Positions 1 through 64,000 of a stretch of DNA of 64,000 nucleotides are shown piece by piece. This DNA comes from an uncultured Halobacteriales archaeon (GTDB lineage Archaea; Halobacteriota; Halobacteria; Halobacteriales; SKSH01), in the NCBI GenBank assembly GCA_964502835.1, contig CAZCYF010000004.1, positions 27,548 to 91,547 on the forward strand, written 5' to 3'. Within the stretch, counting starts at the first letter, position 1, and each line of letters starts with the position of its first letter. The notes beneath the pieces are model-generated. The model searched no databases and was not told the DNA's origin. It worked only from the letters and a program-made list of their open reading frames with translations. The position numbers were made by a program, and so were the translations under genes.

Positions 1-58
1 CCGAGCGATCACCGGTCCACAACCGAACGTCACTGGGGCGGCAACCGCACGAACACCG

Positions 59-475
59 TCATCCGCAGTGGCTACCGTCGAATCGAACGCTCGGCTCGCG
101 CCCATCGATGATTTCGGCAACGATGCGATTTTCCGGGTCCTCAGTACTACACGTGACGCGATAGAGGTGCGCCCACGTACTGCGACCGTTGAGCTCCACC
201 GCCACTTCAAGCAGGGTGTCGTTTGCTGCCTCGGTGATCGCTGATTCACGGATGACCGGTCCGCCGGGGACTGCTCCCGGCTGGGCTCCAATTCGAAAGG
301 TCCGATCAAGAACGACCTCGGACTCGGACTTCCTGACGGTGACGGCGGCTTCATGGTCGGCGTCCGTTTGGTTCCACAGTTCGAAGTGGACGGGCGCCTT
401 CGAATCCGTCCGGAATAGACAGCCGCCACCACCGAGGAGGAGACCAAGACTCAGCAAGAGCCAGCGGCGCTCCAT
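59..475 (-). CDS. Putative secreted lipoprotein (Tat-like signal with lipobox), function unknown
   Basis: From the ATG at 475 the protein reads MERRWLLLSLGLLLGGGGC: twin Arg, a hydrophobic stretch, then Gly-Cys, as in haloarchaeal lipoproteins. The longer ORF-track start (583) adds a non-signal-like extension. Confidence 0.6.
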   Translation of the reverse strand: MERRWLLLSLGLLLGGGGCLFRTDSKAPVHFELWNQTDADHEAAVTVRKSESEVVLDRTFRIGAQPGAVPGGPVIRESAITEAANDTLLEVAVELNGRSTWAHLYRVTCSTEDPENRIVAEIIDGREPSVRFDGSHCG

Positions 476-653
476 ACCGATTTCCCGGTCGTGAATGGGC
501 AAAATACTGCGGATAGGTGAAAGCTGGTTTGCGTCACACGTCACATCGTCCGAGGAAGACGATGAGACACGTCGATGAGCCACGTTCGATATGCAGAGTA
601 TGATGGAACCCAGCAGATTACCGGACCCTCGACGAGGCGGTGGCAGGGGTAGC

Positions 654-660
654 TATAAAT
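654..660 (+). promoter_or_regulatory. TATA box of the KstD-like gene
   Basis: TATAAAT lies 25-31 nt upstream of ATG 685, the usual spacing for a leaderless haloarchaeal transcript. Confidence 0.7.
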
Positions 661-663
661 GGT

Positions 664-681
664 ATTAAACGGACGTTTAAT
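664..681. promoter_or_regulatory. Candidate TetR operator (inverted repeat)
   Basis: ATTAAACG-GA-CGTTTAAT has perfect 8-bp arms and sits between the TATA box and the start codon. A TetR gene lies directly downstream of the regulated gene. Confidence 0.7.
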
Positions 682-684
682 TCC

Positions 685-2397
685 ATGGTGGATTGGGACT
701 ACACGACTGACGTCGTCATCGTCGGGTCCGGGGCGGGAGGCATGGTCAGCGCGCTCTACGCCCACCATCACGGGCTCGATGCGATCATCCTCGAAAAGAC
801 CGATACCTACGGTGGATCCTCGGCGCTCTCCGGCGGCGGGCTGTGGATTCCCGCGAACCATCTGATGGAGCAAGAGGGCGTCGGGGACAGCATCGAGAAG
901 GCTCGGACGTATCTCCAACACACCGTCGGCGACCGCGTGCCGCAGGTCAAACAGGACGCCTACCTCGAACACGCCCACGAGATGGCGCGCTGGCTGGCCG
1001 GTCACACACGCATGGAGTTCACCCGCATGGACGGCTACTCCGATTACTATCCGGAACGACCAGGTGGTATGAGCGAGGGGCGCGGCATCGAGGGGAAACC
1101 GTTCGATGGCACGAAGCTCGGCGAGACCTTTGACAACCTCAACACCTCCGATATGGAGGCGCCTGGTCCGCTGTCGTTCACGAGCGGCGAGTTTCGCAAC
1201 ATTGGCCTCGTCATGACGACCTGGCAGGGCAAGAAGACCGCCGCCAAGGTGGGGCTGCGGACGGTGAAAAACCTCATTCGAGGTGCCAAGCCGGTCACAA
1301 TGGGGGGTGCCCTCATCGGTCGGCTTCGCAAATCGCTGTTGGACAACGACATCCCGCTGTGGCTGAACGCGCCGTTTACCTCGTTCGTGCTCGAAGGTGA
1401 CCAGGTCGTGGGCGTCGTCGCCGAGCGCGCTGGCGAGGGGGAGGTCCACATCAAGGGTGAGCGTGGCGTGATCCTCGCTGCGGGGGGCTTTGCCCGCAAC
1501 GAAGCCATGCGCAAGGAGTTCCAGCAGGCGCCGATCACGGCCGATTGGACGGTCGCCAACGAGGGCAACACGGGCGATACGATCACCGCAGGGATGGAGG
1601 AGCTCGATGCCGCCGTCGACCTGATGGACGATGCATGGTGGGGCCCGGTGAGTACACCTCCCGACATGGACGATCCGATGTTTCACGTGGCCGAGCGAAA
1701 CGAGCCGGGGGCGATCATGGTCAACGGCCAGGGGCGTCGATACACGAACGAGTCCGCCTCCTACGTCGACGTGGGACACGCGATGTATGATGGCCACTCG
1801 GAGGACAACCCCCACATCCCATCCCACTTTATCATGGACAGCCGGTTCCGAAAGCGGTACGTCTTCGGGACGTTGATGCCTCGCCAATCCTTCCCTGAGA
1901 GCTACAGCGAATCCGGCTATTTGACGAAGGCAGACTCGCTCTCAGATTTGGCCCGGAAGCTCGACGTGCCTCCGGACAACCTGGTTGATGAGGTCGAGCG
2001 GTTCAACGAGTTCGCACGCCAAGGGACCGACGAGGACTTCGGCCGCGGTGAGAGCGCGTACGACCGGTACTATGGCGATCCGGCCCACGGGCCGAACCCG
2101 TGCCTGGGGACCATCGAGAACCCGCCCTACTACGCCGTGAAGTTCTGGCCAGGCGACCTCGGGACGAAAGGTGGGCTCCTCACCGACGAATGGGCGCGTG
2201 TGCTTCGCGAGGACGGCTCGATCATCCAGGGGCTATACGCCACCGGAAACAACATGGCGTCGGTCATGGGTCACACCTACCCCGGGCCGGGGTCGACGCT
2301 CGGCCCCACGACCACGTTCGGCTACATTGCCGTCACGGACATCGTCGAAAACGAGCCGCCGGAGGCGGCATCTGAGATCGTTGAACAGCAGCTATAA
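685..2397 (+). CDS. kstD: FAD-dependent 3-ketosteroid Delta1-dehydrogenase (KstD)-like flavoprotein
   Basis: Motifs: VGSGAGG...LEK FAD fingerprint, GGSSALSGGGLWIP, YSDYY, GVILAAGGF, RYTNESASY, DLGTKGGLLTD, GLYATGN, TYPGPGSTLG. These match the KstD branch of the FAD_binding_2 family. ATG 685 was chosen on TATA spacing. Confidence 0.8.
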   Translation: MVDWDYTTDVVIVGSGAGGMVSALYAHHHGLDAIILEKTDTYGGSSALSGGGLWIPANHLMEQEGVGDSIEKARTYLQHTVGDRVPQVKQDAYLEHAHEMARWLAGHTRMEFTRMDGYSDYYPERPGGMSEGRGIEGKPFDGTKLGETFDNLNTSDMEAPGPLSFTSGEFRNIGLVMTTWQGKKTAAKVGLRTVKNLIRGAKPVTMGGALIGRLRKSLLDNDIPLWLNAPFTSFVLEGDQVVGVVAERAGEGEVHIKGERGVILAAGGFARNEAMRKEFQQAPITADWTVANEGNTGDTITAGMEELDAAVDLMDDAWWGPVSTPPDMDDPMFHVAERNEPGAIMVNGQGRRYTNESASYVDVGHAMYDGHSEDNPHIPSHFIMDSRFRKRYVFGTLMPRQSFPESYSESGYLTKADSLSDLARKLDVPPDNLVDEVERFNEFARQGTDEDFGRGESAYDRYYGDPAHGPNPCLGTIENPPYYAVKFWPGDLGTKGGLLTDEWARVLREDGSIIQGLYATGNNMASVMGHTYPGPGSTLGPTTTFGYIAVTDIVENEPPEAASEIVEQQL

Positions 2398-2436
2398 GCA
2401 CTCCAGACCGCGTTCGACCACCAGTGAGGCTCACGA

Positions 2437-3060
2437 ATGAGCCACCCGATCCCCACGGACCAGCGCATCCGGGCGGCCGCGTTCCGCGCCCTGGCGGTGC
2501 AGGGGTACGCGAATCTCTCCATGCGCGACATCGGAGCGGAATTGGGCCAAAACCCCTCGATCATCTACCACTATTTCGACGGGAAGGACGACCTGTTGCG
2601 GTCGATGCTTGAGGTGTTCGTCGCGCACTTCCTCGACCGGCAGATCGATCAATCTGTCGGGGACCCGCGTGGTGAGCTCGACGCATTCGTCGACCAGCTC
2701 TTACATCCAGATCCCGAACGGGCGACTCGAATCTGGGAGGAGCCGCCGTCGGATCCCGGTGATGCCGTCAGGAAGGTGTACGTTGAGCTCTGGGCGCATG
2801 CGGCGTGGGATCGCAGGTTTCGCCAGCAGACGACCGAGGTCGAGAGTCGCCTGCAGCGTTCGATCGCGACCCTCATTCGCCAGGGGATCGAAGCCGGGCA
2901 GTTCCGCAACGTCGACGTCGACCGAGCGGCGGATCATATCTACTTTCTCACGAAGCAGGGGCTTCACACGCAGGCAACCACGAACCGGGATGACGCAACC
3001 AAACGGGCCAGTCAGCTGATTGACTCGGTTATCGACGACTTGGCCGTCGACGGCGATTGA
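2437..3060 (+). CDS. TetR/AcrR family transcriptional regulator
   Basis: N-terminal HTH (IRAAAFRALAVQGYANLSMRDIGAELGQNPSIIYHYFDGKDDLL) and a TetR_C-like tail (LIRQGIEAGQFR). Confidence 0.92.
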   Translation: MSHPIPTDQRIRAAAFRALAVQGYANLSMRDIGAELGQNPSIIYHYFDGKDDLLRSMLEVFVAHFLDRQIDQSVGDPRGELDAFVDQLLHPDPERATRIWEEPPSDPGDAVRKVYVELWAHAAWDRRFRQQTTEVESRLQRSIATLIRQGIEAGQFRNVDVDRAADHIYFLTKQGLHTQATTNRDDATKRASQLIDSVIDDLAVDGD

Positions 3061-3692
3061 GGTGACAACGACTCGGTTTGGTTCGATCCCCCGTCAGGGC
3101 ATGTCGGATCCGATGGTGATCGACACGGGAAAGCGACACCTCCACGCGAGACGTCGACCCGGCAATAGTGGGGACGGAATCGGAGGTGATCACCGATCCC
3201 AAGCACGGGGCCATGTTGTTGGTGGCCCACGGTTGACTCAATCGGATCGTCGCTGTTCAGCCATATATTCCCAAATCTCTGCACAGCCACAGCTACCCTC
3301 GAACTCGGCGTGAACATCGTGGCCGTCGGAATCTCCGTCCTCGCCGGATTCCGGATGTTGGCGATCCGATTCGTCGCCCATCAGGAGCGAGTTGGATGTC
3401 AGGTGTCATCAATTGATCGGCGACCCCGGTCATGCCTGGGTTCGGCCCCACCCGACTTCGAGGCGGTTCAATATCGGGCCAGATGGGACGAGCCACCGAC
3501 CGCGCCTTGTCGGGGGCGACCGCGTACGGTGCGACCTCCCGGCGCGCGAACGGGCTAGTCAGGTCGTGTGCAGGGGTGATCGGGAGCTGGTACGGAACGG
3601 TTTGCTGATCCTGCATGGTCCATCAGGGCGATCGACCAACGGTCCGCATGCTGCGGCGCAAAACGGGGCAATCAGACCAGGTATATTCCAAT

Positions 3693-3727
3693 CTTTTATC
3701 CCCGTCCACGTCTTGTAACGATTACAA
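3693..3727 (+). promoter_or_regulatory. TATA box plus inverted repeat upstream of the YegP-repeat gene
   Basis: CTTTTAT at 3693-3699. TTGTAA-CGA-TTACAA at 3713-3727 ends 1 nt before ATG 3729. Confidence 0.55.
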
Positions 3728-3728
3728 T

Positions 3729-5231
3729 ATGTCAGGGCAAACATCGGGCAACTTCCTATACAGAATCTATCGAGATCGCATCGGTGAGCCGACAACCCAC
3801 GATGAGGTCCGAGGATACTGGATCTTCCTGACGGGTCTCGCCCTGTCACTCATCGGGATAGCGCTGTTTCTCCTGAGCGAATCGGCGGCCGGCGCCAGCG
3901 AGTTCACGCTTCGAGAATTGAGCATTTTCGTCGCGGCAGTCGGGCTCGCGATGCTGGTTGCGGGACCGATCATTCGGCTCCCGTTGCGACGATGGGCGAA
4001 CTACGGCGCCTACCTCGGCCAACTGGTCGCATTTTTGGCCGCCGTTTGGTTTCTCATCGTCTTTCCCCAGGACTGGAGCGTTGCAACTGGTAACCAACCC
4101 GTCATCATGGTCTATGGCGCCGGGATCCTCATCATCACGGTCGGCGGCCTGATCGCACCCGTTCTCGCCGGGGCCCGTCGTGAAGATCTCGAGGCAAGCC
4201 AGGCCATGGCCAGCGCACTCGAAGACGAGCTCGAACGAGCGCGAGAGACTACACGGTCCGTCAGGGGCGATTTCGAGGCACAGTTGAATGCGCTGCACGA
4301 CAGCCAGGGTCGGTTCGAAGTCTTCCAAGACCGGGGCGACGAATGGCGCTGGCGGCTTCGTCACCGCAATGGCAACGTCATTGCGGACAGTGGTGAGGGC
4401 TATACACGAAAACACAACGCCAACAAAGGGTTGCAAAGCGTCCGACGAAACGCCCTTGGAGCCACCATCTTGCTCATCGAACCCGAGGAGGAACTCCCAG
4501 AGGAGGGCGACTCGTTCGAGCCGGTCGACGCCCGTCCGAGCCAAGCCACCTTCGAGGTCTTTGCGGATCAACGCGGCGAGCATCGCTTCCGCCTTCGACA
4601 CGATAACGGCAACATCCTCGCCGACGGGGGCGAGGGATACGACTCGGCCAGCAATGCCCGTCGCGCCATTGAACGGCTTCGTGAAACCGTCGGTCCGGCG
4701 AACTATCTCCGGTTCGATCCGACCGGGTTCGAGGTCTACCTAGACGCAGCAGGTGAATGGCGGTGGCGACTCGTCCACCGCAATGGCAACATCCTGGCCG
4801 ATAGCGGACAGGGCTATTCACGTCGACATGACGCAAACCGGGCCGTCGCCCGGATCCGAGACGGGATTGATGACCTCGAGTTCGAAGTCTATGCGGATCA
4901 GGGCGATGAGTTCCGCTGGCGGCTCCTCGCGAGCAACGATCGAATCCTGGCTGACAGTGGTGAGGGCTATCGCGATCGAACCGAAGCCGAGGCGGCCGTG
5001 CGCCGGATTCACGAATACGCCCCCGATGCCGACATTCTCGAGATTGGACAGGCGACCTTCGAGATATATGAGGACCGCGACGGGGAGCACCGCTGGCGGT
5101 TGCGCCACCGCAACGGCAACATTCTCCTTGACAGCGGTGAGGGCTACGCTGACCGCACACGGGCCCGGGAGTCGATTGAGGGGATCAAGCTGAACGCCCC
5201 GACCGCCGGTCTTGAGACGGTTTCGGAATAG
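3729..5231 (+). CDS. Membrane-anchored protein with five tandem YegP/DUF1508 domains
   Basis: About four N-terminal hydrophobic helices and a coiled-coil-like linker, then five FE(V/I)(Y/F)xDxxxE(W/H/F)R(W/F)RL...ADxGxGY units starting at 4314, 4551, 4728, 4881 and 5058. Confidence 0.85.
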   Translation: MSGQTSGNFLYRIYRDRIGEPTTHDEVRGYWIFLTGLALSLIGIALFLLSESAAGASEFTLRELSIFVAAVGLAMLVAGPIIRLPLRRWANYGAYLGQLVAFLAAVWFLIVFPQDWSVATGNQPVIMVYGAGILIITVGGLIAPVLAGARREDLEASQAMASALEDELERARETTRSVRGDFEAQLNALHDSQGRFEVFQDRGDEWRWRLRHRNGNVIADSGEGYTRKHNANKGLQSVRRNALGATILLIEPEEELPEEGDSFEPVDARPSQATFEVFADQRGEHRFRLRHDNGNILADGGEGYDSASNARRAIERLRETVGPANYLRFDPTGFEVYLDAAGEWRWRLVHRNGNILADSGQGYSRRHDANRAVARIRDGIDDLEFEVYADQGDEFRWRLLASNDRILADSGEGYRDRTEAEAAVRRIHEYAPDADILEIGQATFEIYEDRDGEHRWRLRHRNGNILLDSGEGYADRTRARESIEGIKLNAPTAGLETVSE

Positions 5232-5388
5232 ACCCTCGGCCGGTGGCGGTCCTCGAGAGCGGTGGTTCGAGACGGCTGGTGTGCGGCCCGAAACTGAGGA
5301 GGAGATACGGCCGATATTCGGGCAGATGTGGTGTGAATGGTACACACTGTCATTATGGATTTTTTAGATGTTAGGTCACGATCTACGC

Positions 5389-6087
5389 ATGGTCCACGAT
5401 CCGTTTGGCCGGGCGGTCCGTGACCAGTACCGCGGTGAACGGTCCGAGCCCCTCATCGACCGAGATGGTCCACACACCAGACGCCACGACATCGACAGCT
5501 GGTATTTCGGTGACCATGATCCCACCAGCTGGCGCGACCAGTGGATCGACGGCCCGTTTCTCGATATCGGCGCCGGTGCCGGACGCGATGCACTGTATCA
5601 CCAAGACCGTCACGAGACCGTCGCGATCGACATCAGCCAGCATCTCGTCGACCTCATGGCCGATCGCGGTGTGACCGACGTTCGTCAGGTCGACATGTTC
5701 GAGCTACGAGACGAATTTGGGCGCGATCGGTTTCGCTCGGTCCAAGCGATCGGGACACAGGTCGGACTCGCGGGATCAATGAGGGGCGTTACGACGTGGC
5801 TCCACGACCTCGCCGCCATCACCACGCCCGATGCGGTGGCCGTGCTCGACAATTACTCACCGACGATCGAGGCGGTGAACGACCTGTTCGCTTATCGGCC
5901 GGATCCAACGCCAGGACTGGCCCACCGGGTCTTTCATGTGGTCTACGAGGGCGACGTTGGGCGAACCCTCCTGTTTCGTCTCTTTAGCGTCGAACGTCTA
6001 CAGGATGCCGCGACCGACACCCCGTGGGAGCTGGTGGGTGTGAACCGCCGGGGGGCGCGTTGGCGCGCCGCCTTAGAAAAGTCCTGA
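5389..6087 (+). CDS. Class I SAM-dependent methyltransferase
   Basis: Motif I FLDIGAGAGRD, post-I VAIDIS, haloarchaeal-type N-terminus DPFGRAVRDQY. A T-rich TATA-like box is at ~5360-5366. Confidence 0.85.
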   Translation: MVHDPFGRAVRDQYRGERSEPLIDRDGPHTRRHDIDSWYFGDHDPTSWRDQWIDGPFLDIGAGAGRDALYHQDRHETVAIDISQHLVDLMADRGVTDVRQVDMFELRDEFGRDRFRSVQAIGTQVGLAGSMRGVTTWLHDLAAITTPDAVAVLDNYSPTIEAVNDLFAYRPDPTPGLAHRVFHVVYEGDVGRTLLFRLFSVERLQDAATDTPWELVGVNRRGARWRAALEKS

Positions 6088-6181
6088 CAGCCAGGTCGCG
6101 CCGGTAATTTGCCCGGATCTGACGGTATATGGGCGAGAATTGCTGCCTGAAAACCCTGCCCGCAGCTCCACCGCCACTTGC

Positions 6182-6664
6182 TCATGGGGGCGGGTTCGTC
6201 CGCCACTTGATCATCTTGTGACGATTGATCGCATAGCCATGGTCCTGGTAGAGCCCGATCGCCGCTGAATTCTCGGCGTTTACCGACAGGGTGATGGTGT
6301 CGCACTCGCGGTTGATGTCGTCCGCTTCGATCGCCTCGAGGAGGGCGGTAGCGATCCCCTGGCGACGGGCGTCCGGTCGGACGTACACTTCGTCGACGTT
6401 GAAGGTCGCACCGCGGGCGAAGACGGGTGGGGCGGGCTGGACGGCTCCGGCTGCATATCCGAGAGGTGTCGCGTCGGATTCCGCAAGCAGCAGTCGGTAC
6501 TCGTCGCTGGCCAGCCGATCCCGTCGATACTCGATCGCGTCCTGACGGATGTCTTCGGCAAGTTCGTTATAGGGATCTAGGTCGGCCATCTCCCTGGCGA
6601 ACGGCAACCAGAGTTCGTCGACGATGGTGGGCGCGTCCTCGACGTCGGCCGGGCGGATGTCCAT
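6182..6664 (-). CDS. GNAT family N-acetyltransferase
   Basis: EVYVRPDARRQGIATALL (acetyl-CoA motif A) and NSAAIGLYQDHGY (motif B). The start was set at MDIRPA. Confidence 0.9.
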   Translation of the reverse strand: MDIRPADVEDAPTIVDELWLPFAREMADLDPYNELAEDIRQDAIEYRRDRLASDEYRLLLAESDATPLGYAAGAVQPAPPVFARGATFNVDEVYVRPDARRQGIATALLEAIEADDINRECDTITLSVNAENSAAIGLYQDHGYAINRHKMIKWRTNPPP

Positions 6665-6765
6665 GGAGACCGACACCGACGATGCCCAAGAAAGCATTTC
6701 GGCTCGACCGTTGTGGGTTTGTGGGACCACCAGTGCTGGCCGTCGAGACAGGGCTCGAAGCGTCG

Positions 6766-8685
6766 TCAATCAGTGTCGATGTCGTGCTCGGCAGCGCGTC
6801 GACGGGTCTCCTCGATGAACGACCGTGGTAGGCGGTCGATCTCGCCGGCCTGAACGCGCCACAGGTTTGCATACAGGCCATCAGCCTCGAGGAGGGCCCC
6901 ATGCGTTCCGCGTTCGACGATGTGCCCGTCCTCGATGACGAGGATGCAGTCTGCATCACGCACCGTCGAGAGCCGGTGGGCGATGACGAACGTGGTACGA
7001 TCGGCCGCGAGCTCGTCGATCGAGCGCTTGATCAACAGCTCCGTTTCCGTATCGACGGCCGAGGTCGCCTCGTCAAATACGAGGATGTCCGGATCCTGCA
7101 GGATCGTCCTCGCAATCGCGACTCGCTGCCGTTGGCCACCTGAGAGTTTCACCCCGCGCTCGCCGATGTCGGTGTCGTAGCCGTCTTCGAGGGCGGAAAT
7201 GAACTCGTGAGCCTCGGCTTGCTTGGCAGCCTCGATCATCTCGCGGTCGCTGGCGTCGAACGACCCGTACATGAGGTTCTGCCGGACCGTTCCGTCGAAC
7301 AGGAAGTTCTCTTGACCGACGTAGCCGATCGCCCGGCGGAGGCTGGCCAGAGTGACGTCTCGCACGTCGTGGCCGTCCACGCGAACCGCCCCCTCGTCGA
7401 CGTCATGCAACCGCAAGAGAAGCTTGACGATGGTCGTCTTCCCGGCACCCGTCGGTCCAACGAAACCGACGGTCTGTCCGGGATCGACCTCGAAGTCGAC
7501 GTCCTCAAGCACCGGATGTTCGTCGTAGCCGAAGGTGACCCCGTCGTAGGTGACGCCGCCCCGAACGGGATCGAGGTCGATCGCATCGGGAGCATCCTTG
7601 ATTCGCACCGGGAGCTCCATGAGACCGAGGATTCGCTTCGTGGAGGCCCGTGCATCCTCGTATCGGTCGACGATGTTGCTCATCTGGGCAAGCGGGTTAA
7701 CCAGCTGTTCGGTCAGCAACAAGAACGTGACGAGGTTGCCAACGCTCAGCGTGCCCGAAAGCGGGCCTGGTGGCCCCTCGATGATCCATAAACCCCCGAC
7801 GATGAACGTCGCGATGAACGAAAGCGACGTGAGGGCCTGCAGCCCCGGCCGGTAGATGAAGTTCAGCCGCAGAGCGAGCCAGTCCAGCCGAAAGTACGTG
7901 TAGGAATGGTCACGAACGCGCTCGTCCTCGTACTCCTCGGTGTTCGAGGCCTTGATCACCTGGATGCCGTTGAGGTTGTTCTCCAGGCGGCTGTTGAGGT
8001 CCCCAACGGAGGCACGGATGTCGGTATATCGTTCCTCGGCGAGACGCATGAACCACCAGGTGAAGACCGCCGCGAGCGGAATGATGACCAGCGTCACCAT
8101 CGCCAGCTGGGCGTTGATCCAAAAGAGGATGATCGCCGTACCGACGATCATCACACCGAGCTGGATGGCCTCGCCCATCATGCTATCCAGGAACTGTTCG
8201 AGGCGGTTCGTGTCGTTCGAAAGGATCGACAACAGCTCGCCGGTTTGGACCTCGTTGAAGAAGTCCATGTCCAGGCGTTGCATCTTCTGGTAGGCCGCCG
8301 TCCGTACCTCGTGTTTGACCCGGTGTGAGAACAGGTTGAGCGAGGACATCCGGACGAAGTTGAGGAAGGCCTGGCCGACCATGGCCACGGCCATGAGCCC
8401 GATCACGAGCCAGAGCTGATCGACGGTGTCGGTCGGCAGCCATGCCGTCGGGACCACTGGTAACGCGAAGGGCTGATCGCCGCGGAGGACGGAATCGATT
8501 GCTACCCCCAACAATACCGGTGGGACGAGGGCCAGGAATCGAGCGCCAACGCTCGAGAGAATCCCCACAACGAACCACCGGCGGTTGCCGTCGCCGTACC
8601 GCATAAACAGCTGGGTGAGGGGGCGATCAACCGATTCTCGATGTCGTTCGATGGTGTCAGGATCGAACGGCTGTCCCGTGCTCAT
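6766..8685 (-). CDS. ABC exporter, fused permease/ATP-binding protein (MsbA/MdlA-like)
   Basis: Six-TM N-terminal domain, Walker A GPTGAGKT, signature LSGGQRQ, Walker B ILVFDEATS, H-loop IAHRLST. Confidence 0.93.
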   Translation of the reverse strand: MSTGQPFDPDTIERHRESVDRPLTQLFMRYGDGNRRWFVVGILSSVGARFLALVPPVLLGVAIDSVLRGDQPFALPVVPTAWLPTDTVDQLWLVIGLMAVAMVGQAFLNFVRMSSLNLFSHRVKHEVRTAAYQKMQRLDMDFFNEVQTGELLSILSNDTNRLEQFLDSMMGEAIQLGVMIVGTAIILFWINAQLAMVTLVIIPLAAVFTWWFMRLAEERYTDIRASVGDLNSRLENNLNGIQVIKASNTEEYEDERVRDHSYTYFRLDWLALRLNFIYRPGLQALTSLSFIATFIVGGLWIIEGPPGPLSGTLSVGNLVTFLLLTEQLVNPLAQMSNIVDRYEDARASTKRILGLMELPVRIKDAPDAIDLDPVRGGVTYDGVTFGYDEHPVLEDVDFEVDPGQTVGFVGPTGAGKTTIVKLLLRLHDVDEGAVRVDGHDVRDVTLASLRRAIGYVGQENFLFDGTVRQNLMYGSFDASDREMIEAAKQAEAHEFISALEDGYDTDIGERGVKLSGGQRQRVAIARTILQDPDILVFDEATSAVDTETELLIKRSIDELAADRTTFVIAHRLSTVRDADCILVIEDGHIVERGTHGALLEADGLYANLWRVQAGEIDRLPRSFIEETRRRAAEHDIDTD

Positions 8686-9081
8686 CAGCGAGGTAGGTGG
8701 CCCGGGCTTTCGGGGCTGCCCGAATAAACTGCACGACCGCCCGGAGGGTGCACCTCGAAGCATGACACCGATGTCGCTCCGACGATCCGACCGATCCATC
8801 GTCGAGCCAGGGGTGTAGAGGTGGAGGTGGGCTGGGACGGGTCGTTATCAGCAGGAAATCATGTCACGTTCCATACTGGAATGGTGGCCAGCAAATGTTT
8901 ACCACTTATCACGTCGTGGACATCGAGTCGATGCCTACCCCAGACCTCGCAATCGTCCCGTTCTGTCACCTCCGTGCCGTCGCCCCTCCCCGTCCCGTCC
9001 AACGTCTCCGGATCGGTTCACAAGCAGTCGGACCTCCTCGGCCAAGTTACCCCGGAGCGTCGATTGGGCGGTGGTGACACG

Positions 9082-9612
9082 ATGACTGCGACCGGGCACG
9101 CGATCGCCCCGCTCATGTTCGAGTGGCCCGGTATCGGTTTGCCGACACCCCCCGACATCACAGTCCCGCTGGTCGTCGTGGCGGTCGTATTTGTCGCACT
9201 TCCTGGCGGTGATTGGTTGTTGAACCTCGTGGTCGATTCGTATCAGCGTCTGTTCAGGCCACCACACGATCCGGAGGGATTTACCCCGGCATATCTCGTA
9301 ATGTCGAGCAAACTGTGGCTCGATGTAGCCATCGTGATGGCCATCCTCTGGCTCCACGACATCGCACCGACGGCGATCGGCCTCACGCCCCCGTCATGGT
9401 GGCTCACGACCCTATCGGTCGTGGGCGGAGGGTGCCTCGGGTGGGGTATGGGGTTCGTCTACGGCCAACCAACACTCACGGCCGCGGCGGTTTCGGGTCA
9501 CCAAGGAGGGCGACGACCGAGGCGAGTTCCTCGGACCGGCGATCGGACCCACTCATGGGTGCCCGATTTGCAGGGATGGGCCTTCTACTTCGTCATCGCG
9601 ATCGCTGGCTGA
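9082..9612 (+). CDS. Hypothetical membrane protein, possibly truncated
   Basis: GGTGGTGA SD-like sequence upstream of ATG 9082 and three to four hydrophobic segments. The C-terminal part is low-complexity and the ORF ends abruptly after a hydrophobic segment. Confidence 0.4.
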   Translation: MTATGHAIAPLMFEWPGIGLPTPPDITVPLVVVAVVFVALPGGDWLLNLVVDSYQRLFRPPHDPEGFTPAYLVMSSKLWLDVAIVMAILWLHDIAPTAIGLTPPSWWLTTLSVVGGGCLGWGMGFVYGQPTLTAAAVSGHQGGRRPRRVPRTGDRTHSWVPDLQGWAFYFVIAIAG

Positions 9613-9633
9613 TGGGTGAAATCGAACCGGCGG

Positions 9634-10809
9634 TTATGAGCCAACGTCGGAACCGACGCCGTGATCTTCGAGTAGTTCGCGCAGGCGTTCGTCGAGAACA
9701 TCGCCGTTCGACACGACGGCGTTGACGAGCAACCGTCCCCCGATCGTCGCCGGACTGATCACCGTATCGGCACCGGCATTTCGCATCTTGGCGACGTTTT
9801 CCGTGTTCGAGGCGGCGGCCACGATGCGGACGTCCGGAGCGACGTCGTTGGCCGTGAGGATGGCGAGGACGTCATGCGCGTCATCCTCCGTGGCCACGAT
9901 CACGGCCCGCGCTCGCTCGATCCGGGCGCGTCGCAGGGTCTCCTCGTCCGTGGCGCTCCCTTCGAGGACGGCGTGACCCTGCGCCTGGAGGCGCGAGACG
10001 GCTTGGTCGTCCGTCTCGAGGACCAGATAGTCGACGCCGGGCGCGAGGCCCTCAAGGATCGACGGCGTCAGCTCGCCGACGCCCAGCACGAGCACATGAT
10101 TCTCCAGTGCTTCGAGTTCGGATTCGCTCATCCGTCCGAGTGCCTTCGCGAATCGCGATTCGATGGCGGGTGTCAATAAGGTACCGAGGGCGACCGCGAA
10201 GCTGACCGTTGCGAAGACCACCACGCTCAAGCTGAACAGCCGGGCGATCTGCGTGATCGGGACGGCGTCACCGTAGCCGACGGTGGTGGCGGTGATGGCC
10301 GTGTAGTAAAAGGCATCGAGGAGGGTGCGAATCTCGCGGAATTCGTCACGAAGCGCGTACGAGCCGAAGGTGCCGTAGGCGAAGGCACCCACCACCGCGA
10401 TGGCGGCGGCCACCTGGGTGGCATCGAGCGTCAACGGCCGGGTGAAGTTGTCCCGATTGGTCGCGAGCGTTGGCAACGCCGCCAGCGACAGGACCACCAG
10501 CGGCATTGAGAGGACGCTCGCCTGCACCAGCCCCTGCATCGACGACAGCGGCAACAACAACAGGGCCCCGTACCACCCGGCCCGGTAGCCTTGTCGGAGG
10601 AGATAGGCGTTCAAGAGCAAGAAGAAGCCCGTCATCGCGCCGGTGAACCCGGCTGCATCGGTGACGATCGGTGGGATAATCGGTTCGATCAGCCCGATGG
10701 GGACCGCGGTGGTCAGATGGAGGATCCCGGTGGCGAGCGACAAGAGCCCGACGAGACCGGTGAGCACGACCGCGAGGCGTCGACCGGCGAGTCGCTGGGC
10801 CACCCCCAT
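9634..10809 (-). CDS. Potassium channel protein with RCK/TrkA-N domain
   Basis: Selectivity filter TTVGYGD, cytoplasmic HVLVLGVG...GSATDEETLRRARIERA and NVAKMRNAGADTVISP, plus extra N-terminal TM helices. Confidence 0.92.
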   Translation of the reverse strand: MGVAQRLAGRRLAVVLTGLVGLLSLATGILHLTTAVPIGLIEPIIPPIVTDAAGFTGAMTGFFLLLNAYLLRQGYRAGWYGALLLLPLSSMQGLVQASVLSMPLVVLSLAALPTLATNRDNFTRPLTLDATQVAAAIAVVGAFAYGTFGSYALRDEFREIRTLLDAFYYTAITATTVGYGDAVPITQIARLFSLSVVVFATVSFAVALGTLLTPAIESRFAKALGRMSESELEALENHVLVLGVGELTPSILEGLAPGVDYLVLETDDQAVSRLQAQGHAVLEGSATDEETLRRARIERARAVIVATEDDAHDVLAILTANDVAPDVRIVAAASNTENVAKMRNAGADTVISPATIGGRLLVNAVVSNGDVLDERLRELLEDHGVGSDVGS

Positions 10810-10879
10810 GCGTCGGATCACACGCTCCTCCGACAAGAAGGGATACCCAACACGGTACCCGATCGCTGCGCTCGATCCG

Positions 10880-11686
10880 TCACCTGGCCTGGATCTCGTC
10901 GGTGGGGCGGTCCCTGGTGGATGGGTGGGGCACCACCATCGGTGAATCCGTCACGGGATTGGTAAGGACCCGAGTCTCGATTCCGTACGCCGTCTCCAGC
11001 AGCTCGGCATCGAGGACCTGAGCCGGGGGTCCCACCGCGTTCAACGAACCGCCTGCGAGGAGCGCCAACCGATCACAATAGCGCGCGGCCAGGTCGAGAT
11101 CGTGGATCGCCGCGATGACGGTCCGCCCTTCGTCCCGAAGTTCCGTGATCTGCTCGAACACGTCGATCTGGTGGTTGAGGTCGAGGCTCGCCGTCGGTTC
11201 GTCCAGGAGGAGGTTGGGCGCATCCTGGGCGATCGACCGTGCGAGGAGGACCCGCTTTCGCTCGCCGCCGCTAATCGACGTGAACGGCCGATCGGCCAGC
11301 TCCGCCGTTCGAGTCGCGGCCAGCGCCGATTCGACGCGGTCACGATCGTTCGGCTGCTCTCGATCGAACCGGCCCAGATGGGGATGGCGCCCCATCGCGA
11401 CGACCTCGCGCACGGGAAAATCAAACGAGAGTCCAGTCGCCTGGGGTACCACGGCTAGCCGTCGACTGGCCGCTTCCGACCGCAGTTCCGTGATGCGGTC
11501 GCCGTCGACACGGATCGACCCCCCATCTGGCGCCATGAAGCCGGCGATCAGTCGAAGGGTGGTCGTCTTGCCCGCACCGTTCGGGCCGATAAGTCCCACC
11601 AACTCGCCCGAGTCCACCGTGAGCGACACGCCCTCGAGGACGGCTGACTCCTCGTAGCTGAACCGAACGCCCTCGAGTTCGATCAC
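10880..11686 (-). CDS. btuD: Cobalamin/iron-chelate ABC transporter ATP-binding protein
   Basis: GPNGAGKT, SISGGERKR, LLLDEPT, AAIHDLDLAARYCD. Overlaps the upstream permease by 4 nt. Confidence 0.88.
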   Translation of the reverse strand: MIELEGVRFSYEESAVLEGVSLTVDSGELVGLIGPNGAGKTTTLRLIAGFMAPDGGSIRVDGDRITELRSEAASRRLAVVPQATGLSFDFPVREVVAMGRHPHLGRFDREQPNDRDRVESALAATRTAELADRPFTSISGGERKRVLLARSIAQDAPNLLLDEPTASLDLNHQIDVFEQITELRDEGRTVIAAIHDLDLAARYCDRLALLAGGSLNAVGPPAQVLDAELLETAYGIETRVLTNPVTDSPMVVPHPSTRDRPTDEIQAR

Positions 11687-12780
11687 AGGTGGTGCACCTC
11701 CCGGGTGGTCAACAAGTACAGGAAAAACGGCGCCCCGACGGCGGCCGTGACGATGCCCACCGGGACCTCGGCTGGACCGGATCGCGCAAGCGTGTCCGTC
11801 ACGACCAGGAAGATCGCACCCCCGAGGGCGGCCGTCGGAAGCAAGATCCGGTGGTCGGGCCCGACGAGCAGGCGCATCATGTGCGGGACGACGAGGCCGA
11901 CGAACGCGATGACACCCGAGACCGCGACCGCCGCCGCCGTGACGAGACTTGACACACCCAACAGCACGCGCTTGGTCCGTTCGACGGCGACACCGAGGTT
12001 GTGTGCCTCCTCCTCGCCGAGCAACAACACGTTCAGATCGCGGGCGTAGGCATACAATACGCCGAAGAAGACGATCGACACGGTGCCCGCGAAGGCGACC
12101 TCGCTCCAGGAGTTGCGATGGAGATGACCCATGAGCCAGTAGACCGCCTCCTGCAGGCCGTCACCGCTGTGCAAGATCAGATATGAGATCGCTGCACCGA
12201 GCAGCGTCTGAACCGCGACCCCGGCGAGCAAGAGTGTCGCGACGGGGGTTCGACCGTTCTCGGTGGCGATGAGATACACCGCTGCGGCGGCGAGAATTCC
12301 CCCAACGAATGCTGCCGGCCGAAGGCCGATCGGCACCAACTGCGGAACGGAGAGCGTCGCGACGGCGCCCACGGCGGCACCCGACGAGACACCGATGATC
12401 GCCGGGTCGGCCAGGGGGTTGCGAAAGAAGCCCTGCATCACGGTGCCTGCGGCGGCTAGGGCGAAGCCGACGACGGCGCCAAGCAGGATTCGAGGCAGCC
12501 GAAGCCCGATCACGATCTGCTGGTGTGTCCGTGGGACCTCGAAGTGAAACGGGTGTGACCACCGGAGGTCGACAGCGGGCATGGCCTCCCCCCAGATCAG
12601 GCCCTCACCCGAGGTGGTCAGTGCCACGCCGGTCGGCACGGCGACGGCGTTGAGCGTGCTTTTCAGGACGTCGAGGGGATGAATGTCGACCGGGCCGATG
12701 GTGGCGCTCGTGACGATTACTGCCCCGAGAACGACCATCAGGACGGCCGACCACCTCGCGACACGGGCGACCCCCACCAT
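11683..12780 (-). CDS. btuC: Cobalamin ABC transporter permease (FecCD/BtuC family)
   Basis: LRLPRILLG, QGFFRNPLADPAIIGVSSGA, GVIAFVGLVVPH motifs. Confidence 0.9.
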   Translation of the reverse strand: MVGVARVARWSAVLMVVLGAVIVTSATIGPVDIHPLDVLKSTLNAVAVPTGVALTTSGEGLIWGEAMPAVDLRWSHPFHFEVPRTHQQIVIGLRLPRILLGAVVGFALAAAGTVMQGFFRNPLADPAIIGVSSGAAVGAVATLSVPQLVPIGLRPAAFVGGILAAAAVYLIATENGRTPVATLLLAGVAVQTLLGAAISYLILHSGDGLQEAVYWLMGHLHRNSWSEVAFAGTVSIVFFGVLYAYARDLNVLLLGEEEAHNLGVAVERTKRVLLGVSSLVTAAAVAVSGVIAFVGLVVPHMMRLLVGPDHRILLPTAALGGAIFLVVTDTLARSGPAEVPVGIVTAAVGAPFFLYLLTTREVHHL

Positions 12781-12844
12781 AGACGTAATTCAGATTCGTT
12801 TGATGTAGTTAAATATTTATTGGGTTGTGCCGGGATTCACAGCC

Positions 12845-13951
12845 ATGACCACTGCAACACGGCGCTCAGTCGCGGCTGTCCTGGTGGCGTTGCTCCTGGC
12901 CAGCGCGATGGCCGTCGGTCCAGCCGCCGTCGGCGCGAACAACCATGACGACGTCACATGTGGATACCCAATGGAGTACACTGACGTTACCGGGACGACG
13001 GTGACCCTCGAGTCCGAGCCCGAACGGATCGTGACGCTCTCCCCAAGTGCCGCCCAGACACTCTGGCGGATCGATGCCCGCGAGAAGGTCGTCGGTGTGT
13101 CGATGCATGCGGGCTTCCTCGAGGGAGCCGGTGAGCGGACGAACGTCTCGGCCGATCCGCTGTCGACGGACCTCGAGACCGTCGTCGCACTCGAACCCGA
13201 CCTCGTCATCGCACCGAACGTGACGTCCACGGCTGAGGTCGCGGACCTGCGTGATCTCGGACTCGACGTGGTGCATTTCGGTGCGGCCACCTCCGTCGAT
13301 GACGTGATCGACAAGACGGCGACGATCGGACGACTCGTCGGTGCCTGCGAGGGGACCTCCGAAACGATCGACCAGATGGAAACGACCCTCCAGACCATCG
13401 CCGACGAGGTGCCACCTGCCGCCGAGCAGCCCACCGTCTATTACACCCTTGGCGACGGTTTCACCCCCGGGGAGGGCACCTTCCAAAGCGATGCCATCGA
13501 ACGGGCGGGCCTGCGAAACCTCGCGGTGGAGGCGGGGATTCAGGGTTGGAACCAGTTGAGCGAGGAGATCGTGGTCGATCGGGATCCCGAGTGGATTGCC
13601 CACACAAACCGGTTCCAAACACCACCAGTGAGCGAGGGTGTCTCCGCCGTCACCGCGATGCAGGAGGAGCAGATCATCACCCTTGATCCGAATCGCATCA
13701 GTCAGCCGTCCCCGGCGATAATCGACGCGGTCAAAGCAATCCATGAAGCGGTCTACGGTGAGCTCTCGACGCCGACACCAACGCCGCCGTGGACGTTCAC
13801 GCCAACACCAACCGCGACCTCGACGGACACGGCGGTTGCGACGACAACGGCCTCAGATGGGGCCGACGGGATTCCGGGATTCGGTCCGCTCGCGGCCGTC
13901 ACGGCGGTCCTCCTGACCCTCGCGTTCCTCGCCAGGAGACGCCAGTCCTAA
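12845..13951 (+). CDS. btuF: Cobalamin ABC transporter substrate-binding protein with PGF-CTERM anchor
   Basis: [16 protein letters not shown] and [14 protein letters not shown] periplasmic-binding motifs, Thr/Pro linker, C-terminal IPGFG + TM helix + RRRQS. Divergent from btuCD. Confidence 0.85.
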
Positions 13952-14003
13952 CCGACTCACTTTTGGCCCGGGCGGCGCCACCGTCCCTCAGAAGACCCCC
14001 ACC

Positions 14004-14288
14004 ATGCCGGATACGATCCTCTGGCCGGCGTATTTCGATGCCACCAAAAGCCGTGGCGATGGCCGGCGCATCCCCCTCGACATGGCCATCGACGAGCCAA
14101 CCGTCGACGAAATCGCCAAGGCGGTCCAGCAGGTGGGCTACGATGCCGTCATCGAACGCGACAAGACGTACCCCCGCCAACACTGGGACGACACCGGTCG
14201 GGTGGTCGTCAGCGGGGCCGACGACGAATCGAAAAACGACCTCGTCCAGGCAGTGGGTGCCTACCTTGGGGTCATTCGCGAGGAATGA
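14004..14288 (+). CDS. srp19: Signal recognition particle protein SRP19
   Basis: [20 protein letters not shown]...[11 protein letters not shown]...KTYPR. Confidence 0.95.
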
Positions 14289-14518
14289 AACCGCTCGGCC
14301 AGCTCGTGCGAATCGCACAGGGCCGCGGTCTGCTCGAACACGCGAGCGACGAGGTCCCCGACACCGGTACAGCCGTGCTCGACGAGACGCTCGACGAGGT
14401 TGGACACGTGATCGCGGTCATCGGTCCGGTTGATCGTCCATGGATCGTGATCACGCCAACACCCGCAGTGGATCTCGTTGACCACCTCGGCGACCGATTG
14501 TACACCCACGATCGGTGA
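14285..14518 (+). CDS. gar1: H/ACA RNP subunit Gar1/Naf1 family protein
   Basis: [23 protein letters not shown]. The 4-nt overlap with srp19 fits the usual euryarchaeal gene order. Confidence 0.8.
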
Positions 14519-14573
14519 CCGGACTGAGAGAGTAAGCACATCAGTCTTAACGGTCCAACTCACACGGCCGGGC

Positions 14574-15518
14574 ATGGAACGCCGTCGGATGCTGATCGGT
14601 GTCGCCGGTGCGGTCGGTATGATGCTAATCGTCCAACTGGGCGCACTACTGCTCGTGACCCCCTTCGAGGAAGCGGGCTACCAGGCGGTCGAGGACGGCG
14701 CAAATCCGGCATACGGCGCGGCCATGGTTGCGGTCGTCCTCGTGGCGACGGCTGGGTTGCTGTTGGCCCTCCGATACGGGCTGGAAACCCTGATCCGGGC
14801 CATGATGATCGGTGTTGCGGGGATGCTCGGCTGGTACGTGGCGTCGGTTTTGCCTCCCGTGGCCACGATCGGTGGTATCTCGGTGGTCCCCGCGGCGGTT
14901 GCGGTGGCGATCATCGCGGCCCTCGTGGTGTATCCTGAATGGTACGTCATCGATCTGACGGCCATCGTGATCGGCACCGGGGCGGTGGCTCTATTCGGCA
15001 TCAGCTTCTCCGTCTTGCCCATCGTCATATTGCTCGTCGTGCTTGCCGTGTATGACGCCATCAGCGTGTACGGAACCAAGCACATGCTCACGCTCGCGGA
15101 AGGTGCGATGACCATGAACCTCCCCATATTGGTCATCATCCCACTCACGACGGAGTTCTCCACCCGGTCGTTCGCGGACGACCCACCCGAAGCCGACACT
15201 GGAGGTGGCGACGACGATGACCGTCGCGAGGCGATCTTCCTCGGCCTCGGTGATATCGTCATCCCCTCGATCCTGGTCATCAGCGCGGCGGTCCACGGCA
15301 TCGGTGGCGGCGTCCTCACCGTGGGCGGGCTCGACCTCGGCTGGGCCGTCCTGGGCGGGCTCGTCGGGTCAGTGGTCGGAATCGTCGCCCTGTTGAGCCT
15401 CGTCCACCGCGGCGGTCCCCAGGCCGGGCTTCCCTGGCTCAACGGTGGTGTCTTGGTCGGGTACCTCCTCGGCGCCGTGCTCGACGGCGTCGACCTCCTG
15501 ACCGCGGTCGGCCTCTAG
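14574..15518 (+). CDS. Presenilin-family intramembrane aspartyl protease (PSH)
   Basis: LAVYDAISVY (YD), LGLGD (GxGD), PQAGLP (PAL-like), multiple TM helices. Confidence 0.93.
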   Translation: MERRRMLIGVAGAVGMMLIVQLGALLLVTPFEEAGYQAVEDGANPAYGAAMVAVVLVATAGLLLALRYGLETLIRAMMIGVAGMLGWYVASVLPPVATIGGISVVPAAVAVAIIAALVVYPEWYVIDLTAIVIGTGAVALFGISFSVLPIVILLVVLAVYDAISVYGTKHMLTLAEGAMTMNLPILVIIPLTTEFSTRSFADDPPEADTGGGDDDDRREAIFLGLGDIVIPSILVISAAVHGIGGGVLTVGGLDLGWAVLGGLVGSVVGIVALLSLVHRGGPQAGLPWLNGGVLVGYLLGAVLDGVDLLTAVGL

Positions 15519-16516
15519 TCACGCGCGGTCATGACGGCGTCGCCGCCGAACCACTCGAGCGACGTCCCGAGCCCGCGATCACGCGCTCGTTCAAACAGGA
15601 GGTGCGCACCGGCGACCGTCTCGAGGCCAGTCCCACCGCTATCGAACACCGTGATCTGGTCCGTCGAGGTTCGCCCCGGGGCGTCGCCAGTCACGACCGA
15701 CCCGAGCTCGGCGTGGACGTGATCCTCGGGGATCAGGTTCGCTGCACGGGCGGCGCGGTACGCCCCGGCGTCGCCGTCGAGCCGGTCCTCGAGGTCGATG
15801 ATGTACCGCGATCGGGCGACGGTCGTGGCGTCGATCTCGTGACGGTCCGGGTGGTACTGGCCCATGGCGGTCACGTGGGTCCCAGGGTCAAGCAACTCGC
15901 CGTCGAACACGGGGGTGGAACTGGTCGTCGCCGTGATCACGATGTCGGCGTCGGCGACGGCCTCCGCACTGGAGGTGACGGCCGAGACGCTCGCCGCCAA
16001 CTGCCCGTCAAACTCCTCGGCGAACGACTCACGGTGCGAGCGGGTGGGAGAGTACACGCGGACTGATTCGAGGTCACGCACGGTCGCGGTTGCCCGCAGC
16101 TGGCCAGCCGCCTGGACACCCGAGCCGATGAGGCCGAGCGTTCGTGCATCCGGAGTGGCCAGTGCATCGACGCCCACCGCGCCGGTCGCACCCGTCTTGT
16201 ACGGGTTCATCCAGGCGCCATCGATGATCGCGAGGGGGGCGCCCGAGTCCGCATCGAACAGCGGTGTGGCGAACCAGACGTCATCCGCCTCGAACCCCGC
16301 AGCATACATGTACCCGCCCATGACGCCGGTTTCGGGGAGGATGGCGGCATAGCCAGTCAGCATGCCGGCAGGTTCGTCTCGTGTCAACCGGTATCGAGGA
16401 TTGGCCGGTGCACCACGGCCGCGTTGCGCGTACGCCTCTCGAACGGCCGAGACGAAGGCAGCCGGTTCGGCGAGCCCGCGAACGTCCTCACTCGAGAGAT
16501 ACAGCGGCGGCCCCAT
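15515..16516 (-). CDS. Ornithine cyclodeaminase/mu-crystallin family protein (alanine dehydrogenase-like)
   Basis: KTGATGAVG, LIGSGVQA, ADIVITAT, HVTAMG, VFDSGGTGLE. Confidence 0.9.
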   Translation of the reverse strand: MGPPLYLSSEDVRGLAEPAAFVSAVREAYAQRGRGAPANPRYRLTRDEPAGMLTGYAAILPETGVMGGYMYAAGFEADDVWFATPLFDADSGAPLAIIDGAWMNPYKTGATGAVGVDALATPDARTLGLIGSGVQAAGQLRATATVRDLESVRVYSPTRSHRESFAEEFDGQLAASVSAVTSSAEAVADADIVITATTSSTPVFDGELLDPGTHVTAMGQYHPDRHEIDATTVARSRYIIDLEDRLDGDAGAYRAARAANLIPEDHVHAELGSVVTGDAPGRTSTDQITVFDSGGTGLETVAGAHLLFERARDRGLGTSLEWFGGDAVMTARD

Positions 16517-16566
16517 ATCGGATCATCGCAGGCGAACCAAAAAGGGATCCTGTTCTCCTGGTCGAC

Positions 16567-16785
16567 TCAATCGGCACGGACTTCGGCCGTGCGAGGGCCC
16601 GGCTCCTCCGTCCCCGCCGTCACCGGCGAACGGACGAACATGGCATGGCCGATCAGTAAAGCGGCAACTGTCGATGCGACCGGCACTGATTGGGCGAGAC
16701 TCAATCCCATGAACGAGAGGACGGCAGTCATCCCGGCGATCGTCAGGGGAATGAGGGCCAAAACGAGGTCGTAGTAAGAAGCCAT
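16567..16785 (-). CDS. Small two-TM haloarchaeal membrane protein
   Basis: MASYYDLVLALIP...ALLIGHAMFVRSP, a pattern I recognise from small haloarchaeal membrane proteins. A strongly AT-rich promoter region lies upstream. Confidence 0.7.
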   Translation of the reverse strand: MASYYDLVLALIPLTIAGMTAVLSFMGLSLAQSVPVASTVAALLIGHAMFVRSPVTAGTEEPGPRTAEVRAD

Positions 16786-16789
16786 AGTC

Positions 16790-16920
16790 ACTTAGATATT
16801 AGGCGTTTGGATTACTTAAATATTTCCCCGATATCCCGTCCAAACGAGTGGGATATTTCTTATACGTACCATGTGTAACATCGGGATATTATTCTTATAA
16901 TGTATACATTAGATTCACGC
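16790..16920. promoter_or_regulatory. AT-rich divergent promoter region with several inverted repeats
   Basis: ATATCCC(16831-37)/GGGATAT(16850-56), a third GGGATAT at 16883-89, ATGT-GTA-ACAT (16871-81) and the perfect palindrome TAATGTATACATTA (16898-16911). Confidence 0.65.
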
Positions 16921-17008
16921 CGGCAGATCCCCTCCACCATCGCGCGTGGCCGATGCCCGTCGATCGGAACCCGTAGGTATCTACTTCACCGCGTCGAAGA
17001 CGGCCACG

Positions 17009-18199
17009 GTGAACGCGGACGACCGGAGCCTCGTCTCGCTCGTGGGCATCGCCCACGCGCTGGTCCATACCTACGAGCTGTCCTTTCCGATCCTGATCGG
17101 CGCCTGGCTCGTCGAGTTCGACACCACCCGCGCGGTCTTAGGGGTGGTCTTGACGATCGGATACGGATTGTTCGGGATCGGCGCGTTGCCGACGGGTGTC
17201 GTCGTCGACGGTGTCGGCTCACGACGCGTACTCGAGGTGTGTCTCGCTGGGATGGGCCTGTCCTTTGTTGCCCTTGCGTTCGTTGGGGGACCGTGGACCA
17301 TCGCCATCGTCCTGCTCGTGTGGGGGCTGGCCGCCTCGATGTACCATCCAGCGGGATTGACGCTCATCAGCACGGCGGCGAAGGATCGTGGCGCGGTGCT
17401 GGCCTATCATGGGATGGCGGGTAATCTTGGAATCGCCGTCGGTCCCTTGGTGACCGCCCTCCTGTTGGTGGTGCTGGACTGGCGGCTCGTGGTGGTCCTG
17501 CTCGCGATTCCCGCGCTCGCCGGGGCTGGCTACGCCCGGTGGACCCGGCTGCGATCCGTCGGACCCCGACCGGACGACGGCACCCAAGCAATCGGAGCAT
17601 CCGTGCTCGTCGAGAGCCGATCGCTGTTGGCCAGCACGTTCCTCGGGGTGCTCGTCGTGGTGGTCTTCTCGGGATTGTATTACCGGGGTGTGTTGACCTT
17701 CCTCCCGGACGTGTTCGATACGTTCGAGGGGTTCGGTCCGCTGTCGATCGGAGGCTACACCCTCGAACCGGGGGATTACGTTTTCGTCGCGATCTTGATG
17801 GTCGGGGTGGTGGGACAGTACGCCGGGGGCCGATTGAGCAACCGTGCGGACGCCGAACGTATCCTGATGGTGTGTTTCCTCGCCCTCGCGGTGATCGCGG
17901 TGGCGTTCGTTCCGGTGGCATCCGGCCCGGTGGGGCTCGTCCTCCTCTGTGGACTGTGTCTCGGGGTCGTCTTGTTCATGGTTCAGCCGCTGTATCAGGC
18001 GGCGGTGGCCGACAACACCCCCCAGGGTGCCCGAGGGCTCTCGTACGGGTTCACGTACCTCGGTGTGTTCGGCATCGGGGCGATCGGCAGCACGCTCGCG
18101 GGAGGCGTCCTGACGTACGCCTCGGTCGACGCGTTGTTCGGTGTCCTCGCCGGGATTGCCCTTCTCGCGGCGGCCGCCGCGAGCCGCATCGACCGATAA
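17009..18199 (+). CDS. MFS transporter
   Basis: About 12 TM helices, GVVVDGVGSRR (motif A-like), GGRLSNR in the second half. The GTG start at 17009 is tentative. Confidence 0.88.
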   Translation: MNADDRSLVSLVGIAHALVHTYELSFPILIGAWLVEFDTTRAVLGVVLTIGYGLFGIGALPTGVVVDGVGSRRVLEVCLAGMGLSFVALAFVGGPWTIAIVLLVWGLAASMYHPAGLTLISTAAKDRGAVLAYHGMAGNLGIAVGPLVTALLLVVLDWRLVVVLLAIPALAGAGYARWTRLRSVGPRPDDGTQAIGASVLVESRSLLASTFLGVLVVVVFSGLYYRGVLTFLPDVFDTFEGFGPLSIGGYTLEPGDYVFVAILMVGVVGQYAGGRLSNRADAERILMVCFLALAVIAVAFVPVASGPVGLVLLCGLCLGVVLFMVQPLYQAAVADNTPQGARGLSYGFTYLGVFGIGAIGSTLAGGVLTYASVDALFGVLAGIALLAAAAASRIDR

Positions 18200-18261
18200 C
18201 CCACGGCAACCAACCATCGACCGAAAACGGTTTGCCCATCTGCCCGAGCCACGCACAGATA

Positions 18262-19524
18262 GTGGCGACGAGTGATCCGTTGGTCGGCTGGTTAGACGCC
18301 CGCGGAGCAACCCGAGCCGTCCTCGTGCTGGGAATCCTGAGCGGGCTGGCGGTGCCGGTGTACTTCTTCGTCCTGGCTACCGAAACGCCCCTGGCGTGGG
18401 ATTTCATCGCGTACTTCGCCGCAGCCGAGGCGTTCGTTGCGGGGGACCCGTTCATCGGATTGACACCACCTTTCGGTGACGGTCAATACGTGTACCCCCC
18501 CGTGGCCGTCCTCGGCTTCGTCCCGCTGCTCGTCCTCGGCGACTGGTTTCTCGCCTACCTGGTCCACTCCGCCGTGAACCTGGTCGCATTGGGGGGATTG
18601 GCCGTCCTTTGCGTTCGCGAACTCGACCGCCTCGGGATCCGGTTGGATCGCATCGACCGGGTCCTGATTCCGGGCTTTTGCCTGGTCAGCCTGTACCCGA
18701 TGGTCACCCTCGGGCTCGGGCAGATCGACCCGATCGTCGCCGTGCTCGTGGCGGTGGTGTTTCTCCACGTCGAACGGCGACGTGATGACGTCGCCGGCAT
18801 CGCGCTTGGGGTCGCCGCCGTCGTGAAGATCTTCCCGGCGGCGTTCGGAATCTGGCTGGTACGAAGCCGTCGCTGGCGGGCAGCGGCGATCAGCGTCGGG
18901 AGTGGCGCCATCCTGGGGATCGCCAGCGTCGTCATCTTCGGCGTCGATGTGCATCGGGAGTATCTCCGGTTGCTCACCACCGAACGGAGCCGACTCACCG
19001 CCTTCGCCGAGGGGTTGAGCCCGGACTTCTTCGACGTGACGCTGGCGCGACCGCTGACGGCGATGCTGCCGGGGCTCCCGTCGATGATCTACGTGGTCCT
19101 CGCCGTGGCGATCGTGGGGCCCCCGCTTGCGGTAACCTACCGACGGCTCGATACCCGCATCGACCGCCATCTCGCCTACCTGGCAACGATCATCGCGGTC
19201 ATTATCGCATCTCCGGCGAGCAACCTGAACCACCTGCTGTACCTCTATTTCCCGCTGGTCGTGAGCATCTACGCGATCGACCAATCCCGCGCCAAAGGGT
19301 TGATCCTCGTCGGGGGCGTCCTGGTGCTCCTGCCCGTCCAGCCGGAACAGCTCGTCGACGTGCTCAATGCGGCAGGATTCGGGGTCGAGGCCGTCGGCCC
19401 ACTTGAGGCGGTTGTCCGACGGGTGTTCACCCACGTTGGGCTCCCGTTGATCGGTTCGCTGTTGGTCCTCGGTGGCTGTGCGTGGGCGTCGATCAACGAT
19501 CGACGGATCTCAGCCGTCCGCTAG
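18262..19524 (+). CDS. GT87/DUF2029-like membrane glycosyltransferase (GT-C fold)
   Basis: [25 protein letters not shown] motifs in a polytopic membrane protein. The ORF-track 661-aa frame includes an off-frame overlap with the MFS gene. Confidence 0.75.
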
Positions 19525-20163
19525 GGGGCCAAGAAGCGACTCAAGCGCCTCCCCGGGGCGGTCAGCGGTGGCGACGGCGCTGGCGACGAGGACGCCGTCG
19601 GCACCGAGGTCGGCGGCCGTAGCGATGTCGTCGCTCGTCGAGATGCCTGCCCCACAGAGCACATCGACGGCCGGGTCGACCGTCCGCGCCGCATCGACCG
19701 CATCGAGGACGAGGTCGGGGTCGGCCGTGCTCACCGGCGTCCCGGTGCCGATGAGATCAGGGGGTTCGATCGCGACGGCGTCCGGGCCCAACGCGGTCAC
19801 GGCGGCGACTTGTGCGGGGGTATTGGCGCAGACGCAAGTCCGAAGTCCCGCAGCGTTCGCCGCCGAGATTCCGTCATCGATCTCCGCCACGGTCAGACGG
19901 CGTTCGGAGTGGTTGAGTAAGGTCCCCTCGGCCCCGGCGGCGGCCACTCGTGAGGCGTTGATCGACCCCGTATGCGATCCCGACGTGTGTGGACTGACGT
20001 GTTGGGCCCACGACGAGGCACCGGTGTCGGCGATTGCGTGCAGATCGGTCGGCTGACCGGCGACGCCGATCGAAATCCCGGTCGCGTCCGACACCCGTGC
20101 GGCCGCCGTCCCGATGGCCGTCGGATCGCATCGATAGGCCTTCAGATTGACGAGGACGAACAT
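19510..20163 (-). CDS. tpiA: Triosephosphate isomerase (archaeal type)
   Basis: [42 protein letters not shown]. Confidence 0.96.
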
Positions 20164-20212
20164 ACGGGGTTTCGCCGGGGTCGGCTCAAAACCGTTGCGA
20201 CACGCGCGGCGC

Positions 20213-20752
20213 TCAATCCTTTCGCTCGGCGAGCTCGCCGAGGGTAAACGACTGGCCGCCCTCCTCGCTCGACCACTCGGAACTGTCCACGGACCCACCC
20301 GAGAGGTCGATGTCGAGATACCGCTCGAGTTTGGCCTGGATGGCGTCACTCGGGAGCGTCTCGCCGCGTTCCAAGCGGCGGATGACGCTCGCCTTTTCGT
20401 TGAGCTCGTCGGCGAGCTCGGCCTGGCTCATGTCGCGCTCTTCGCGTGCGAGGCGGATGCGATCGTCATAATCCTGGGCGAGGTCGCCGATGGAGTCGAA
20501 GACGTCGTCCGACGGTTCACCACTCGAGGAGGCGCCACCACCGCTGGGACTGGTGGTGGACGGACTCCTCGATCGAGACGGATTCGTGCTCGAGGTGTCC
20601 GTCGAATACTTGGTGCGTTGTTGGTCATCGTCCGGCTGGCGCACCTCGCTTCCGAGGCTCGCACAGCTGTCGCACACGTCCAGCTCGGCGCCCTCGATCT
20701 TGATCGACTTCGGATCGCTCGTCTCGGACCCGCACAGCTCGCACTGGACCAT
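20213..20752 (-). CDS. mbf1: Multiprotein bridging factor aMBF1
   Basis: N-terminal CELCG...CDSC zinc ribbon and C-terminal HTH ([23 protein letters not shown]). Confidence 0.93.
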
Positions 20753-20801
20753 GTTATCTGGGTAGTGCCCAGGGTCGCATAAATGATGTGCAGGTCAGGG
20801 G

Positions 20802-21410
20802 CTACTCTACGTTTCGCCAGAGCACGACGAACCGCTGAACGGCCGTCAGATGCCCCACCACCCCGAGAAACACGAGGACCCACCCCACGGCGGTCAGGTT
20901 TGCGACCGTCGTCTCGGTGATCGCCATGATGCCCGCCCCGAGGGCGATCGCAACGAGCCGATCCGACCGACCGACCAACCCCGCATAGAGCCGCCCGTAG
21001 CCGACCGCCTGCGCCTGTGTACCGAGGTAGGACGTCAACAGGACGCCCGATACTGCCAGGAAGCCAAGGGCCAGCTGATCCGTGCCGAAGGCGAGTCCAC
21101 CAACGAGCACGACGTCCGCATAGCGATCCATGGTGTGATCGAGCACGTCACCGCTGGCGGATTGCGCCGCGAGCTCCCTGGCGAGTGCGCCATCGACGAG
21201 GTCGAGCCAGCCGCTGAGAGCCACGAGAACGGCCCCCATGAGATACGCGATGGACGTCGTCGATCCGAGGACGAAGGCACCCGCGGCCGTTACGGCGGTG
21301 AGAAAGCCGATCACGCTCACGCCGTCGGGGCCGAGGCCGAGGCGGCGAGCGATCGTCACCGCCGGCTCCACGACGGCTGTCGTGTAGGGCCGAAGCCGTT
21401 CGAGCGTCAT
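20802..21410 (-). CDS. CDP-alcohol phosphatidyltransferase family protein
   Basis: DLVDGALAR...GDVLDHTMDRYAD signature. Confidence 0.92.
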   Translation of the reverse strand: MTLERLRPYTTAVVEPAVTIARRLGLGPDGVSVIGFLTAVTAAGAFVLGSTTSIAYLMGAVLVALSGWLDLVDGALARELAAQSASGDVLDHTMDRYADVVLVGGLAFGTDQLALGFLAVSGVLLTSYLGTQAQAVGYGRLYAGLVGRSDRLVAIALGAGIMAITETTVANLTAVGWVLVFLGVVGHLTAVQRFVVLWRNVE

Positions 21411-21916
21411 AGAGTGTCGGTGAAGTCGACGACGCCGACCGCGGGTTCGCGCTCGCCGCGAATCAGCGCCGTAACCGACTCGGCCACGGCCTCTACCGGT
21501 CGGTCCGTCGTGTCCAGTTCTGCCACGGCGTCGCGGCCATGGCGATCGACCGCCTCCGAGAGGATGAGATCCAGGGCCTCGCTCTCGGCGTTTTCCCGGA
21601 TGCTACGCTCGGGAATGGACCGGCGCCGGAGGCGTGTCGCGAGCACCTCGGGGTGACACCGGAGGACGATCACGCAATCCACGTCGAGATGGTGGGCAAG
21701 GTGAGACTCGAACAGGACATCGTCGTAATCGGCTACTGCAGTGGACAGGGCGTCAAGATCCACGATCGTGGAATCACGCACGGGGTCGTGGTCGACCGCG
21801 GCATCAACCTCCTCGATGAGATCGCCGAGGTGGACGATTTCGTGGGGGATCGTCAGCGTGTCGGCAACCGTCGTCTTGCCGGTACCGGGCGTCCCGGTCA
21901 GCGCGATGCGCGTCAC
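21407..21916 (-). CDS. Adenylate kinase family protein (AK6/Fap7-like)
   Basis: ALTGTPGTGKTT, ESHLAHH, LRCHPEVLATRL, ENAESEALD. Confidence 0.9.
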   Translation of the reverse strand: MTRIALTGTPGTGKTTVADTLTIPHEIVHLGDLIEEVDAAVDHDPVRDSTIVDLDALSTAVADYDDVLFESHLAHHLDVDCVIVLRCHPEVLATRLRRRSIPERSIRENAESEALDLILSEAVDRHGRDAVAELDTTDRPVEAVAESVTALIRGEREPAVGVVDFTDTL

Positions 21917-22953
21917 GAAATCACCTGATTGAGGTGGTTGGCCACGAGCCGATTCTGCTCGCTCGTCCCGACGGTCACACGCACGCAGTCATCCAACCCG
22001 AATCCCGTGCAGTCGCGAACGCGAATGCCCGCCTCGCCGAGGGTCTCGGCCACCGCCGAGGCATCGTTCGCCTCGACGAGCACGAAGTTGGCCGCGCTCG
22101 GAAAGGTCCGCGCATCGATGGCATCGCGGAGCGCAGTACGACCCCGACGAGCCAAGGCGACCGTGCGCTCCAGATGCTCGTCATCGTCGAGGGCGGCCCG
22201 GCCGGCGACGCATGCTGGTCGACTCACCCCGAACGGCAGCTGAACGGTCGCGTACGTGTCGGCGACGTCGGTGGGGACCACCGCATACCCGAGGCGTAGC
22301 CCGGCGAGCCCGTACGCTTTCGAGAAGGTCCGGACCATCGCGACATCCTCGCGAGCGCGAACCAGGTTGATGGCGGACGGTCGGTTCGTGAACGGGCCGT
22401 AGGCCTCGTCGACCACGACCAGCGTCTCCGGACCGGTTTCCTCGGCGACCCGTTCGATGTCCTCGAGGGATGCCTCCGCGCCCGTCGGGTTGTGCGGGGA
22501 GATCACGTAGACGATCCGATGGCCATCGTACCGGTCAAGCACGACCTCCGGATTGAAGCGGAAATCTGACTCGCGGGGGAGGGGATACCGGTCCGCTCGT
22601 CCCCGGTGGAGCCGGGCGGTCCGACCGAGCACGAAAAACCCCGGATCGGGCTCGAGCACGGCATCCCCCGGTTCGACGAAGGCCCGAGTCAGGTAGTCGA
22701 TGACGCCGACGGCGCCGGGGCCGAGCCAGATCTGCGCCGGGTCCACCGACCACTTCGTTGCAAGAGCCGCGTCCAATGCGGCATGCGGTGCCCGTGGATA
22801 CCGGTTCATCGTATCGAGCCCACCGCGCAACGCCTCCATGGCCCGCGGACTCGGACCAAGCGGGTTCTCGTTCGACCCGAGATTGAGCCGCATCTCGGCC
22901 GCCGCGGTCGACGGTCGAAAGCCGCTAACCCCGGCTGGCGCTCGCGTATCCAT
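21913..22953 (-). CDS. hisC: Histidinol-phosphate aminotransferase
   Basis: LGSNENPLG, SPHNPTG, VVDEAY, RTFSKAYGLAGLRLGY. It heads an operon with the adk-like and CDP-alcohol transferase genes. Confidence 0.85.
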   Translation of the reverse strand: MDTRAPAGVSGFRPSTAAAEMRLNLGSNENPLGPSPRAMEALRGGLDTMNRYPRAPHAALDAALATKWSVDPAQIWLGPGAVGVIDYLTRAFVEPGDAVLEPDPGFFVLGRTARLHRGRADRYPLPRESDFRFNPEVVLDRYDGHRIVYVISPHNPTGAEASLEDIERVAEETGPETLVVVDEAYGPFTNRPSAINLVRAREDVAMVRTFSKAYGLAGLRLGYAVVPTDVADTYATVQLPFGVSRPACVAGRAALDDDEHLERTVALARRGRTALRDAIDARTFPSAANFVLVEANDASAVAETLGEAGIRVRDCTGFGLDDCVRVTVGTSEQNRLVANHLNQVIS

Positions 22954-23002
22954 GAAAATACGGTCATCGAGGCCGACCTTAAACGCACGCCATCGTGACG
23001 GT

Positions 23003-23857
23003 TCACTCGAACAGCGAACCTTCGTCGGTCACCACGGAGGCCAGTAGCGACACCGGGGTGGCATCATATGCTGGATTGTCGATTACGACGTCCTCCAGCG
23101 GCTCGAGCGAAATCTCGCTCGGGCTTCGCTCCTCGCCCTCGAAGACGAAGGTGTCGTCGACCACTTTGGTCCGAGCACCGAGGGCGTGCATTGGGACCTC
23201 CGCGTGGGCGGCCACCGTCGCGAGGGGATACGTCCCCACCCGGTTGTAGAGGGTGTCGTCGACCACGCAGGTCATACCGACGAGGACCCGATCACACCGC
23301 CGGACGGCGTGACCGGAGGCGCCGTCGACCAGTAAATGGGGTTCGACGCCATCCATCGCCGCGAGCGACCGCGCCATCTTCCGCCCGAGGAGGCGTGGGC
23401 GTGACTCGAGCGTATAGACCGTGATGGCGGGTCCCGTCGCATCCGCCGCCAGCGCAACCGCCTCGAGGACGGTTGTGGAGAAATCGAGGGTGAGGTACGT
23501 ACCGCCCGGCTCGAGAAGCGACCCAGCGCGGGCGGCGGCGTCTTCCTTCGCGGTCCTGACGCGGGTAATCTCCGCCTCGATCGCGCGTCGTGTCGCTTCG
23601 CGGGCCGAATCGAGCCCGTCCGGATCGGCACGCTCGACCTCCTCGACGATGGCATGCATTGTCGTGTACAACGTCGCGTGGGAGGGATTCGCGTGTCGAA
23701 GCGCCCGGGCGTTGCGCGAGAGGCTCCGGAGATACTCCTCGACGGTCGCATGGTCCTCGTCGGCGACCGTGGCCAGTGCCCGGGCGGCCGTGATCGCCAC
23801 TTCCGAGGAGCTGTGGGTCTGCATGTCCTCAATCTCCTCGACGGTCTCGTCGATCAT
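23003..23857 (-). CDS. eIF-2B alpha/beta/delta-like (sugar-phosphate isomerase fold) protein
   Basis: ANPSHA, LDFSTTV, LESRP, NRVGTYPLA, NPAYDATP. Confidence 0.85.
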   Translation of the reverse strand: MIDETVEEIEDMQTHSSSEVAITAARALATVADEDHATVEEYLRSLSRNARALRHANPSHATLYTTMHAIVEEVERADPDGLDSAREATRRAIEAEITRVRTAKEDAAARAGSLLEPGGTYLTLDFSTTVLEAVALAADATGPAITVYTLESRPRLLGRKMARSLAAMDGVEPHLLVDGASGHAVRRCDRVLVGMTCVVDDTLYNRVGTYPLATVAAHAEVPMHALGARTKVVDDTFVFEGEERSPSEISLEPLEDVVIDNPAYDATPVSLLASVVTDEGSLFE

Positions 23858-23911
23858 GCCCGGACATTTCCCGGGACGCTCAATAAAGCCTATCGGGCCG
23901 GACGGCGCGCA

Positions 23912-25372
23912 CTACCCCTTGATATTGCAGATCGGATACGTCCGAACCACGGACGTGCCGATTCCCAGTTCGTTGGACACGCGCACCACCTCGTCGACGT
24001 CCTTGTACACCCCCGGTGCCTCCTCGGCGATGGTCGCCCCGCTTTCGGCCCGCACGTAGATCTGGTGGCGATCGCGGAGCTCGTCCTGCACGTCGCCCCC
24101 CCAATAGTCTCGCTTCGCCTGGGTTCGGCTCATAAGCCGTCCGGCGCCGTGGGCGGTCGACCCAAACGACACCTCCATCGACTGCTCGCCGCCACGGAGG
24201 ATGTACGACCCGGCGCCCATGCTCCCGGGGATGATCACTGGTTGGCCGACGTCGCGGTACTCCGCCGGAACGTCGGGATTGCCGGGCGGGAACGCTCGCG
24301 TCGCCCCCTTGCGGTGGACGTACAGCTCGCGCGATGCACCGTCGACCTCGTGGACCTCCCGTTTGCCGATGTTGTGGGCGACGTCGTAGAGATGGTCCAT
24401 TCCGAGGGCCGCCCAGTCGGCGTCGAACACCTCCTCGAAGACCTCTCGGACCGCGTGCATGATGACGTGGCGATTGGTCCACGCGTAATTGATTGCGGCG
24501 CACATGGCGCCGTAGTAATCCTCGGCCAGTTGCGACCCCGCCGGTGCCGCCGCCAGCTCACGGTCGGGCAGGCGCTGTAACAATCCCTGGTGGCGCTGTT
24601 CGATCTTGCGGAGGTAATCCGTACAGACCTGGTGGCCGAGGCCGCGGCTGCCACAATGGATGAGTACGCCGACCTGGCCGGGTTGGAGACCGTACGCCTT
24701 CGCCACCGCCTCGTCGAACACGTCGGTGACTCGTTGGACCTCCAGAAAGTGATTGCCGCTGCCGAGGCTACCGACTTGCTTCATGCCGCGCTGTTTGGCC
24801 TTCGTGGAGACCTTTGTCGCGTCCGCCTCGGGACGACGGCCCTCGTCCTCCGTCGTCAGGAGGTCGTGTTCGACTCCATAGCCGTGCTCGACCGCCCACT
24901 CGGGGCCGCGTTCAAGGATCTCGTCGAGTGTCGATTCGTCGGTCTCGATGATGCCACCGGCTCCAAGCCCACAGGGGACGGCGTCGAACAGCGCGTCAAC
25001 GAGGTCTTCCTCATGGCCCCGGACGTCGCGATAATCGAGATTCGTTTTGACGAATCTTACGCCACAATTAATGTCGTAGCCGATCGCTCCTGGCGAGATG
25101 CACCCGTTTTCGGCGTCGATGCCGGCAACCCCGCCGACCGGGAATCCATAGCCCTGGTGGCCGTCGGGCATACAGATCGCGTGTTTCTGGATGCCGGGCA
25201 GGTGCGTCGTGTTGCGCAGTTGCTCGAGGGTCTTGTCCTCCGAAATCTCCTCGAGCAACGCCTCGCTCGCATAGACCCGGGCAGGGACGCGCATCGAACC
25301 CTCCTGGGGCAACTCCCACACGTGCTCGCGGACCTTCCTGAGGGTGAACTCTCCCGCCTGGAACGTCGTCAT
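23912..25372 (-). CDS. rtcB: RtcB family RNA ligase (tRNA-splicing ligase)
   Basis: MPDGHQGYGFPVGG, YDINCG, GSGNHF, HCGSRG, HRKGATRA, PGSMG, AHGAGR. The start was set at MTTFQAG. Confidence 0.97.
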   Translation of the reverse strand: MTTFQAGEFTLRKVREHVWELPQEGSMRVPARVYASEALLEEISEDKTLEQLRNTTHLPGIQKHAICMPDGHQGYGFPVGGVAGIDAENGCISPGAIGYDINCGVRFVKTNLDYRDVRGHEEDLVDALFDAVPCGLGAGGIIETDESTLDEILERGPEWAVEHGYGVEHDLLTTEDEGRRPEADATKVSTKAKQRGMKQVGSLGSGNHFLEVQRVTDVFDEAVAKAYGLQPGQVGVLIHCGSRGLGHQVCTDYLRKIEQRHQGLLQRLPDRELAAAPAGSQLAEDYYGAMCAAINYAWTNRHVIMHAVREVFEEVFDADWAALGMDHLYDVAHNIGKREVHEVDGASRELYVHRKGATRAFPPGNPDVPAEYRDVGQPVIIPGSMGAGSYILRGGEQSMEVSFGSTAHGAGRLMSRTQAKRDYWGGDVQDELRDRHQIYVRAESGATIAEEAPGVYKDVDEVVRVSNELGIGTSVVRTYPICNIKG

Positions 25373-25480
25373 AGGCCATTGATGGGTTCGCCTTGGGGTA
25401 TAGGTTGTGACCGCCCACTGGCCGACGGCCGCCCCTCGGGGACCGGGGGGCTTTTGCCGACGCCCGGTGGGGACTTCACC

Positions 25481-26473
25481 ATGAGCGACGAGGACGAGGA
25501 TGGACTGACCTACGCCGAGGCAGGCGTCGACATCGCTGCCTCGGAGGTGGCCACCGCCGCCCTGATCGACGCGGCGGGCGACGAGGCGACCGACGCCTAT
25601 GCCGGCCGGATCGACGTCGACGGCGTGCAACTCGGCCTCACGACCGATGGTGTCGGGACAAAGCTCCTCGTTGCGAAGGCGTTGAACCAGTACGACACCA
25701 TCGGCATCGACTGCATCGCGATGAACGTCAACGACCTCATCGCCGAGGGACTGCGGCCGGTCGGCTTCGTGGACTACCTCGCCCTCGAAGCGCCCGATGA
25801 GGCGCTCACCGAAGCGATCGGGCGGGGCTTGGCTGACGGCGCCGAAGCCGCCGGTGTCGCGCTCATGGGCGGCGAGACGGCCGTCATGCCGGAGGTGATC
25901 GACACCGTCGACCTGGCCGGCGCGGCGGTCGGCATCGCCGGACCCGACGCACCGACCCTCGGGGAAGCACGCACCGGTGATGCATTGGTAGGCGTGCCCT
26001 CAAGCGGCATCCACTCAAACGGCCTCACGCTCGCCCGGCGGGCCGTCGCACGCGACCACGACTATGACGACCCGTTCCCACCCGACCCGTCACGATCGAT
26101 CGGCGAGGAACTGCTCGAGCCGACCCGCATCTACGCGGACGTGGTGGACGCTTGCGCCCGCTTCGACGTCTCGGCGTGTGCCCACGTCACGGGTGGCGGA
26201 TTCACCAACCTGTACCGGATGGGCGCGTACCGGTACCGGATCGATGAGCCCCTGCCCGTCCCGCCGGTGTTTGCGTTCGTTCGAGACTGTGGCGACGTGG
26301 ATGACCTGGAGATGTACCGAACGTTCAACATGGGCATGGGCTTCGTCCTCGCGGTCGACGCCGAGGACGCCGACGCGTGTGCAACGGCGCTCGATGGCGC
26401 CGTCGTCGGCAGGGTCGAAGATGGCCGGACGGTGACCGTCGACGGCCTCGCGGTTCCCGCCCACGACACCTGA
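25481..26473 (+). CDS. purM: Phosphoribosylformylglycinamidine cyclo-ligase
   Basis: TYAEAGVDI, TDGVGTK, DCIAMNVND, GGETA, SSGIHSNG, HVTGGG, EMYRTFNMG. Confidence 0.96.
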   Translation: MSDEDEDGLTYAEAGVDIAASEVATAALIDAAGDEATDAYAGRIDVDGVQLGLTTDGVGTKLLVAKALNQYDTIGIDCIAMNVNDLIAEGLRPVGFVDYLALEAPDEALTEAIGRGLADGAEAAGVALMGGETAVMPEVIDTVDLAGAAVGIAGPDAPTLGEARTGDALVGVPSSGIHSNGLTLARRAVARDHDYDDPFPPDPSRSIGEELLEPTRIYADVVDACARFDVSACAHVTGGGFTNLYRMGAYRYRIDEPLPVPPVFAFVRDCGDVDDLEMYRTFNMGMGFVLAVDAEDADACATALDGAVVGRVEDGRTVTVDGLAVPAHDT

Positions 26474-26478
26474 ACGCG

Positions 26479-28746
26479 CTACCGAATCGACTCCAGGATG
26501 AGCTGCTGTTCGACCCGCTTGACCTCGTGTTGGACGTCGCGAACGGCGTCGATGTTCGCGCTGATCGAGCTGATGCCCTGATTGACCAGGAAGCGAACCA
26601 TGCGGGGTTTGGACCCGGCCTGGCCACAGATTCCGGTGTCGACGTCGTGGTCGCGACAGGCGTCGATGGTCTGACCGATCAGATCGAGGACGGCCGGATG
26701 GAGCTCGTCGAAGCGGTCGGCCACGCGCTCGTTGTTCCGATCGACCGCGAGCGTGTACTGGGTGAGATCGTTCGTGCCAAAGCTCGCGAAGTCGATGCCG
26801 GCGTCGGCCATGGCCTCGACCCGAAGCGCACTGGCGGGCGTTTCGATCATGACCCCCCAGGTGCGGTCGTCGGGATCGATTCCGGCCCGTTCCAACTGCT
26901 CGCGTGCCGCGATGACGTCCGCCTCGTCATTGACCAGCGGGAACATCACCTCAACGTTGTCATACCCCATGTCATATAGCTGGGCGAACGCCTCCAACTC
27001 GAGGGCGAACATGTCGGGGCGATCGAGGCTCCGTCGGATACCCCGGTAGCCAAGCATGGGATTGTGCTCGTCAGGCTCTTCGTCGCCACCCTTGAGCTGG
27101 CGAAACTCGTCGGTGGGCGCATCGAGCGTGCGCACTCGAACGGGTCGGGGATAGAACTCATCGGCAACCTCACGGATGCCGTCAACGATCTCGCCCACGA
27201 ACGCCTCGGGGCCGTTATCGGCGACGAACCGTTCCGGCGTGGAGCCAAGCGAGAGGACCATGTGCTCGATGCGAAGCAGGCCCACTCCGTCAGCGCCCGT
27301 AGCTGCCGCCCGCGTTGCCGCCTCGGGGATGGAGACGTTGACCTTGACCTCCGTGGCCGTCATCGGCTTGACCGGCGCTTTTGGACGGGCCTCCTCGATC
27401 GGTTCGCGCCCGGCGTCGTCCTCGGGCGTTCCGGTGGTGATCTGGCCCTTGTCGCCGTCGACGGTCACCACCTGCCCGTTCTCGAGGGCATCCGTCCCCG
27501 TTCCGGTCCCGACCACGGCGGGGACGCCGAGCTCGCGTGAGACGATGGCCGCATGGCTCGTCATGCCGCCCTCGTCGGTCACGATCGCGCCCGCACGCTG
27601 CATGGCCGGGACCATGTCCGGCGTCGTCATTTCGGTCACGAGAACGTCACCAGATCCAACCTGATCGAGATGGTCGAGGTTCGTCACGATCCGAACCTCG
27701 CCGCCAGCAGTGCCGGGACTTGCACCAAGCCCCGACAGCAGCTGTTCACCGGCTTCCTCGGCCCGTTGTGCGCCGCCGTTGGCGGCAACCGCGGTCGATT
27801 CCTCGATCGTGGTGATCGGACGAGACTGGAGCACGTAGAGGGTGCCACCCTCGAACGCCCACTCCACGTCCTGTGGCGTGCCGTAGTGGTCCTCGATGGT
27901 GACCGCAAGGTCTCTGAGTGCCACCAGATCGTCCGATTCGAGCACCCGTCGATCCCGGTTCGGTTCGTCGACGGCCACCTCGACGGTGTCCCCCGAATCG
28001 GGATCGCGGACGTGCTTGCGCTTTTTCGTCGCCACCGTGGTCTCGATGAGCTCGCCGGTCTCGCGGTCGATCACGTAATTGTCCGGTGAGACCGCACCGG
28101 AGACGACCGCCTCGCCCAGCCCCCAGGCCGCCTCGACGATCATCCGGTGGTCGCCCGTCGACGGGTGGCTCGTGAACAACACGCCGCTGCGGTCCGCATC
28201 GACCATACGCTGGACGACGACGGCCATGTCGACGTCCTGGCCGAACCCCTGTTCGTTGCGGTAGTAGATGGCCCGTTGGGTGAACAACGAAGCCCAACAC
28301 GACCGGACGGCATCGAGCAGTCCCTCACGGTCGACGTTCAAGAACGTCTCCTGCTGGCCCGCGAAACTGGCATCAGGGAGATCCTCCGCGGTGGCACTTG
28401 AGCGGACCGCCACGAACGGAGCGCCGCCCTCGATGAGGTCGTCATAGGCGTCGAGGAGCTCCTCTCCAAGGGGCTCAGGGAACGGCGTTTCCTCGATGAG
28501 TGCGGCGGCCGTTGACGCGGCCTCCGCGAGCGCGGAGGAGTCGTCGACGTCAACCACGGACACGGCGGACTGGAGGTCCGATTCGATGCCCGCCGCCTGG
28601 ACGAAGCGACGGTACGTGTCGGCCGTGACTACGAACGCCGGCGGTACCGAGAGGCCGGCATCAGCCAGCTCGCCGAGCGAGGCCCCTTTCCCCCCGACGC
28701 GTCCGATGTCGTCGGCACCGAACTCATCCAGCCAGAGAATCGTCAT
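26479..28746 (-). CDS. ppsA: Phosphoenolpyruvate synthase
   Basis: VGGKGASLGEL, AVRSSATAED, GGMTSHAAIVSRE (phospho-His), EHNPMLGYRG, SFGTNDLTQ, GICGQA. Confidence 0.97.
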   Translation of the reverse strand: MTILWLDEFGADDIGRVGGKGASLGELADAGLSVPPAFVVTADTYRRFVQAAGIESDLQSAVSVVDVDDSSALAEAASTAAALIEETPFPEPLGEELLDAYDDLIEGGAPFVAVRSSATAEDLPDASFAGQQETFLNVDREGLLDAVRSCWASLFTQRAIYYRNEQGFGQDVDMAVVVQRMVDADRSGVLFTSHPSTGDHRMIVEAAWGLGEAVVSGAVSPDNYVIDRETGELIETTVATKKRKHVRDPDSGDTVEVAVDEPNRDRRVLESDDLVALRDLAVTIEDHYGTPQDVEWAFEGGTLYVLQSRPITTIEESTAVAANGGAQRAEEAGEQLLSGLGASPGTAGGEVRIVTNLDHLDQVGSGDVLVTEMTTPDMVPAMQRAGAIVTDEGGMTSHAAIVSRELGVPAVVGTGTGTDALENGQVVTVDGDKGQITTGTPEDDAGREPIEEARPKAPVKPMTATEVKVNVSIPEAATRAAATGADGVGLLRIEHMVLSLGSTPERFVADNGPEAFVGEIVDGIREVADEFYPRPVRVRTLDAPTDEFRQLKGGDEEPDEHNPMLGYRGIRRSLDRPDMFALELEAFAQLYDMGYDNVEVMFPLVNDEADVIAAREQLERAGIDPDDRTWGVMIETPASALRVEAMADAGIDFASFGTNDLTQYTLAVDRNNERVADRFDELHPAVLDLIGQTIDACRDHDVDTGICGQAGSKPRMVRFLVNQGISSISANIDAVRDVQHEVKRVEQQLILESIR

Positions 28747-28852
28747 CCTACTCGAGTGGACCGCCGAAGCGCCCATAATGCTTCCGAACCCATCGCTCAG
28801 ACCGCCCCAAGACGTGTCCGAACGCGTCGGCAGGTGCGCGATCGGGTGACGG

Positions 28853-31534
28853 TCAGCGACCCGAACGCTCGACGGTTGGCGGCGAGCCCGCACGGGTTCC
28901 GCCCGTCGGTTCGACGACGACGCCCTCGTTTCCGCGGCGTCGCACGAGCCCTTCAGCGGCGGGGGAGGGCGCTTCGCGCACGAGCCGTTCGACGGACAGC
29001 GCTCCGGACCCAACCCGTTCAAGCAGTGCTTCCACGCGGCCGAGTTCCAGCCGATCATGCAGCAACTCGCGGTAGGTCTCCTCCAGGGGCGGACACGCCG
29101 GAAGCCGCTCGGCGACCCCCAGGAGCAGATCGCTCTTGAACTGCTGCTCCGCGGGCGTCCTCACGTGATCGCCGTATTGACGCAACACCAGCAGCGATCG
29201 GGTCGCATTCATGCGAAAATGGCGTTCGAAGAGCTCGCTCTCCCGGAGACACGTCCGTAACTCGGACTCGAGATCCGCCTCGGCCAGCTCGTGCAACGAC
29301 CCGATAACGTCCAGCCGACAGTTGGTCGGCACGGCGAAGGCGAAGCCGTCGTCGCCGAAAGCCACGGGCACGTTCGCGTCGGTCCGGTGGCGCGCGCGTT
29401 CGGCCAGTAACCGCGCAAGCGCCTCGTTCACGCCGCCACCGGCCCGCGTCCGCACGAAATACCGCCGTCGGTCGGCCGATCGGTCGAGGACCTCCTCGAC
29501 GACCAGGCGGTGATCGGTGACGAGCCCGGCCGTTCCGACCGCGTCGGTCCGGGCTTCGAGTTCGCGGATGACCGCTCGGACGGCATCCTCGTCGAGTCCG
29601 CCACGCTGGCGCAGGGTCGCTCGCGCCCGACCCGGCCCCTCATCGAGGGCCTGCTCGAGTTCGCCCACCAGGGCTCGCGTTCCCGCGGCCAGATGGGCCG
29701 TCGTGGGGCGGCGTTCGGACTCCCACTGGGGGACGGTGGGTGCCTGTTCGGTCGTCTCGACGTACAACGTGCCCCCCTTGCGATAGCGGAACGCGTAACG
29801 ATCACCGCCGAGGACGAACACGTCGCCCGGCTCGAGCACGTCGAGGAACGCATCGTCAAGCTCGCCGACCCAGTCGTCATCATCGATCGTGCGGACCTGG
29901 CAGGCGAAGTCATCGGGGATGGTTCCCACGTTGGTGAAGTAGATCATGCGCGCCAGCCGCCCTCGGCTCCCGATGATCGCCTCACCCGGGGCGAACTGCG
30001 CGCGGTGGCGTTCGCCGTCGGGTGGATCGTTGTGATCGCGCCAGATCTTCGGGTAGACGTTTCGGGCCATGAGATCCGGATCGTCGGCCGACAGATACGC
30101 CAAAATCCCCTCGATGGCCGCGTCAGAGAGGGAACGGTACGGCCACGTCCGACGAAGCACCTCTCCGACGTGAGCCTCGGCGACCGGACCGGCGACGGCC
30201 ATCCCGTACACGTGCTGGACGGCGACGTCAAGGGGAGCGTCGGGGATGCGAAGCGGCTCGATCCGTTCCGCAGTGGCGAGTTCGATCTGGGCCGCACACT
30301 CGAGGAGCTCCCACGGATCGGTGGCGATGACGCGTCCGCGACGGGTAGCACCCACGTGGTGGCCGGCGCGCCCCACACGTTGGACCAGCGTCGAGACGGA
30401 CTTCGCGCTGCCGAGCTGGACCACGAGGTCGACGGTGGGCATGTCCACGCCGAGCTCGAGGCTCGTCGAGGTCGTCACCAAGTCGTAGTCCCCGTCCTTG
30501 AGGCCACCCTCGACGCGTTCGCGTGTGGATCGCCCGAGGGAGCCGTGGTGGCAGGCGCCGCGGTCGTCGTACCCGTCGAATCGCGACCGCATCTCCGTCA
30601 GGACGCGTTCTGCGCCGGCGCGCGAGTTGGTGAACACGAGCGTCGTGTCGTGAGCCTGGACGAGTTCGTGCAGCCGATCGAAGAGGCGGTCTTGGACGGC
30701 CGGATACGGCGTCGTGCGGAGACCGGGTGTGGCCACCTCGAGGCGGAGGTCGAGCGGGCGATCGCCCCGTGCGTCAACGATTGTGCAGGGCCGTGGTCGA
30801 CCCCCCGCGTCGTCGAGGCCGACGAGCATCGCTGCCGCCCGATCAAGGGGTCTGACCGTCGCCGAGCAGCCGATCCGGACGGGCTCCTGGTTGGCCAGCT
30901 GGGAAAGCCGCTCCAGACTCGTCGCCAGATGCACGCCGCGTTTGCGCGTGGCGATGGCGTGGAGTTCGTCGACCACCACGTACTCGACCGTGCGGAGGTG
31001 CTCGCGCATGCGGGGGGCGTTCAATAATATCGCCAGCGTCTCGGGGGTGGTCGCCAGGATGTGCGGCGGGTCCTCACGCATGCGGCGCCGCTCAGCGTCC
31101 GTCGTGTCACCGTGCCGGATGGCGTAGGTGACCTCGCCCACCTCTGCGTCGGTCCGTTCGGCGACGCCCTCGAGGGGGCGAGCGAGGTTGCGCGCGACGT
31201 CGTTCGCCAACGCTCGCATCGGCGCGACGTAGAGGCATCGCATCCCAGGATCGAGCCCGTCGGCGCGCTGGCGTCGGACGAGGTCGTCGATGATGCCCGT
31301 GAACGCCGCCAGCGTCTTGCCCGTCCCCGTCGGTGCCGTCACGAGGGTATTCGTTCCGGCCATGATCGCCGGGAATGCCCCCCGTTGGGGGCGGGTAAAC
31401 GCGCGTCCGTCCGCGGCGCCAAAGCGATCGCGCCACCACGCGGCGACGGCGTCGTCGAGACGGCCATACAGGGCCGCATCGGAGGGGCCTCCGTCCGGCG
31501 CCACGGTCACCGTCTCGAAGGCCCCCGTCTCCAT
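28853..31534 (-). CDS. lhr: Lhr-family ATP-dependent helicase
   Basis: TAPTGTGKT, ATTPE, VVDELH, IGCSAT, HHGSL, SLELGVD, QRVGRAGH, PLDVAVQH, VPQW. Confidence 0.93.
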   Translation of the reverse strand: METGAFETVTVAPDGGPSDAALYGRLDDAVAAWWRDRFGAADGRAFTRPQRGAFPAIMAGTNTLVTAPTGTGKTLAAFTGIIDDLVRRQRADGLDPGMRCLYVAPMRALANDVARNLARPLEGVAERTDAEVGEVTYAIRHGDTTDAERRRMREDPPHILATTPETLAILLNAPRMREHLRTVEYVVVDELHAIATRKRGVHLATSLERLSQLANQEPVRIGCSATVRPLDRAAAMLVGLDDAGGRPRPCTIVDARGDRPLDLRLEVATPGLRTTPYPAVQDRLFDRLHELVQAHDTTLVFTNSRAGAERVLTEMRSRFDGYDDRGACHHGSLGRSTRERVEGGLKDGDYDLVTTSTSLELGVDMPTVDLVVQLGSAKSVSTLVQRVGRAGHHVGATRRGRVIATDPWELLECAAQIELATAERIEPLRIPDAPLDVAVQHVYGMAVAGPVAEAHVGEVLRRTWPYRSLSDAAIEGILAYLSADDPDLMARNVYPKIWRDHNDPPDGERHRAQFAPGEAIIGSRGRLARMIYFTNVGTIPDDFACQVRTIDDDDWVGELDDAFLDVLEPGDVFVLGGDRYAFRYRKGGTLYVETTEQAPTVPQWESERRPTTAHLAAGTRALVGELEQALDEGPGRARATLRQRGGLDEDAVRAVIRELEARTDAVGTAGLVTDHRLVVEEVLDRSADRRRYFVRTRAGGGVNEALARLLAERARHRTDANVPVAFGDDGFAFAVPTNCRLDVIGSLHELAEADLESELRTCLRESELFERHFRMNATRSLLVLRQYGDHVRTPAEQQFKSDLLLGVAERLPACPPLEETYRELLHDRLELGRVEALLERVGSGALSVERLVREAPSPAAEGLVRRRGNEGVVVEPTGGTRAGSPPTVERSGR

Positions 31535-31619
31535 GTCGAACCGGAAGCCGTCAACCTCCTTGAAGGGTGCGCCTCGCCTGGCCCACCCCTTTTTGCCGAA
31601 CGGGGACCCACCCGATGGC

Positions 31620-32384
31620 GTGTCACGACGCGATGCCACCATCGAGGTGACCTTCCTCGGGACGGGCGCAGCCATGCCCTCGGGCGATCGCTACCAGACG
31701 GGGGTCCTCGTGAGCACGGGCGACCGACGCGTGCTCGTCGACTGTGGGAGCGGCGTCTTGCACCGGCTCCAGCAATGTGGCGTCGGCTACGAGGCGATCG
31801 AGACGGTTCTGTTGACCCACCACCACCTCGACCACGTCTCGGACCTCCTGCCGCTGATGAAGGCTCGCTGGCTGGCGGGCGAGGAATCGCTCACCGTGGT
31901 TGGACCGGCCGATACCCACGAGCTCGTCGATGACCTCCTCGCGACACATTCGTACATGCAAGATCGTCTCGATCTCGAGGTGCGCGAAATCGGACCCGGC
32001 GGGCACACGATCGCGGGCTTCGCGGTCGAGGCCGTCGAAACGATCCATTCGGTGCCGTGTCTGGCGTATCAGTTCGACGAGCGAGTGACGGTCTCGGGCG
32101 ACACGGAGCCAAGCGAAGCCGTCATTGAGCTCGCCGAGGGATGCCCCCTGCTCGTCCACGAATGTGCCTTCCCCGACGATGTGGACGCCGGCAATCACAC
32201 CCGACCGAGCGAACTCGGCTCCCTGCTCGCTGGCCGTGATATCGGCCGCGTCTATCTCACCCACCTCTATCCGCACTGTCGGGGCAACGAGGCAGCCATG
32301 CAGGCCACGATCGCCGATGCGTGGGGTGGTGACGTGACCATCGCCGAGGACCTCCTCACCGTCCGCGTCTCAGCGAACGACTAA
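31620..32384 (+). CDS. MBL-fold metallohydrolase (RNase Z/BN-like)
   Basis: TFLGTG, LVDCGSG, THHHLDH, SGDT, HEC, LTHLYP. The start is uncertain (GTG 31620 or 31647). Confidence 0.88.
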   Translation: MSRRDATIEVTFLGTGAAMPSGDRYQTGVLVSTGDRRVLVDCGSGVLHRLQQCGVGYEAIETVLLTHHHLDHVSDLLPLMKARWLAGEESLTVVGPADTHELVDDLLATHSYMQDRLDLEVREIGPGGHTIAGFAVEAVETIHSVPCLAYQFDERVTVSGDTEPSEAVIELAEGCPLLVHECAFPDDVDAGNHTRPSELGSLLAGRDIGRVYLTHLYPHCRGNEAAMQATIADAWGGDVTIAEDLLTVRVSAND

Positions 32385-32393
32385 CTGGTTCGG

Positions 32394-33464
32394 TCACTCG
32401 ACCGGATACCGCAGGAGGGCCGCGATACCGCCGAGGCTCGACAGTTGGCGGCCAGGCTCGCCGTCAGAGGAGAGCACCCGAGCGGTGCCGCCTTGTTGCT
32501 CGACGGTGGTGATAATCTCGTCAACGTCAACCGGCCAAGACGCGTTGTCACCGCGCTCACGTCGGAGCCGGTCGTCGAGCACGCAGAGGGTCTCGACGGC
32601 GCCGTACTCCGCAACGCGGGCGGTCTCCTCGGGGCCATAGGTCACGGTTCGGGGAGCCTCCCTGAGCCGGTCGAGGAGGTCGTCCATGAGCGTGGCTTCC
32701 TCGGCGATCCGGGTCTCCCGCCTGAGGTCGTCGACGACGCCACGGCGCAGTACCTCCTGGACGCCCCGCTCGCCGATGGCGCTGGTGTCGACGACGCGGA
32801 CGTCCGCGGCCAGGTCGGGAAGTTCCTTCGTGAGGTACCGGTGGCAGTCCTGCTTCGTGAATCCTGGGCCGGCGAGGACGATGGCGTCGACGTCGACGCG
32901 AGCCAACAAGGCCGCCACCTCCGCAAAGAGCTCGGCTCTCGTCGAGGTGCCACTTCGCTTGCCGGAGCCGGCCGTGAGCGTGGCGCGGTGCTCGGGGCCA
33001 TGCTGGGCAACCTCGTGAACCTCGGCGAGACCCTCCTCAATGGTCACGATGAGCACGTCGGGTTCGTCCGTCGCCGCCTGCGCCTCCTCGAGGCGTTCGC
33101 GTTGGTCCGGCTTGAAGGCCTTCTCCAGTTCGAGGCGATCGTGCACCTCGAGGTTCACCGTGTGGTGGTGGCCGAGTTGGTCCTCTCGCGAGCAGGCGAC
33201 GATTTCGCCCCCGAGGCGCAGTCGCTCGGCGAACCGGTCGAACTCGATGTCCTCGATGCGAAGCGTCGCCGACATCGACTCACGAGAGCCACCCGTATCC
33301 CGGAGGTGTTCCTCCTCGCGCTGGATGCGCCGGTCGATCGATGTCGCGATCCGGTCGCCGGGTTCGACGACATACTGGAGGTGCCAGAGGTCCTCGGTCG
33401 TGTCGGGGACGATGCCGACCCGCTCGAGCTCGGGATCGTCTGGCTCGAGCGTCTCGACGCGCAT
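32394..33464 (-). CDS. pelA: mRNA surveillance/ribosome rescue protein Pelota
   Basis: DLWHL, VLAGPGF, YGPEET, LSSLGGIAALLRY. Confidence 0.95.
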   Translation of the reverse strand: MRVETLEPDDPELERVGIVPDTTEDLWHLQYVVEPGDRIATSIDRRIQREEEHLRDTGGSRESMSATLRIEDIEFDRFAERLRLGGEIVACSREDQLGHHHTVNLEVHDRLELEKAFKPDQRERLEEAQAATDEPDVLIVTIEEGLAEVHEVAQHGPEHRATLTAGSGKRSGTSTRAELFAEVAALLARVDVDAIVLAGPGFTKQDCHRYLTKELPDLAADVRVVDTSAIGERGVQEVLRRGVVDDLRRETRIAEEATLMDDLLDRLREAPRTVTYGPEETARVAEYGAVETLCVLDDRLRRERGDNASWPVDVDEIITTVEQQGGTARVLSSDGEPGRQLSSLGGIAALLRYPVE

Positions 33465-33508
33465 GCCTCAGGGGTACCCCCGGTCGGACATGAAGGTGGC
33501 CATCACGC

Positions 33509-35566
33509 TCAATCGTCGACGATCCGCGAGCCCCCTGGCGGGAGGAACGGTTGGATGCGGTCCGCACTCGCAACCCGTCGGACGAACCGTTCGTCCTCGA
33601 AGGCGCCTCGGAACCGCCGATAGAGGCGCTTGGCCACGTCCGATTGCGCGAACCGGCCGGGTTCGAGGTCGGCGCCCACCTCCACCCGGTCGGTGACCGC
33701 CGACGGCGGGCCGCCCACCACGCGCGTCTCGGGGGCACAGCTGATCCCAATGGTGACGCCGACGGCCACGTCGCGGAAGTAGCGGCGATCGCCACGGACG
33801 GCGAACGCCCCCGTGTCGAGGTATTCGCCGCTTTCGGCCTCCTTCGTGAGCTGATCGGGCTCGACCACGTAGGCGTCACCCGTATAGTGGCCATCCTTCC
33901 AGACGGAGGAGTACGAGACGGCAAACTGTGCTGCCTCCTCGAGGGTCCCCTCGGGAAACGTCACGTCACGCGCGGATTCATCGGGTGCGCTGGCCTTGAT
34001 GACCGTCACGGGTCCCCCGTGTGCCTGGGAATGGACGACCCGATCGGTGGGTTCGGTGTATTTGTTGACCAGCTCCTCGTTCTGTTTGGCCGATCGCCCA
34101 CCGATCACCAGGAACTCATCCGAGGTGTGAAACCACCGGAACCGCTCGTACCAATGGTCCGCGGCCCGAATCGGGATCGACGACCGGTTGCGCCAGTCCG
34201 TTGGTTCCGCCGGGGAGGACGGCGTCTCGGCCGGTGAGTCGGCCAACGCCTCGAGTTCCTGCCGGGTCTCCTCGAGCGCGTCGATGGCTCCCTCGCGCTT
34301 TTGTTCGAGTTCTTTCGCCTCCCGATAGAGCCGTTCGGCGTTGTGTTCGAGGCTCTCGTCGACCTCGAGGTCGATGCGGTCACCGTCGAGCGAAATTGTG
34401 AGGCGATTGGCGGCGGGGTCGACCGCTTCGACCAGGCGGGCCGCCTCGAGCCCGCGTTCGGCGCCGGTCGCGAGCCGCGCCTCGATGTCCGCCCAGCTCA
34501 TCCCCTCGGACGCGGCCTGGCGGACGTGCTCGAGGAGCTCGTTCACGGGCTCGTACCGGGCATAGAGCCGTTCGGCTTGGGCCCGCAGCCTGTCGGCCTC
34601 CTGCTCGTACTCCTCGATGGCCGCCGTCTGCTGGTCGATGATACGCTCAAGCTTGGCGCGCTCGTCGTCGCGGTCATCGTGGCGGTCGTCATCGCGCCGT
34701 TCGGGGAGGTTGTGGAAGTACACGTCGACCGCCTCGTTCATGGAATCGATCGCGTCCGACGACAGCTCGGCACGCGTCTCGAGCGGAACCGGTGCCACGT
34801 CCACCACACCCCGGTCATCGGCGTAGATTCGAGGATCGAAGTCGAGGCTCTCGATGCGATCGCCGAGCGTTTCGAGCACGCCATGGATGGCTTCGAATGC
34901 GGTGTCATCAAGCTCGTCGATCGAACGGTCCTGTGCGACGTCAGCCCGGGCACAGACCTCCCTCGCGTATCGGCCACCGAGGTTGACCGTCGTCGCCAGC
35001 GTTCGCACTACATCGGTGTCGGATTCGCGCATCGTCGCCCGGAGCTCGTCCGCCGAGAGTCGAAACGGGTGGACGCGCGACGCCGGTGGGTCGTACGTGC
35101 CGCCGGGGCGAACCGTCCGCGATTGGAGACGAACCGTTCGGAGGCAGTCGATGATCGTCTCATCGGTGCCAATCACGATCACGTTTCCATCACCGAACAG
35201 CTCGAAGACGAGGTCGACGGTCCCGCCCTCGACGTCGAAGCTGACGGTGATGATGCGATCGAACTCGTGTTGCTCGACGGCCGCCAGTCGACCGCCCGAC
35301 AGGCGATTGCGCAACATTTTGGCGACGTTCGGCGGTCGGGTCGGTGCCGCTGGCAGTCGGTCGGGGTCGGCCAAATGGAGTCGTTTCCAGTCGCCCGCCT
35401 GCCCGAGGAGCTCGAGGCGGCCACGGTCCGGGTGGCGAAGCTTGAGCCGATAGAGCTCCTCCTCGGGGTAGACGTAGGCCTTTTGCAGGTACGCACCCGA
35501 GGCGGCGGCGCATTCGGCCCGGATCGCCGCGAGGTCGACGCTGGCGAGCTCTCGCGTCGGCTCCAT
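33509..35566 (-). CDS. rqcH: Ribosome quality-control factor RqcH/Rqc2 (NFACT family)
   Basis: N-terminal NFACT-N (LFGDGNVI), coiled coil, WYERFRWF, GGRSAKQNEELV, ESGEYL..GAFAVRG. Confidence 0.95.
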   Translation of the reverse strand: MEPTRELASVDLAAIRAECAAASGAYLQKAYVYPEEELYRLKLRHPDRGRLELLGQAGDWKRLHLADPDRLPAAPTRPPNVAKMLRNRLSGGRLAAVEQHEFDRIITVSFDVEGGTVDLVFELFGDGNVIVIGTDETIIDCLRTVRLQSRTVRPGGTYDPPASRVHPFRLSADELRATMRESDTDVVRTLATTVNLGGRYAREVCARADVAQDRSIDELDDTAFEAIHGVLETLGDRIESLDFDPRIYADDRGVVDVAPVPLETRAELSSDAIDSMNEAVDVYFHNLPERRDDDRHDDRDDERAKLERIIDQQTAAIEEYEQEADRLRAQAERLYARYEPVNELLEHVRQAASEGMSWADIEARLATGAERGLEAARLVEAVDPAANRLTISLDGDRIDLEVDESLEHNAERLYREAKELEQKREGAIDALEETRQELEALADSPAETPSSPAEPTDWRNRSSIPIRAADHWYERFRWFHTSDEFLVIGGRSAKQNEELVNKYTEPTDRVVHSQAHGGPVTVIKASAPDESARDVTFPEGTLEEAAQFAVSYSSVWKDGHYTGDAYVVEPDQLTKEAESGEYLDTGAFAVRGDRRYFRDVAVGVTIGISCAPETRVVGGPPSAVTDRVEVGADLEPGRFAQSDVAKRLYRRFRGAFEDERFVRRVASADRIQPFLPPGGSRIVDD

Positions 35567-35617
35567 GACCTCCTCTCGTCAGGGCCCGACAATAAGGACG
35601 TGGAAGCGATCGCGCGC

Positions 35618-37270
35618 TCAGTCGAGGGCGGTCGACACGTACGCGCCGTCCTGGCGATAGCCGAGCTTGTCGCGATAGTAGGCTCGGGCGCCGATACCGG
35701 CGATTACGCTGAGCTTGTCGTATCCGTCCCGGCGAGCGACCGATTCGGCCTCGCGCATCAACCGACGGCCGAGACCGCGATGTTGCCACGCGCCGTCGTG
35801 GTCCCCGAGGGGAACTTGACTGCCGTAGACGTGCAATTCGCGCACGACCGCCGCCCCCTGGAGCTCGGGGCGCCGTGGCCGAGCTGGATAGCGAAGCCGA
35901 CAGAAGCCGACCAGGACGTCCGTCTCGGGATCCTCGAGCGCAATGAAGTGTTCATCGCCGCCGACGGCCTCGTAGCGCCGCGTGACCAGCTCCACCGCGT
36001 CGGGATCGGGTGCGGCCTGGGCGTGGCCGGCCTCCCGACACCGGATGCACCGACATCGCTCGTTGCGCTCCTCGAGAATCTCGCGAGCCAGCTGGCGCAG
36101 GTTCGACTTCTGTACGCCCGCTTCGATGAAGTCCGCCGGAATGTCGCGCTGGACGCGCTGGATGCGGGTATACGGTGGCACCTCTCGTTTGATGTCGGCC
36201 ACCAGTTCGGCCGCCGCCTCGCTGTCCAACGGGTCATACGTCCCCTGCCGCCACCAGTCGTAGACCACGGTGCCGGGCACGACCAACGTCGGATAGAGCT
36301 TCAGGTAATCGGGTCGCCATTCGGGGCGGTCGAACAGCCGCCTGGCGTCGGTCAGCGCCATCGACGGCGTGGTCCCCGGCTGGCCGGGCATCATGTGCAT
36401 ACCGACCTTGAACCCGGCGTCGCGGAGCCGCCGGTTCGCCCGGATGGAGGCGTCCGTGCCGTGGCCACGGTTGAGCTCGCGGTTGACCCGTTCGAACGTC
36501 GTCTGGACGCCGAGTTCCACCTTCGTGCCTCCGAGATCGAGCATCCGGTCGATCTGCTCGTCACCACACCAGTCCGGCTTGGTCTCGAAGGTGGTGGCGA
36601 CGTTCCGGACCGCGGCGCGCTCGTTGCGGGCGATGACGTCCTCGAGGTAGGCACCGTCGGACGGTGGCGCCATCTCCATGGCCGCCTCCGGCGTCGGCGG
36701 GTCCATCGGATCGAACGTATTCATCGCCCGAAGCGCCCGGCGCACGAACCAGGCCTGATAGTCGTGGCTGCGCGCTGGAAGCGTCCCGCCCATCAGGATC
36801 AACTCGACCTTGTCCGTCGGATGGCCAATGTATCGGAGCTGGGCGAGGCGGAGCAACGTCTGGCGGTACGGGTCGTACTCGACCTGGTCACCGCGTGCGG
36901 CGGCGGGTTCGTGGCCGGTGTAACTCTGCGCGCTGGAGAAGGTCGAATCCGGACCCCCCGGACAGTACAGGCATTTGCCGTGGGGGCACCGTGCCGGACT
37001 CGTCATCAGGGCGACCGGTGAGACGCCCGATGCGGTTCGCACGGGTTTGCGACGCAACACCTCCTCGGCCGCCTCCCGCTGGTCGGGCGTGGCGTGCGCC
37101 AGGATCTCACCGTTTGAGGGGACGGCCGTCCCACCGAACTCCCGGCAGCGTTCACGTTTGCGTGCCTCCAGTGAGGCCCGATCGACACGGCCCTCGAGGA
37201 CATCCTGAAGGAGGGCCTGACAGACCTCCTCAAACGACTCCGTCGACTCGGCCGTCTGGCCCTCGGACAT
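35618..37270 (-). CDS. elp3: Elp3 radical SAM/GNAT tRNA U34 modification enzyme
   Basis: CPHGKCLYCPGG, ETKPDW, KLYPTLV, RCRCIRCRE, VRELHVYG, QHRGLG. Confidence 0.96.
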   Translation of the reverse strand: MSEGQTAESTESFEEVCQALLQDVLEGRVDRASLEARKRERCREFGGTAVPSNGEILAHATPDQREAAEEVLRRKPVRTASGVSPVALMTSPARCPHGKCLYCPGGPDSTFSSAQSYTGHEPAAARGDQVEYDPYRQTLLRLAQLRYIGHPTDKVELILMGGTLPARSHDYQAWFVRRALRAMNTFDPMDPPTPEAAMEMAPPSDGAYLEDVIARNERAAVRNVATTFETKPDWCGDEQIDRMLDLGGTKVELGVQTTFERVNRELNRGHGTDASIRANRRLRDAGFKVGMHMMPGQPGTTPSMALTDARRLFDRPEWRPDYLKLYPTLVVPGTVVYDWWRQGTYDPLDSEAAAELVADIKREVPPYTRIQRVQRDIPADFIEAGVQKSNLRQLAREILEERNERCRCIRCREAGHAQAAPDPDAVELVTRRYEAVGGDEHFIALEDPETDVLVGFCRLRYPARPRRPELQGAAVVRELHVYGSQVPLGDHDGAWQHRGLGRRLMREAESVARRDGYDKLSVIAGIGARAYYRDKLGYRQDGAYVSTALD

Positions 37271-37309
37271 CACCTCGGTCGAGGTCGGACCAGCCAAAAA
37301 GGGTGTCGC

Positions 37310-39229
37310 CTACGCCGATAACGCCTCCGTCACCGCCTGGACGGCGGCCGCCGAGACGTCCTCTCGGCGCCCCTCAAGGAACCGAATGCGGCCCGACGGA
37401 CCACCCTGCACGGAGAGGGCGCCGTCGGGGACGGCCGCGTCGAGGCCGTCCACGATGCCCGCCAGCTCGAGATCGGCGTCGGCCTCCACCTCGACGAAAT
37501 CCTCGCCGATGCCGACGGCCACGGTCGCGGCAAGCTCGTCGGTGGCCAACAGTCCCTCGAGCAGCACCGGTACGGGCGGGAACTCGAAGCGGTTGCCGAA
37601 CTTGGCTACGTCCAATACCGCCACGACGTGGTCGTCGACCTGGTGAATCTCTGCATTGTGAATCGCGGTGGTCACCGCCTGATCGAGCTTGTCGCGAAAC
37701 TGATTGCTAAACGGCTGGACGGCGCCGGGGTCGTGTTCGAACAGGATCTCGTACATCAGTGCGCGCTTGGACCGCCGGGGTTGGTAGTACGCCTCCAGCG
37801 CAAGAGCCTCGCGCATGGTGCGGACGTCGGTTCGGTCGTATGGGCTCTCCTCAAGCAACCGTAGGGCGGATTCCGGGCGATCGCGACGGACGGCAACGGC
37901 CGGGAGATGGTGCAACTCCCCCCGTGCCTCCTCAGCCACGAGACCCGCCACGTTGACCGCCAACGCCGTAACGCTCGGGATCGGGTAGGTGCCCTCGCCA
38001 CACCATGGGTTCACGAAGGGATCGACCCGATCGAGAACGTCCGGATCCGGATTGGCAGTATCGATCACGTAATAATCGAGTTCGTAGGTGTCGAGCAGGT
38101 CATACGCGGGCAGTTCGTCGTCCGTGCTCCCCAGCCCGAGCACCACTACGAACGGGGTCTCCTCGGCGTCGGAATCGACCTCGAGGACGTCCTCGAGCGC
38201 GGCTGCGAGGCCGAAAGGCGGGTCGCGAACGGGGCGTCGGTCAGCGATATCGAGGCGGTCCTGGGGACGACCCGGTTCGGCGGTCGCCGCCTCCACGGCC
38301 CGTTCGATGGCGACGCCGGCCACGGTGCCATCGACGGTCGCCGGATGGCGGATCCGGATGGGTCGGTCACGTTCGATGGCGCGTCGGATCTCCGCCGCCG
38401 CCTCACGAATGTCCGTCTCGATGGCAAGATTGGCCGGATCGTCGTAGAGTAAGGGTAGTGAGTCGATGGACGCCGGAAGTAACTCGCCGTCGGCGACGCG
38501 CTGGGCGACGTCGTCGGCGGGATCTCCCGCCAGCGTCTCGACGTGTTCAACCTCGATCTGGAGGTCCTCGAAGCGGTCCTCGACCGTCCCGCGCACCCGA
38601 ACGATGTCGCCGACCTCGAGATCCGGATAGGCCCGAACGCCGGCGCCGGCGAACGCGGCACATTCGACCGTGTCGGATTCGTCGCGCAGCGTGATGACGG
38701 TCGGACCGCCCGTCTGCCGGATGTCCTCGATGACCCCCTCAAGGAGCACCTCCCGGCCGAAGTAGCGGTCGAGCGAGCGAATCTGGACCCGCTCCAGCTC
38801 GCGGCTGACCACCGACTGACCCGGGTGGCCCGGCTGGTCGCCACCGGTGGGCTCCGGGGCGGGGCCGTCCTCCGGGCCATGTTCGAGGGTCCCCCGGAAC
38901 TCGGAGGGAGACTGACGGATGGACGGTCCGAGGTCCACCTCGTCATCGTTCACGTCGGTGACCTGCACACACACCGCCTCGCCGGGCTCCCAGTCGAGCG
39001 ATTCCAGGCGACGATCCAGCTCATTGCGATGGAGCAGTCCCGTCACGCCGTTGCCGAGCTCGATGAACACGCCGAAATCGGCGATGCCGTCGACCGTTCC
39101 CTCGTAGAATCGACCCTCGACGAGCTGATCGGGTCGATCCCCCGTGAAGGTGAACAACACGTCTTCTTCGTGAAAGGCGCAGATATCAGCACCTTCGACG
39201 TCGGCGTCGCAGATGATACATCGTCCCAT
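37310..39229 (-). CDS. RecJ3/4-like protein (S1 + OB + DHH-like domains), apparently catalytically degenerate
   Basis: N-terminal CIIC...ICAFH, S1 domain (FGVFIELG...GLLH), OB fold (QTGGPT..TLRDE). The DHH-type motifs are altered. Confidence 0.8.
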   Translation of the reverse strand: MGRCIICDADVEGADICAFHEEDVLFTFTGDRPDQLVEGRFYEGTVDGIADFGVFIELGNGVTGLLHRNELDRRLESLDWEPGEAVCVQVTDVNDDEVDLGPSIRQSPSEFRGTLEHGPEDGPAPEPTGGDQPGHPGQSVVSRELERVQIRSLDRYFGREVLLEGVIEDIRQTGGPTVITLRDESDTVECAAFAGAGVRAYPDLEVGDIVRVRGTVEDRFEDLQIEVEHVETLAGDPADDVAQRVADGELLPASIDSLPLLYDDPANLAIETDIREAAAEIRRAIERDRPIRIRHPATVDGTVAGVAIERAVEAATAEPGRPQDRLDIADRRPVRDPPFGLAAALEDVLEVDSDAEETPFVVVLGLGSTDDELPAYDLLDTYELDYYVIDTANPDPDVLDRVDPFVNPWCGEGTYPIPSVTALAVNVAGLVAEEARGELHHLPAVAVRRDRPESALRLLEESPYDRTDVRTMREALALEAYYQPRRSKRALMYEILFEHDPGAVQPFSNQFRDKLDQAVTTAIHNAEIHQVDDHVVAVLDVAKFGNRFEFPPVPVLLEGLLATDELAATVAVGIGEDFVEVEADADLELAGIVDGLDAAVPDGALSVQGGPSGRIRFLEGRREDVSAAAVQAVTEALSA

Positions 39230-39317
39230 GTTCAGGTATCATTCGACCGGCGACTAAGGGGCTGTCGAATCGTCCGTTTCCTCAGCCATTAAGGTCTTGA
39301 CGCACTGACGGTCACCC

Positions 39318-40049
39318 ATGGAACTGACCTGGCATGGCCATTCGACCTGGCACGTCTCGGTCGGCGAAACGGACCTCCTCATCGACCCGTTCTTCGACAA
39401 TCCGAAAACGACCGTCGAGCCCGGAGACCTCAACCCGGAGTATGTGTTGCTGACCCACGGGCACGCGGATCACGTCGGCGACGTGGGGCATTTCGAGGGG
39501 GCGACCCTCGTGGCCACGCCGGAACTGGTGTCGTACTGTCAGGACCACTTCGGCGACTTCGAGGCGGTCGGCGGGATGGGTATGAACCTCGGCGGGACCG
39601 TCGAGGCGGGTGACGCCTACGTCACGATGCACCGCGCCGACCACACCAATGGCCTCGAAACGTCATATTCGGCGACCGGCGGGATGCCGGCCGGCTTCAT
39701 CATCTCCGACACGAAACCGACGCAAATCAGCGACCAGGACTCCATGAGCTTCTACCACGCCGGCGATACCGCCCTGATGACGGAGATGCGTGACGTCATC
39801 GGACCGTTTCTCGAACCGGACGCGGCCGCGTTGCCCGTGGGAGATCACTTCACGATGGGACCCGGCCAGGCGGCCATTGCCGCCGACTGGCTTGACGTTG
39901 ACGTCGTCTTCCCCATGCATTACGACACCTTTCCGCCGATCGCAATCGACACGGCCGCGTTCGAGCGCGAGGTCCGGGCGACCGCGTCCGGGGCGACGCC
40001 GATGGTCCTCGAAGGCGACGAATCGGTCCGCCTGTCCGCGCTGGTCTGA
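39318..40049 (+). CDS. Metal-dependent hydrolase (UPF0173, MBL fold)
   Basis: [32 protein letters not shown]. Confidence 0.93.
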
Positions 40050-40095
40050 CCCGGCATCCGACACGTCTTAGGGCTCCGGTACGTTGGTCAACCCG

Positions 40096-40494
40096 ATGCC
40101 CGCCAACGTCACGACCACCTCGAGCGAGGGGTTCGCGAGCTCGAGTACGATCCGAGACTTCACCGTCGAAATCGACCCGCGTGGAGAGGCCGCGCCGGAC
40201 ACCATCGAATCACTGTTGGCCGCCTACGCCGCCTGTTACGTCCCGGCGTTGCGCGTTACCGCGGACCGCCGGGAGCTCGGCGCGTTGGGCCACGTGACCA
40301 TCGAGGCAACCGGCGACCTGGACGATTCAGGCAAGCTCGAGGCCGTCACGTTCGAGATCGAGCTCGAGGCCGACCTCGACGGCGACGAGCGCCAGATCCT
40401 GGTCGAGGGGGCTGATTCCCTCTGCAAGGTCCACGCCGCGTTGCGCGAGCCGCTGCGCGCCGCGAAGGTCGTGAACGGCCATTCCACCCCCTGA
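40096..40494 (+). CDS. OsmC/Ohr family protein
   Basis: LLAAYAACY and LCKVH carry the two conserved Cys residues. Confidence 0.8.
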   Translation: MPANVTTTSSEGFASSSTIRDFTVEIDPRGEAAPDTIESLLAAYAACYVPALRVTADRRELGALGHVTIEATGDLDDSGKLEAVTFEIELEADLDGDERQILVEGADSLCKVHAALREPLRAAKVVNGHSTP

Positions 40495-40500
40495 CCGCCG

Positions 40501-40962
40501 ATGGCCACACCGATCCCCGACGAGCTGCTGGTCGGGCACCGACTGGCCGTTGACCAGGAGTTCGCCGAGCGCCTGCGAGAATCGGAGTTCTCCTCCATGG
40601 AGTGGGATCTGATCATGTCGACGGTCTCCTTCGAGCTTGAGGACCCGGGCGATCCCGAGACGGCCACGATCGTCCCCAACGTGGAAGACCTGCCCGCGGC
40701 GATCAGTGCCATCGAGGATCTCCCCGACACCGGCCACGGGAGTCATGGAAACCCCGAACGAGGGGGTGATGCGAGTGGCATGGTCGACCGGCTCACGTCC
40801 CGACTTGGTTTCGATCGTACCGAAGGGTCGTCCTCACCCGACGATCGCCGACAGGCCGCCACCGCCCTCGTTACCGAGTACGCCGAGGTGCTCCAGATCC
40901 ACCTGAAACAACAACGCGCCTGGACGGAGCTGTGTGACCGCCTCGCCGGGGGAACCGACTGA
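40501..40962 (+). CDS. Conserved haloarchaeal hypothetical protein (DUF5799-like)
   Basis: RLAVDQEF...FSSMEWDLIMS pattern, recalled from the haloarchaeal family. Confidence 0.7.
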   Translation: MATPIPDELLVGHRLAVDQEFAERLRESEFSSMEWDLIMSTVSFELEDPGDPETATIVPNVEDLPAAISAIEDLPDTGHGSHGNPERGGDASGMVDRLTSRLGFDRTEGSSSPDDRRQAATALVTEYAEVLQIHLKQQRAWTELCDRLAGGTD

Positions 40963-41010
40963 GGCCGTTGCGGCCGGTGTAGTTTTGCCAATCCGCCACG
41001 AGGTCGGGCC

Positions 41011-41313
41011 ATGGACGATTTCGAGCTCGACCTTCGCGCGATCGAGGAGCATATCGACGAGGCCGAGGACGAGTCGGGCGGCTCGGGCGATGTCGAACTC
41101 GGCGTGCTCGACGGATCCACGCCGGACGAGGAGTGGCTCGCCGCACTCGATGCAGGACGAATCCTCGTGTTGCACATCGAGGGTGACCTCAACGAACTCG
41201 CCGCCGGCTTCGCCCGGGAGGTTCACGAATCGGGCGGCGATCTCGTCCATTTTCGCGGCTTCTTGGTCGTCGCACCACCGGGGATCGGCGTCGATACCGA
41301 CCGGTTGAGCTGA
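41011..41313 (+). CDS. Conserved haloarchaeal hypothetical protein (DUF5779-like)
   Basis: FELDLRAIEE...ELGVLDG...GGDLVHFRGFLVVAPPG..VDTDRL. Confidence 0.75.
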   Translation: MDDFELDLRAIEEHIDEAEDESGGSGDVELGVLDGSTPDEEWLAALDAGRILVLHIEGDLNELAAGFAREVHESGGDLVHFRGFLVVAPPGIGVDTDRLS

Positions 41314-41340
41314 CCGCACGATCGAGCCGTCGGAGACACC

Positions 41341-42072
41341 TTACGTTGGCTCGGCGTCGTCGGTGGGCGGGATGAACACGAGCCGGTGGCCGTCGGGGTC
41401 GACCCACTCCAGGCCGTCACCCCGTTCGTCGGCCTCGGACGCCGCCACGCCGAGCGCGTCGAGCGCGGCCACCGGATCCGCCGTGACCAGCCCCAGTTCG
41501 ACCCCAGCGCCGCCTCGCCCCCCGCCGATACCGCGATGGGGCTCCCAGAGTTCGAGGTCGAACGGGCCCCGCATGCGGATTCGCGGGCGGTCAGTGCCGC
41601 GGTCGACGGTCTCGAACCCGAGTCGACGGTATCGCTGCGCTGCCCGTTCCCGGTCGGCCACCTCGAACACCACCTCGAAAATGTCACCGTACGCCGCCTC
41701 GACGGCGGGTCGCTCGCCAAACTCGACGACGTGGCCGGCGGGGTCGAGCATGTACATCGACCGATGGCCATCGAAGCGGCGTTCGGTCACTCGACCGTGT
41801 CGTTCAAAGCGCTCTAACAGCGGATCGTACCCCGAAGGGTTGATCGCGACGGCGAAGTGGGTATGGCGCCCCCCTCGCGGTTCGGTCTCGGGCGACCGAA
41901 ACTCGAGGACACCCCCGCCGACCCGGAAGGCGACGAGCCCCTCCGGTCCCGGTAACGACTCCGAATCAGCCAGCGGGAAGCCAACCAGCCGATCATAGAA
42001 GTCCACCGTCGCCCGGGGTGACGAGGATTCGAGTGCCAACCAGGCCAGGTGATCGATGCAGTCGTTCGACAC
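41341..42072 (-). CDS. VOC/glyoxalase family protein (two domains)
   Basis: IDHLAWLALE...FY, HTHFAVAI, SMYMLDPAGHVVE, VDPDGHRL. The GTG start is tentative. Confidence 0.85.
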   Translation of the reverse strand: MSNDCIDHLAWLALESSSPRATVDFYDRLVGFPLADSESLPGPEGLVAFRVGGGVLEFRSPETEPRGGRHTHFAVAINPSGYDPLLERFERHGRVTERRFDGHRSMYMLDPAGHVVEFGERPAVEAAYGDIFEVVFEVADRERAAQRYRRLGFETVDRGTDRPRIRMRGPFDLELWEPHRGIGGGRGGAGVELGLVTADPVAALDALGVAASEADERGDGLEWVDPDGHRLVFIPPTDDAEPT

Positions 42073-42192
42073 GACCGAAGGGAGGGTCCGTGGGCTCTTA
42101 GTTGACCACCTTCCCGTCCGGAGCGAGGCCTGCGTTCGACGTTCATGCCATCCGTCGGAGGGTTGATGGCGCGGCAGTGGCAAGGCCAACCG

Positions 42193-42858
42193 ATGACTAC
42201 CGACGGGGACGGCTCCTGGGTCACCCGCTGGGACGACGGCTTCTCATGGATCGCCGACCCGGACGAGGACATCGGCCGTGCGAGTCATGCCCTCGAGATC
42301 GGGGGCGACCTCCACCTCATCGAACCGGTTGACGCACCCGATCTCGATGACCATCTGTCCACGGTCGGCGATCCCCAGGGCGTCATCGTCGTCATGGATC
42401 GCCATACCCGCGACGCCGAGGCCATCGCCGACCGATGGGACGTCCCGATCTTCGCGCCAGAGGCGTTCGATCGGATCGCCGCCAATCTATCGGTCCCGCC
42501 CGAGCCGCTCGAACCGCTCCTCGAGGGGTCTTCGTGGCGCTCGATACCCCTCGTCGACAATCGGTTCTGGCAAGAACTGGCCCTGTGGTCCTCGAAACGT
42601 CGAACCCTCCTGGTCCAGGAGGTGCTCGGCACGCTCTCGTACTTCTGCGTCGGTGACGAGCCGATCGGCATGCATCAGGTCAGTCGAATCCGGCCGCCTC
42701 GTCGAGCGCTCGAGGCGGTACGCCCACGGCGGCTCCTGGTGGGTCATGGTAAACCGATCGCCTCGGTCGATCTCGAGGCGTACCGCCGGACCCTCCGGTT
42801 GGGTCGCCGGCGGCTCCCTCGGGCGATGATCGGCGCCGTTCGCGGCGTTCTCAGGTGA
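42193..42858 (+). CDS. Hypothetical protein, divergent MBL-fold
   Basis: RASHAL...LIEPV, MDRHTRDA, LLVGHG. Confidence 0.65.
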   Translation: MTTDGDGSWVTRWDDGFSWIADPDEDIGRASHALEIGGDLHLIEPVDAPDLDDHLSTVGDPQGVIVVMDRHTRDAEAIADRWDVPIFAPEAFDRIAANLSVPPEPLEPLLEGSSWRSIPLVDNRFWQELALWSSKRRTLLVQEVLGTLSYFCVGDEPIGMHQVSRIRPPRRALEAVRPRRLLVGHGKPIASVDLEAYRRTLRLGRRRLPRAMIGAVRGVLR

Positions 42859-43310
42859 TCGATGTGGCGACCGGGGACGCCGATCCGACCGGACCAACAA
42901 TTCATCTCACCGAGGATCTCCTCACCGTTCTCCTCGAACGGGCCAACGCGACTGAGCCCGGGACGGTGTCGATCCAACTAGCCGTCGAGTCAGCCGGTGA
43001 CCTCGGCATCGACAGTATTGACCCCTCGATCCCCGTGTTCTCGACGTTCTACCTGCCCGACGCCGGTCGGTCGGTCGAAGCGGTCTTCGGATTGAACGTG
43101 GCCGTTCCGCCCGGCCAGACGCCCGGCCGGTTCATCTCACACCCCACCGGACCCCCGTCCGTGACGACCGGCGACGACATCGCCGAACGCATGCTCGTCG
43201 CCGTACCCCCCTGGGATGCGGACCACGTCACTGGCTACACGCGCGATGGTCGCCGCTGTGAACTTCGGTTGCACCAGGTCGCCGAACGTGACGACCCGGA
43301 CTTCGTCTGA
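42855..43310 (+). CDS. Conserved haloarchaeal hypothetical protein, MPN/JAB-like
   Basis: LLERA..EP, GRFISHP.G, VAVPPWD. Overlaps the upstream gene by 4 nt. Confidence 0.6.
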   Translation: MIDVATGDADPTGPTIHLTEDLLTVLLERANATEPGTVSIQLAVESAGDLGIDSIDPSIPVFSTFYLPDAGRSVEAVFGLNVAVPPGQTPGRFISHPTGPPSVTTGDDIAERMLVAVPPWDADHVTGYTRDGRRCELRLHQVAERDDPDFV

Positions 43311-43353
43311 CGAGGGTGCGACGCGTTTCGGGTGGAACCGGATCCGACGACAC

Positions 43354-43389
43354 GACCCGAATTGCTCCGCCGGAACCGAAATTCGGGTC
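43354..43389. repeat. 10-bp inverted repeat between convergent genes
   Basis: GACCCGAATT (43354-63), a 16-nt spacer, then AATTCGGGTC (43380-89). Confidence 0.7.
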
Positions 43390-43485
43390 AAAAGACTGGA
43401 CCATGGGGGAGCGTCGATCACCGTCTTGGCCCGGCATGGGCCATCGTTCGTCAGACGGGCGTGCGACGGGTTTCCGGTGGAGCCG

Positions 43486-44424
43486 TCACCGCTCGCGCTC
43501 GACCGCTTCGCGCAATCGTTCGATCCGCTGGCGTTGCTCTTCGTGGAGGCGGACGATCATATCCGACAGAATGCCGAACATGAACAGGAGGAAGCCGAAA
43601 AGGACGAAGAATGACGACACGACCGCCATGATCTCGTGGGTCACCCCGACGAAGTACCACCGATAGCCGACGTACAGCCCCAATCCGACCCCGAACGCCC
43701 CCGTCAGGAGGCCGAGGCTACCGAAGAACACCAGCGGGTTGTTCATCCGGGCGATCAGATACAGCGTCGTCAGGATGACCGCGCCGTCGCGAATCGGATT
43801 GAGCTTCGTCTCCGATGCCTCCGGGCGGCGTTGATAGATGATCGGCACCTCCTCGATACGATGGCCGTGGCGCACGGCCGAACCAGTCATCTCGGCCTCG
43901 ATGCCAAATCCCTCGGCCGAGAGATCAAGTTCCTGAAACGATTCCCGGGAGAAGGCTCGATAGCCGCTCAGGATGTCGTTGAGATCGCGTCGGTTGATAA
44001 ACCGGAACAGCCAGTTGATGATGCGATTGCCCACCTGGTTCAGGCGGGTCATCGCCCCCGACTCCATGTCGTGAAAGCGGTTTCCGATGACGTGATCGGC
44101 CTCACCAGTCACCAACGGCTCCAGTACCCGATCGGCGTCCGCCGGCCGGTAGGTGCCGTCACCGTCGAGCATGAGCACGTACGGTTCCTCGATGTACTCG
44201 ACGGCCTCGGTGACCGCCTGTCCCTTGCCCGATCCGTCCTGGATGCGCACCTCGGCCCCGTGTTCGTCGGCGATTCGCCGGGTGTCGTCGTCTGATCCGC
44301 CATCCATCACGAGAATGCGGTCGTAGCCTTTCGCTCGAAGACCCGACACGACCGAGCCGATGGTTGTTGCCTCGTTCAGGGTGGGAACGAGGACGCAGAC
44401 GTCCGACGACGGACTCATCATCAT
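43486..44424 (-). CDS. aglJ: GT2 glycosyltransferase, AglJ-like (Dol-P glycosylation for S-layer N-glycan)
   Basis: VLVPTLNEA, MDGGSDD, GKGQAV, LDGDGTY, DILSGYRAF and two C-terminal TM helices. Confidence 0.8.
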   Translation of the reverse strand: MMMSPSSDVCVLVPTLNEATTIGSVVSGLRAKGYDRILVMDGGSDDDTRRIADEHGAEVRIQDGSGKGQAVTEAVEYIEEPYVLMLDGDGTYRPADADRVLEPLVTGEADHVIGNRFHDMESGAMTRLNQVGNRIINWLFRFINRRDLNDILSGYRAFSRESFQELDLSAEGFGIEAEMTGSAVRHGHRIEEVPIIYQRRPEASETKLNPIRDGAVILTTLYLIARMNNPLVFFGSLGLLTGAFGVGLGLYVGYRWYFVGVTHEIMAVVSSFFVLFGFLLFMFGILSDMIVRLHEEQRQRIERLREAVERER

Positions 44425-44623
44425 CGACGGGGTTCTCGTCCGTATTAAATGGCCGTGACCGGGCTACCGTCCGTATCGGATGTGGTGGATGCGTGGGTGC
44501 CATCGGCCGGTCCACCCTGCCGACACCGGCTGCGATCGCTTTCGGACGGACGGATGCGGTCCCCACTGCTCGGTTCGAGCCGGCCCAGAACCCTTTTTAT
44601 TGGGGCTCCTAAGTGTGTACCTG

Positions 44624-45436
44624 ATGGTGTCAGTGTCGGAACCGTTTGGGCGGATGTTTGCCGATGTCGACGCGGTCTTTCTCTTCTCGCCGAACACGTC
44701 CTTTTTCGAGCAGTTCGCCGACATGGACGACCTCACCGTCGTCGTGGTCGGCCCCTCCAACGACGTCGAGGCAACGGCGTTCGTGTCCTTGCCGATCAGC
44801 ATCGGCGCCCTCGACGACCGGATCGCCTTCGGCATCCAGGGGGCGCTCGAGGCGGCGTACATCGACGAGGGTGATACGGTATTGTGCGCGGCGAGCGTCT
44901 TCGACGAGGAGATCGACACGGTTGCCAGGGTCCGTGCCGGGGGCGACGGCCCCTCGGGCGTGTACGATCTGTTGATGAACTCGCGCCCCGAACCGGAGGT
45001 CATTCGCGACGTGATCGAGCTGGTCGTCGAGCTCGGTCAGAAGGGGCAAAAGGGGTCGCCGGTGGGCGCGCTGTTCGTCGTCGGCGATGCGGGTAAGGTC
45101 ATGAACAAGAGCCGCCCGCTCTCGTACAACCCCTTCGAGAAGTCTCACGTGAACGTCGGCGATCCCATCGTGAAAGTGATGCTCAAGGAGTTCTCCCGCC
45201 TCGATGGGGCGTTCGTGATCAGCGACTCCGGGAAAATCGTGAGCGCGTATCGCTACCTCGAACCCTCAGCCGAGGGGGTCGACATCCCGAAGGGCCTCGG
45301 GACGCGCCACATGGCGGCCGGCGCGATCACGCGGGACTCCAACGCGGTGGCCATCGTCCTCTCCGAAAGCGACGGGCTCGTTCGGGCGTTCAAGGGAGGT
45401 GAACTCGTCCTTGAGCTGGATCCAGAGGAGTATTGA
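44624..45436 (+). CDS. dacZ: Diadenylate cyclase DacZ
   Basis: GALFVVGD, SRLDGAFVI (DGA), GLGTRHMAA (RHxAA), VLSESDG. TATA TTTTTAT at 44594-44600. Confidence 0.93.
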   Translation: MVSVSEPFGRMFADVDAVFLFSPNTSFFEQFADMDDLTVVVVGPSNDVEATAFVSLPISIGALDDRIAFGIQGALEAAYIDEGDTVLCAASVFDEEIDTVARVRAGGDGPSGVYDLLMNSRPEPEVIRDVIELVVELGQKGQKGSPVGALFVVGDAGKVMNKSRPLSYNPFEKSHVNVGDPIVKVMLKEFSRLDGAFVISDSGKIVSAYRYLEPSAEGVDIPKGLGTRHMAAGAITRDSNAVAIVLSESDGLVRAFKGGELVLELDPEEY

Positions 45437-46208
45437 GGCGGTCCAGGAGGCCTTCACGGCCGTTGATGAGCCGTCGATCCGCGCGCTTCTGGTCCTCGGG
45501 TTGGGGCTCATCGTGGGGCTCGTGGTGGGGCGTCTCACGACGCGCGTGTTGCATTTCGCCGGGGTCGAGGGGCTCGTCGAGGGGACCGGCACGGAGCGGT
45601 GGCTCCAGCGAATGGGCACCTCGACGGTGCACGTGATCGGCCGGCTCGTGGCGACGTTCATCATCATCGCGGCCGTTCTGTCGGCGTTCATGCAGGTCGG
45701 GGCGATCCGCGGAGACGTCTTCTGGTCGGTGGCGACGGCCTGGCTGCCCCACCTGTTCGTCGCCATCCTCGTATTCGTCATCGGGATCATCGTCGGCGAC
45801 AAGGTGGAGATCCTCGTCTCCGAGCGGCTGAAGGCCGTGAAACTGCCTGAGGCGGCGGTCATCCCCTCGATCATCAAGTACACGATTATCTTCATCGCGG
45901 CCCTGATCGCCCTCGGTCAGGTCGGCGTCTATACCATCGCGCTGTTGATCATCCTGACCGTCTACGTGTTTGGGCTGGTGTTTCTCGGCGCGGTCGCCCT
46001 CCGGGACCTCCTCGCCTCGGGGGCGGCGGGTGTCTACCTCTTCCTCCAGGAGCCGTATACGATCGGCGACCGTGTCAACATCGGCGACGCTGCGGGCGTC
46101 GTGCAAGAGATCACCCTCTTTGTGACCAAGGTCGAGGATGACGGTGCGGAGTACGTCGTGCCCAACCATCGCGTGCTTCGCGACGGCGTCGTCCGGCTGC
46201 GTGAGTGA
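45399..46208 (+). CDS. Small-conductance mechanosensitive channel (MscS family)
   Basis: TM helices, ASGAAGVYLFLQEPYTIGDRV, G.VQEITLFVT, YVVPN. The start is uncertain (GTG 45399 or TTG 45411) and overlaps the dacZ 3' end. Confidence 0.85.
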   Translation: MNSSLSWIQRSIEAVQEAFTAVDEPSIRALLVLGLGLIVGLVVGRLTTRVLHFAGVEGLVEGTGTERWLQRMGTSTVHVIGRLVATFIIIAAVLSAFMQVGAIRGDVFWSVATAWLPHLFVAILVFVIGIIVGDKVEILVSERLKAVKLPEAAVIPSIIKYTIIFIAALIALGQVGVYTIALLIILTVYVFGLVFLGAVALRDLLASGAAGVYLFLQEPYTIGDRVNIGDAAGVVQEITLFVTKVEDDGAEYVVPNHRVLRDGVVRLRE

Positions 46209-46290
46209 GGGTCGGGCTCGGCGATATCCAAACCGACTAATGGACATCGGTTGACCGCCCCGACATGCAGGTGGCGGGGCTGATCGGCTG

Positions 46291-47568
46291 ATGGCGAGCA
46301 CGCTCGGTCTCGACCGACAGGTGCTGACGCTGGCACTGGCGAGGATGACCGAGTCGATCGGCAACTCCTTCCTGATCGTCGTGTTGCCCCTGTTCATCTC
46401 GAGTGAATTCGTCACCGGCACCCGGTTCGGGCTCACCGAGGTGGCGATGACGGGACTGGTGCTCTCTCTGTTCGGCTTTGTCAACAGCCCACTGCAGCCG
46501 TTCACGGGCCGGCTGTCCGATCGGACCGGCCGTCGAAAGATCTTCGTCCTGGTCGGGTTGGCCGTCCTGGCGGCCGCGAGCTTCGCGTACGCCTTCGCCA
46601 CCGCGTACTGGCACCTGTTGGTGTTACGAATGCTGCAGGGAGTCGCCGGCTCGTTGATCATCCCGACGACGGTCGCACTCGTCAACGATCTCGCCACCGA
46701 TACCAATCGCGGTGGCAACATGGGCACGTACAACACCTTCCGGCTGGTGGGGTTCGGCGCCGGGCCGGTTGCGGCTGGCGTGGTCGTCGAGGGCGGTCCC
46801 TACGAGCTCGCACTCGGTGCCGTCCAGCTGTCGCTGACGGGATTCGACGCCGCGTTCTACCTGGCGGCGACGACCGCAGTGGCGAGTTTCGTCCTCGTCG
46901 CGTTGTTCATTCGCGATCCCCCGGTCGCCGCGAGTCGGCATGAACGCAACATCGGTGGAATCACCGTGTGGGACCGGAGCGGCCGCGGCGTGTTGGACCC
47001 GGTCTTCACCCTCGGAGTGGCCTCTTTCTTTATGGCCGTCGGCATCGCCCTGTTTGCCACGCTCGGTGATCTGATCAACACCCGGCTCGGCCAGGGTGCG
47101 CAGTGGTTCGGCATCCAGTTCGCCGGGTTCGTCCTGGCGCAGGTGTTGTTGCAGGCGCCGATCGGCCGGGCCACGGACTACTACGGCCGCAAGCGGTTCA
47201 TCGTCATCGGCATGGTGCTGCTCGTCCCCACCACGGTTGCCCAGGGTGTCATCCTCGATCCGTTCGGGATGTTCCTCGCGCGGTTTCTCCAGGGGGTGGC
47301 CGGCGCCATGGTCTTCGCGCCAGCGCTCGCCCTCGCCGGCGATCTCGCCCCCGCCGGCGAGTCCGGGACGACCCTCTCGGTCCTGACGATGGCCTTCGGC
47401 TTTGGGGTCGCCTTCGGCCCGCTCGTCTCGGGGTTCCTCGTCGACTTCGGCTTCATCGTCCCGTTCGCCTTCGGCGGGGTGCTCGCAGCGTTCGGGTTCG
47501 TGCTCGTCGTCACGCAGGTCGAAGAGACGGTCGACCCGGAGAACGCCCCCGACGGCTCAGTCACGTAG
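46291..47568 (+). CDS. MFS transporter
   Basis: GRLSDRTGRRK (motif A), RMLQGVAG, GRATDYYGRK, about 12 TM helices. Confidence 0.93.
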   Translation: MASTLGLDRQVLTLALARMTESIGNSFLIVVLPLFISSEFVTGTRFGLTEVAMTGLVLSLFGFVNSPLQPFTGRLSDRTGRRKIFVLVGLAVLAAASFAYAFATAYWHLLVLRMLQGVAGSLIIPTTVALVNDLATDTNRGGNMGTYNTFRLVGFGAGPVAAGVVVEGGPYELALGAVQLSLTGFDAAFYLAATTAVASFVLVALFIRDPPVAASRHERNIGGITVWDRSGRGVLDPVFTLGVASFFMAVGIALFATLGDLINTRLGQGAQWFGIQFAGFVLAQVLLQAPIGRATDYYGRKRFIVIGMVLLVPTTVAQGVILDPFGMFLARFLQGVAGAMVFAPALALAGDLAPAGESGTTLSVLTMAFGFGVAFGPLVSGFLVDFGFIVPFAFGGVLAAFGFVLVVTQVEETVDPENAPDGSVT

Positions 47569-48882
47569 CTCCGTCATGTGATCGATGCGGCGCTCGATCA
47601 GGGATTCGGTCCCGATGTCGTGGCGGATGCGAAGCCCGTCCTCCACGCCCGCCAGCGCCGCCTCGGCCACCCGTTCGGCCCCGGTGATGGTGTCGCCAAG
47701 GCCAACGACGGCGAACGAGCGCGAGGTCGTGGTATAGATCGCACCATCGCGGCGGTCGACGCTCGCGTAAAACAACATCGCCTCCGCGTTCGCCTCGGCG
47801 TGAGTGGCGTTGACCTCGTCGATCGTCGTCTCGTCGACGGTCACCTCGGCACCCGCGGTGGGATCGGTGGGATAGCCGGCTGGTACGGCGTACTTGCACA
47901 CCGTCGCGCGGTCGTCGAACGCCAACGCCGGGAGCTCACGGTCGTCCCGGGGTGCGGTGACGATATCGAGGAAATCCGTCTGCAGTACCGGGAGCGTGTT
48001 CATCGCCTCCGGATCGCCGAACCGGGCGTTGAACTCGACGACCGTCGGACCTGACGCAGTGAGCATGAACTGTCCGTACAGGATTCCTCGGTAGGACGGA
48101 AGCGCGTCGACCGTCTCGCGGAGAATCGCGGCCGCCGCGCGGTAGTCCTCCGGGGTCATGAACGGCAACACCTCCGTTGCATCGCTGTAGCTCCCCATGC
48201 CGCCAGTATTCGGTCCCTCGTCACCCTCGTAGGCACGCTTGTGATCCTGGACGGCCGGCGTGAGTCGGAGCGACCCGTCGGCGACGAAGGCCTGAATGGT
48301 GAATTCCTCACCGATGAGCCGTTCCTCGATGACCCAGCCGTCATAGTCCGCCTCCCGGACGTAGGCGACCGCCTCGTCCTTGGTCAGTTGTTCGCCGGTC
48401 ACGCGGACACCCTTGCCTCCGGTCAACCCGATGGGCTTGACGGCGACATCACCCTCGACAGCCTCGATGTAGTCGACCGCCGCCTCGTCATCCTCGAAGG
48501 TCTCGAATGCAGGACAGCCAGGAATGCCATTGTCGCGCATGAATGCGCGCTGCCACGCTTTGTCGGTCTCGAGGCGCGCGTCAGCCTGCGACGGCGCGAA
48601 CACGTAGTGACCGGCGGACTCCAAGGCGTCGGAGACGCCAGCCTCGAGCGGAGCCTCCGGTCCGATGAGGACGACCGTCGCGCCGATCGACGCGGCGTAC
48701 TCGACGACGGTCGCCGGGTCGGTGGTATCGACCACCTCGAAGCCGGCGGCGATGGCATCGATGCCGGGATTGCGGTTGCCGGCGGCGGCGAAGAGCTCGT
48801 GCGGGCGGTCGCTCCGGTCAACGGCCCGCGCGATCGCGTGTTCTCGACCCCCACCACCGAGGAGTAAAACGGTTTCCGCCAT
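47557..48882 (-). CDS. purD: Phosphoribosylamine--glycine ligase
   Basis: GGGGREHA, IGPEAPL, KPIGLTGGKGV, QDHKRAYEGDEGPNTGGMG, EFNARFGDPE. Confidence 0.97.
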   Translation of the reverse strand: MAETVLLLGGGGREHAIARAVDRSDRPHELFAAAGNRNPGIDAIAAGFEVVDTTDPATVVEYAASIGATVVLIGPEAPLEAGVSDALESAGHYVFAPSQADARLETDKAWQRAFMRDNGIPGCPAFETFEDDEAAVDYIEAVEGDVAVKPIGLTGGKGVRVTGEQLTKDEAVAYVREADYDGWVIEERLIGEEFTIQAFVADGSLRLTPAVQDHKRAYEGDEGPNTGGMGSYSDATEVLPFMTPEDYRAAAAILRETVDALPSYRGILYGQFMLTASGPTVVEFNARFGDPEAMNTLPVLQTDFLDIVTAPRDDRELPALAFDDRATVCKYAVPAGYPTDPTAGAEVTVDETTIDEVNATHAEANAEAMLFYASVDRRDGAIYTTTSRSFAVVGLGDTITGAERVAEAALAGVEDGLRIRHDIGTESLIERRIDHMTELRD

Positions 48883-48906
48883 GTCGGCACGACACCCGGA
48901 GCGGTC

Positions 48907-49857
48907 CTAAAGGTTATCGAGACGGGTGTCACCGGTGACGAACTCGGCGACGGTCGATGCCACCGCATTGTCGGGTTCGAGCCACGGCGCGTGGCCGGCC
49001 CCGTCGAGTACGACGCACTCGGCCCTTGACATCGTGTCCGCGACGGATTGGCCAAGGGATGGCGGATGGAACACGTCCGCACTGCCCCACACGAACAGGG
49101 TTGGCACATCGAGGTCCGCCAGCGAATCGCGAAGGAGCATCTCGTCGGTCAGGCCACGAAAGCCGGTCATCGCTTCCACCAGTGAGTTGCGACTCGCCCG
49201 CTGCCGTGGCATTGCATCGGCCAGGCGCTGAGTCGCGATGAGATCGCCGTCGAGGGCAGCCGGATCTGCGACCAACACCGGTGAATACTCATCTCGGGTC
49301 GAACCGTTTCGCGTTCCGAGAGCCATGGGTGGACCGAACGGTGCCGAGAGGAATTCGCCAACCAGCCGGTAATCCCATGAGACGGTTCGAGACAGGCCCG
49401 CTGGTGCACCCAGAAGCACGAGTCGATCGACCCGATCGGGCCGATCGAGGGCATACGCCAGCGCCTGAAACCCGCCGAACGAATGGCCGACGAGCGTGAC
49501 CGATCGCTGCTCGAGCGTGTCGAGAACCTGATCGCCGAGCTGGCGGAGGAACGACCGAAGCTCCCCTCGCCGGTAGGTGTGTGGATCGGACAGCCCCCGC
49601 CCGGGGCGATCGACAGCGATGCCGTCGACGCGATCGGCAACGGCGGCGAGCAATGGTACGAAGGTCGTCGCCGTGACGCCGAGGCCGTGAAAGAACACGG
49701 CCGGTGGTCCCGTCCCGGCCCGGAGGACGTGGAGCTGTTCGATGGGGTCCTCGATCGTCCACTCGGTCGACGCGTGGTTCAGCTCGTACGTCTCCAGAAG
49801 GCGCCGTTGCGCCGCCGTGTAGGCCGCTCGTGGCCGATCGGTAGTCATCGAACGCAT
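48907..49857 (-). CDS. Alpha/beta fold hydrolase
   Basis: FFHGLG, DRPGRGLS, GHSFGG nucleophile elbow, FVWGSAD, GAGHAPW. Confidence 0.88.
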   Translation of the reverse strand: MRSMTTDRPRAAYTAAQRRLLETYELNHASTEWTIEDPIEQLHVLRAGTGPPAVFFHGLGVTATTFVPLLAAVADRVDGIAVDRPGRGLSDPHTYRRGELRSFLRQLGDQVLDTLEQRSVTLVGHSFGGFQALAYALDRPDRVDRLVLLGAPAGLSRTVSWDYRLVGEFLSAPFGPPMALGTRNGSTRDEYSPVLVADPAALDGDLIATQRLADAMPRQRASRNSLVEAMTGFRGLTDEMLLRDSLADLDVPTLFVWGSADVFHPPSLGQSVADTMSRAECVVLDGAGHAPWLEPDNAVASTVAEFVTGDTRLDNL

Positions 49858-49929
49858 GCGAGGTGACGTCGCTCAGCCGAGGAGAGGGACCCGGCCGCCT
49901 AAGATGGCTCGGATCCTATTGCGGCCACG

Positions 49930-52008
49930 GTGACGATCGTCGACGACAACCGCCTCGAAGCGGCAACGAGTCCGTACCTGCAGGCCCACGCGGAAAACCC
50001 CGTCAACTGGCAACCCTGGGACGAACAGACGTTGGAGACGGCCCGTGAGCAGGCGGTCCCCATCTTCCTCTCGATCGGCTACGTCGCCTGTCACTGGTGT
50101 CACGTGATGGCCGAGGAGAGCTTCGAAGACGACGAGGTCGCCGCCGTCCTCAACGAACGCTACGTCCCGATCAAGGTCGACCGCGAGGAACGCCCCGACC
50201 TCGACCAGTACTATCAGACCGCGTGCCAGCTGACGACCGGCGGTGGGGGCTGGCCCCTCTCGGCCTGGCTGACGCCGGCTGGACGACCGTTTCAACTGGG
50301 TACCTACTTCCCGAAACGCGGTCGGGGTGGCCAGCCGGGCTTCCTCGAGCTCCTGGAGCGTCTCGCCAACGCCTGGGACGACGAGCGCGCTGACGTCAAA
50401 GCGCGAGCCGATCGGCTGCACGAAGCGGTCGAGGCCGATCGATCCGACGGTCACGACCGGGCTACCGCGGAGACCGAAGCCGGAGTCCGATCGACGTCAG
50501 CCCAATCCGTTCTTCGCTCTGTCGACTGGGACTATGGCGGATTCGGGTCGGCGGGGCCGAAGTTTCCGAACGTCCCGCGGCTGTTGCTGTTGTTGCGGTC
50601 TTGGGAACAGACCGGGCGGGATCGGACGCGTGAGGCGGTCGAGCTTTCGCTCACGAGCATGGCCGACGGCGGCATCTACGACCATCTCGCCGGCGGATTC
50701 CACCGCTATGCGACGGATCGGCGCTGGAACATCCCGCATTTCGAGAAGATGGCCTACGACAATGCTCAGCTCCTTGAGTGCTATGCCCGGGCGGCGGTCG
50801 CCTTCGATCACGACCGGTTCGCCGAGGTGGCCCGTGAATCGGCGCGGTTTCTCCATACCGATCTCGGACACCCCGCTGGAGGTGTGTTCAGCTCACTGGG
50901 GGCGGATGTCGACGGCACGGAGGGGTTGACCTACGTGTGGCAACCGGGCGACCTCGAACCCCTCGACGAGACCCGCCGCGGGCTCGTCCAAGCCCGGTTC
51001 GGGATCGACGATGACCCAGACGTGGAGGAGGGGTGCGTGGTGCGCGTCGAGCGATCGATCGACACGCTCGCAGCGGAGTTCGACCTCGACGCGGCGACCG
51101 TCGAGGCGGAGTTGGACGCCGGCCTCGAGGCCATGCGAGCGATCCGGACCGACCGACCCCAGCCCGACCGGGACGAAAAGGTGCTCGCGGCGTGGAATGG
51201 GCTCGCGATGAGCGGCCTCTCGGTGGCCGGTGGGCTGTTGGCGACCGACGGCCTCGCGGACCGGGCGCGCGAGACGCTCGCGTTCGTCAAGCGCGAGTTG
51301 GTGACCGATGCGAATCGGCTCCAGCGAGTTTATCGGGATGGAACCACCAACGGCCCGGCCTTCCTCGACGACTATGCGGCCGTCGCCCGCGGCGCATTCC
51401 ACCACTATCGTGTCTCCGGGGAGCCGACGAGCCTGCAGTTCGCACTGACGATGGTCGACGGCCTGATCGATACCCATTGGAACGCCTCGAGCGGTCGGTT
51501 GCGATTCACCCCGCTCGGCCATAACGAGGGGCCTCCGACCGATCCGCTGGATGCCCGGGATCGGTCGATGCCGTCACCCGTCGCGCTCGCGATCGACGCC
51601 TTAGCGACGGCCGAGCTGATGCATCCCGACGATCGGGTCGGTGCGGTGCTCGATGCCGTCGTCGAGACCTATCGGTCCCGCGCACGGGACGGCGGTCATG
51701 CGGCACTCGCCGTCGCCATCGACCGCGTTGACCAGGGGCCACCTTCGCTGACGATCGTCGGCGAGCCACCATCGCCGGCCATGCGTCGAACGCTCAACCG
51801 TATGAATCCCGATCTCATCGTGACACACCGCCCACCCGGTGAGCGAGCGCACGCGCTCGCCGAGGACCTCGGATTCGAGGCGTTGCCCCCACTCTGGCGG
51901 GACCGTCCCCAGCGCGAGGGCGATCCAACGATCTACCCCTGTCGGGGGCACACGTGTGGGCGGCCAACGTCCCGACTGGAGGCGGCCCGCGGCTGGCTCG
52001 ACGACTGA
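49930..52008 (+). CDS. Thioredoxin-domain protein (YyaL/DUF255/SPATA20 family)
   Basis: SPYLQAHAENPVNW, ACHWCHVMAEESF, KVDREERPD, PHFEKMAYDNA, DEKVLAAWNG. Confidence 0.93.
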   Translation: MTIVDDNRLEAATSPYLQAHAENPVNWQPWDEQTLETAREQAVPIFLSIGYVACHWCHVMAEESFEDDEVAAVLNERYVPIKVDREERPDLDQYYQTACQLTTGGGGWPLSAWLTPAGRPFQLGTYFPKRGRGGQPGFLELLERLANAWDDERADVKARADRLHEAVEADRSDGHDRATAETEAGVRSTSAQSVLRSVDWDYGGFGSAGPKFPNVPRLLLLLRSWEQTGRDRTREAVELSLTSMADGGIYDHLAGGFHRYATDRRWNIPHFEKMAYDNAQLLECYARAAVAFDHDRFAEVARESARFLHTDLGHPAGGVFSSLGADVDGTEGLTYVWQPGDLEPLDETRRGLVQARFGIDDDPDVEEGCVVRVERSIDTLAAEFDLDAATVEAELDAGLEAMRAIRTDRPQPDRDEKVLAAWNGLAMSGLSVAGGLLATDGLADRARETLAFVKRELVTDANRLQRVYRDGTTNGPAFLDDYAAVARGAFHHYRVSGEPTSLQFALTMVDGLIDTHWNASSGRLRFTPLGHNEGPPTDPLDARDRSMPSPVALAIDALATAELMHPDDRVGAVLDAVVETYRSRARDGGHAALAVAIDRVDQGPPSLTIVGEPPSPAMRRTLNRMNPDLIVTHRPPGERAHALAEDLGFEALPPLWRDRPQREGDPTIYPCRGHTCGRPTSRLEAARGWLDD

Positions 52009-52009
52009 C

Positions 52010-52465
52010 TCATTGCCCGAACTCCGAGGCGGCGACCCGGACGACGACCGTTTCGTCGACCTCACGGAGGTCATACGCGGGGATGGATCCATCGTGGCGA
52101 CGTTCGGCATACATGGGTTCGACGAGTCGGTTCGCGTCGACGCCATAGATCTTGACCAGCCCCGCCGTCGCCTCCGGGTCGGATGACTCCTCGCGAAGCT
52201 GTCCGGCGAGCTCGCGAGACAGCCACTCCGTGTCGCTGACGGCGGGTTCGCGCACGAACACGTCGGCGACCGTCCGCCGAAGATACCAGTCGAGATCGGC
52301 CAACAGCGCGACCGCCGAGCCGAGGCTGACCGTGTCGATCGTGATCGCGTTCTCGTACACGGTATCGATGTCGTACGGCGAAAGCGCCTGACGCACCGTC
52401 TCGTACGCCATGAGCCCCTCCTGGGGAGACTGCTCCGGCGGCGTCACGAAGCACACGGCCGTCAC
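52010..52465 (-). CDS. Conserved haloarchaeal hypothetical protein (DUF5804-like)
   Basis: YETVRQALSPYD...SLGSAVALLADLDWYLRR...WLSRELA. Confidence 0.7.
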   Translation of the reverse strand: MTAVCFVTPPEQSPQEGLMAYETVRQALSPYDIDTVYENAITIDTVSLGSAVALLADLDWYLRRTVADVFVREPAVSDTEWLSRELAGQLREESSDPEATAGLVKIYGVDANRLVEPMYAERRHDGSIPAYDLREVDETVVVRVAASEFGQ

Positions 52466-52516
52466 GACTCCCCACGAGAGGCGGGGTGGATTAAGCCATT
52501 TCGGCGGGCTGCGCGC

Positions 52517-53722
52517 TTAAAAGGTTGATAGCTCACCCTGGACCAGCCGTTGGGTGAACTCGGGGATGCGCTCCAGCCCACGATCGAGCTCCCTCGCGAC
52601 CGGTCGCTCGAGGTCGGCAACGGAGACGCCTGTGGCAGGAACTACGTGCGCGTCGGCGATCTGAGGCTGGTCAATCGGCTGACCGATCCGGCTCAACAGC
52701 CGCACGCGAAGGTCGCGGATGCCGTCGACCTCCTCGACGGTCCTGTGGGCGATATCGGTGGCGAGGAGGTTGTAGATCTTCCCGATGTGGTTGACGGGAT
52801 TCTTTCCGGACGTCGCCTCCAGGCTCATCGACCGGTTGGGTGTGATCAGACCGTTTGCCCGATTGCCACGTCCAACGGAGCCGTCGTCACCGTTCTCTGC
52901 GGACGTACCCGTGACGGTGTAGTAGACCGAATCCTCACCGAAATCGTCGGCCGTATTGACCGACACCTCAACCTCGAGGTCCGTCTCCCGCTCGGCCAGT
53001 CGACGGACGTACGCGTCAATCTCGTCGACGACCGCCTCGTAGTCGCCGAGGTCGGCGACGTGTTCGTCGATGACGGCCGCCGCAACGGTCAACGCGAGGT
53101 GGTCGTCTTCGCGTTTGCCCATGACCTTGATGTCGGGCCCGATTGCGGAATGCTCCTCGGCAAACGGTCCGTTCAGCCCGCGCTCGGTTTCAAGCACGAT
53201 CCGTTCGGTGTCTGAAAGCGGGGCATGGCCGACCCCGAAGCTCGTGTCGTTGGCGGCCGGGATCGAGCGACCCTCACCGCCAAAGACGGTCTTCAAATCG
53301 CCGCTCCCTTCGCCGAGGCGGACGTCGAGGATGACGTCGCTACCGACGGACAGCCGTGGAACGGTCTCGCGGAGGTACGACCGGGCGGCCTGCAACGCGA
53401 TGCGCTCAGCGGGGAACGATTCCCCGCGATACTGCTTGGTGGCCCGGCCGACGATCAGGATGTAGATCGGACTCAACACTTCGCCGCCGCCATAGTCTGG
53501 CTCGGCGGTACCGGCGACGAGTTGCGTCTCGTCCGTGTTGTAATGGAGGACCCGACCGAAGCGGTCGAGATACCCCTTCGCGAGCGCACGGCTCACGCTT
53601 TCGGCGATGCCATCACACAACGAATCCGGGTGACCGAGCCCCTTTCGCTCGACGATCTCGACGGACTGATCGCCGACCGCTGGGCGATCAAAGGTGGTCA
53701 CCCTGACGTTCCGCTCGACCAT
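52517..53722 (-). CDS. mat: Methionine adenosyltransferase (archaeal type)
   Basis: [60 protein letters not shown]. Confidence 0.97.
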
Positions 53723-53785
53723 TGACCGACCGTATCTAGGCTCAGGTTCTATAACTTGCGAAAAGCCATCGGCAGTGAAATATTA

Positions 53786-54346
53786 CTACTGGGAATCATT
53801 TAACACCAGGTCGAGATACGTCCGCTCCTCACGTGGGGCTCCCTCGAGCCCGAGGTCGGTCATGAGGGTCTCGATCGTGTGCGCGGCGGCCGTCCGATCG
53901 GTCGCGGCCACGACCCGTTCGATTTCGACGAAGCGGCCGATCCCCTCCACCTCGTCGAGCGTGACGGTGGATGTTCCGTCGTCGAAGCGTTCCCGACGCT
54001 TGGTCACCGGGCCGACGAGATCGCAGTCCATCGCCCGGGCGATGGTGAGGAGGGTGGTTGCGTCCTTGACGCGACAACGGTGTTCGACGCGCGATTTCAG
54101 CGCCCTCGAGGCCTCCTCCCGGGGGCCCTTGTAGGCCAGGATCGCGTGCGTCTGATCCGTCTCGAGATCGGTAACCGTTCGGATCCGAAGGGCTTCGTCG
54201 GTGACCGCAAGGTCCCGGTGGGGGACGTCGAGGTACCGATCGACATGCCGTTCGTATGCCGAGCGTGCGAAGCCAAGACGACGGAGCCGCGGTCGGAGCA
54301 CGTCGTGGTCCGCACGGAGCTTGAGTTCGACCTCGGTTCGGGCCAC
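53786..54346 (-). CDS. cyaB: CYTH/triphosphate tunnel metalloenzyme (CyaB-like)
   Basis: EVELK (ExExK), DRY, ALRIR, YKGP, KRRE, LDEVEGIGRFVEIE. Confidence 0.88.
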   Translation of the reverse strand: MARTEVELKLRADHDVLRPRLRRLGFARSAYERHVDRYLDVPHRDLAVTDEALRIRTVTDLETDQTHAILAYKGPREEASRALKSRVEHRCRVKDATTLLTIARAMDCDLVGPVTKRRERFDDGTSTVTLDEVEGIGRFVEIERVVAATDRTAAAHTIETLMTDLGLEGAPREERTYLDLVLNDSQ

Positions 54347-54440
54347 ACCGGTCCCTGACCGGCATGGTACTTAGCCACACTGCCGTGGAGCGCCCGGAAA
54401 CAACGTGATTCTTAAATGCTGACCGGCGAACGTCTCAATA

Positions 54441-55418
54441 ATGACAGACGAACCCGACGAGACCGAGGGTGACGCCGACGACACTTCGATCGACACCGCC
54501 GCCGAGGAGGAACAGCCCACCAGCCCCGGAGAGGGGGACGCCTCGGAAGCCGACGAGGCCGAGGCACCGGCCGAGTCGTCGGCAGCCGACGGACTCCAAC
54601 CCGGGGACGTCGTTCGTATCGATTTTACCGCCTATTCCGTCGAGAGCGAGCAGCTCGTCGATACGACGGACCCCGACGTAGCCGAGGAGGAGGGCATCGA
54701 CGATGAGGACCAAACGTTCGAACCGCGTATTATCGTCCTCGGCGAGGGACACGTCTTCGATCCCCTCGACGAGGCCATCATCGGCGGCGAACCCGGTGAT
54801 TCGGGTACCGTCGTGGTCCCAGCCGCTGAAGCCTTCGGCGAGGTCGATCCCGACGACGTTCGGACCATCAGCGCGGACAAGATCCCGGAGGACGACCGCT
54901 ATCCGGGGGCCCACGTCGACATCGAGGGCCAACACGGCTTCGTCGAGACGATCGTCGGTGGCCGAGCTCGGGTCGACTTCAACCACCCCCTCGCCGGCGA
55001 GGACATCGAATACGAGTACGAGATCCTCGAGGAGGTCGAGGACCGCGAAGCGCTTGCCAAAGGTCTGATCGAGGCGTTCCTCGATCTGGAGCTGGAGGTG
55101 TGGTTCGACGAGGATGAGATCGAACCCGACGAGGAGGCCACCGATGCGGACGACGACGAGGCACCCGAGCCGGAGTCGGTCGAATCGCTCTACATCGAGG
55201 CGACGCCCGAGCTCACCATGAACCAACAGTGGCTCTTCATGAAACAGCAGGTGGCCGACCAGCTGATCGACCACGTCGATGTCGATCGGGTGGTCGTCCA
55301 GGAGATCGTCGAACACAGCCAGGCACAGTTCGGCGGCATGGAGTCGATGCTCCCCGACGACGTCGACGCGGAGGAAGCCCTTGCGGACGTCGAGGGGCTC
55401 GACGAGCTCGAAGAGTAA
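54441..55418 (+). CDS. FKBP-type peptidyl-prolyl isomerase (long archaeal SlyD-like)
   Basis: DVVRIDFT, VDTTDP, AEAFGE, VDFNHPLAG. Very acidic termini. Confidence 0.93.
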   Translation: MTDEPDETEGDADDTSIDTAAEEEQPTSPGEGDASEADEAEAPAESSAADGLQPGDVVRIDFTAYSVESEQLVDTTDPDVAEEEGIDDEDQTFEPRIIVLGEGHVFDPLDEAIIGGEPGDSGTVVVPAAEAFGEVDPDDVRTISADKIPEDDRYPGAHVDIEGQHGFVETIVGGRARVDFNHPLAGEDIEYEYEILEEVEDREALAKGLIEAFLDLELEVWFDEDEIEPDEEATDADDDEAPEPESVESLYIEATPELTMNQQWLFMKQQVADQLIDHVDVDRVVVQEIVEHSQAQFGGMESMLPDDVDAEEALADVEGLDELEE

Positions 55419-55421
55419 TCG

Positions 55422-56045
55422 TCAGGCGATATCCCGGCTCATATCGACCGCCACCTCGTCGACGAGCTCCAGCTTGATCTCGACGGGGATGGGACTGCCG
55501 GCCCGGTTTTTCGGGATCGTCAGCCGGTTGACCAGCGATGAACCGCGCAGCTCGACCTGGAGGTCGAACACCACGTCTGCTGCGTGCAGCGTATACCGAC
55601 GATGATCCGGGTCGTGTCCGTCGTCGAGGCAGTGCAAGACGGCAAAGCCGCCCGTGTTCTGCAGATGGGTCTGGAGGTCGTTCATGAAGGCGACAAACCG
55701 ACTGTACTCGCGTTGTTCGATGGGATCCAGGGGATCGATGAGGAGGGTCATCTCCTCGTCAAGTCGACCGATGGCCCGGTTCGCCTGGTCGAGCACCTCG
55801 GCCCCGGTGAGCTCGCGAACGGTCGGATCGCCAGTCGGTGCGTTCGTCGCCCGGAGGCCGTCTCGCACCGCGGCCGCCGACCGAACGGTCGAGAGATACA
55901 GCGACTGTCGAGGGGCGGTCAGCTGATAGAGCAACAACTCGGCGTTGCTGGAGGGTGGCGCAACGAGGGCCACGATGGACCCGCTCGGGATCCCACCTTC
56001 GAGTTGGCGGTCGAGGATATCGATGCCCGTCGCCAGCTTGCTCAT
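55422..56045 (-). CDS. RAD55/KaiC-like RecA-fold protein with degenerate P-loop
   Basis: TGIDILDRQLEGGIPSGS, LYLST, ADVVFDL, L.IPKNR. The Walker A position reads APPSSNAE. Confidence 0.75.
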   Translation of the reverse strand: MSKLATGIDILDRQLEGGIPSGSIVALVAPPSSNAELLLYQLTAPRQSLYLSTVRSAAAVRDGLRATNAPTGDPTVRELTGAEVLDQANRAIGRLDEEMTLLIDPLDPIEQREYSRFVAFMNDLQTHLQNTGGFAVLHCLDDGHDPDHRRYTLHAADVVFDLQVELRGSSLVNRLTIPKNRAGSPIPVEIKLELVDEVAVDMSRDIA

Positions 56046-56153
56046 CGGCTGTAGCCGGCGTAAGCCATACCGACTATATAACCCTTGTCCCGAGACGCCG
56101 CTCTGGCGGGCGTGTGGGGAGTTTTTTGGTGGCGTAGGTCGCCATCTGGATCG

Positions 56154-57056
56154 ATGGACCGAACCCACCTCGTCACGACGACGGAGCTCGACCGGGGCGA
56201 GATCGAGGCGGTGCTCGACCGCGCCACCGCGTTCGACGGCGGCGACGGGACATCGACCGACCCCTTCCTGTTGGGTCTCATGTTTTTTGAACCGAGCACG
56301 CGAACGCGCCTCAGCTTCGCTGCCGCCGCCAAACGTCTCGGCGGGGACGTCCTCGACCTCGGCGCCGTCGAGTCATCGAGCGTCTCGAAGGGCGAGTCCC
56401 TCGCCGATTCGATCCGCGTGCTGGCCGGGTATGCCGACGGGCTGGTCCTGCGCCACCCTCGCGAGGGGGCCGCACGAATGGCGGCCGACTTCGTCGATGT
56501 CCCGCTGATTAACGCAGGTGACGGTGCGGGCCATCACCCGAGTCAGACGTTGCTCGACCTCTACACCATCCGCCAGCAGGCCGCACTCGACGGACTGACC
56601 ATCGGCATCCTCGGCGACCTGAAATATGGCCGAACCGTTCACTCACTGGCCGGCGCCCTCGCAAAGTTCGACGTCCGACAGCACTTCATCAGCCCCGAGA
56701 GCCTCCAGTTGCCACGCGACGTCAGGTTCGACCTCCACCAGGCCGGTGCCGAGGTCCGGGAACACACGGATCTGGCTCCGGTGTTGCCCGACCTCGACGT
56801 CTTGTACGTCACCCGAATCCAACGCGAACGGTTCCCTGACGAGAGCGAGTATCAGGCCGTCGCCGGGCAGTATCGGATCGATCCGGAAACCCTCGAGGCG
56901 GCCCGAGATGAGCTGGTCGTGATGCATCCACTCCCCCGCGTGGGCGAGATCGATCCAGCGCTGGACGACACGCCGCAGGCACGCTATTTCGAGCAGGCCC
57001 ACAACGGGGTGCCCGTTCGGATGGCCCTTCTGGACGTGCTGGGGGTGACCCAATGA
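56154..57056 (+). CDS. pyrB: Aspartate carbamoyltransferase catalytic subunit
   Basis: [54 protein letters not shown]. Confidence 0.97.
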
Positions 57057-57517
57057 CCGACCCCGAGCTCAGAGTGAACAAGATTCGCCACGGGACCGTC
57101 GTCGATCACGTTCCGGGTGGGCAGGCCTTGAACGTCCTTCGCTTATTGGGTATCGACGGGAGCGAGGGGACCGTCGTGAGCATCGCGATGAACGTCCCGA
57201 GCGACCGCCTCGCGCGAAAGGACATCCTCAAAATCGAAGCCCGCGAGGTGAACCAGGACGAGGTGGACGTCCTCTCGATGATCGCACCGCGCGCGACCAT
57301 CAACATCATCGCCGACTACGATGTCGTCGACAAGCGCCGCGTCGAGCGCCCCGAGCGGGTGTCGGGAATCCTCAACTGTCCCAATCCCGCGTGTATCACG
57401 GCCACCGACGAGCCCATCGAGAGCCACTTCGACGTCCTCGAGGACGGGGTGCGGTGTCGCTACTGTGGCACGATCGTCCGGGACGACCTCGCCGAGCACC
57501 TGACGCCACACGCCTAA
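57053..57517 (+). CDS. pyrI: Aspartate carbamoyltransferase regulatory subunit
   Basis: [24 protein letters not shown]...CRYC zinc site. Confidence 0.96.
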
Positions 57518-58311
57518 TCGGTGCGATCGAGCGCCTCGACGGCAGCCACCGCCCGTTCGTCGTCGTAGGCGAAGGCGATGCGATCGGCATACGTATCGAC
57601 GACCCGAGCCGCGTGAGTCAGGTCCTCCAGTTCGTTCTCCGCGGCATACAGCTCGACCGTGAACGGACGCTCCAAGCGGTCGCGAAAGCCGGACGCGAGC
57701 ACTTCGAGCCAGTAGGTGGTCCGGTACCCGAGGTCGTACAGCGGAACGACGAATGCATCGACGACGGCCTCGAGGGCCTCGAGGTCGAGACCGGCTCGAC
57801 GAAACAGATGACCGGGCATGGGGTCGGGATACAGCGTCAGATAAACCGACCCCGGCACCTTCGCGCTCGCGGCCTCGACGAAGTCGGTAATGACGTGGGC
57901 ACGCCAGGCCGAGCGGTCCTCGAACGCGCTCGACGCGAACGCCGCGGTGCACCGATCACAATAACAGTATTCCTCCCGGGCAAAACCGACGTCATCCAGG
58001 CGAACGTCGCCCGACGTCTCACCACACGTGTCGATGAGCGCCATGAGTTCGGACCGATACTCCGGATGGCTCGGACAGACGTACCCCCAATCGAAGTACG
58101 GGCGGTCGCGTGTGGCCGGCCGCCCCGCCTCGTCGATGGCAACGTAGTCAGGGTCGTCGCTTTTGGCCGTATCGCCGTGACACGAGACCATGCTGATGGC
58201 CTCGGGGTGCGGGTCCGTGCGACGTCCGGTGACGTCCTTCACCACGTAATAGATCTCGTCGAACCGAGAATCGCCGATCCGATCGGTCGTGCGAGACACC
58301 AGCCCGGCCAT
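57514..58311 (-). CDS. Conserved haloarchaeal hypothetical protein, glycoside-hydrolase-like TIM barrel
   Basis: VKDVTG, YVCPSHPEYR, VRLDDVGF, YCYCDRC, FVVPLY. Confidence 0.65.
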   Translation of the reverse strand: MAGLVSRTTDRIGDSRFDEIYYVVKDVTGRRTDPHPEAISMVSCHGDTAKSDDPDYVAIDEAGRPATRDRPYFDWGYVCPSHPEYRSELMALIDTCGETSGDVRLDDVGFAREEYCYCDRCTAAFASSAFEDRSAWRAHVITDFVEAASAKVPGSVYLTLYPDPMPGHLFRRAGLDLEALEAVVDAFVVPLYDLGYRTTYWLEVLASGFRDRLERPFTVELYAAENELEDLTHAARVVDTYADRIAFAYDDERAVAAVEALDRTD

Positions 58312-58402
58312 GGCCCACCCTCGAGTCCGGGGGGACTAACCGTTCCGGGTCCACATCGGGAGAATCGCGGTGTTTTTCATCGCGCCCGGGTAACGACGCG
58401 CC

Positions 58403-58606
58403 ATGAGCTTCGACGAAGGCGAGCGGGTCATCCTCCGCGACGAACACAGCGAACACGACGGCGAGGTCGGCGAGATTACGCAGGTCGTCGAAACCATGTT
58501 CGGCGACGAAACCTACACCGTCAGCTTCGAGGCCGGTCAGGAGACGGGGGTTGCCGCCGACATGCTCGAGGCCGCCCCCGCGGAAACCGACGAACAGGCG
58601 ACCTAA
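58403..58606 (+). CDS. Small SH3/KOW-like protein (DUF1918-like)
   Basis: FDEGERVIL..EHSEHDGEVGEITQV..TMFG..TYTVSF. Confidence 0.7.
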   Translation: MSFDEGERVILRDEHSEHDGEVGEITQVVETMFGDETYTVSFEAGQETGVAADMLEAAPAETDEQAT

Positions 58607-58612
58607 CCCGGC

Positions 58613-59071
58613 ATGGGCGACCTCCCGGTCCACCGCATCGATGTTCGGGCGTTTCGGTACGCCACGGAGGCGCCAGAACGGGTCGAAGCGGCCATCGAAA
58701 CGGTCGTCCCGGAGGCGGTCGATCCGGAGGCGGCGGCGCAACTCGACCGCACCACCACGGAAGGCCATTTTGGGCATCCGATCGACATCTATGCGGTATC
58801 GTTGTCCGATGCCGATGCCATCGACGCCATCTTCCGGCGGCTAGCGGCGTCGGGCGCGCTGTCGACGATCGTCGACGAGCTGGACGCACGGGTGAACCAG
58901 GACTGCGAGCTGTTCGTTCGCCTCGACAAACAGGCCGCCTTTGCTGACGAATCCCTCGAGCTCGGCGACGGCATCGAGCTTCGCATCAAGCTCGAGGCGT
59001 ATCCAGCCACGCCGGATCGCGCCATCGAGAACCTGATGGGGTATCTCGACGCACAGGGATACCGGTCATGA
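58613..59071 (+). CDS. RNA-binding protein (COG1325/exosome-associated type)
   Basis: FRYATE, GHFG.PI, LFVRLDKQAA, IKLEAYPA. Confidence 0.85.
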   Translation: MGDLPVHRIDVRAFRYATEAPERVEAAIETVVPEAVDPEAAAQLDRTTTEGHFGHPIDIYAVSLSDADAIDAIFRRLAASGALSTIVDELDARVNQDCELFVRLDKQAAFADESLELGDGIELRIKLEAYPATPDRAIENLMGYLDAQGYRS

Positions 59072-59721
59072 CGGCCCCTCGCTTTGAGGCGGTTACGGCC
59101 TATCCCACCGGCACCAGCACGGTCAGCCGGTTCGCCGCGACGGCGGGGGCGGTCGGTTTCCGCGGGCTGGTCGTGCGCAACGGACCGGCCGTCGATGACG
59201 ATCCGTCCCCGTCGGTGATCGGCGAGCACTACGACGTCGACGTCGTTCCATCGATCGAGCTGGATCCGGTGGAGCCGGATGCAGTCAGCGGGTCGCTGCC
59301 TGGGTACCGCCGGACGTATCCGCTGGTGGCCGTTGCCGGAGGAAGCACTCCCATCAATCGGTTCGCGGCCACCCAGCGCCACGTTGACGTCCTCACCAGA
59401 CCGGTCACGCCGGATGGACCCCACGTCGAGCCGGGGACGATCTCGAACGCGATCGATAACGACGTGGCGATCGAGTTGGATCTCGGTCCGCTCCGGTCGA
59501 GGGGCGGTTCGCGGGTTCGATACCTGCAACGGCTGCGCAGCCTCTGGCGCGTGGTGGACCACTATGACGCGCCGTTTGTCGTGTCGATGCACCCAACGAG
59601 TCATCTCGAGATGCGAGGCCCCCGCCACCTCAAGGCCCTCGGCGACGCCGTGGGTATCGAGGCGGCGGCGATCGAACGCGGTCTGCAACGATGGGGCGAC
59701 CTCGTCGAACGGAATCGATGA
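59068..59721 (+). CDS. rnp3: RNase P protein subunit p30
   Basis: GFRGLVVRN, NRFAA..HVDVL, DNDVAIELDL, FVVS...SHLEMRGPR. Confidence 0.85.
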   Translation: MTAPRFEAVTAYPTGTSTVSRFAATAGAVGFRGLVVRNGPAVDDDPSPSVIGEHYDVDVVPSIELDPVEPDAVSGSLPGYRRTYPLVAVAGGSTPINRFAATQRHVDVLTRPVTPDGPHVEPGTISNAIDNDVAIELDLGPLRSRGGSRVRYLQRLRSLWRVVDHYDAPFVVSMHPTSHLEMRGPRHLKALGDAVGIEAAAIERGLQRWGDLVERNR

Positions 59722-59787
59722 GGCCCGGGAGCGGCGGTCGGCCGGCAAACGCGAGGCGTAAAAGGGCGGAGGTATTATCGAACGGCG

Positions 59788-60267
59788 ATGGCCACCTGGC
59801 CGAAACACCTCAGACCGCGCTGGCGGTATCTCGCGGTCGACCTCGAGGTTCCGGGCGACGTCGACCTCACTCGGGATGACCTCCAGGGGTCGCTCTGGCG
59901 AGGGCTCAAGAGCCTGTTCGGCGATGCGACCAGCGCCCGCGTGGGCATGGATCTCGTCCGACTCTCGCTGGTTGATGGCCGGGGGCAAGCGATCATCCGG
60001 GTCGCCAGGGACGGTGTCGAGGAGGCACGGGCCGTCCTTGCGACGGTCGATCGGGTGGCCGACCGGCCGATCCGGTTCGATGTCCGGGGCGTCAGCGGGA
60101 CGATCCGGGGCTGCGAGGAAAGCTACTTAGGAGACGCGGGGGAACCCGCGAGTCAGGACACCGTCACCTTCGACGACGTGGAGACGACGGCCGTCGTTCG
60201 GGACGAGACCGTCGACATCCGAATCGACTCCACGCCGGTCGGTGTGACAACCTTGGACACAACGTGA
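59788..60267 (+). CDS. rnp2: RNase P protein subunit Pop5/Rpp14
   Basis: KHLRPRWRYLAV, SLFGD, VRGVSGTIRG. Confidence 0.9.
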   Translation: MATWPKHLRPRWRYLAVDLEVPGDVDLTRDDLQGSLWRGLKSLFGDATSARVGMDLVRLSLVDGRGQAIIRVARDGVEEARAVLATVDRVADRPIRFDVRGVSGTIRGCEESYLGDAGEPASQDTVTFDDVETTAVVRDETVDIRIDSTPVGVTTLDTT

Positions 60268-60271
60268 TACT

Positions 60272-61021
60272 ATGCAGGGACAAGCGCAACAACAGGCGTA
60301 CGACCGCGGCATCACCATCTTCTCACCCGACGGTCGACTCTACCAGGTCGAGTACGCTCGCGAAGCGGTCAAGCGCGGTACCGCGAGCATCGGCGTGCGG
60401 ACGACCGAAGGCGTCGTGCTGGCCGTCGACAAACGCATCCGTTCGCCGTTGATGGAACGCGAAAGCGTCGAGAAGATACACAAGGCCGACTCCCACATCG
60501 GCATCGCCAGTGCCGGCCACGTCGCCGACGCTCGACAGCTCGTCGACTACGCCAGACAGCAGGCACAGCTCAACCACTTTCGGTACGACGAGCCGATCGG
60601 GGTCGAAACGCTCACGAAGAACGTGACGGACTTTATCCAGCAGTACACCCAGGTCGGCGGCGCGCGGCCGTTCGGGGTGTCGCTGATTATCGGGGGTATC
60701 GAGGGGGACACCCCTCGCCTGTACGAGACCGACCCGTCCGGGACGCCGTATGAGTGGAAGGCGCTCGCGATCGGCGCCGAACGCGCCGACTTGCAGGACT
60801 ACCTCGAGCAAGAATACGAGGATGAGATGCAACTGGAGGAGGGAATCAGACTTGCCGTTCGGGCGCTCGCCCGCATCAACGACGGACAGCTCGCTCCACA
60901 CGACGTCGGGTTCGCCACGGTCGACGTCGAGTCCAAGCGCTTCTTGCGCCTCACCGACGAGGAGGTCCTCGGGTTCATTCAAGACGAGGACGTCCTCGCC
61001 ACGGACGACGAGAGTGCCTGA
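60272..61021 (+). CDS. psmA: Proteasome subunit alpha
   Basis: YDRGITIFSPDGRLYQVEYAREAVKRG, RPFGVSL, ETDPSG. Confidence 0.98.
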   Translation: MQGQAQQQAYDRGITIFSPDGRLYQVEYAREAVKRGTASIGVRTTEGVVLAVDKRIRSPLMERESVEKIHKADSHIGIASAGHVADARQLVDYARQQAQLNHFRYDEPIGVETLTKNVTDFIQQYTQVGGARPFGVSLIIGGIEGDTPRLYETDPSGTPYEWKALAIGAERADLQDYLEQEYEDEMQLEEGIRLAVRALARINDGQLAPHDVGFATVDVESKRFLRLTDEEVLGFIQDEDVLATDDESA

Positions 61022-61066
61022 TCGGAGCCGCGGTTTTAATAGCCGGCTCCCCCTTCCCGCGCTCGT

Positions 61067-61792
61067 ATGATCTCCCTCGAGGAGGCCGTCGTCGCGCGAC
61101 TCGAGTCGCATGGAGCCCGCTTCGAGGTGCTGGTCGACCCGGATGCCGCGCTGGACATTCGCCGCGGCGAATTCGACGGCGATATCGAGGATGTCATCGC
61201 CGCGGAGGACGTCTTCGAGAACGCCAGTCGAGGGGACCGGCCGAGCGAGGACGATCTGGAGACGGTGTTCGAAACGACCGATCCGCTCGAAATCATCCCC
61301 GAGGTGATCAGGCGGGGGGAGATCCAGATCACCGCCGAACAGCGCCGGGAGATGCAAGAGCGCAAACGCCGACAGCTGATCAGCCACATCAGTCGCAACG
61401 CGGTCAATCCCCAGATGGACGATGCGCCACATCCGCCAGAACGGATCGAACAGGCCCTGGAGGAGGCGGGGTTTCGCATCGACCCGATGGAACCCGTCGA
61501 GGACCAGGTAGACGAGGCCCTCGACGTACTCCGGCCGATCATTCCGATCCGGTTCGACGAGATGACCGTCGCCGTCCAAGTCCCCGCCGACCACGCCGGT
61601 GGAGCCCAGGCAAAGTTGCGGGAGTTCGGCGAACTCGACGACGAGGAATGGCAACCGGACGGCTCCTGGATCGGCGTAATCACGTTCCCGGCGGGCATGC
61701 AACACGAGTTCTACGACCGTGTCAACGAGGTCAGCGAGGGTGAGGCCGAGACGCGAGTCATCAGCGACCGCGACGAGTGGGACACTCGGTAA
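61067..61792 (+). CDS. sdo1: Ribosome maturation factor SBDS/Sdo1
   Basis: VVARLESHGARFEVLVDP, NAVNPQ...PHPPERIE, IPIRF. Confidence 0.95.
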   Translation: MISLEEAVVARLESHGARFEVLVDPDAALDIRRGEFDGDIEDVIAAEDVFENASRGDRPSEDDLETVFETTDPLEIIPEVIRRGEIQITAEQRREMQERKRRQLISHISRNAVNPQMDDAPHPPERIEQALEEAGFRIDPMEPVEDQVDEALDVLRPIIPIRFDEMTVAVQVPADHAGGAQAKLREFGELDDEEWQPDGSWIGVITFPAGMQHEFYDRVNEVSEGEAETRVISDRDEWDTR

Positions 61793-61843
61793 GCGCCACG
61801 GGACATCCACCGACGGGATCGAGCGCCGGCCCTTCGGGAGACC

Positions 61844-62422
61844 CTACTTGTCCTCGAGGCGTTCGAAGGCCCCGACGAAGTCGTCGTGGCCCTCGAAGAG
61901 GTCCTCGCGGAGCTCGTCTACCCGCTGGCGGAGTTCATTGAAGCGAGCGTTGAGCTTCGCGTACTCCTCACTCTCCTGAAGGTCACGTTCGGACTTTTCC
62001 GCCTCGAGGAGCGCCTTCTTCGAGGCCAGGGAGTACAGCTCCTGTAGGTCGGCATCATATTCGTGCCGATCGGCCACCCTCGTGACCGTCGCTTGCAGAT
62101 CCTCCTTGGAGATCGGCTTCACGATATAGTCGTCAAAGCCCATCTCGACGATGTCAAAGTCAGGATCGACGGCCGTGACCATCACGATCCGACAATCGTG
62201 CCCGGAGTCACGGATCCGATCGAGCACCTCGTCCCCGGAGAGTCCGGGCATGCGCCGGTCGAGGAGCACGACCGATACCGAGTCGTCGATCTCGTCGAGT
62301 GCGCTCTCTCCGTCATAGGCGACCCGGACGTCCCACTCATCCTCGAGCCAGGACGCGAACAGGTCGGCGAGGAGCGTCTCGTCGTCGACCACGAGAACGG
62401 TCCCGGCCTCACTCATGGTCAT
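61844..62422 (-). CDS. Response regulator receiver + HalX domain protein
   Basis: VLVVDDE, VLLDRRMPG (phospho-Asp), FDDYIVKP, HalX tail LASKKALLEAEK. Confidence 0.9.
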   Translation of the reverse strand: MTMSEAGTVLVVDDETLLADLFASWLEDEWDVRVAYDGESALDEIDDSVSVVLLDRRMPGLSGDEVLDRIRDSGHDCRIVMVTAVDPDFDIVEMGFDDYIVKPISKEDLQATVTRVADRHEYDADLQELYSLASKKALLEAEKSERDLQESEEYAKLNARFNELRQRVDELREDLFEGHDDFVGAFERLEDK

Positions 62423-62497
62423 CAACCCCGGTGCGTACCATGGCCTTCTCGCATACACCAAACACGGTCCTCATCTTAAATGGGTGGGAACACGGTC

Positions 62498-63514
62498 TCA
62501 TTCGGGATAGGCCTCGTCGATGAGTGATGGGTTTGCCTCGAAATGCTCCCGGATCGGAGCCAGGCAATGGTCCAGCTCGTCAGCGACCGCTGCTTTCAGG
62601 TCCTGTGGATGCAACTCGCCGTCGGTGAAGTCCGACTCCACGGCCGCGTAGGTGTCGTACGTGAGCGTCCCACCATACTCCGCGGGCCGCTCGACGACAA
62701 ACGCGCGATCTTCCTCCGCAAGCACCGGAACGATGAGATAACGGAGGTACTCCATCACCCCGTTGTTCTCGACCTCACCGGCGGGGCAGTACGCCCCCTC
62801 AAGCTTCTCCTCTATTGCCGCCGTGTCGTCCGTGATCCTGATGGTGGTCTCCGCGGCCGAGGCACTCATCTTGTCGCCTGTGAGCCCGGAGAGCAAGGGT
62901 GCAAAGAGGCTCACGGGTTTCGGTCCGCCGTGGGCCGGAAGCACCTCGCGGGCGAGCATGTAGATGCCCCGCTGGTCGATCCCACCATACGCAATGTCGA
63001 CATCGAGGTGGTGGACGTCATTGGCCTGCATCAGCGGATAGAGGAGCCCGCCCAGCTTCGTGCTGTCACCCGCCCTGACGACCTCGCTCCCGGCTCTGCG
63101 GGCCCGGCTGACGGTGGTCGTGGCCGTCATCCGCAACAGGTCGAGGACGTAGTCACGGTCCAGTTCGAAGTCCGTCCCGCGAACGAACCGGATGGCGTCG
63201 GGATCTCCCCCTGCCGCCGCGACCATCTGTTCAATGGCCGCTCGATAATACCGCGATCGCTGGTCGAGCAGGTTGTACGGAGACTTCTCGTCATCCAGGT
63301 GGGCGTGGAGGTCCGCCACCAGGACGGTGACGTCGAGGTCCGCCTCCAGGAAGTCAACGAGCTTCCGGATGGTCGTGAAATGGCCGATGTGCATCTGCCC
63401 GGTCGGTGCGTAGCCGATGTAGACGGCGGGATCGGGGCGGTTCAAGACGTCTTGTAGCTCCGATTCGGTGACCACCTCCTCCGTAAACCGCGTCACTAAC
63501 GACAGCCGATCCAT
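62498..63514 (-). CDS. tyrS: Tyrosine--tRNA ligase (archaeal)
   Basis: YIGYAPTGQMHIGH (HIGH), YPLMQAND, GGIDQR, KMSAS. Confidence 0.97.
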   Translation of the reverse strand: MDRLSLVTRFTEEVVTESELQDVLNRPDPAVYIGYAPTGQMHIGHFTTIRKLVDFLEADLDVTVLVADLHAHLDDEKSPYNLLDQRSRYYRAAIEQMVAAAGGDPDAIRFVRGTDFELDRDYVLDLLRMTATTTVSRARRAGSEVVRAGDSTKLGGLLYPLMQANDVHHLDVDIAYGGIDQRGIYMLAREVLPAHGGPKPVSLFAPLLSGLTGDKMSASAAETTIRITDDTAAIEEKLEGAYCPAGEVENNGVMEYLRYLIVPVLAEEDRAFVVERPAEYGGTLTYDTYAAVESDFTDGELHPQDLKAAVADELDHCLAPIREHFEANPSLIDEAYPE

Positions 63515-63608
63515 GGGTGCTGGCGATGCGTACGCATCCGGGCGGGGTTAAGTCTTCACACTCGGCAAACGCCAGCGGTTATGCCCTTTGCCGTCGGAAG
63601 TCGGCCAC

Positions 63609-64000
63609 ATGGGTGCGCGTCCGACCGCCGTGCTTGGGGTCCTCGCTGCGGGCCCCAAACCGGTCACGGCGGTGGCGAGGTCGCTCGACATCGAGCGGAC
63701 GGCCCTCGAGTCATCACTCGAAGACCTGGCCGCCCGCGGTCTCGTCGAAGACGTCGACGACGAGGTGCACCTGGCCGAGGGGGTCGCCTACGACCGTGAG
63801 ACGCTCAAGCGGGTCACCCCCTCGTCGTACGCCGTGCATGTCGAGGACTGCGTCGTGAGCACGAACGGCTGGGCCGCCGACCTCCTCCAGACGGCCGACG
63901 ACCGCGTCCTCGCTGTTGCCGAACGCCAACGGGGTGGCCGCGGACGACGGGGGCGGTCGTGGCGATCGCCGCCAGGTGGAATCTGGGCCAGCCTCGCCGA
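63609..64000 (+). CDS. birA: HTH-containing biotin--protein ligase (BirA), partial; runs off the window end
   Basis: I translated this by hand: MGARPTAVLGVL...VARSLDIERTALESSLEDLAARG (HTH), then VSTNGWA, AERQRGGRGRRGRSWRSPPGGIWAS (biotin-binding GRGRxG motif). There is no stop before 64000, so the ORF track omits it. Confidence 0.88.
   Translation, partial: MGARPTAVLGVLAAGPKPVTAVARSLDIERTALESSLEDLAARGLVEDVDDEVHLAEGVAYDRETLKRVTPSSYAVHVEDCVVSTNGWAADLLQTADDRVLAVAERQRGGRGRRGRSWRSPPGGIWASLA

Follow-up and report, generated by a model that had tools for sequence, protein, structure and literature searches.

The window, i.e. the whole 64-kb stretch of DNA that was analysed, most likely holds at positions 654 to 3060 a self-contained, autoregulated kstD-tetR unit, in which a dimer of the encoded TetR protein would sit on a palindrome at 664–681 and block initiation of transcription. 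Repressor and palindrome appear to be a diverged version of a TetR/operator pair that occurs in many haloarchaeal loci, usually beside genes for a cytochrome P450 and a short-chain dehydrogenase (SDR). The features of the unit are as follows.

654..660, + strand: TATA box TATAAAT (letters read directly)
659..686, strand not applicable: extended inverted repeat ATGGTATTAAACG-GA-CGTTTAATTCCAT, 13-nt arms with 1 mismatch
664..681, strand not applicable: putative operator, a perfect 8-2-8 inverted repeat consisting of ATTAAACG (664–671), GA (672–673) and CGTTTAAT (674–681) (letters read directly)
685..2397, + strand: kstD-like gene, 570 aa, FAD-dependent 3-ketosteroid delta-1-dehydrogenase family, AcmB type (PF00890, NCBIfam, PDB 7P18)
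2398..2436, + strand: kstD-tetR spacer, 39 nt, with GAGG at 2426–2429, 7 nt before the tetR ATG
2437..3060, + strand: tetR, 207 aa, TetR/AcrR family (PF00440 and PF13977)

Promoter layout and the proposed switch

When the sequence was re-read, the elements that an earlier, sequence-only reading had placed here were all found to be correct: the TATA box, the palindrome, the start codon at 685, the 39-nt gap between kstD and tetR, and the spacing of 4 nt between AAC (668–670) and GTT (675–677). The ATG at 685–687, and not the upstream GTG at 640, is taken as the true kstD start, since the motif M-x-D-W-D-Y begins there in 16 of 16 haloarchaeal orthologues; the reading frame closes with TAA at 2395–2397. 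The palindrome ends 3 nt before the start codon and thus covers approximately -21 to -4 relative to the ATG, and the centre of the TATA box lies about 28 nt upstream of it. This distance implies a leaderless or near-leaderless transcript, with a start site that is predicted from the spacing. A CTATAA core is common to the window promoter and to the promoters of the related loci described below; its C is at position 653 in the window, 32 nt upstream of the ATG, and the core lies 29 nt upstream of the ATG in P450 promoters adjoining homologous TetRs.

We suggest that the encoded TetR binds as a homodimer to the 18-bp dyad ATTAAACG-GA-CGTTTAAT, whose half-site centres are 10 bp apart, placing both on one face of the helix. 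With an mRNA that is most likely leaderless and a site located between the TATA box and the start codon, bound TetR would leave the TATA box exposed and occupy the DNA that is contacted or melted by TFB and RNA polymerase, so that initiation would be blocked. In TetR repressors in general, ligand binding releases the DNA. Here, a hydrophobic ligand, most likely a substrate or intermediate of the controlled enzyme or enzymes, would bind the TetR_C_6-type C-terminal domain and free the promoter; since tetR follows kstD after 39 nt, induction would also raise the level of the repressor (negative feedback). TetR binding, repression, transcription start, co-transcription and ligand are in each case predicted by comparison with other loci and regulators. 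The two genes are probably co-transcribed, and a scan of the 2398–2436 spacer with the weight matrix described below gave no operator-like site. A CTATAAG sequence at 2392–2398, overlapping the kstD stop codon, could be a weak internal promoter for tetR; a promoter of its own for tetR would weaken the claim of autoregulation.

A haloarchaeal family of TetR proteins and operators

The window TetR contains a PF00440 helix-turn-helix (HTH) domain (residues 11–56, 51.3 bits, cut-off 24) and a C-terminal ligand-binding/dimerisation domain of the PF13977 type (TetR_C_6, 41.6 bits, cut-off 27). It groups with other haloarchaeal proteins in a family that counts at least 47 members and has a near-invariant HTH. 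The recognition helix GQNPS[IL]IYHY, conserved in the 47-member alignment A2, is identical in the window protein, which also keeps family-invariant residues such as V116-E-L-W119 and W124. Judged by its sequence, in which both the HTH and the C-terminal domain are intact, the protein is a genuine member of the family. At 50–61% identity to the 46 other members it is the most divergent one, which makes its affinity and specificity uncertain. The neighbours of the family in other genomes are P450 and SDR genes and sometimes kstD, the last belonging to such a TetR-P450-SDR module in Halobium palmae (L102).

The loci of this family share a conserved 18-bp operator, ATTAATTG-N2-CAATTAAT (written out whole, ATTAATTGGTCAATTAAT). 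In 185 kb comprising 17 loci with homologous TetRs, 26 sites were found within 3 mismatches of this consensus, as compared with 0 in 30 simulations. All except two of the 26 end 2–18 nt upstream of a gene start; the gene encodes a P450, an SDR or KstD, except for an unidentified ORF located after the P450 in L111. The remaining two are at an ill-defined start and at a decayed P450. The P450 operator is positioned between the TATA box and the start codon, 2 nt from the latter, and the SDR operator overlaps the TATA box. P450 promoters have the common layout AAAAGaCCTATAAcTG-ATTAATTGGTCAATTAAc-TC-ATG, i.e. TATA box, operator and start codon, which is the order seen in the window. None of the family loci has an operator upstream of tetR itself; there, tetR has its own, site-free upstream region, whereas the window tetR is located downstream in the operon.

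The window site matches the consensus at 12 of 16 positions. The four differences are symmetric and restricted to half-site positions 6–7, where AC replaces TT in both halves. A symmetric change in both half-sites is the pattern expected of a site bound by a dimer, and supports the operator reading. Moreover, the half-site ATTAAACG occurs in P450-type operators of other loci (L005, L110, L113), including those beside two of the closest TetR relatives. It is present in Halostagnicola kamekurae, which has the closest named relative of the window TetR (61% identity) and a decayed P450, on a Halostagnicola larsenii plasmid beside genes annotated in RefSeq as TetR/AcrR and cytochrome P450, and in a P450-type operator of Natrinema zhouii. 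The substitution K30R at the start of helix 2 was considered as a cause of the TT-to-AC change and rejected, as it does not track positions 6–7; TetRs with K or T at position 30 also adjoin operators whose half-sites read ATTAAACG or ATTAATCG. The recognition helix of the window protein does not differ from that of the family, and a search for covariation between amino acids and bases resolved none.

A family weight matrix was built from the related operators in other genomes, with the window site left out. With this matrix the window site ranks first in the 64 kb, at 19.3 bits (second best, 9.7), a score reached in 0 of 100 simulated 64-kb sequences and lower than that of every other family operator (23.5–35.1 bits).

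Comparison of 12 kstD orthologue loci showed that the type of palindrome follows the type of the neighbouring TetR. Family A TetRs (the window and L102) are accompanied by ATTrAnyG-N2-CrnTyAAT, and a TetR subfamily of 41% identity (L101, L109) by TGATTGA-N4-TCAATCA, 1 nt from the ATG. An unrelated TetR of 27% identity (L004, L019, L024) is found with TTACCGA-N4-TCGGTAA, of which L106 and L107 have a degenerate copy. The two kstD loci without a TetR (L099, L108) have no palindrome within 60 nt; L099 is the closest kstD orthologue (82% identity). The sequence-only reading had looked to conservation of its motif upstream of orthologues and named the lack of it as grounds for refutation. The exact window palindrome is in fact not conserved there, which formally tells against that reading, the reason being that the operator travels with TetR and not with kstD. 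The core of the same reading, a repressor seated on the core promoter, is strongly supported by the conserved 8-2-8 operators at the same promoter position beside homologous TetRs and by operator types that change with TetR type and vanish without it. It is very probable that the TetR encoded just downstream binds the palindrome at 664–681.

The switch would not have originated at this locus but have diverged from a haloarchaeal TetR/operator pair that usually controls P450 and SDR, with KstD as an occasional third target. The window shares with the TetR-P450-SDR(-KstD) module the TetR family, the operator architecture, the half-site variants and the placement between TATA box and start codon, and differs from it in having a TetR of at most 61% identity and no nearby P450 or SDR. 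A tblastn search with the Halobium palmae proteins detected neither gene in the window at E = 1e-10, nor were they found in the 4.3 kb upstream of it, so that the pathway context is missing. Searches of the literature yielded nothing relevant on haloarchaeal ketosteroid dehydrogenases or on a TetR/P450 regulon, and no description of the module; the paper on the Halobacterium CYP174A1 locus, which was considered as a possible published instance of the module, has no mention of TetR or of neighbouring genes.

Other readings of the palindrome

The palindrome might be a chance product of an easily melting, AT-rich core promoter/initiation region that has no dedicated regulator. Archaeal promoters are AT-rich within GC-rich genomes, and the window abounds in perfect palindromes with arms of 8 nt, having 30 where Markov simulations give about 20. 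Apart from the 664–681 site, however, none of the 30 is AT-rich, and 0.07 AT-rich ones would be expected in 64 kb; the 18-mer pattern has a single match in the window even when 3 mismatches are allowed, whereas 0 of 100 shuffles gave any. Chance would also have to account for the symmetric relationship to an operator that is conserved at 17 or more loci beside homologous TetRs, and for the palindrome-free promoter region of the closest kstD orthologue, which is without a TetR. We therefore regard a chance origin as very improbable. Even harder to credit is an RNA hairpin in a leadered transcript, in which AUGG (659–662) would pair with CCAU (683–686) and hide the start codon. The extended repeat at 659–686 does run from the end of the TATA box to the start codon and folds to -9.1 kcal/mol with the AU of the start codon included, but the fold is no better than that of shuffled sequences (z = -1.2; 22 of 200 shuffles at least as stable), and on this score the hairpin was rejected. 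In addition, a transcript beginning inside the TATA box would need a second promoter further upstream, where none is evident, and the 659–686 extension was not seen in family operators elsewhere.

A further reading accepts the site as a genuine family operator and assigns it mainly to a paralogous, P450/SDR-linked family A TetR encoded elsewhere; kstD would then join that regulon, and the local TetR would be redundant or have another target. This is compatible with the main explanation and does not exclude it. The recognition helix is identical across the family, the half-site of the window is found in natural operators beside other members, and in L004 and L019 two TetRs act in one locus. We nevertheless consider predominant occupation by a paralogue unlikely, because the 64-kb window and the 4.3 kb upstream show no paralogue and because at the kstD-tetR pairs of L101 and L109 the operator changes along with the local TetR.

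The KstD-like enzyme and the steroid question

In the kstD-like protein, PF00890 (FAD_binding_2) covers residues 9–539 with 282.6 bits, and the N-terminal GxGxxG motif is present as VVGSGAGG, which is invariant among the haloarchaeal orthologues. The protein aligns over its full length with PDB 7P18 (AcmB, E = 1e-124) and conserves the glycine matching AcmB G540, a residue with a catalytic role. AcmB of Sterolibacterium denitrificans has the catalytic tyrosines Y118, Y363 and Y536 (PMC9736390); these align with Y121, Y360 and Y532 of the window protein, which are invariant in 16 haloarchaeal orthologues, and the two proteins thus have the FAD-binding fold and the catalytic tyrosines in common. 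The scores with the NCBIfam models for 3-oxosteroid 1-dehydrogenase (NF005882, 700 bits, cut-off 788; NF009478, 696.2 bits, cut-off 789) are below the equivalog cut-offs, and the safest label is therefore KstD-family or AcmB-like, with delta-1 dehydrogenation of 3-ketosteroids as a predicted activity. Cyclohexanone-carboxylate desaturases belong to the same superfamily, and their models NF053676 and NF053677 give 343 and 336 bits, respectively, with the window protein. KstD relatives were collected by alignment-based scans of genome and metagenome contigs; single-protein scans of such contigs retrieved no relatives. The nearest relatives outside the haloarchaea are from Chloroflexota. To our knowledge, haloarchaea are not known as steroid degraders.

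KstR (Rv3574) and KstR2 of mycobacteria and Rhodococcus are TetR-family repressors that control kstD among other genes; KstR has dozens of target genes in steroid and lipid catabolism, and in its operator motif TnnAACnnGTTnnA the distance from AAC to GTT is 2 nt (PMC1995591). Their palindromic operators overlap promoters, a regulatory logic analogous to that of the window. The sequence-only reading had proposed an archaeal analogue of KstR control and suggested that the motif could lead to the rest of the regulon. This extension is unsupported, since the window TetR is unlike KstR, the motif is a different one, and the window has neither other sites nor other catabolic genes. As an orthologue of KstR or KstR2 (Rv3574 or Rv3557c) the protein was rejected: the best 60 of 65 PDB matches to the TetR family profile include no chain of either name, and NCBIfam gave weak, HTH-confined matches (BetI, RefZ, FadR and others), none of them named KstR. 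The site does not conform to TnnAACnnGTTnnA and fits ATTAAnnG-N2-CnnTTAAT instead. Neither a second operator site nor other steroid or lipid catabolic genes were found in the 64-kb window and the 4.3 kb upstream; the neighbours include genes for a lipoprotein, HxlR, DoxX, ABC transporters and a K+ channel. Dozens of KstR targets thus compare with a single site and a single enzyme here; elsewhere, the family operator has P450 and SDR as its core targets, not genes for degradation of the steroid ring or side chain. By itself, the locus is no demonstration of steroid catabolism in archaea.

A bacterial-type repressor on an archaeal promoter, the other general claim of the earlier reading, holds true but is nothing new in kind. 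In Sulfolobus acidocaldarius, FadR has been characterised as an archaeal TetR repressor that is released by its ligand, acyl-CoA; it binds pseudo-palindromic operators at few promoters, where a dimer of dimers also forms, and its targets are a set of catabolic genes for lipases and beta-oxidation (PMC6449355). This precedent shows that a TetR-type switch works with the archaeal transcription machinery. FadR is crenarchaeal and has another motif, whereas the window TetR is haloarchaeal; the two show no specific sequence kinship beyond the HTH, and FadR structures are not among the top PDB matches of the family. In kind, the window locus is an ordinary repressor/operator pair.

We know of very few archaeal TetR regulators with a known operator. 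Here, sequence alone yields a defined operator with more than 25 natural instances in a constant position with respect to TATA box and start codon, as well as three interchangeable TetR/operator types before one orthologous gene. This is material for studying how a bacterial-type repressor interferes with the assembly of TBP, TFB and RNA polymerase on leaderless promoters, and might be of use for inducible promoters in haloarchaea. It also marks an uncharacterised, widespread haloarchaeal P450-SDR(-KstD) enzyme set, for whose inducer or substrate the TetR could serve as a probe.

As for the chemistry, the P450 would hydroxylate, the SDR would oxidise the product to a ketone and KstD would desaturate next to this ketone; taken together, these steps resemble a module for oxidising the ring of an alicyclic or steroid-like compound. 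A bolder and rather doubtful proposal is that of a conserved, ligand-inducible haloarchaeal pathway of ring oxidation for steroid-like or other polycyclic isoprenoids, with the KstD step introducing the delta-1 double bond, in which a kstD acquired from bacteria came, on at least three separate occasions, under the control of different TetR/operator pairs on a leaderless core promoter. If this is true, Archaea would have their first regulon for steroid-type transformation, and haloarchaeal genetics would gain natural, orthogonal switches operated by small molecules. A fold match would not reveal the ligand, since TetR folds are too much alike; the best solved relative of the family profile is PDB 3crj (E = 1.7e-25, a distant similarity), a structural-genomics TetR-family regulator that we take to be from Haloarcula marismortui.

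The kstD-tetR unit

By domain search the 570-aa product of the kstD-like gene is an FAD_binding_2 enzyme, and its top NCBIfam matches are two 3-oxosteroid 1-dehydrogenase models (700 and 696 bits; both fall short of the equivalog cut-offs, 788 and 789). Its alignment with AcmB of Sterolibacterium denitrificans (PDB 7P18) is full-length, with E = 1e-124. The catalytic tyrosines of AcmB are Y118, Y363 and Y536 (PMC9736390); the counterparts Y121, Y360 and Y532 are invariant across the haloarchaeal clade. Based on these matches, the alignment and the conserved tyrosines, the protein is assigned to the KstD family, AcmB type, with steroid as a putative substrate. In haloarchaea, KstD forms a small clade of patchy distribution (~15 sequences, 65-82% identity). 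Its nearest relatives outside haloarchaea are in Chloroflexota (~60-62%), followed by Heimdallarchaeia / Asgard MAGs (~53-58%), which suggests that kstD was acquired horizontally.

The sequence-only reading had placed a palindromic operator between the TATA box and start codon of kstD, with tetR closely following. Direct reading of the sequence confirmed the arrangement, with a gap of 39 nt between the two genes:

654-660, TATA box (TATAAAT)
664-681, palindrome ATTAAACG-GA-CGTTTAAT, the proposed TetR operator
685-2397 (+), kstD-like gene, ATG at 685, stop TAA at 2395-2397
2426-2429, GAGG, 7 nt before the tetR ATG
2437-3060 (+), tetR, 207 aa, ATG at 2437

The ORF finder offers an alternative upstream start for kstD, GTG 640; ATG 685 is the start, since 16/16 haloarchaeal orthologues begin with M-x-D-W-D-Y at this position. 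The palindrome lies within a longer inverted repeat, 659-686, whose 13-nt arms (ATGGTATTAAACG / CGTTTAATTCCAT) have a single mismatch; it overlaps the end of the TATA box on one side and the start codon on the other.

The TetR protein contains TetR_N and TetR_C_6 domains, and its NCBIfam matches are weak and at HTH level only. Its 46 homologues (50-61% identity) are all haloarchaeal, and across the family the DNA-binding region (...DIGxELGQNPS[IL]IYHYFDSKDDLL...) is nearly invariant; the window TetR is the most divergent member found. The best PDB match to the family profile is 3crj, a TetR-family structural-genomics target which we take to be from Haloarcula marismortui, and no chain named KstR or KstR2 is among the best 60 of the 65 PDB sequences matched.

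A family operator and its probable variant in the window

Seventeen genomic loci of the TetR family were retrieved and their neighbours typed by tblastn with the Halobium palmae neighbour genes. The regulator almost always adjoins a cytochrome P450 and/or short-chain dehydrogenase (SDR) gene, in Haloferax, Haladaptatus, Natrinema, Haloterrigena, Natrialba, Halopelagius, Halarchaeum and others; on a Halostagnicola larsenii plasmid, RefSeq lists TetR/AcrR WP_049955186.1 and cytochrome P450 WP_049955185.1. KstD joins this group in Halobium palmae (L102), Halobacterium bonnevillei (L004) and a metagenome contig (L019). The window pair is isolated, with no P450 or SDR homologue in the 64 kb or in 4.3 kb further upstream, where the genes are for a small lipoprotein, HxlR, DoxX and a protein of 1003 aa; downstream are transporters and unrelated functions.

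A palindrome scan, together with upstream regions aligned at start codons, revealed a conserved 18-bp dyad at the family loci, ATTAATTG-N2-CAATTAAT. P450 promoters have an almost invariant layout of TATA box, operator and, 2 nt on, start codon (AAAAGaCCTATAAcTG-ATTAATTGGTCAATTAAc-TC-ATG), whereas at SDR promoters and Halobium palmae kstD the operator begins within the TATA box (CTAT-ATTAATTG...). With up to 3 mismatches there are 26 sites in 185 kb, compared to 0 in 30 simulations. All but two end 2-18 nt 5' of the start of a P450, SDR, KstD or (L111) unidentified ORF after a P450; of the remaining two, one belongs to a P450 whose start is ill-defined and the other to a P450 that has decayed. 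At the same threshold no operator precedes tetR itself in the family loci.

The window site shares the 8-2-8 geometry of this dyad and agrees with the consensus at 12/16 positions. Its four differences are at half-site positions 6 and 7 (TT to AC), identically in both halves, as would be expected if selection preserves dimer binding. These positions vary among family operators (most often TT, followed by TC, CT and AC), and the exact half-site ATTAAACG recurs in three P450-type operators: in Natrinema zhouii (L005), in Halostagnicola kamekurae (L110, ATTAAACG-AT-CGATTAAT), which among named relatives has the closest TetR (61% identity), and on the Halostagnicola larsenii plasmid (ATTAAACG-AT-CAATTAAT, then CC-ATG). 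The window promoter layout also matches the P450 type: the ATG is 32 nt downstream of the start of CTATAA, compared with 29 nt in P450 promoters, and 3 nt rather than 2 nt separate it from the operator.

Might the palindrome be a chance feature of an AT-rich promoter? Perfect palindromes with 8-nt arms number 30 in the window against ~20 in Markov simulations, and one such palindrome is by itself not remarkable at 62-68% GC. The window site is the sole AT-rich one among the 30 (0.07 expected), and its pattern occurs once in the window with up to 3 mismatches allowed and in none of the shuffles. With a weight matrix built from 20 family operators, the window site left out, it ranks first in the window at 19.3 bits (9.7 for the runner-up), and 0/100 simulated sequences reach this score. 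Other members score higher, at 23.5-35.1 bits. In a rival reading the site is bound mainly by a paralogous TetR. The inverted repeat might also act as an RNA hairpin, but the fold is no better than that of shuffles. Overall, the window site is best read as a variant of the family operator.

Longer palindromes of 20-24 bp are present at some SDR/P450 promoters (L004 5814-5837, L019 7810-7835, L013 5709-5731, L002 3297-3318). They (e.g. TTAATTGAAC/GATCAATTAA) read as two overlapping family operators offset by 4 nt, and may be bound by two dimers. The extension to 13-nt arms found in the window is absent from family operators elsewhere. At L110 (5690-5976) an intact P450-type promoter and operator precede a 49-aa remnant with a P450-like N-terminus; here the target P450 has decayed while tetR and operator persist. 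Six loci from several genera (L001, L002, L004, L012, L019, L102) carry a conserved element, GATGAGAATACTGAA (variants GATGAGTATACTGAA, GATGAGGAATCTTGAA), ~45-50 nt 5' of the tetR ATG. It is in frame with tetR at some loci and out of frame at others, and so is probably not coding but part of a promoter or leader.

Putative operators at orthologous kstD loci

Twelve kstD loci were compared, of which L100 ends just past kstD and is hence uninformative. Conservation of the exact palindrome upstream of orthologues, a check proposed in the sequence-only reading, was not found. At loci with an adjacent TetR, a palindrome abutting the kstD start is the rule, and the palindrome sequence differs according to the type of TetR.

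Palindromes at kstD starts by type of adjacent TetR (locus; palindrome; distance to ATG)
Family TetR: window; ATTAAACG-GA-CGTTTAAT; 3 nt
Family TetR: L102; ATTGATTG-AT-CGATTAAT; 6 nt
TetR subfamily, 41% identity: L101, L109; TGATTGA-N4-TCAATCA; 1 nt
Unrelated TetR, ~27% identity: L004 (2977-2994), L019 (4975-4992), L024 (~4975-4992); TTACCGA-N4-TCGGTAA; 8 nt
Unrelated TetR, degenerate copy: L106, L107

An imperfect copy of the subfamily palindrome also precedes the SDR of L109. The unrelated TetR (72-96% identity within the group) is upstream of kstD in five loci, and in L106, with sites at ~1510-1530 and ~2345-2365, its palindrome also precedes its own gene. The TetR-less loci L099 (the closest orthologue, 82%) and L108 have no palindrome within 60 nt. 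That operator and regulator type co-vary in this way argues more strongly than any other finding for the palindromes being TetR binding sites, and it shows that kstD has repeatedly been brought under such control.

Proposed mechanism and relation to known systems

Leaderless transcripts are common in haloarchaea, and since the TATA centre is ~28 nt 5' of ATG 685, the kstD transcript is most likely leaderless. The operator would then span about -21 to -4. A TetR dimer bound at these positions, where one helical turn separates the half-site centres, would leave the TATA box uncovered and occupy DNA needed for recruitment of TFB and RNA polymerase and for promoter opening, as archaeal repressors with sites downstream of the TATA box classically do. 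In relatives, operator and TATA box overlap at SDR-type promoters, and there competition with TBP and TFB would be expected instead. Ligand in the C-terminal domain would cause DNA release, which is general behaviour of TetR proteins. The archaeal FadR_Sa releases DNA on ligand binding (PMC6449355).

The window tetR has no operator of its own and, given the 39-nt gap, is probably co-transcribed with kstD and hence autoregulated. CTATAAG (2392-2398), which overlaps the kstD stop and has AGCTATAA in common with the similar kstD TATA box, is 44 nt 5' of the tetR ATG. It may be a weak internal promoter allowing some independent tetR expression.

The association of P450, SDR and KstD suggests hydroxylation, oxidation to a ketone and desaturation beside it on an alicyclic ring. 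This logic is used for steroids and also, e.g., in cyclohexanecarboxylate aromatisation; related NCBIfam models are among the weaker matches. The SDR and P450 gave no assignment to specific families, and steroid is a candidate substrate only.

The unit had been proposed as an archaeal analogue of KstR control. Functionally it is like KstR-controlled kstD, and like FadR_Sa; tests of orthology, of the motif and of regulon content all place the window TetR outside the KstR family. TetR repressors on archaeal core promoters are an already established kind of system, of which this is a further case of moderate interest. A literature search of limited reach found no description of the haloarchaeal TetR/operator family.

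Two further genes of the window:

59-475 (-), divergent neighbour ~210 nt from kstD, small protein with a lipoprotein-type signal (MERRWLLLSLGLLLGGGGC)
3615-5231 (+), 538-aa protein

The former, predicted in L103 as a gene of 138 aa, has no family operator near its start. In the latter, several DUF1508 repeats with the unit 'FEVY.D..GEWRWRL.H.NGNILADSGEGY' follow a membrane region (CdpA_N) at the N-terminus.

What the first reader, a model, noticed from the sequence alone, without database searches (positions are those of the whole stretch)
685..2397. Apparently intact 3-ketosteroid Delta1-dehydrogenase (KstD) homologue in a halophilic archaeon
Seen in the sequence: the GSGAGG...LEK FAD fingerprint plus SDYY, RYTNESASY and TYPGPGSTLG. 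Established: in Rhodococcus erythropolis SQ1 KstD1 the equivalent segments (PDYY, RYLNESLPY, FYPGPGVPLG, as I recall them) carry the catalytic Tyr119, Tyr318, Tyr487 and Gly491. Fumarate reductase/L-aspartate oxidase relatives lack this combination. Steroid ring A dehydrogenation is characterised mainly in Actinobacteria and Proteobacteria, and I know of no characterised archaeal pathway. Inference: this archaeon may dehydrogenate 3-ketosteroids or related cyclic ketones, for example sterols from algae or brine shrimp, or bile acids. The gene was probably acquired horizontally. No other steroid genes are visible in this window.
Basis: partly seen in the sequence, partly recalled or inferred. 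Interest (0 to 1): 0.85.

Follow-up and report, generated by a model that had tools for sequence, protein, structure and literature searches.

The report
Archaeal steroid ring-A dehydrogenase gene
A salt-loving archaeon carries an intact, salt-adapted copy of a bacterial-type enzyme that desaturates ring A of 3-ketosteroids, paired with its own repressor but with no other steroid-degradation genes nearby, so it is a real but not unprecedented find.

Summary
The gene belongs to the 3-ketosteroid delta1-dehydrogenase (KstD) family, in the AcmB/AcmB2 subgroup that carries the extra membrane-associated domain.

- **Similarity:** it is 57% identical to AcmB2 of Sterolibacterium denitrificans, which has been assayed on steroids. 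It shares 11 of 14 pocket residues with AcmB2, and its model superposes on AcmB (TM 0.91).
- **Host:** the host is a deep-branching, uncultured member of the Halobacteriales.
- **Haloarchaeal clade:** the gene sits in a monophyletic clade of 17 sequences (bootstrap 100). The 16 members analysed are acidified (pI about 4.7), and three compared pairwise show purifying selection (dN/dS about 0.2). The clade is nested among bacterial KstDs, which fits an old horizontal acquisition.
- **Regulation:** the gene is always paired with a TetR regulator. An 18-bp palindrome lies between a TATA-like box and the start codon.
- **Partners:** most haloarchaeal relatives also carry an orthologous short-chain dehydrogenase, and one carries a P450. 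This window lacks both, and it has no ring-cleavage or side-chain genes.
- **Caveat:** the catalytic tetrad also occurs in cyclohexanone dehydrogenase, so it proves the chemistry, not the substrate.

Verdict: a new member of a known kind, of moderate interest.

The parts
654..660 (+). TATA-like box TATAAAT, centred about 28 nt upstream of the ATG. This fits a leaderless archaeal transcript.
   Evidence: Read directly from the sequence. Its role as a promoter is inferred from the usual haloarchaeal promoter geometry (own knowledge).
664..681 (.). Perfect 18-bp palindrome ATTAAACggacGTTTAAT. It extends imperfectly to 659-686. It is the candidate operator of the adjacent TetR repressor and overlaps the likely transcription start.
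   Evidence: Sequence. It is the only match in 64 kb even with 3 mismatches allowed, against 0 expected from shuffles. The inverted-repeat tool reports arms 659-671 and 674-686. Palindromes of the same 7-4-7 layout end 1-8 nt before the kstD ATG in L004, L090, L086 and L005. L004 and L090 have identical half-sites, found nowhere else in the 93 loci.
685..2397 (+). kstD-like gene: a 570-aa FAD-dependent 3-ketosteroid delta1-dehydrogenase homologue of the AcmB2 type.
724..741 (+). GSGAGG dinucleotide-binding (FAD) fingerprint, aa 14-19.
   Evidence: Pfam FAD_binding_2, DAO and NAD_binding_8 hits at the N-terminus.
1045..1047 (+). Tyr121 codon, equivalent to KstD1 Tyr119 and AcmB Tyr118.
   Evidence: invariant in 120 homologues.
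1132..1302 (+). aa 150-206, corresponding to the membrane-associated domain (the 'loop') of AcmB-type KstDs. It is absent from KstD1. Its net charge is +4, in a protein whose remainder is -40.
   Evidence: The alignment to 7p18 is continuous, whereas the alignment to 4c3x leaves query residues 150-202 unaligned. The segment is modelled as helices 167-173 and 180-199. Charge count. The description of the subgroup comes from PMC9736390.
1762..1764 (+). Tyr360 codon, equivalent to KstD1 Tyr318 and AcmB Tyr363, the catalytic base that removes the 2-beta proton.
   Evidence: mechanism from PMC9736390 and PMC5348764.
2278..2292 (+). Tyr532-Pro-Gly-Pro-Gly536, equivalent to KstD1 Tyr487...Gly491 and AcmB Tyr536...Gly540. 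These residues polarise the C3 carbonyl.
2437..3060 (+). TetR-family regulator (207 aa), 39 nt downstream on the same strand. It is the conserved partner of kstD in haloarchaea.
   Evidence: Pfam TetR_N plus TetR_C_6. Orthologues at 41-56% identity lie next to kstD in L004, L005/L084, L086 and L090.

Best explanation
The gene encodes a cytoplasmic, membrane-docking FAD flavoprotein of the AcmB2 branch of the 3-ketosteroid delta1-dehydrogenase family.

**Proposed mechanism** (taken from the characterised enzymes and inferred for this protein):
1. Tyr532 and the backbone amide of Gly536 polarise the C3 carbonyl of a 3-oxo polycyclic substrate.
2. Tyr360, assisted by Tyr121, removes the 2-beta proton.
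3. The 1-alpha hydride passes to N5 of FAD, giving the 1-ene product.
4. The reduced flavin is probably re-oxidised by the respiratory menaquinone pool at the membrane. The basic segment at aa 150-206 would hold the enzyme there. This step is inferred.

**Regulation.** Expression is probably repressed by the co-transcribed TetR protein, which would bind the 18-bp palindrome over the transcription start. An unknown hydrophobic ligand, most simply the substrate, would relieve the repression. This is inferred.

**Origin.** An ancestor of a small haloarchaeal clade took the gene from bacteria long ago, and it then became salt-adapted. In most relatives it works alongside an orthologous short-chain dehydrogenase that would generate the 3-ketone.

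**Role in this genome.** Here only the dehydrogenase and its repressor remain together. I therefore expect a stand-alone ring-A desaturation step, serving biotransformation, detoxification or electron harvesting, rather than a complete steroid catabolic pathway.
For: **Family placement**
- Pfam FAD_binding_2 matches the full length.
- The best NCBIfam models are the two 3-oxosteroid 1-dehydrogenase equivalogs, at 700 and 696 bits. ChcC1/ChcC2 score 343/336, flavocytochrome c 191 and SdhA 34.
- PDB sequence search: AcmB 1e-124, KstD1 1e-93, cyclohexanone dehydrogenase 1e-34, delta4-KstD 6e-19.
- The protein is 57% identical to P0119. The N- and C-termini of P0119 match the AcmB2 cloning primers. 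AcmB2 converts androstenedione, cholest-4-en-3-one and diosgenone (PMC8220720).
- In an NJ tree the haloarchaeal clade has bootstrap 100. It lies inside a clade with AcmB2, Chloroflexota and Heimdallarchaeia that has bootstrap 91.

**Active site and fold**
- The catalytic tetrad is invariant in 120 homologues.
- Of the 14 pocket positions, 11 are identical to AcmB2 and 8 to KstD1 (residue list from PMC5348764).
- The AlphaFold model has pLDDT 92.3. TM-scores are 0.91 to AcmB, 0.83 to KstD1, 0.76 to cyclohexanone dehydrogenase and about 0.6 to flavocytochromes.

**Evidence that the gene is functional and resident**
- pI is 4.75. The haloarchaeal clade averages 15.3% Asp+Glu and 2.3% Lys, against pI 6.05 in the Chloroflexota relatives.
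- dN/dS is 0.15-0.23.
- The exact gene with the same neighbours occurs in three independent assemblies.

**Regulation and partners**
- A TetR gene lies next to kstD in 8 of 9 haloarchaeal contexts.
- Palindromes lie at the same position upstream of the ATG.
- Orthologous SDRs (66-75% identical) accompany kstD in 6 of 9 contexts.
- A CYP109-like P450 is part of the cluster in Halobium palmae.

**Steroid context in bacteria**
- Bacterial relatives at 47-50% identity, and AcmB2 itself, sit in steroid catabolic clusters.
Against: - No activity has been measured for any archaeal member.
- The protein falls short of both NCBIfam equivalog cut-offs (700 vs 788; 696 vs 789). The assayed enzyme AcmB2 falls short as well (745 and 725), so this carries little weight.
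- The catalytic tetrad is shared with cyclohexanone dehydrogenase (PMC10966990), so chemistry alone does not fix the substrate.
- Neither the window nor the 5 kb upstream holds an SDR, a P450, KshAB, Hsa-type or side-chain genes.
- Haloarchaea make no sterols, so any substrate must come from outside the cell.
- The SDR partner's closest named solved structure is a cyclohexanol dehydrogenase.
- The quinone acceptor, the membrane docking and the TetR ligand are all inferences.
Confidence: 0.72

Rival explanations
1. The chemistry is the same but the natural substrate is different. The enzyme would desaturate a non-steroid 3-oxo alicyclic or terpenoid compound found in brines, such as a cyclic ketone, a triterpenoid or a carotenoid-derived ketone. 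Any steroid activity would be incidental.
For: - The catalytic tetrad is shared with cyclohexanone dehydrogenase (PMC10966990), and the ChcC1/ChcC2 4-oxocyclohexanecarboxylate dehydrogenases are detectable homologues in the same superfamily (343 and 336 bits).
- The partner SDR's second-best solved relative is a cyclohexanol dehydrogenase, and ChcB-type models score about 200 bits.
- There are no steroid catabolic genes in the window.
- Haloarchaea do not make sterols (own knowledge).
Against: - Identity to cyclohexanone dehydrogenase is only 22-23% (TM 0.76), against 57% to steroid-active AcmB2 and TM 0.91 to AcmB.
- ChcC1/ChcC2 models score 343 and 336 bits, against cut-offs of 1000 and 900.
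- The steroid pocket positions are 11/14 identical to AcmB2.
- The extra domain typical of sterol-handling KstDs is retained.
Confidence: 0.18
2. The gene is one part of a complete steroid degradation pathway. The other genes (ring opening, side-chain oxidation) would lie elsewhere in the genome, which would make this the first steroid-degrading archaeon.
For: - Only 64 kb of the genome, plus 5 kb upstream, could be inspected.
- Bacterial relatives sit in full catabolic clusters.
Against: - None of nine haloarchaeal contexts, each covering up to 20 kb, holds KshA/Rieske, HsaA-D, thiolase, acyl-CoA dehydrogenase or CoA-transferase genes.
- The only alpha/beta-hydrolase in the window scores 84 bits on the HsaD model, whose cut-off is 400.
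- A survey of RefSeq found no such pathway in Archaea (PMC4810484).
Confidence: 0.07
3. The gene is bacterial contamination, a chimeric assembly, or a decaying relic with no function.
For: - The gene lies 685 nt from the window edge.
- It sits in a block of slightly lower GC, 58-64% against 64-69% elsewhere.
Against: - The same gene with haloarchaeal neighbours (HxlR/HVO_A0261_N, DUF7139) occurs on three independent assemblies.
- It lies on the same contig as archaeal housekeeping genes.
- Its pI of 4.75 and GC3 of 0.81 match the host.
- The frame is intact and dN/dS is about 0.2.
Confidence: 0.02

Closest known systems
AcmB2 of Sterolibacterium denitrificans (GenBank SMB21450.1; P0119)
   Same: - 57% identity over 95% of the length.
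- Same extra domain and same catalytic tetrad.
- 11 of 14 pocket residues identical.
- Both lie in the same clade, bootstrap 91.
- AcmB2 is assayed on androstenedione, cholest-4-en-3-one and diosgenone (PMC8220720).
   Different: - The host here is an archaeon.
- The surface is acidified: pI 4.75 against 7.6.
- AcmB2 lies among CoA-transferase, thiolase-like, ChsH2-type and hydratase genes. This gene has only a TetR partner.
AcmB, cholest-4-en-3-one delta1-dehydrogenase of S. denitrificans (PDB 7p18)
   Same: - Best solved relative: E 1e-124, with a continuous alignment over residues 7-554 that includes the membrane-associated domain.
- TM 0.91/0.93, rmsd 2.4 A.
- Y118/Y363/Y536/G540 correspond to Y121/Y360/Y532/G536.
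   Different: - About 40% identity.
- Several pocket positions differ, for example G336/F338 in AcmB against F333/V335 here.
KstD1 of Rhodococcus erythropolis SQ1 (PDB 4c3x/4c3y)
   Same: - Same fold (TMt 0.93) and the same four catalytic residues.
- 8 of 14 pocket residues identical.
   Different: - KstD1 lacks the roughly 55-residue domain at query residues 150-206.
- 37% identity.
- It belongs to actinobacterial steroid clusters controlled by KstR.
Cyclohexanone dehydrogenase of Alicycliphilus denitrificans (PDB 8am3/8am6/8am8)
   Same: Same superfamily and the same Tyr/Tyr/Tyr/Gly tetrad. It carries out the same alpha,beta-desaturation of a cyclic ketone (PMC10966990).
   Different: - 22-23% identity, TM 0.76, E 1e-34.
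- It has a small pocket closed by Trp113/Tyr415/Phe496 (PMC10966990).
KstR/KstR2-type TetR repressors of actinobacterial steroid genes
   Same: A TetR-family repressor placed next to a kstD gene, with a palindromic site over the promoter.
   Different: - No orthology was shown. The best NCBIfam hits are weak BetI/RefZ/FadR matches, all below their cut-offs.
- The palindrome has a 7-4-7 layout and does not fit the KstR motif as I recall it (a lead from memory only).

Membership tests
3-ketosteroid delta1-dehydrogenase (KstD, EC 1.3.99.4) | Two-domain FAD flavoprotein of the fumarate reductase/succinate dehydrogenase superfamily with an N-terminal GxGxxG motif | tested here: met
   - Pfam FAD_binding_2 covers residues 9-539 of the protein and positions 1-414 of the 414-position profile, E 8e-84.
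- GSGAGG is at aa 14-19.
- The model superposes on KstD1 and AcmB.
3-ketosteroid delta1-dehydrogenase (KstD, EC 1.3.99.4) | Catalytic Tyr119, Tyr318, Tyr487 and Gly491 (KstD1 numbering) | tested here: met
   The equivalents are Y121, Y360, Y532 and G536. They are invariant in 120 homologues. Cyclohexanone dehydrogenase has the same tetrad, so it is necessary but not sufficient.
3-ketosteroid delta1-dehydrogenase (KstD, EC 1.3.99.4) | Steroid-binding pocket residues as listed for KstD1 (S52, F116, F294, V296, I352, I354, L447, P490, V492, P493) | tested here: met
   Across all 14 listed positions, 8 are identical to KstD1 and 11 to AcmB2. The remainder are residues also seen in assayed R. ruber KstDs, except M398 (which AcmB has) and S537 (PMC5348764 Table 2).
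3-ketosteroid delta1-dehydrogenase (KstD, EC 1.3.99.4) | Closer to assayed KstDs than to non-steroid or delta4 paralogues | tested here: met
   - 57% identity to AcmB2.
- KstD models score 700 bits, against ChcC1 343, flavocytochrome c 191 and SdhA 34.
- PDB ranking.
- Tree.
- TM ranking.
3-ketosteroid delta1-dehydrogenase (KstD, EC 1.3.99.4) | Score above NCBIfam equivalog cut-offs (NF005882: 788; NF009478: 789) | tested here: inconclusive
   The scores of 700 and 696 bits are below the cut-offs. The assayed enzyme AcmB2 scores 745 and 725, also below, and Halobium, Phototrophicus and Heimdall relatives likewise fall short. The cut-offs therefore exclude this whole branch and do not discriminate function.
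3-ketosteroid delta1-dehydrogenase (KstD, EC 1.3.99.4) | Measured 1,2-dehydrogenation of a 3-ketosteroid | not testable with these tools
   This needs expression and a DCPIP/PMS or HPLC assay in high salt.
AcmB-type KstD subgroup with membrane-associated domain | Insertion of about 55 residues between the first catalytic Tyr and the second half of the FAD domain, absent from KstD1 | tested here: met
   - The alignment with 7p18 is continuous, while the 4c3x alignment breaks at query residues 150-202.
- TMq is 0.91 against 0.83.
- The segment is modelled as two helices.
- It carries net charge +4 in a -40 protein.
- The subgroup is described in PMC9736390.
Complete aerobic (9,10-seco) or anaerobic (2,3-seco) steroid degradation pathway | KshA/KshB, HsaA-D and side-chain beta-oxidation genes, or AtcABC, present with kstD | tested here: not met
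   None of these genes is in the 64-kb window, in the 5 kb upstream, or in eight other haloarchaeal contexts. The rest of the genome could not be searched.
Cyclohexanone dehydrogenase / ChcC1-ChcC2 alicyclic ketone dehydrogenases | Sequence membership (NCBIfam NF053676/NF053677; similarity to 8am3) | tested here: not met
   - 343 and 336 bits, against cut-offs of 1000 and 900.
- 22-23% identity to 8am3/8am8.
TetR-family ligand-responsive repressor with palindromic operator | N-terminal TetR HTH, C-terminal ligand domain, and a palindrome at the regulated promoter | tested here: met
   - TetR_N (E 1e-13) plus TetR_C_6.
- A unique 18-bp palindrome at 664-681.
- Equivalent palindromes in four orthologous loci.
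- DNA binding and the ligand are not testable here.

The most novel reading that the evidence does not exclude
Some Halobacteria, and perhaps Heimdallarchaeia, may carry a small inducible module that modifies steroid ring A: a short-chain dehydrogenase, a KstD and a TetR repressor, sometimes with a P450. With it they could oxidise sterol-derived compounds released by algae, brine shrimp or fungi in brines and pass the electrons to menaquinone. That would be the first steroid metabolism shown in Archaea. It would also be a source of KstD enzymes that tolerate salt and probably solvents.
Probability: 0.35. Interest if true: 0.7.

Novelty: new member of a known kind. Interest (0 to 1): 0.48.

Why it matters
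- **Archaeal steroid metabolism is unreported.** Steroid ring-A dehydrogenation has been described only in bacteria and fungi. A genome survey found no steroid catabolic pathway in Archaea (PMC4810484), and I found no paper in the held library that links haloarchaea or Heimdallarchaeia with KstD.
- **It points to a simpler use of the enzyme.** The gene here is conserved, salt-adapted and under repressor control, yet has no downstream pathway. That suggests some archaea carry out a single oxidative steroid transformation, not full degradation.
- **It has practical interest.** KstDs are industrial catalysts for 1-dehydro steroid drugs, and their substrates need co-solvents or cyclodextrins. A halophilic enzyme that works at low water activity would be worth testing.
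- **It is testable now.** Two cultured strains carry orthologues: Halobacterium bonnevillei PCN9 and Halobium palmae.

Tried and rejected
- **Genome scan with the single protein:** the first genome-contig scan found nothing. The repeat with the 16-sequence alignment worked, but it used only two peptide patterns, so absence from other haloarchaeal genomes is a lower bound.
- **First structure prediction:** with only 16 close sequences it gave pLDDT 51.9 and was discarded. The 120-sequence alignment gave pLDDT 92.3.
- **Cluster look-ups for the organism's name:** these returned no names. The lineage was placed using MetK homologues instead.
- **Structural papers:** the primary papers on KstD1 and AcmB (PMC3853301, PMC9960185) are not held. 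The pocket residue list came second-hand from PMC5348764.
- **One transferred block:** I tested whether the TetR-P450-KstD-SDR module of Phototrophicus methaneseepsis and the Halobium palmae module are the same transferred block. They are not: the partner genes are only 21-33% identical or show no match. The similarity is therefore one of function, not of shared descent.
- **Crude gene caller:** my GC3-based caller picked antisense frames at 34.3-37.0 kb, 60.3-61.8 kb and 18.3-19.4 kb. These were corrected.
- **Inverted-repeat tool:** with my settings it missed the 7-4-7 palindromes in L004, L005 and L090. I read them by eye and confirmed one by pattern search.
- **Sister group:** the sister group of the haloarchaeal clade is unresolved. 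Chloroflexota as sister has only 39% bootstrap.
- **Contamination and pseudogene readings:** both were rejected, as set out under the rival explanations.
Full report
**1. The observation.**
Window 685-2397 (+) is an intact reading frame. It has an ATG at 685 and a TAA stop at 2395-2397, and encodes 570 aa. A longer version starting from GTG 640 is also open. ATG 685 is the likely start, for two reasons. Every haloarchaeal homologue begins MxDW/MxEW. A TATA-like TATAAAT at 654-660 lies about 28 nt upstream, the geometry of a leaderless archaeal transcript (promoter geometry from own knowledge).

**2. The host.**
The window is an ordinary stretch of haloarchaeal chromosome.
- It encodes an archaeal-type AdoMet synthetase, RtcB, aIF-2B, an eRF1-fold protein, DacZ, Lhr, PEP synthase, PurD, PyrB, TyrRS, proteasome alpha, SBDS, Elp3, NFACT and RNase P p30.
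- It also holds families known from Haloferax, namely HVO_2718-like and DUF7139.
- The median pI of 55 called ORFs is 4.76.
- The AdoMet synthetase finds only Halobacteria. It is 83% identical to two uncultured Halobacteriales MAGs and at most 69% identical to any cultured genus. At 90% identity it is a singleton.
- The host is therefore a deep, uncultured lineage of the Halobacteriales.

**3. What the protein is.**
- Pfam FAD_binding_2 matches end to end.
- The two best NCBIfam models are both 3-oxosteroid 1-dehydrogenase equivalogs, at 700 and 696 bits. ChcC1/ChcC2 reach 343/336 bits, flavocytochrome c 191 and SdhA 34.
- Both top scores are below the curated cut-offs of 788 and 789. However AcmB2, an enzyme with measured activity, is also below them at 745 and 725. 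The cut-offs simply exclude this branch.
- Among solved structures the order is AcmB of Sterolibacterium denitrificans (7p18, 1e-124), KstD1 of R. erythropolis (4c3x, 1e-93), cyclohexanone dehydrogenase (1e-34), urocanate and fumarate reductases, and delta4-KstD (6e-19).
- The large protein search returned P0119 of S. denitrificans at 57% identity. Its first residues (MSGETF) and last residues (RSAV) match the primers used to clone acmB2 (GenBank SMB21450.1). That enzyme converted androstenedione, cholest-4-en-3-one and diosgenone (PMC8220720).

**4. Active site and fold.**
- The equivalents of KstD1 Y119/Y318/Y487/G491, which are AcmB Y118/Y363/Y536/G540, are Y121, Y360, Y532 and G536. They are invariant in 120 homologues.
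- I took the 14 pocket residues listed for KstD1 (PMC5348764, Table 2) and mapped them. The window protein is identical to KstD1 at 8 positions and to AcmB2 at 11. The other three are T396, M398 and S537.
- A first model built from 16 sequences was unusable (pLDDT 52).
- A second model built from 120 sequences reached pLDDT 92.3. It superposes on AcmB with TM 0.91/0.93 and rmsd 2.4 A, on KstD1 with 0.83/0.93, on cyclohexanone dehydrogenase with 0.76 and on flavocytochromes with about 0.6.
- The alignment to AcmB is continuous, whereas the alignment to KstD1 skips query residues 150-202. The protein therefore has the extra membrane-associated domain that defines a large KstD subgroup (PMC9736390).
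- That segment keeps a net charge of +4 while the rest of the protein is -40. This fits a conserved contact with the acidic archaeal membrane (inference).

**5.
Cyclohexanone dehydrogenase has the same Tyr/Tyr/Tyr/Gly tetrad, as Y195, Y376, Y570 and G574 (PMC10966990). The tetrad therefore shows alpha,beta-desaturation of a cyclic ketone, not a steroid substrate. The steroid assignment rests instead on three things: the 57% identity to AcmB2, the shared pocket, and the extra domain. By contrast, identity to cyclohexanone dehydrogenase is only 22-23%.

**6. Evolution.**
- Sixteen 90%-identity clusters at 65-82% identity come from NCBI, JGI, ENA and Logan data. They include Halobium palmae and a Halobacteriota MAG.
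- With Halobacterium bonnevillei they form a clade with 100% bootstrap. That clade sits inside a 91%-supported clade with AcmB2, Chloroflexota and Heimdallarchaeia.
- AcmB and the actinobacterial KstDs that lie in steroid clusters fall outside that clade.
- The sister group is unresolved (39% bootstrap).
- A motif-based scan of one genome per species found only two haloarchaeal genomes among 228 hits. That number is a lower bound, because only two peptide patterns were used.
- The haloarchaeal proteins are acidified, at pI 4.5-4.9 with 15.3% Asp+Glu and 2.3% Lys. The Chloroflexota relatives have pI 6.05 and the Heimdall ones 8.1.
- The gene's GC3 matches its neighbours, and dN/dS is 0.15-0.23.
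- Flanking genes differ between genomes. In MAG C5M10_19 the cassette lies between two tRNA genes.
- The gene sits in a block of at least 14 kb with slightly lower GC.
- Taken together, this points to an old acquisition from bacteria, followed by adaptation and some movement among haloarchaea.

**7. Neighbourhood.**
In the window the gene is followed, after 39 nt, by a TetR regulator. Across nine distinct haloarchaeal contexts:
- A TetR gene is adjacent in eight. These fall into two orthologous groups.
- A classical short-chain dehydrogenase is adjacent in six. These are orthologous to each other at 66-75% identity.
- Halobium palmae adds a P450 whose best solved relatives are CYP109-type enzymes.

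The window, the 5 kb upstream and MAG C5M10_19 have no SDR or P450 homologue.

The Chloroflexota bacterium Phototrophicus methaneseepsis has TetR-P450-KstD-SDR on one strand. Its partner genes are not orthologous to the archaeal ones, so the association recurs independently.

Bacterial relatives at 47-50% identity lie next to thiolase-like, acyl-CoA dehydrogenase, MaoC hydratase, KshB-like, HsaF-like and HsaG-like genes. AcmB2 itself lies among CoA-transferases, a ChsH2-type protein and hydratases.

Nothing of that kind is in the window. The single alpha/beta-hydrolase scores 84 bits on the HsaD model, whose cut-off is 400, and the VOC-fold protein has no HsaC match.

**8. Regulation.**
A perfect 18-bp palindrome, ATTAAACggacGTTTAAT, lies at 664-681 between the TATA-like box and the ATG. 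It is the only match in 64 kb even with three mismatches allowed, against none expected. Palindromes of the same 7-4-7 layout end 1-8 nt before the kstD start codon in four other loci:

| Locus | Palindrome |
|---|---|
| L004 | TGATTGAttgtTCAATCA |
| L090 | TGATTGAccatTCAATCA |
| L086 | TGATTGAtcgaTTAATGA |
| L005 | TTACCGAccgtTCGGTAA |

The half-sites shared by L004 and L090 occur nowhere else in the 93 loci held. This is the expected picture for a TetR repressor sitting on the start of a leaderless transcript. DNA binding and the ligand remain inferred.

**9. Conclusion.**
The gene is a real, functional-looking, AcmB2-type 3-ketosteroid delta1-dehydrogenase in a haloarchaeon. It is repressor-controlled, anciently acquired and salt-adapted. 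It is most likely a stand-alone ring-A desaturation step, in relatives paired with a dehydrogenase that would make the 3-ketone, and not part of a degradation pathway.

It is a new member of a known kind, not a new kind. Orthologues are already in public databases, some labelled as such. Even so, I found no published work on archaeal KstDs in the held library, and a genome survey reported no steroid catabolic pathway in Archaea (PMC4810484). Interest is moderate. The claim is cheap to test because two cultured strains carry orthologues.

Noticed in passing
L004 9780-13032: In Halobacteriales MAG C5M10_19 the kstD-TetR cassette, plus one 120-aa ORF, lies exactly between tRNA-Met (9780-9854, -) and tRNA-Asn (12960-13032, -). 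tRNA genes are typical insertion hot spots.
   Followed up: partly
L086 4496-9258: Halobium palmae has a compact cluster: a CYP109-like P450, TetR and SDR on the minus strand, facing kstD on the plus strand. This is the fullest archaeal version of the module. Two GFO/IDH/MocA oxidoreductases follow it.
   Followed up: partly
L091 5829-10668: Phototrophicus methaneseepsis (Chloroflexota) has TetR-P450-KstD-SDR on one strand, next to Cas6, a Cas_NE0113-family (CRISPR-associated) gene and a TIR-domain gene. Its partner genes are not orthologous to the archaeal ones.
   Followed up: partly
P0069, P0074, P0096, P0098; L092 8001-9665: Heimdallarchaeia and other Asgard MAGs encode KstD homologues 53-58% identical to the window protein, forming their own clade. 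In L092 the gene lies near SDR, aldo-keto reductase and beta-lactamase-fold genes. I found no paper linking Heimdallarchaeia and ketosteroids.
   Followed up: partly
window 3615-5231: A 538-aa protein with an N-terminal DUF7139 (CdpA_N-like) membrane domain followed by five DUF1508 repeats. Its function is unknown.
   Followed up: no
window 1-9000 and L001 1-5000: A block of at least 14 kb around kstD has 58-64% GC, against 64-69% in the rest of the window. It holds accessory-type genes: a PAS histidine kinase, DoxX, HxlR, a methyltransferase, GNAT and an ABC exporter.
   Followed up: partly
window 34301-37021 (+), 60323-61810 (-), 18292-19434 (-): Three long ORFs (380-906 aa) with no Pfam match and Val/Arg/Leu-rich or Asp/Arg/Glu-rich composition are antisense artefacts of high-GC DNA. 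The real genes on the opposite strand are NFACT, Elp3, proteasome alpha, SBDS and a GT87 glycosyltransferase.
   Followed up: yes
window 23912-25630 (-): The longest RtcB ORF is 572 aa, but the Pfam match starts at residue 137. The true start is probably an internal Met near MTTFQAGEF.
   Followed up: no
window 52517-53722 (-): The AdoMet synthetase is a singleton at 90% identity. It is 83% identical to two uncultured Halobacteriales MAGs and at most 69% to any cultured genus, so the source organism is a deep, uncultured lineage. The kstD gene is 72% identical to the Halobacterium and Halobium copies. It is thus more conserved across these lineages than this housekeeping protein, which hints at gene exchange among haloarchaea.
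   Followed up: partly
L084 9218-12619; L085 8907-9596; L087 1576-2208: Two distinct TetR orthologue groups accompany haloarchaeal kstD. Group A (window, L004, L086, L090, and downstream in L084) is 41-65% identical within the group. Group B (L085, L087, and upstream in L084) is 74-88% identical within the group. The two groups are about 27-34% identical to each other. H. bonnevillei carries both.
   Followed up: partly
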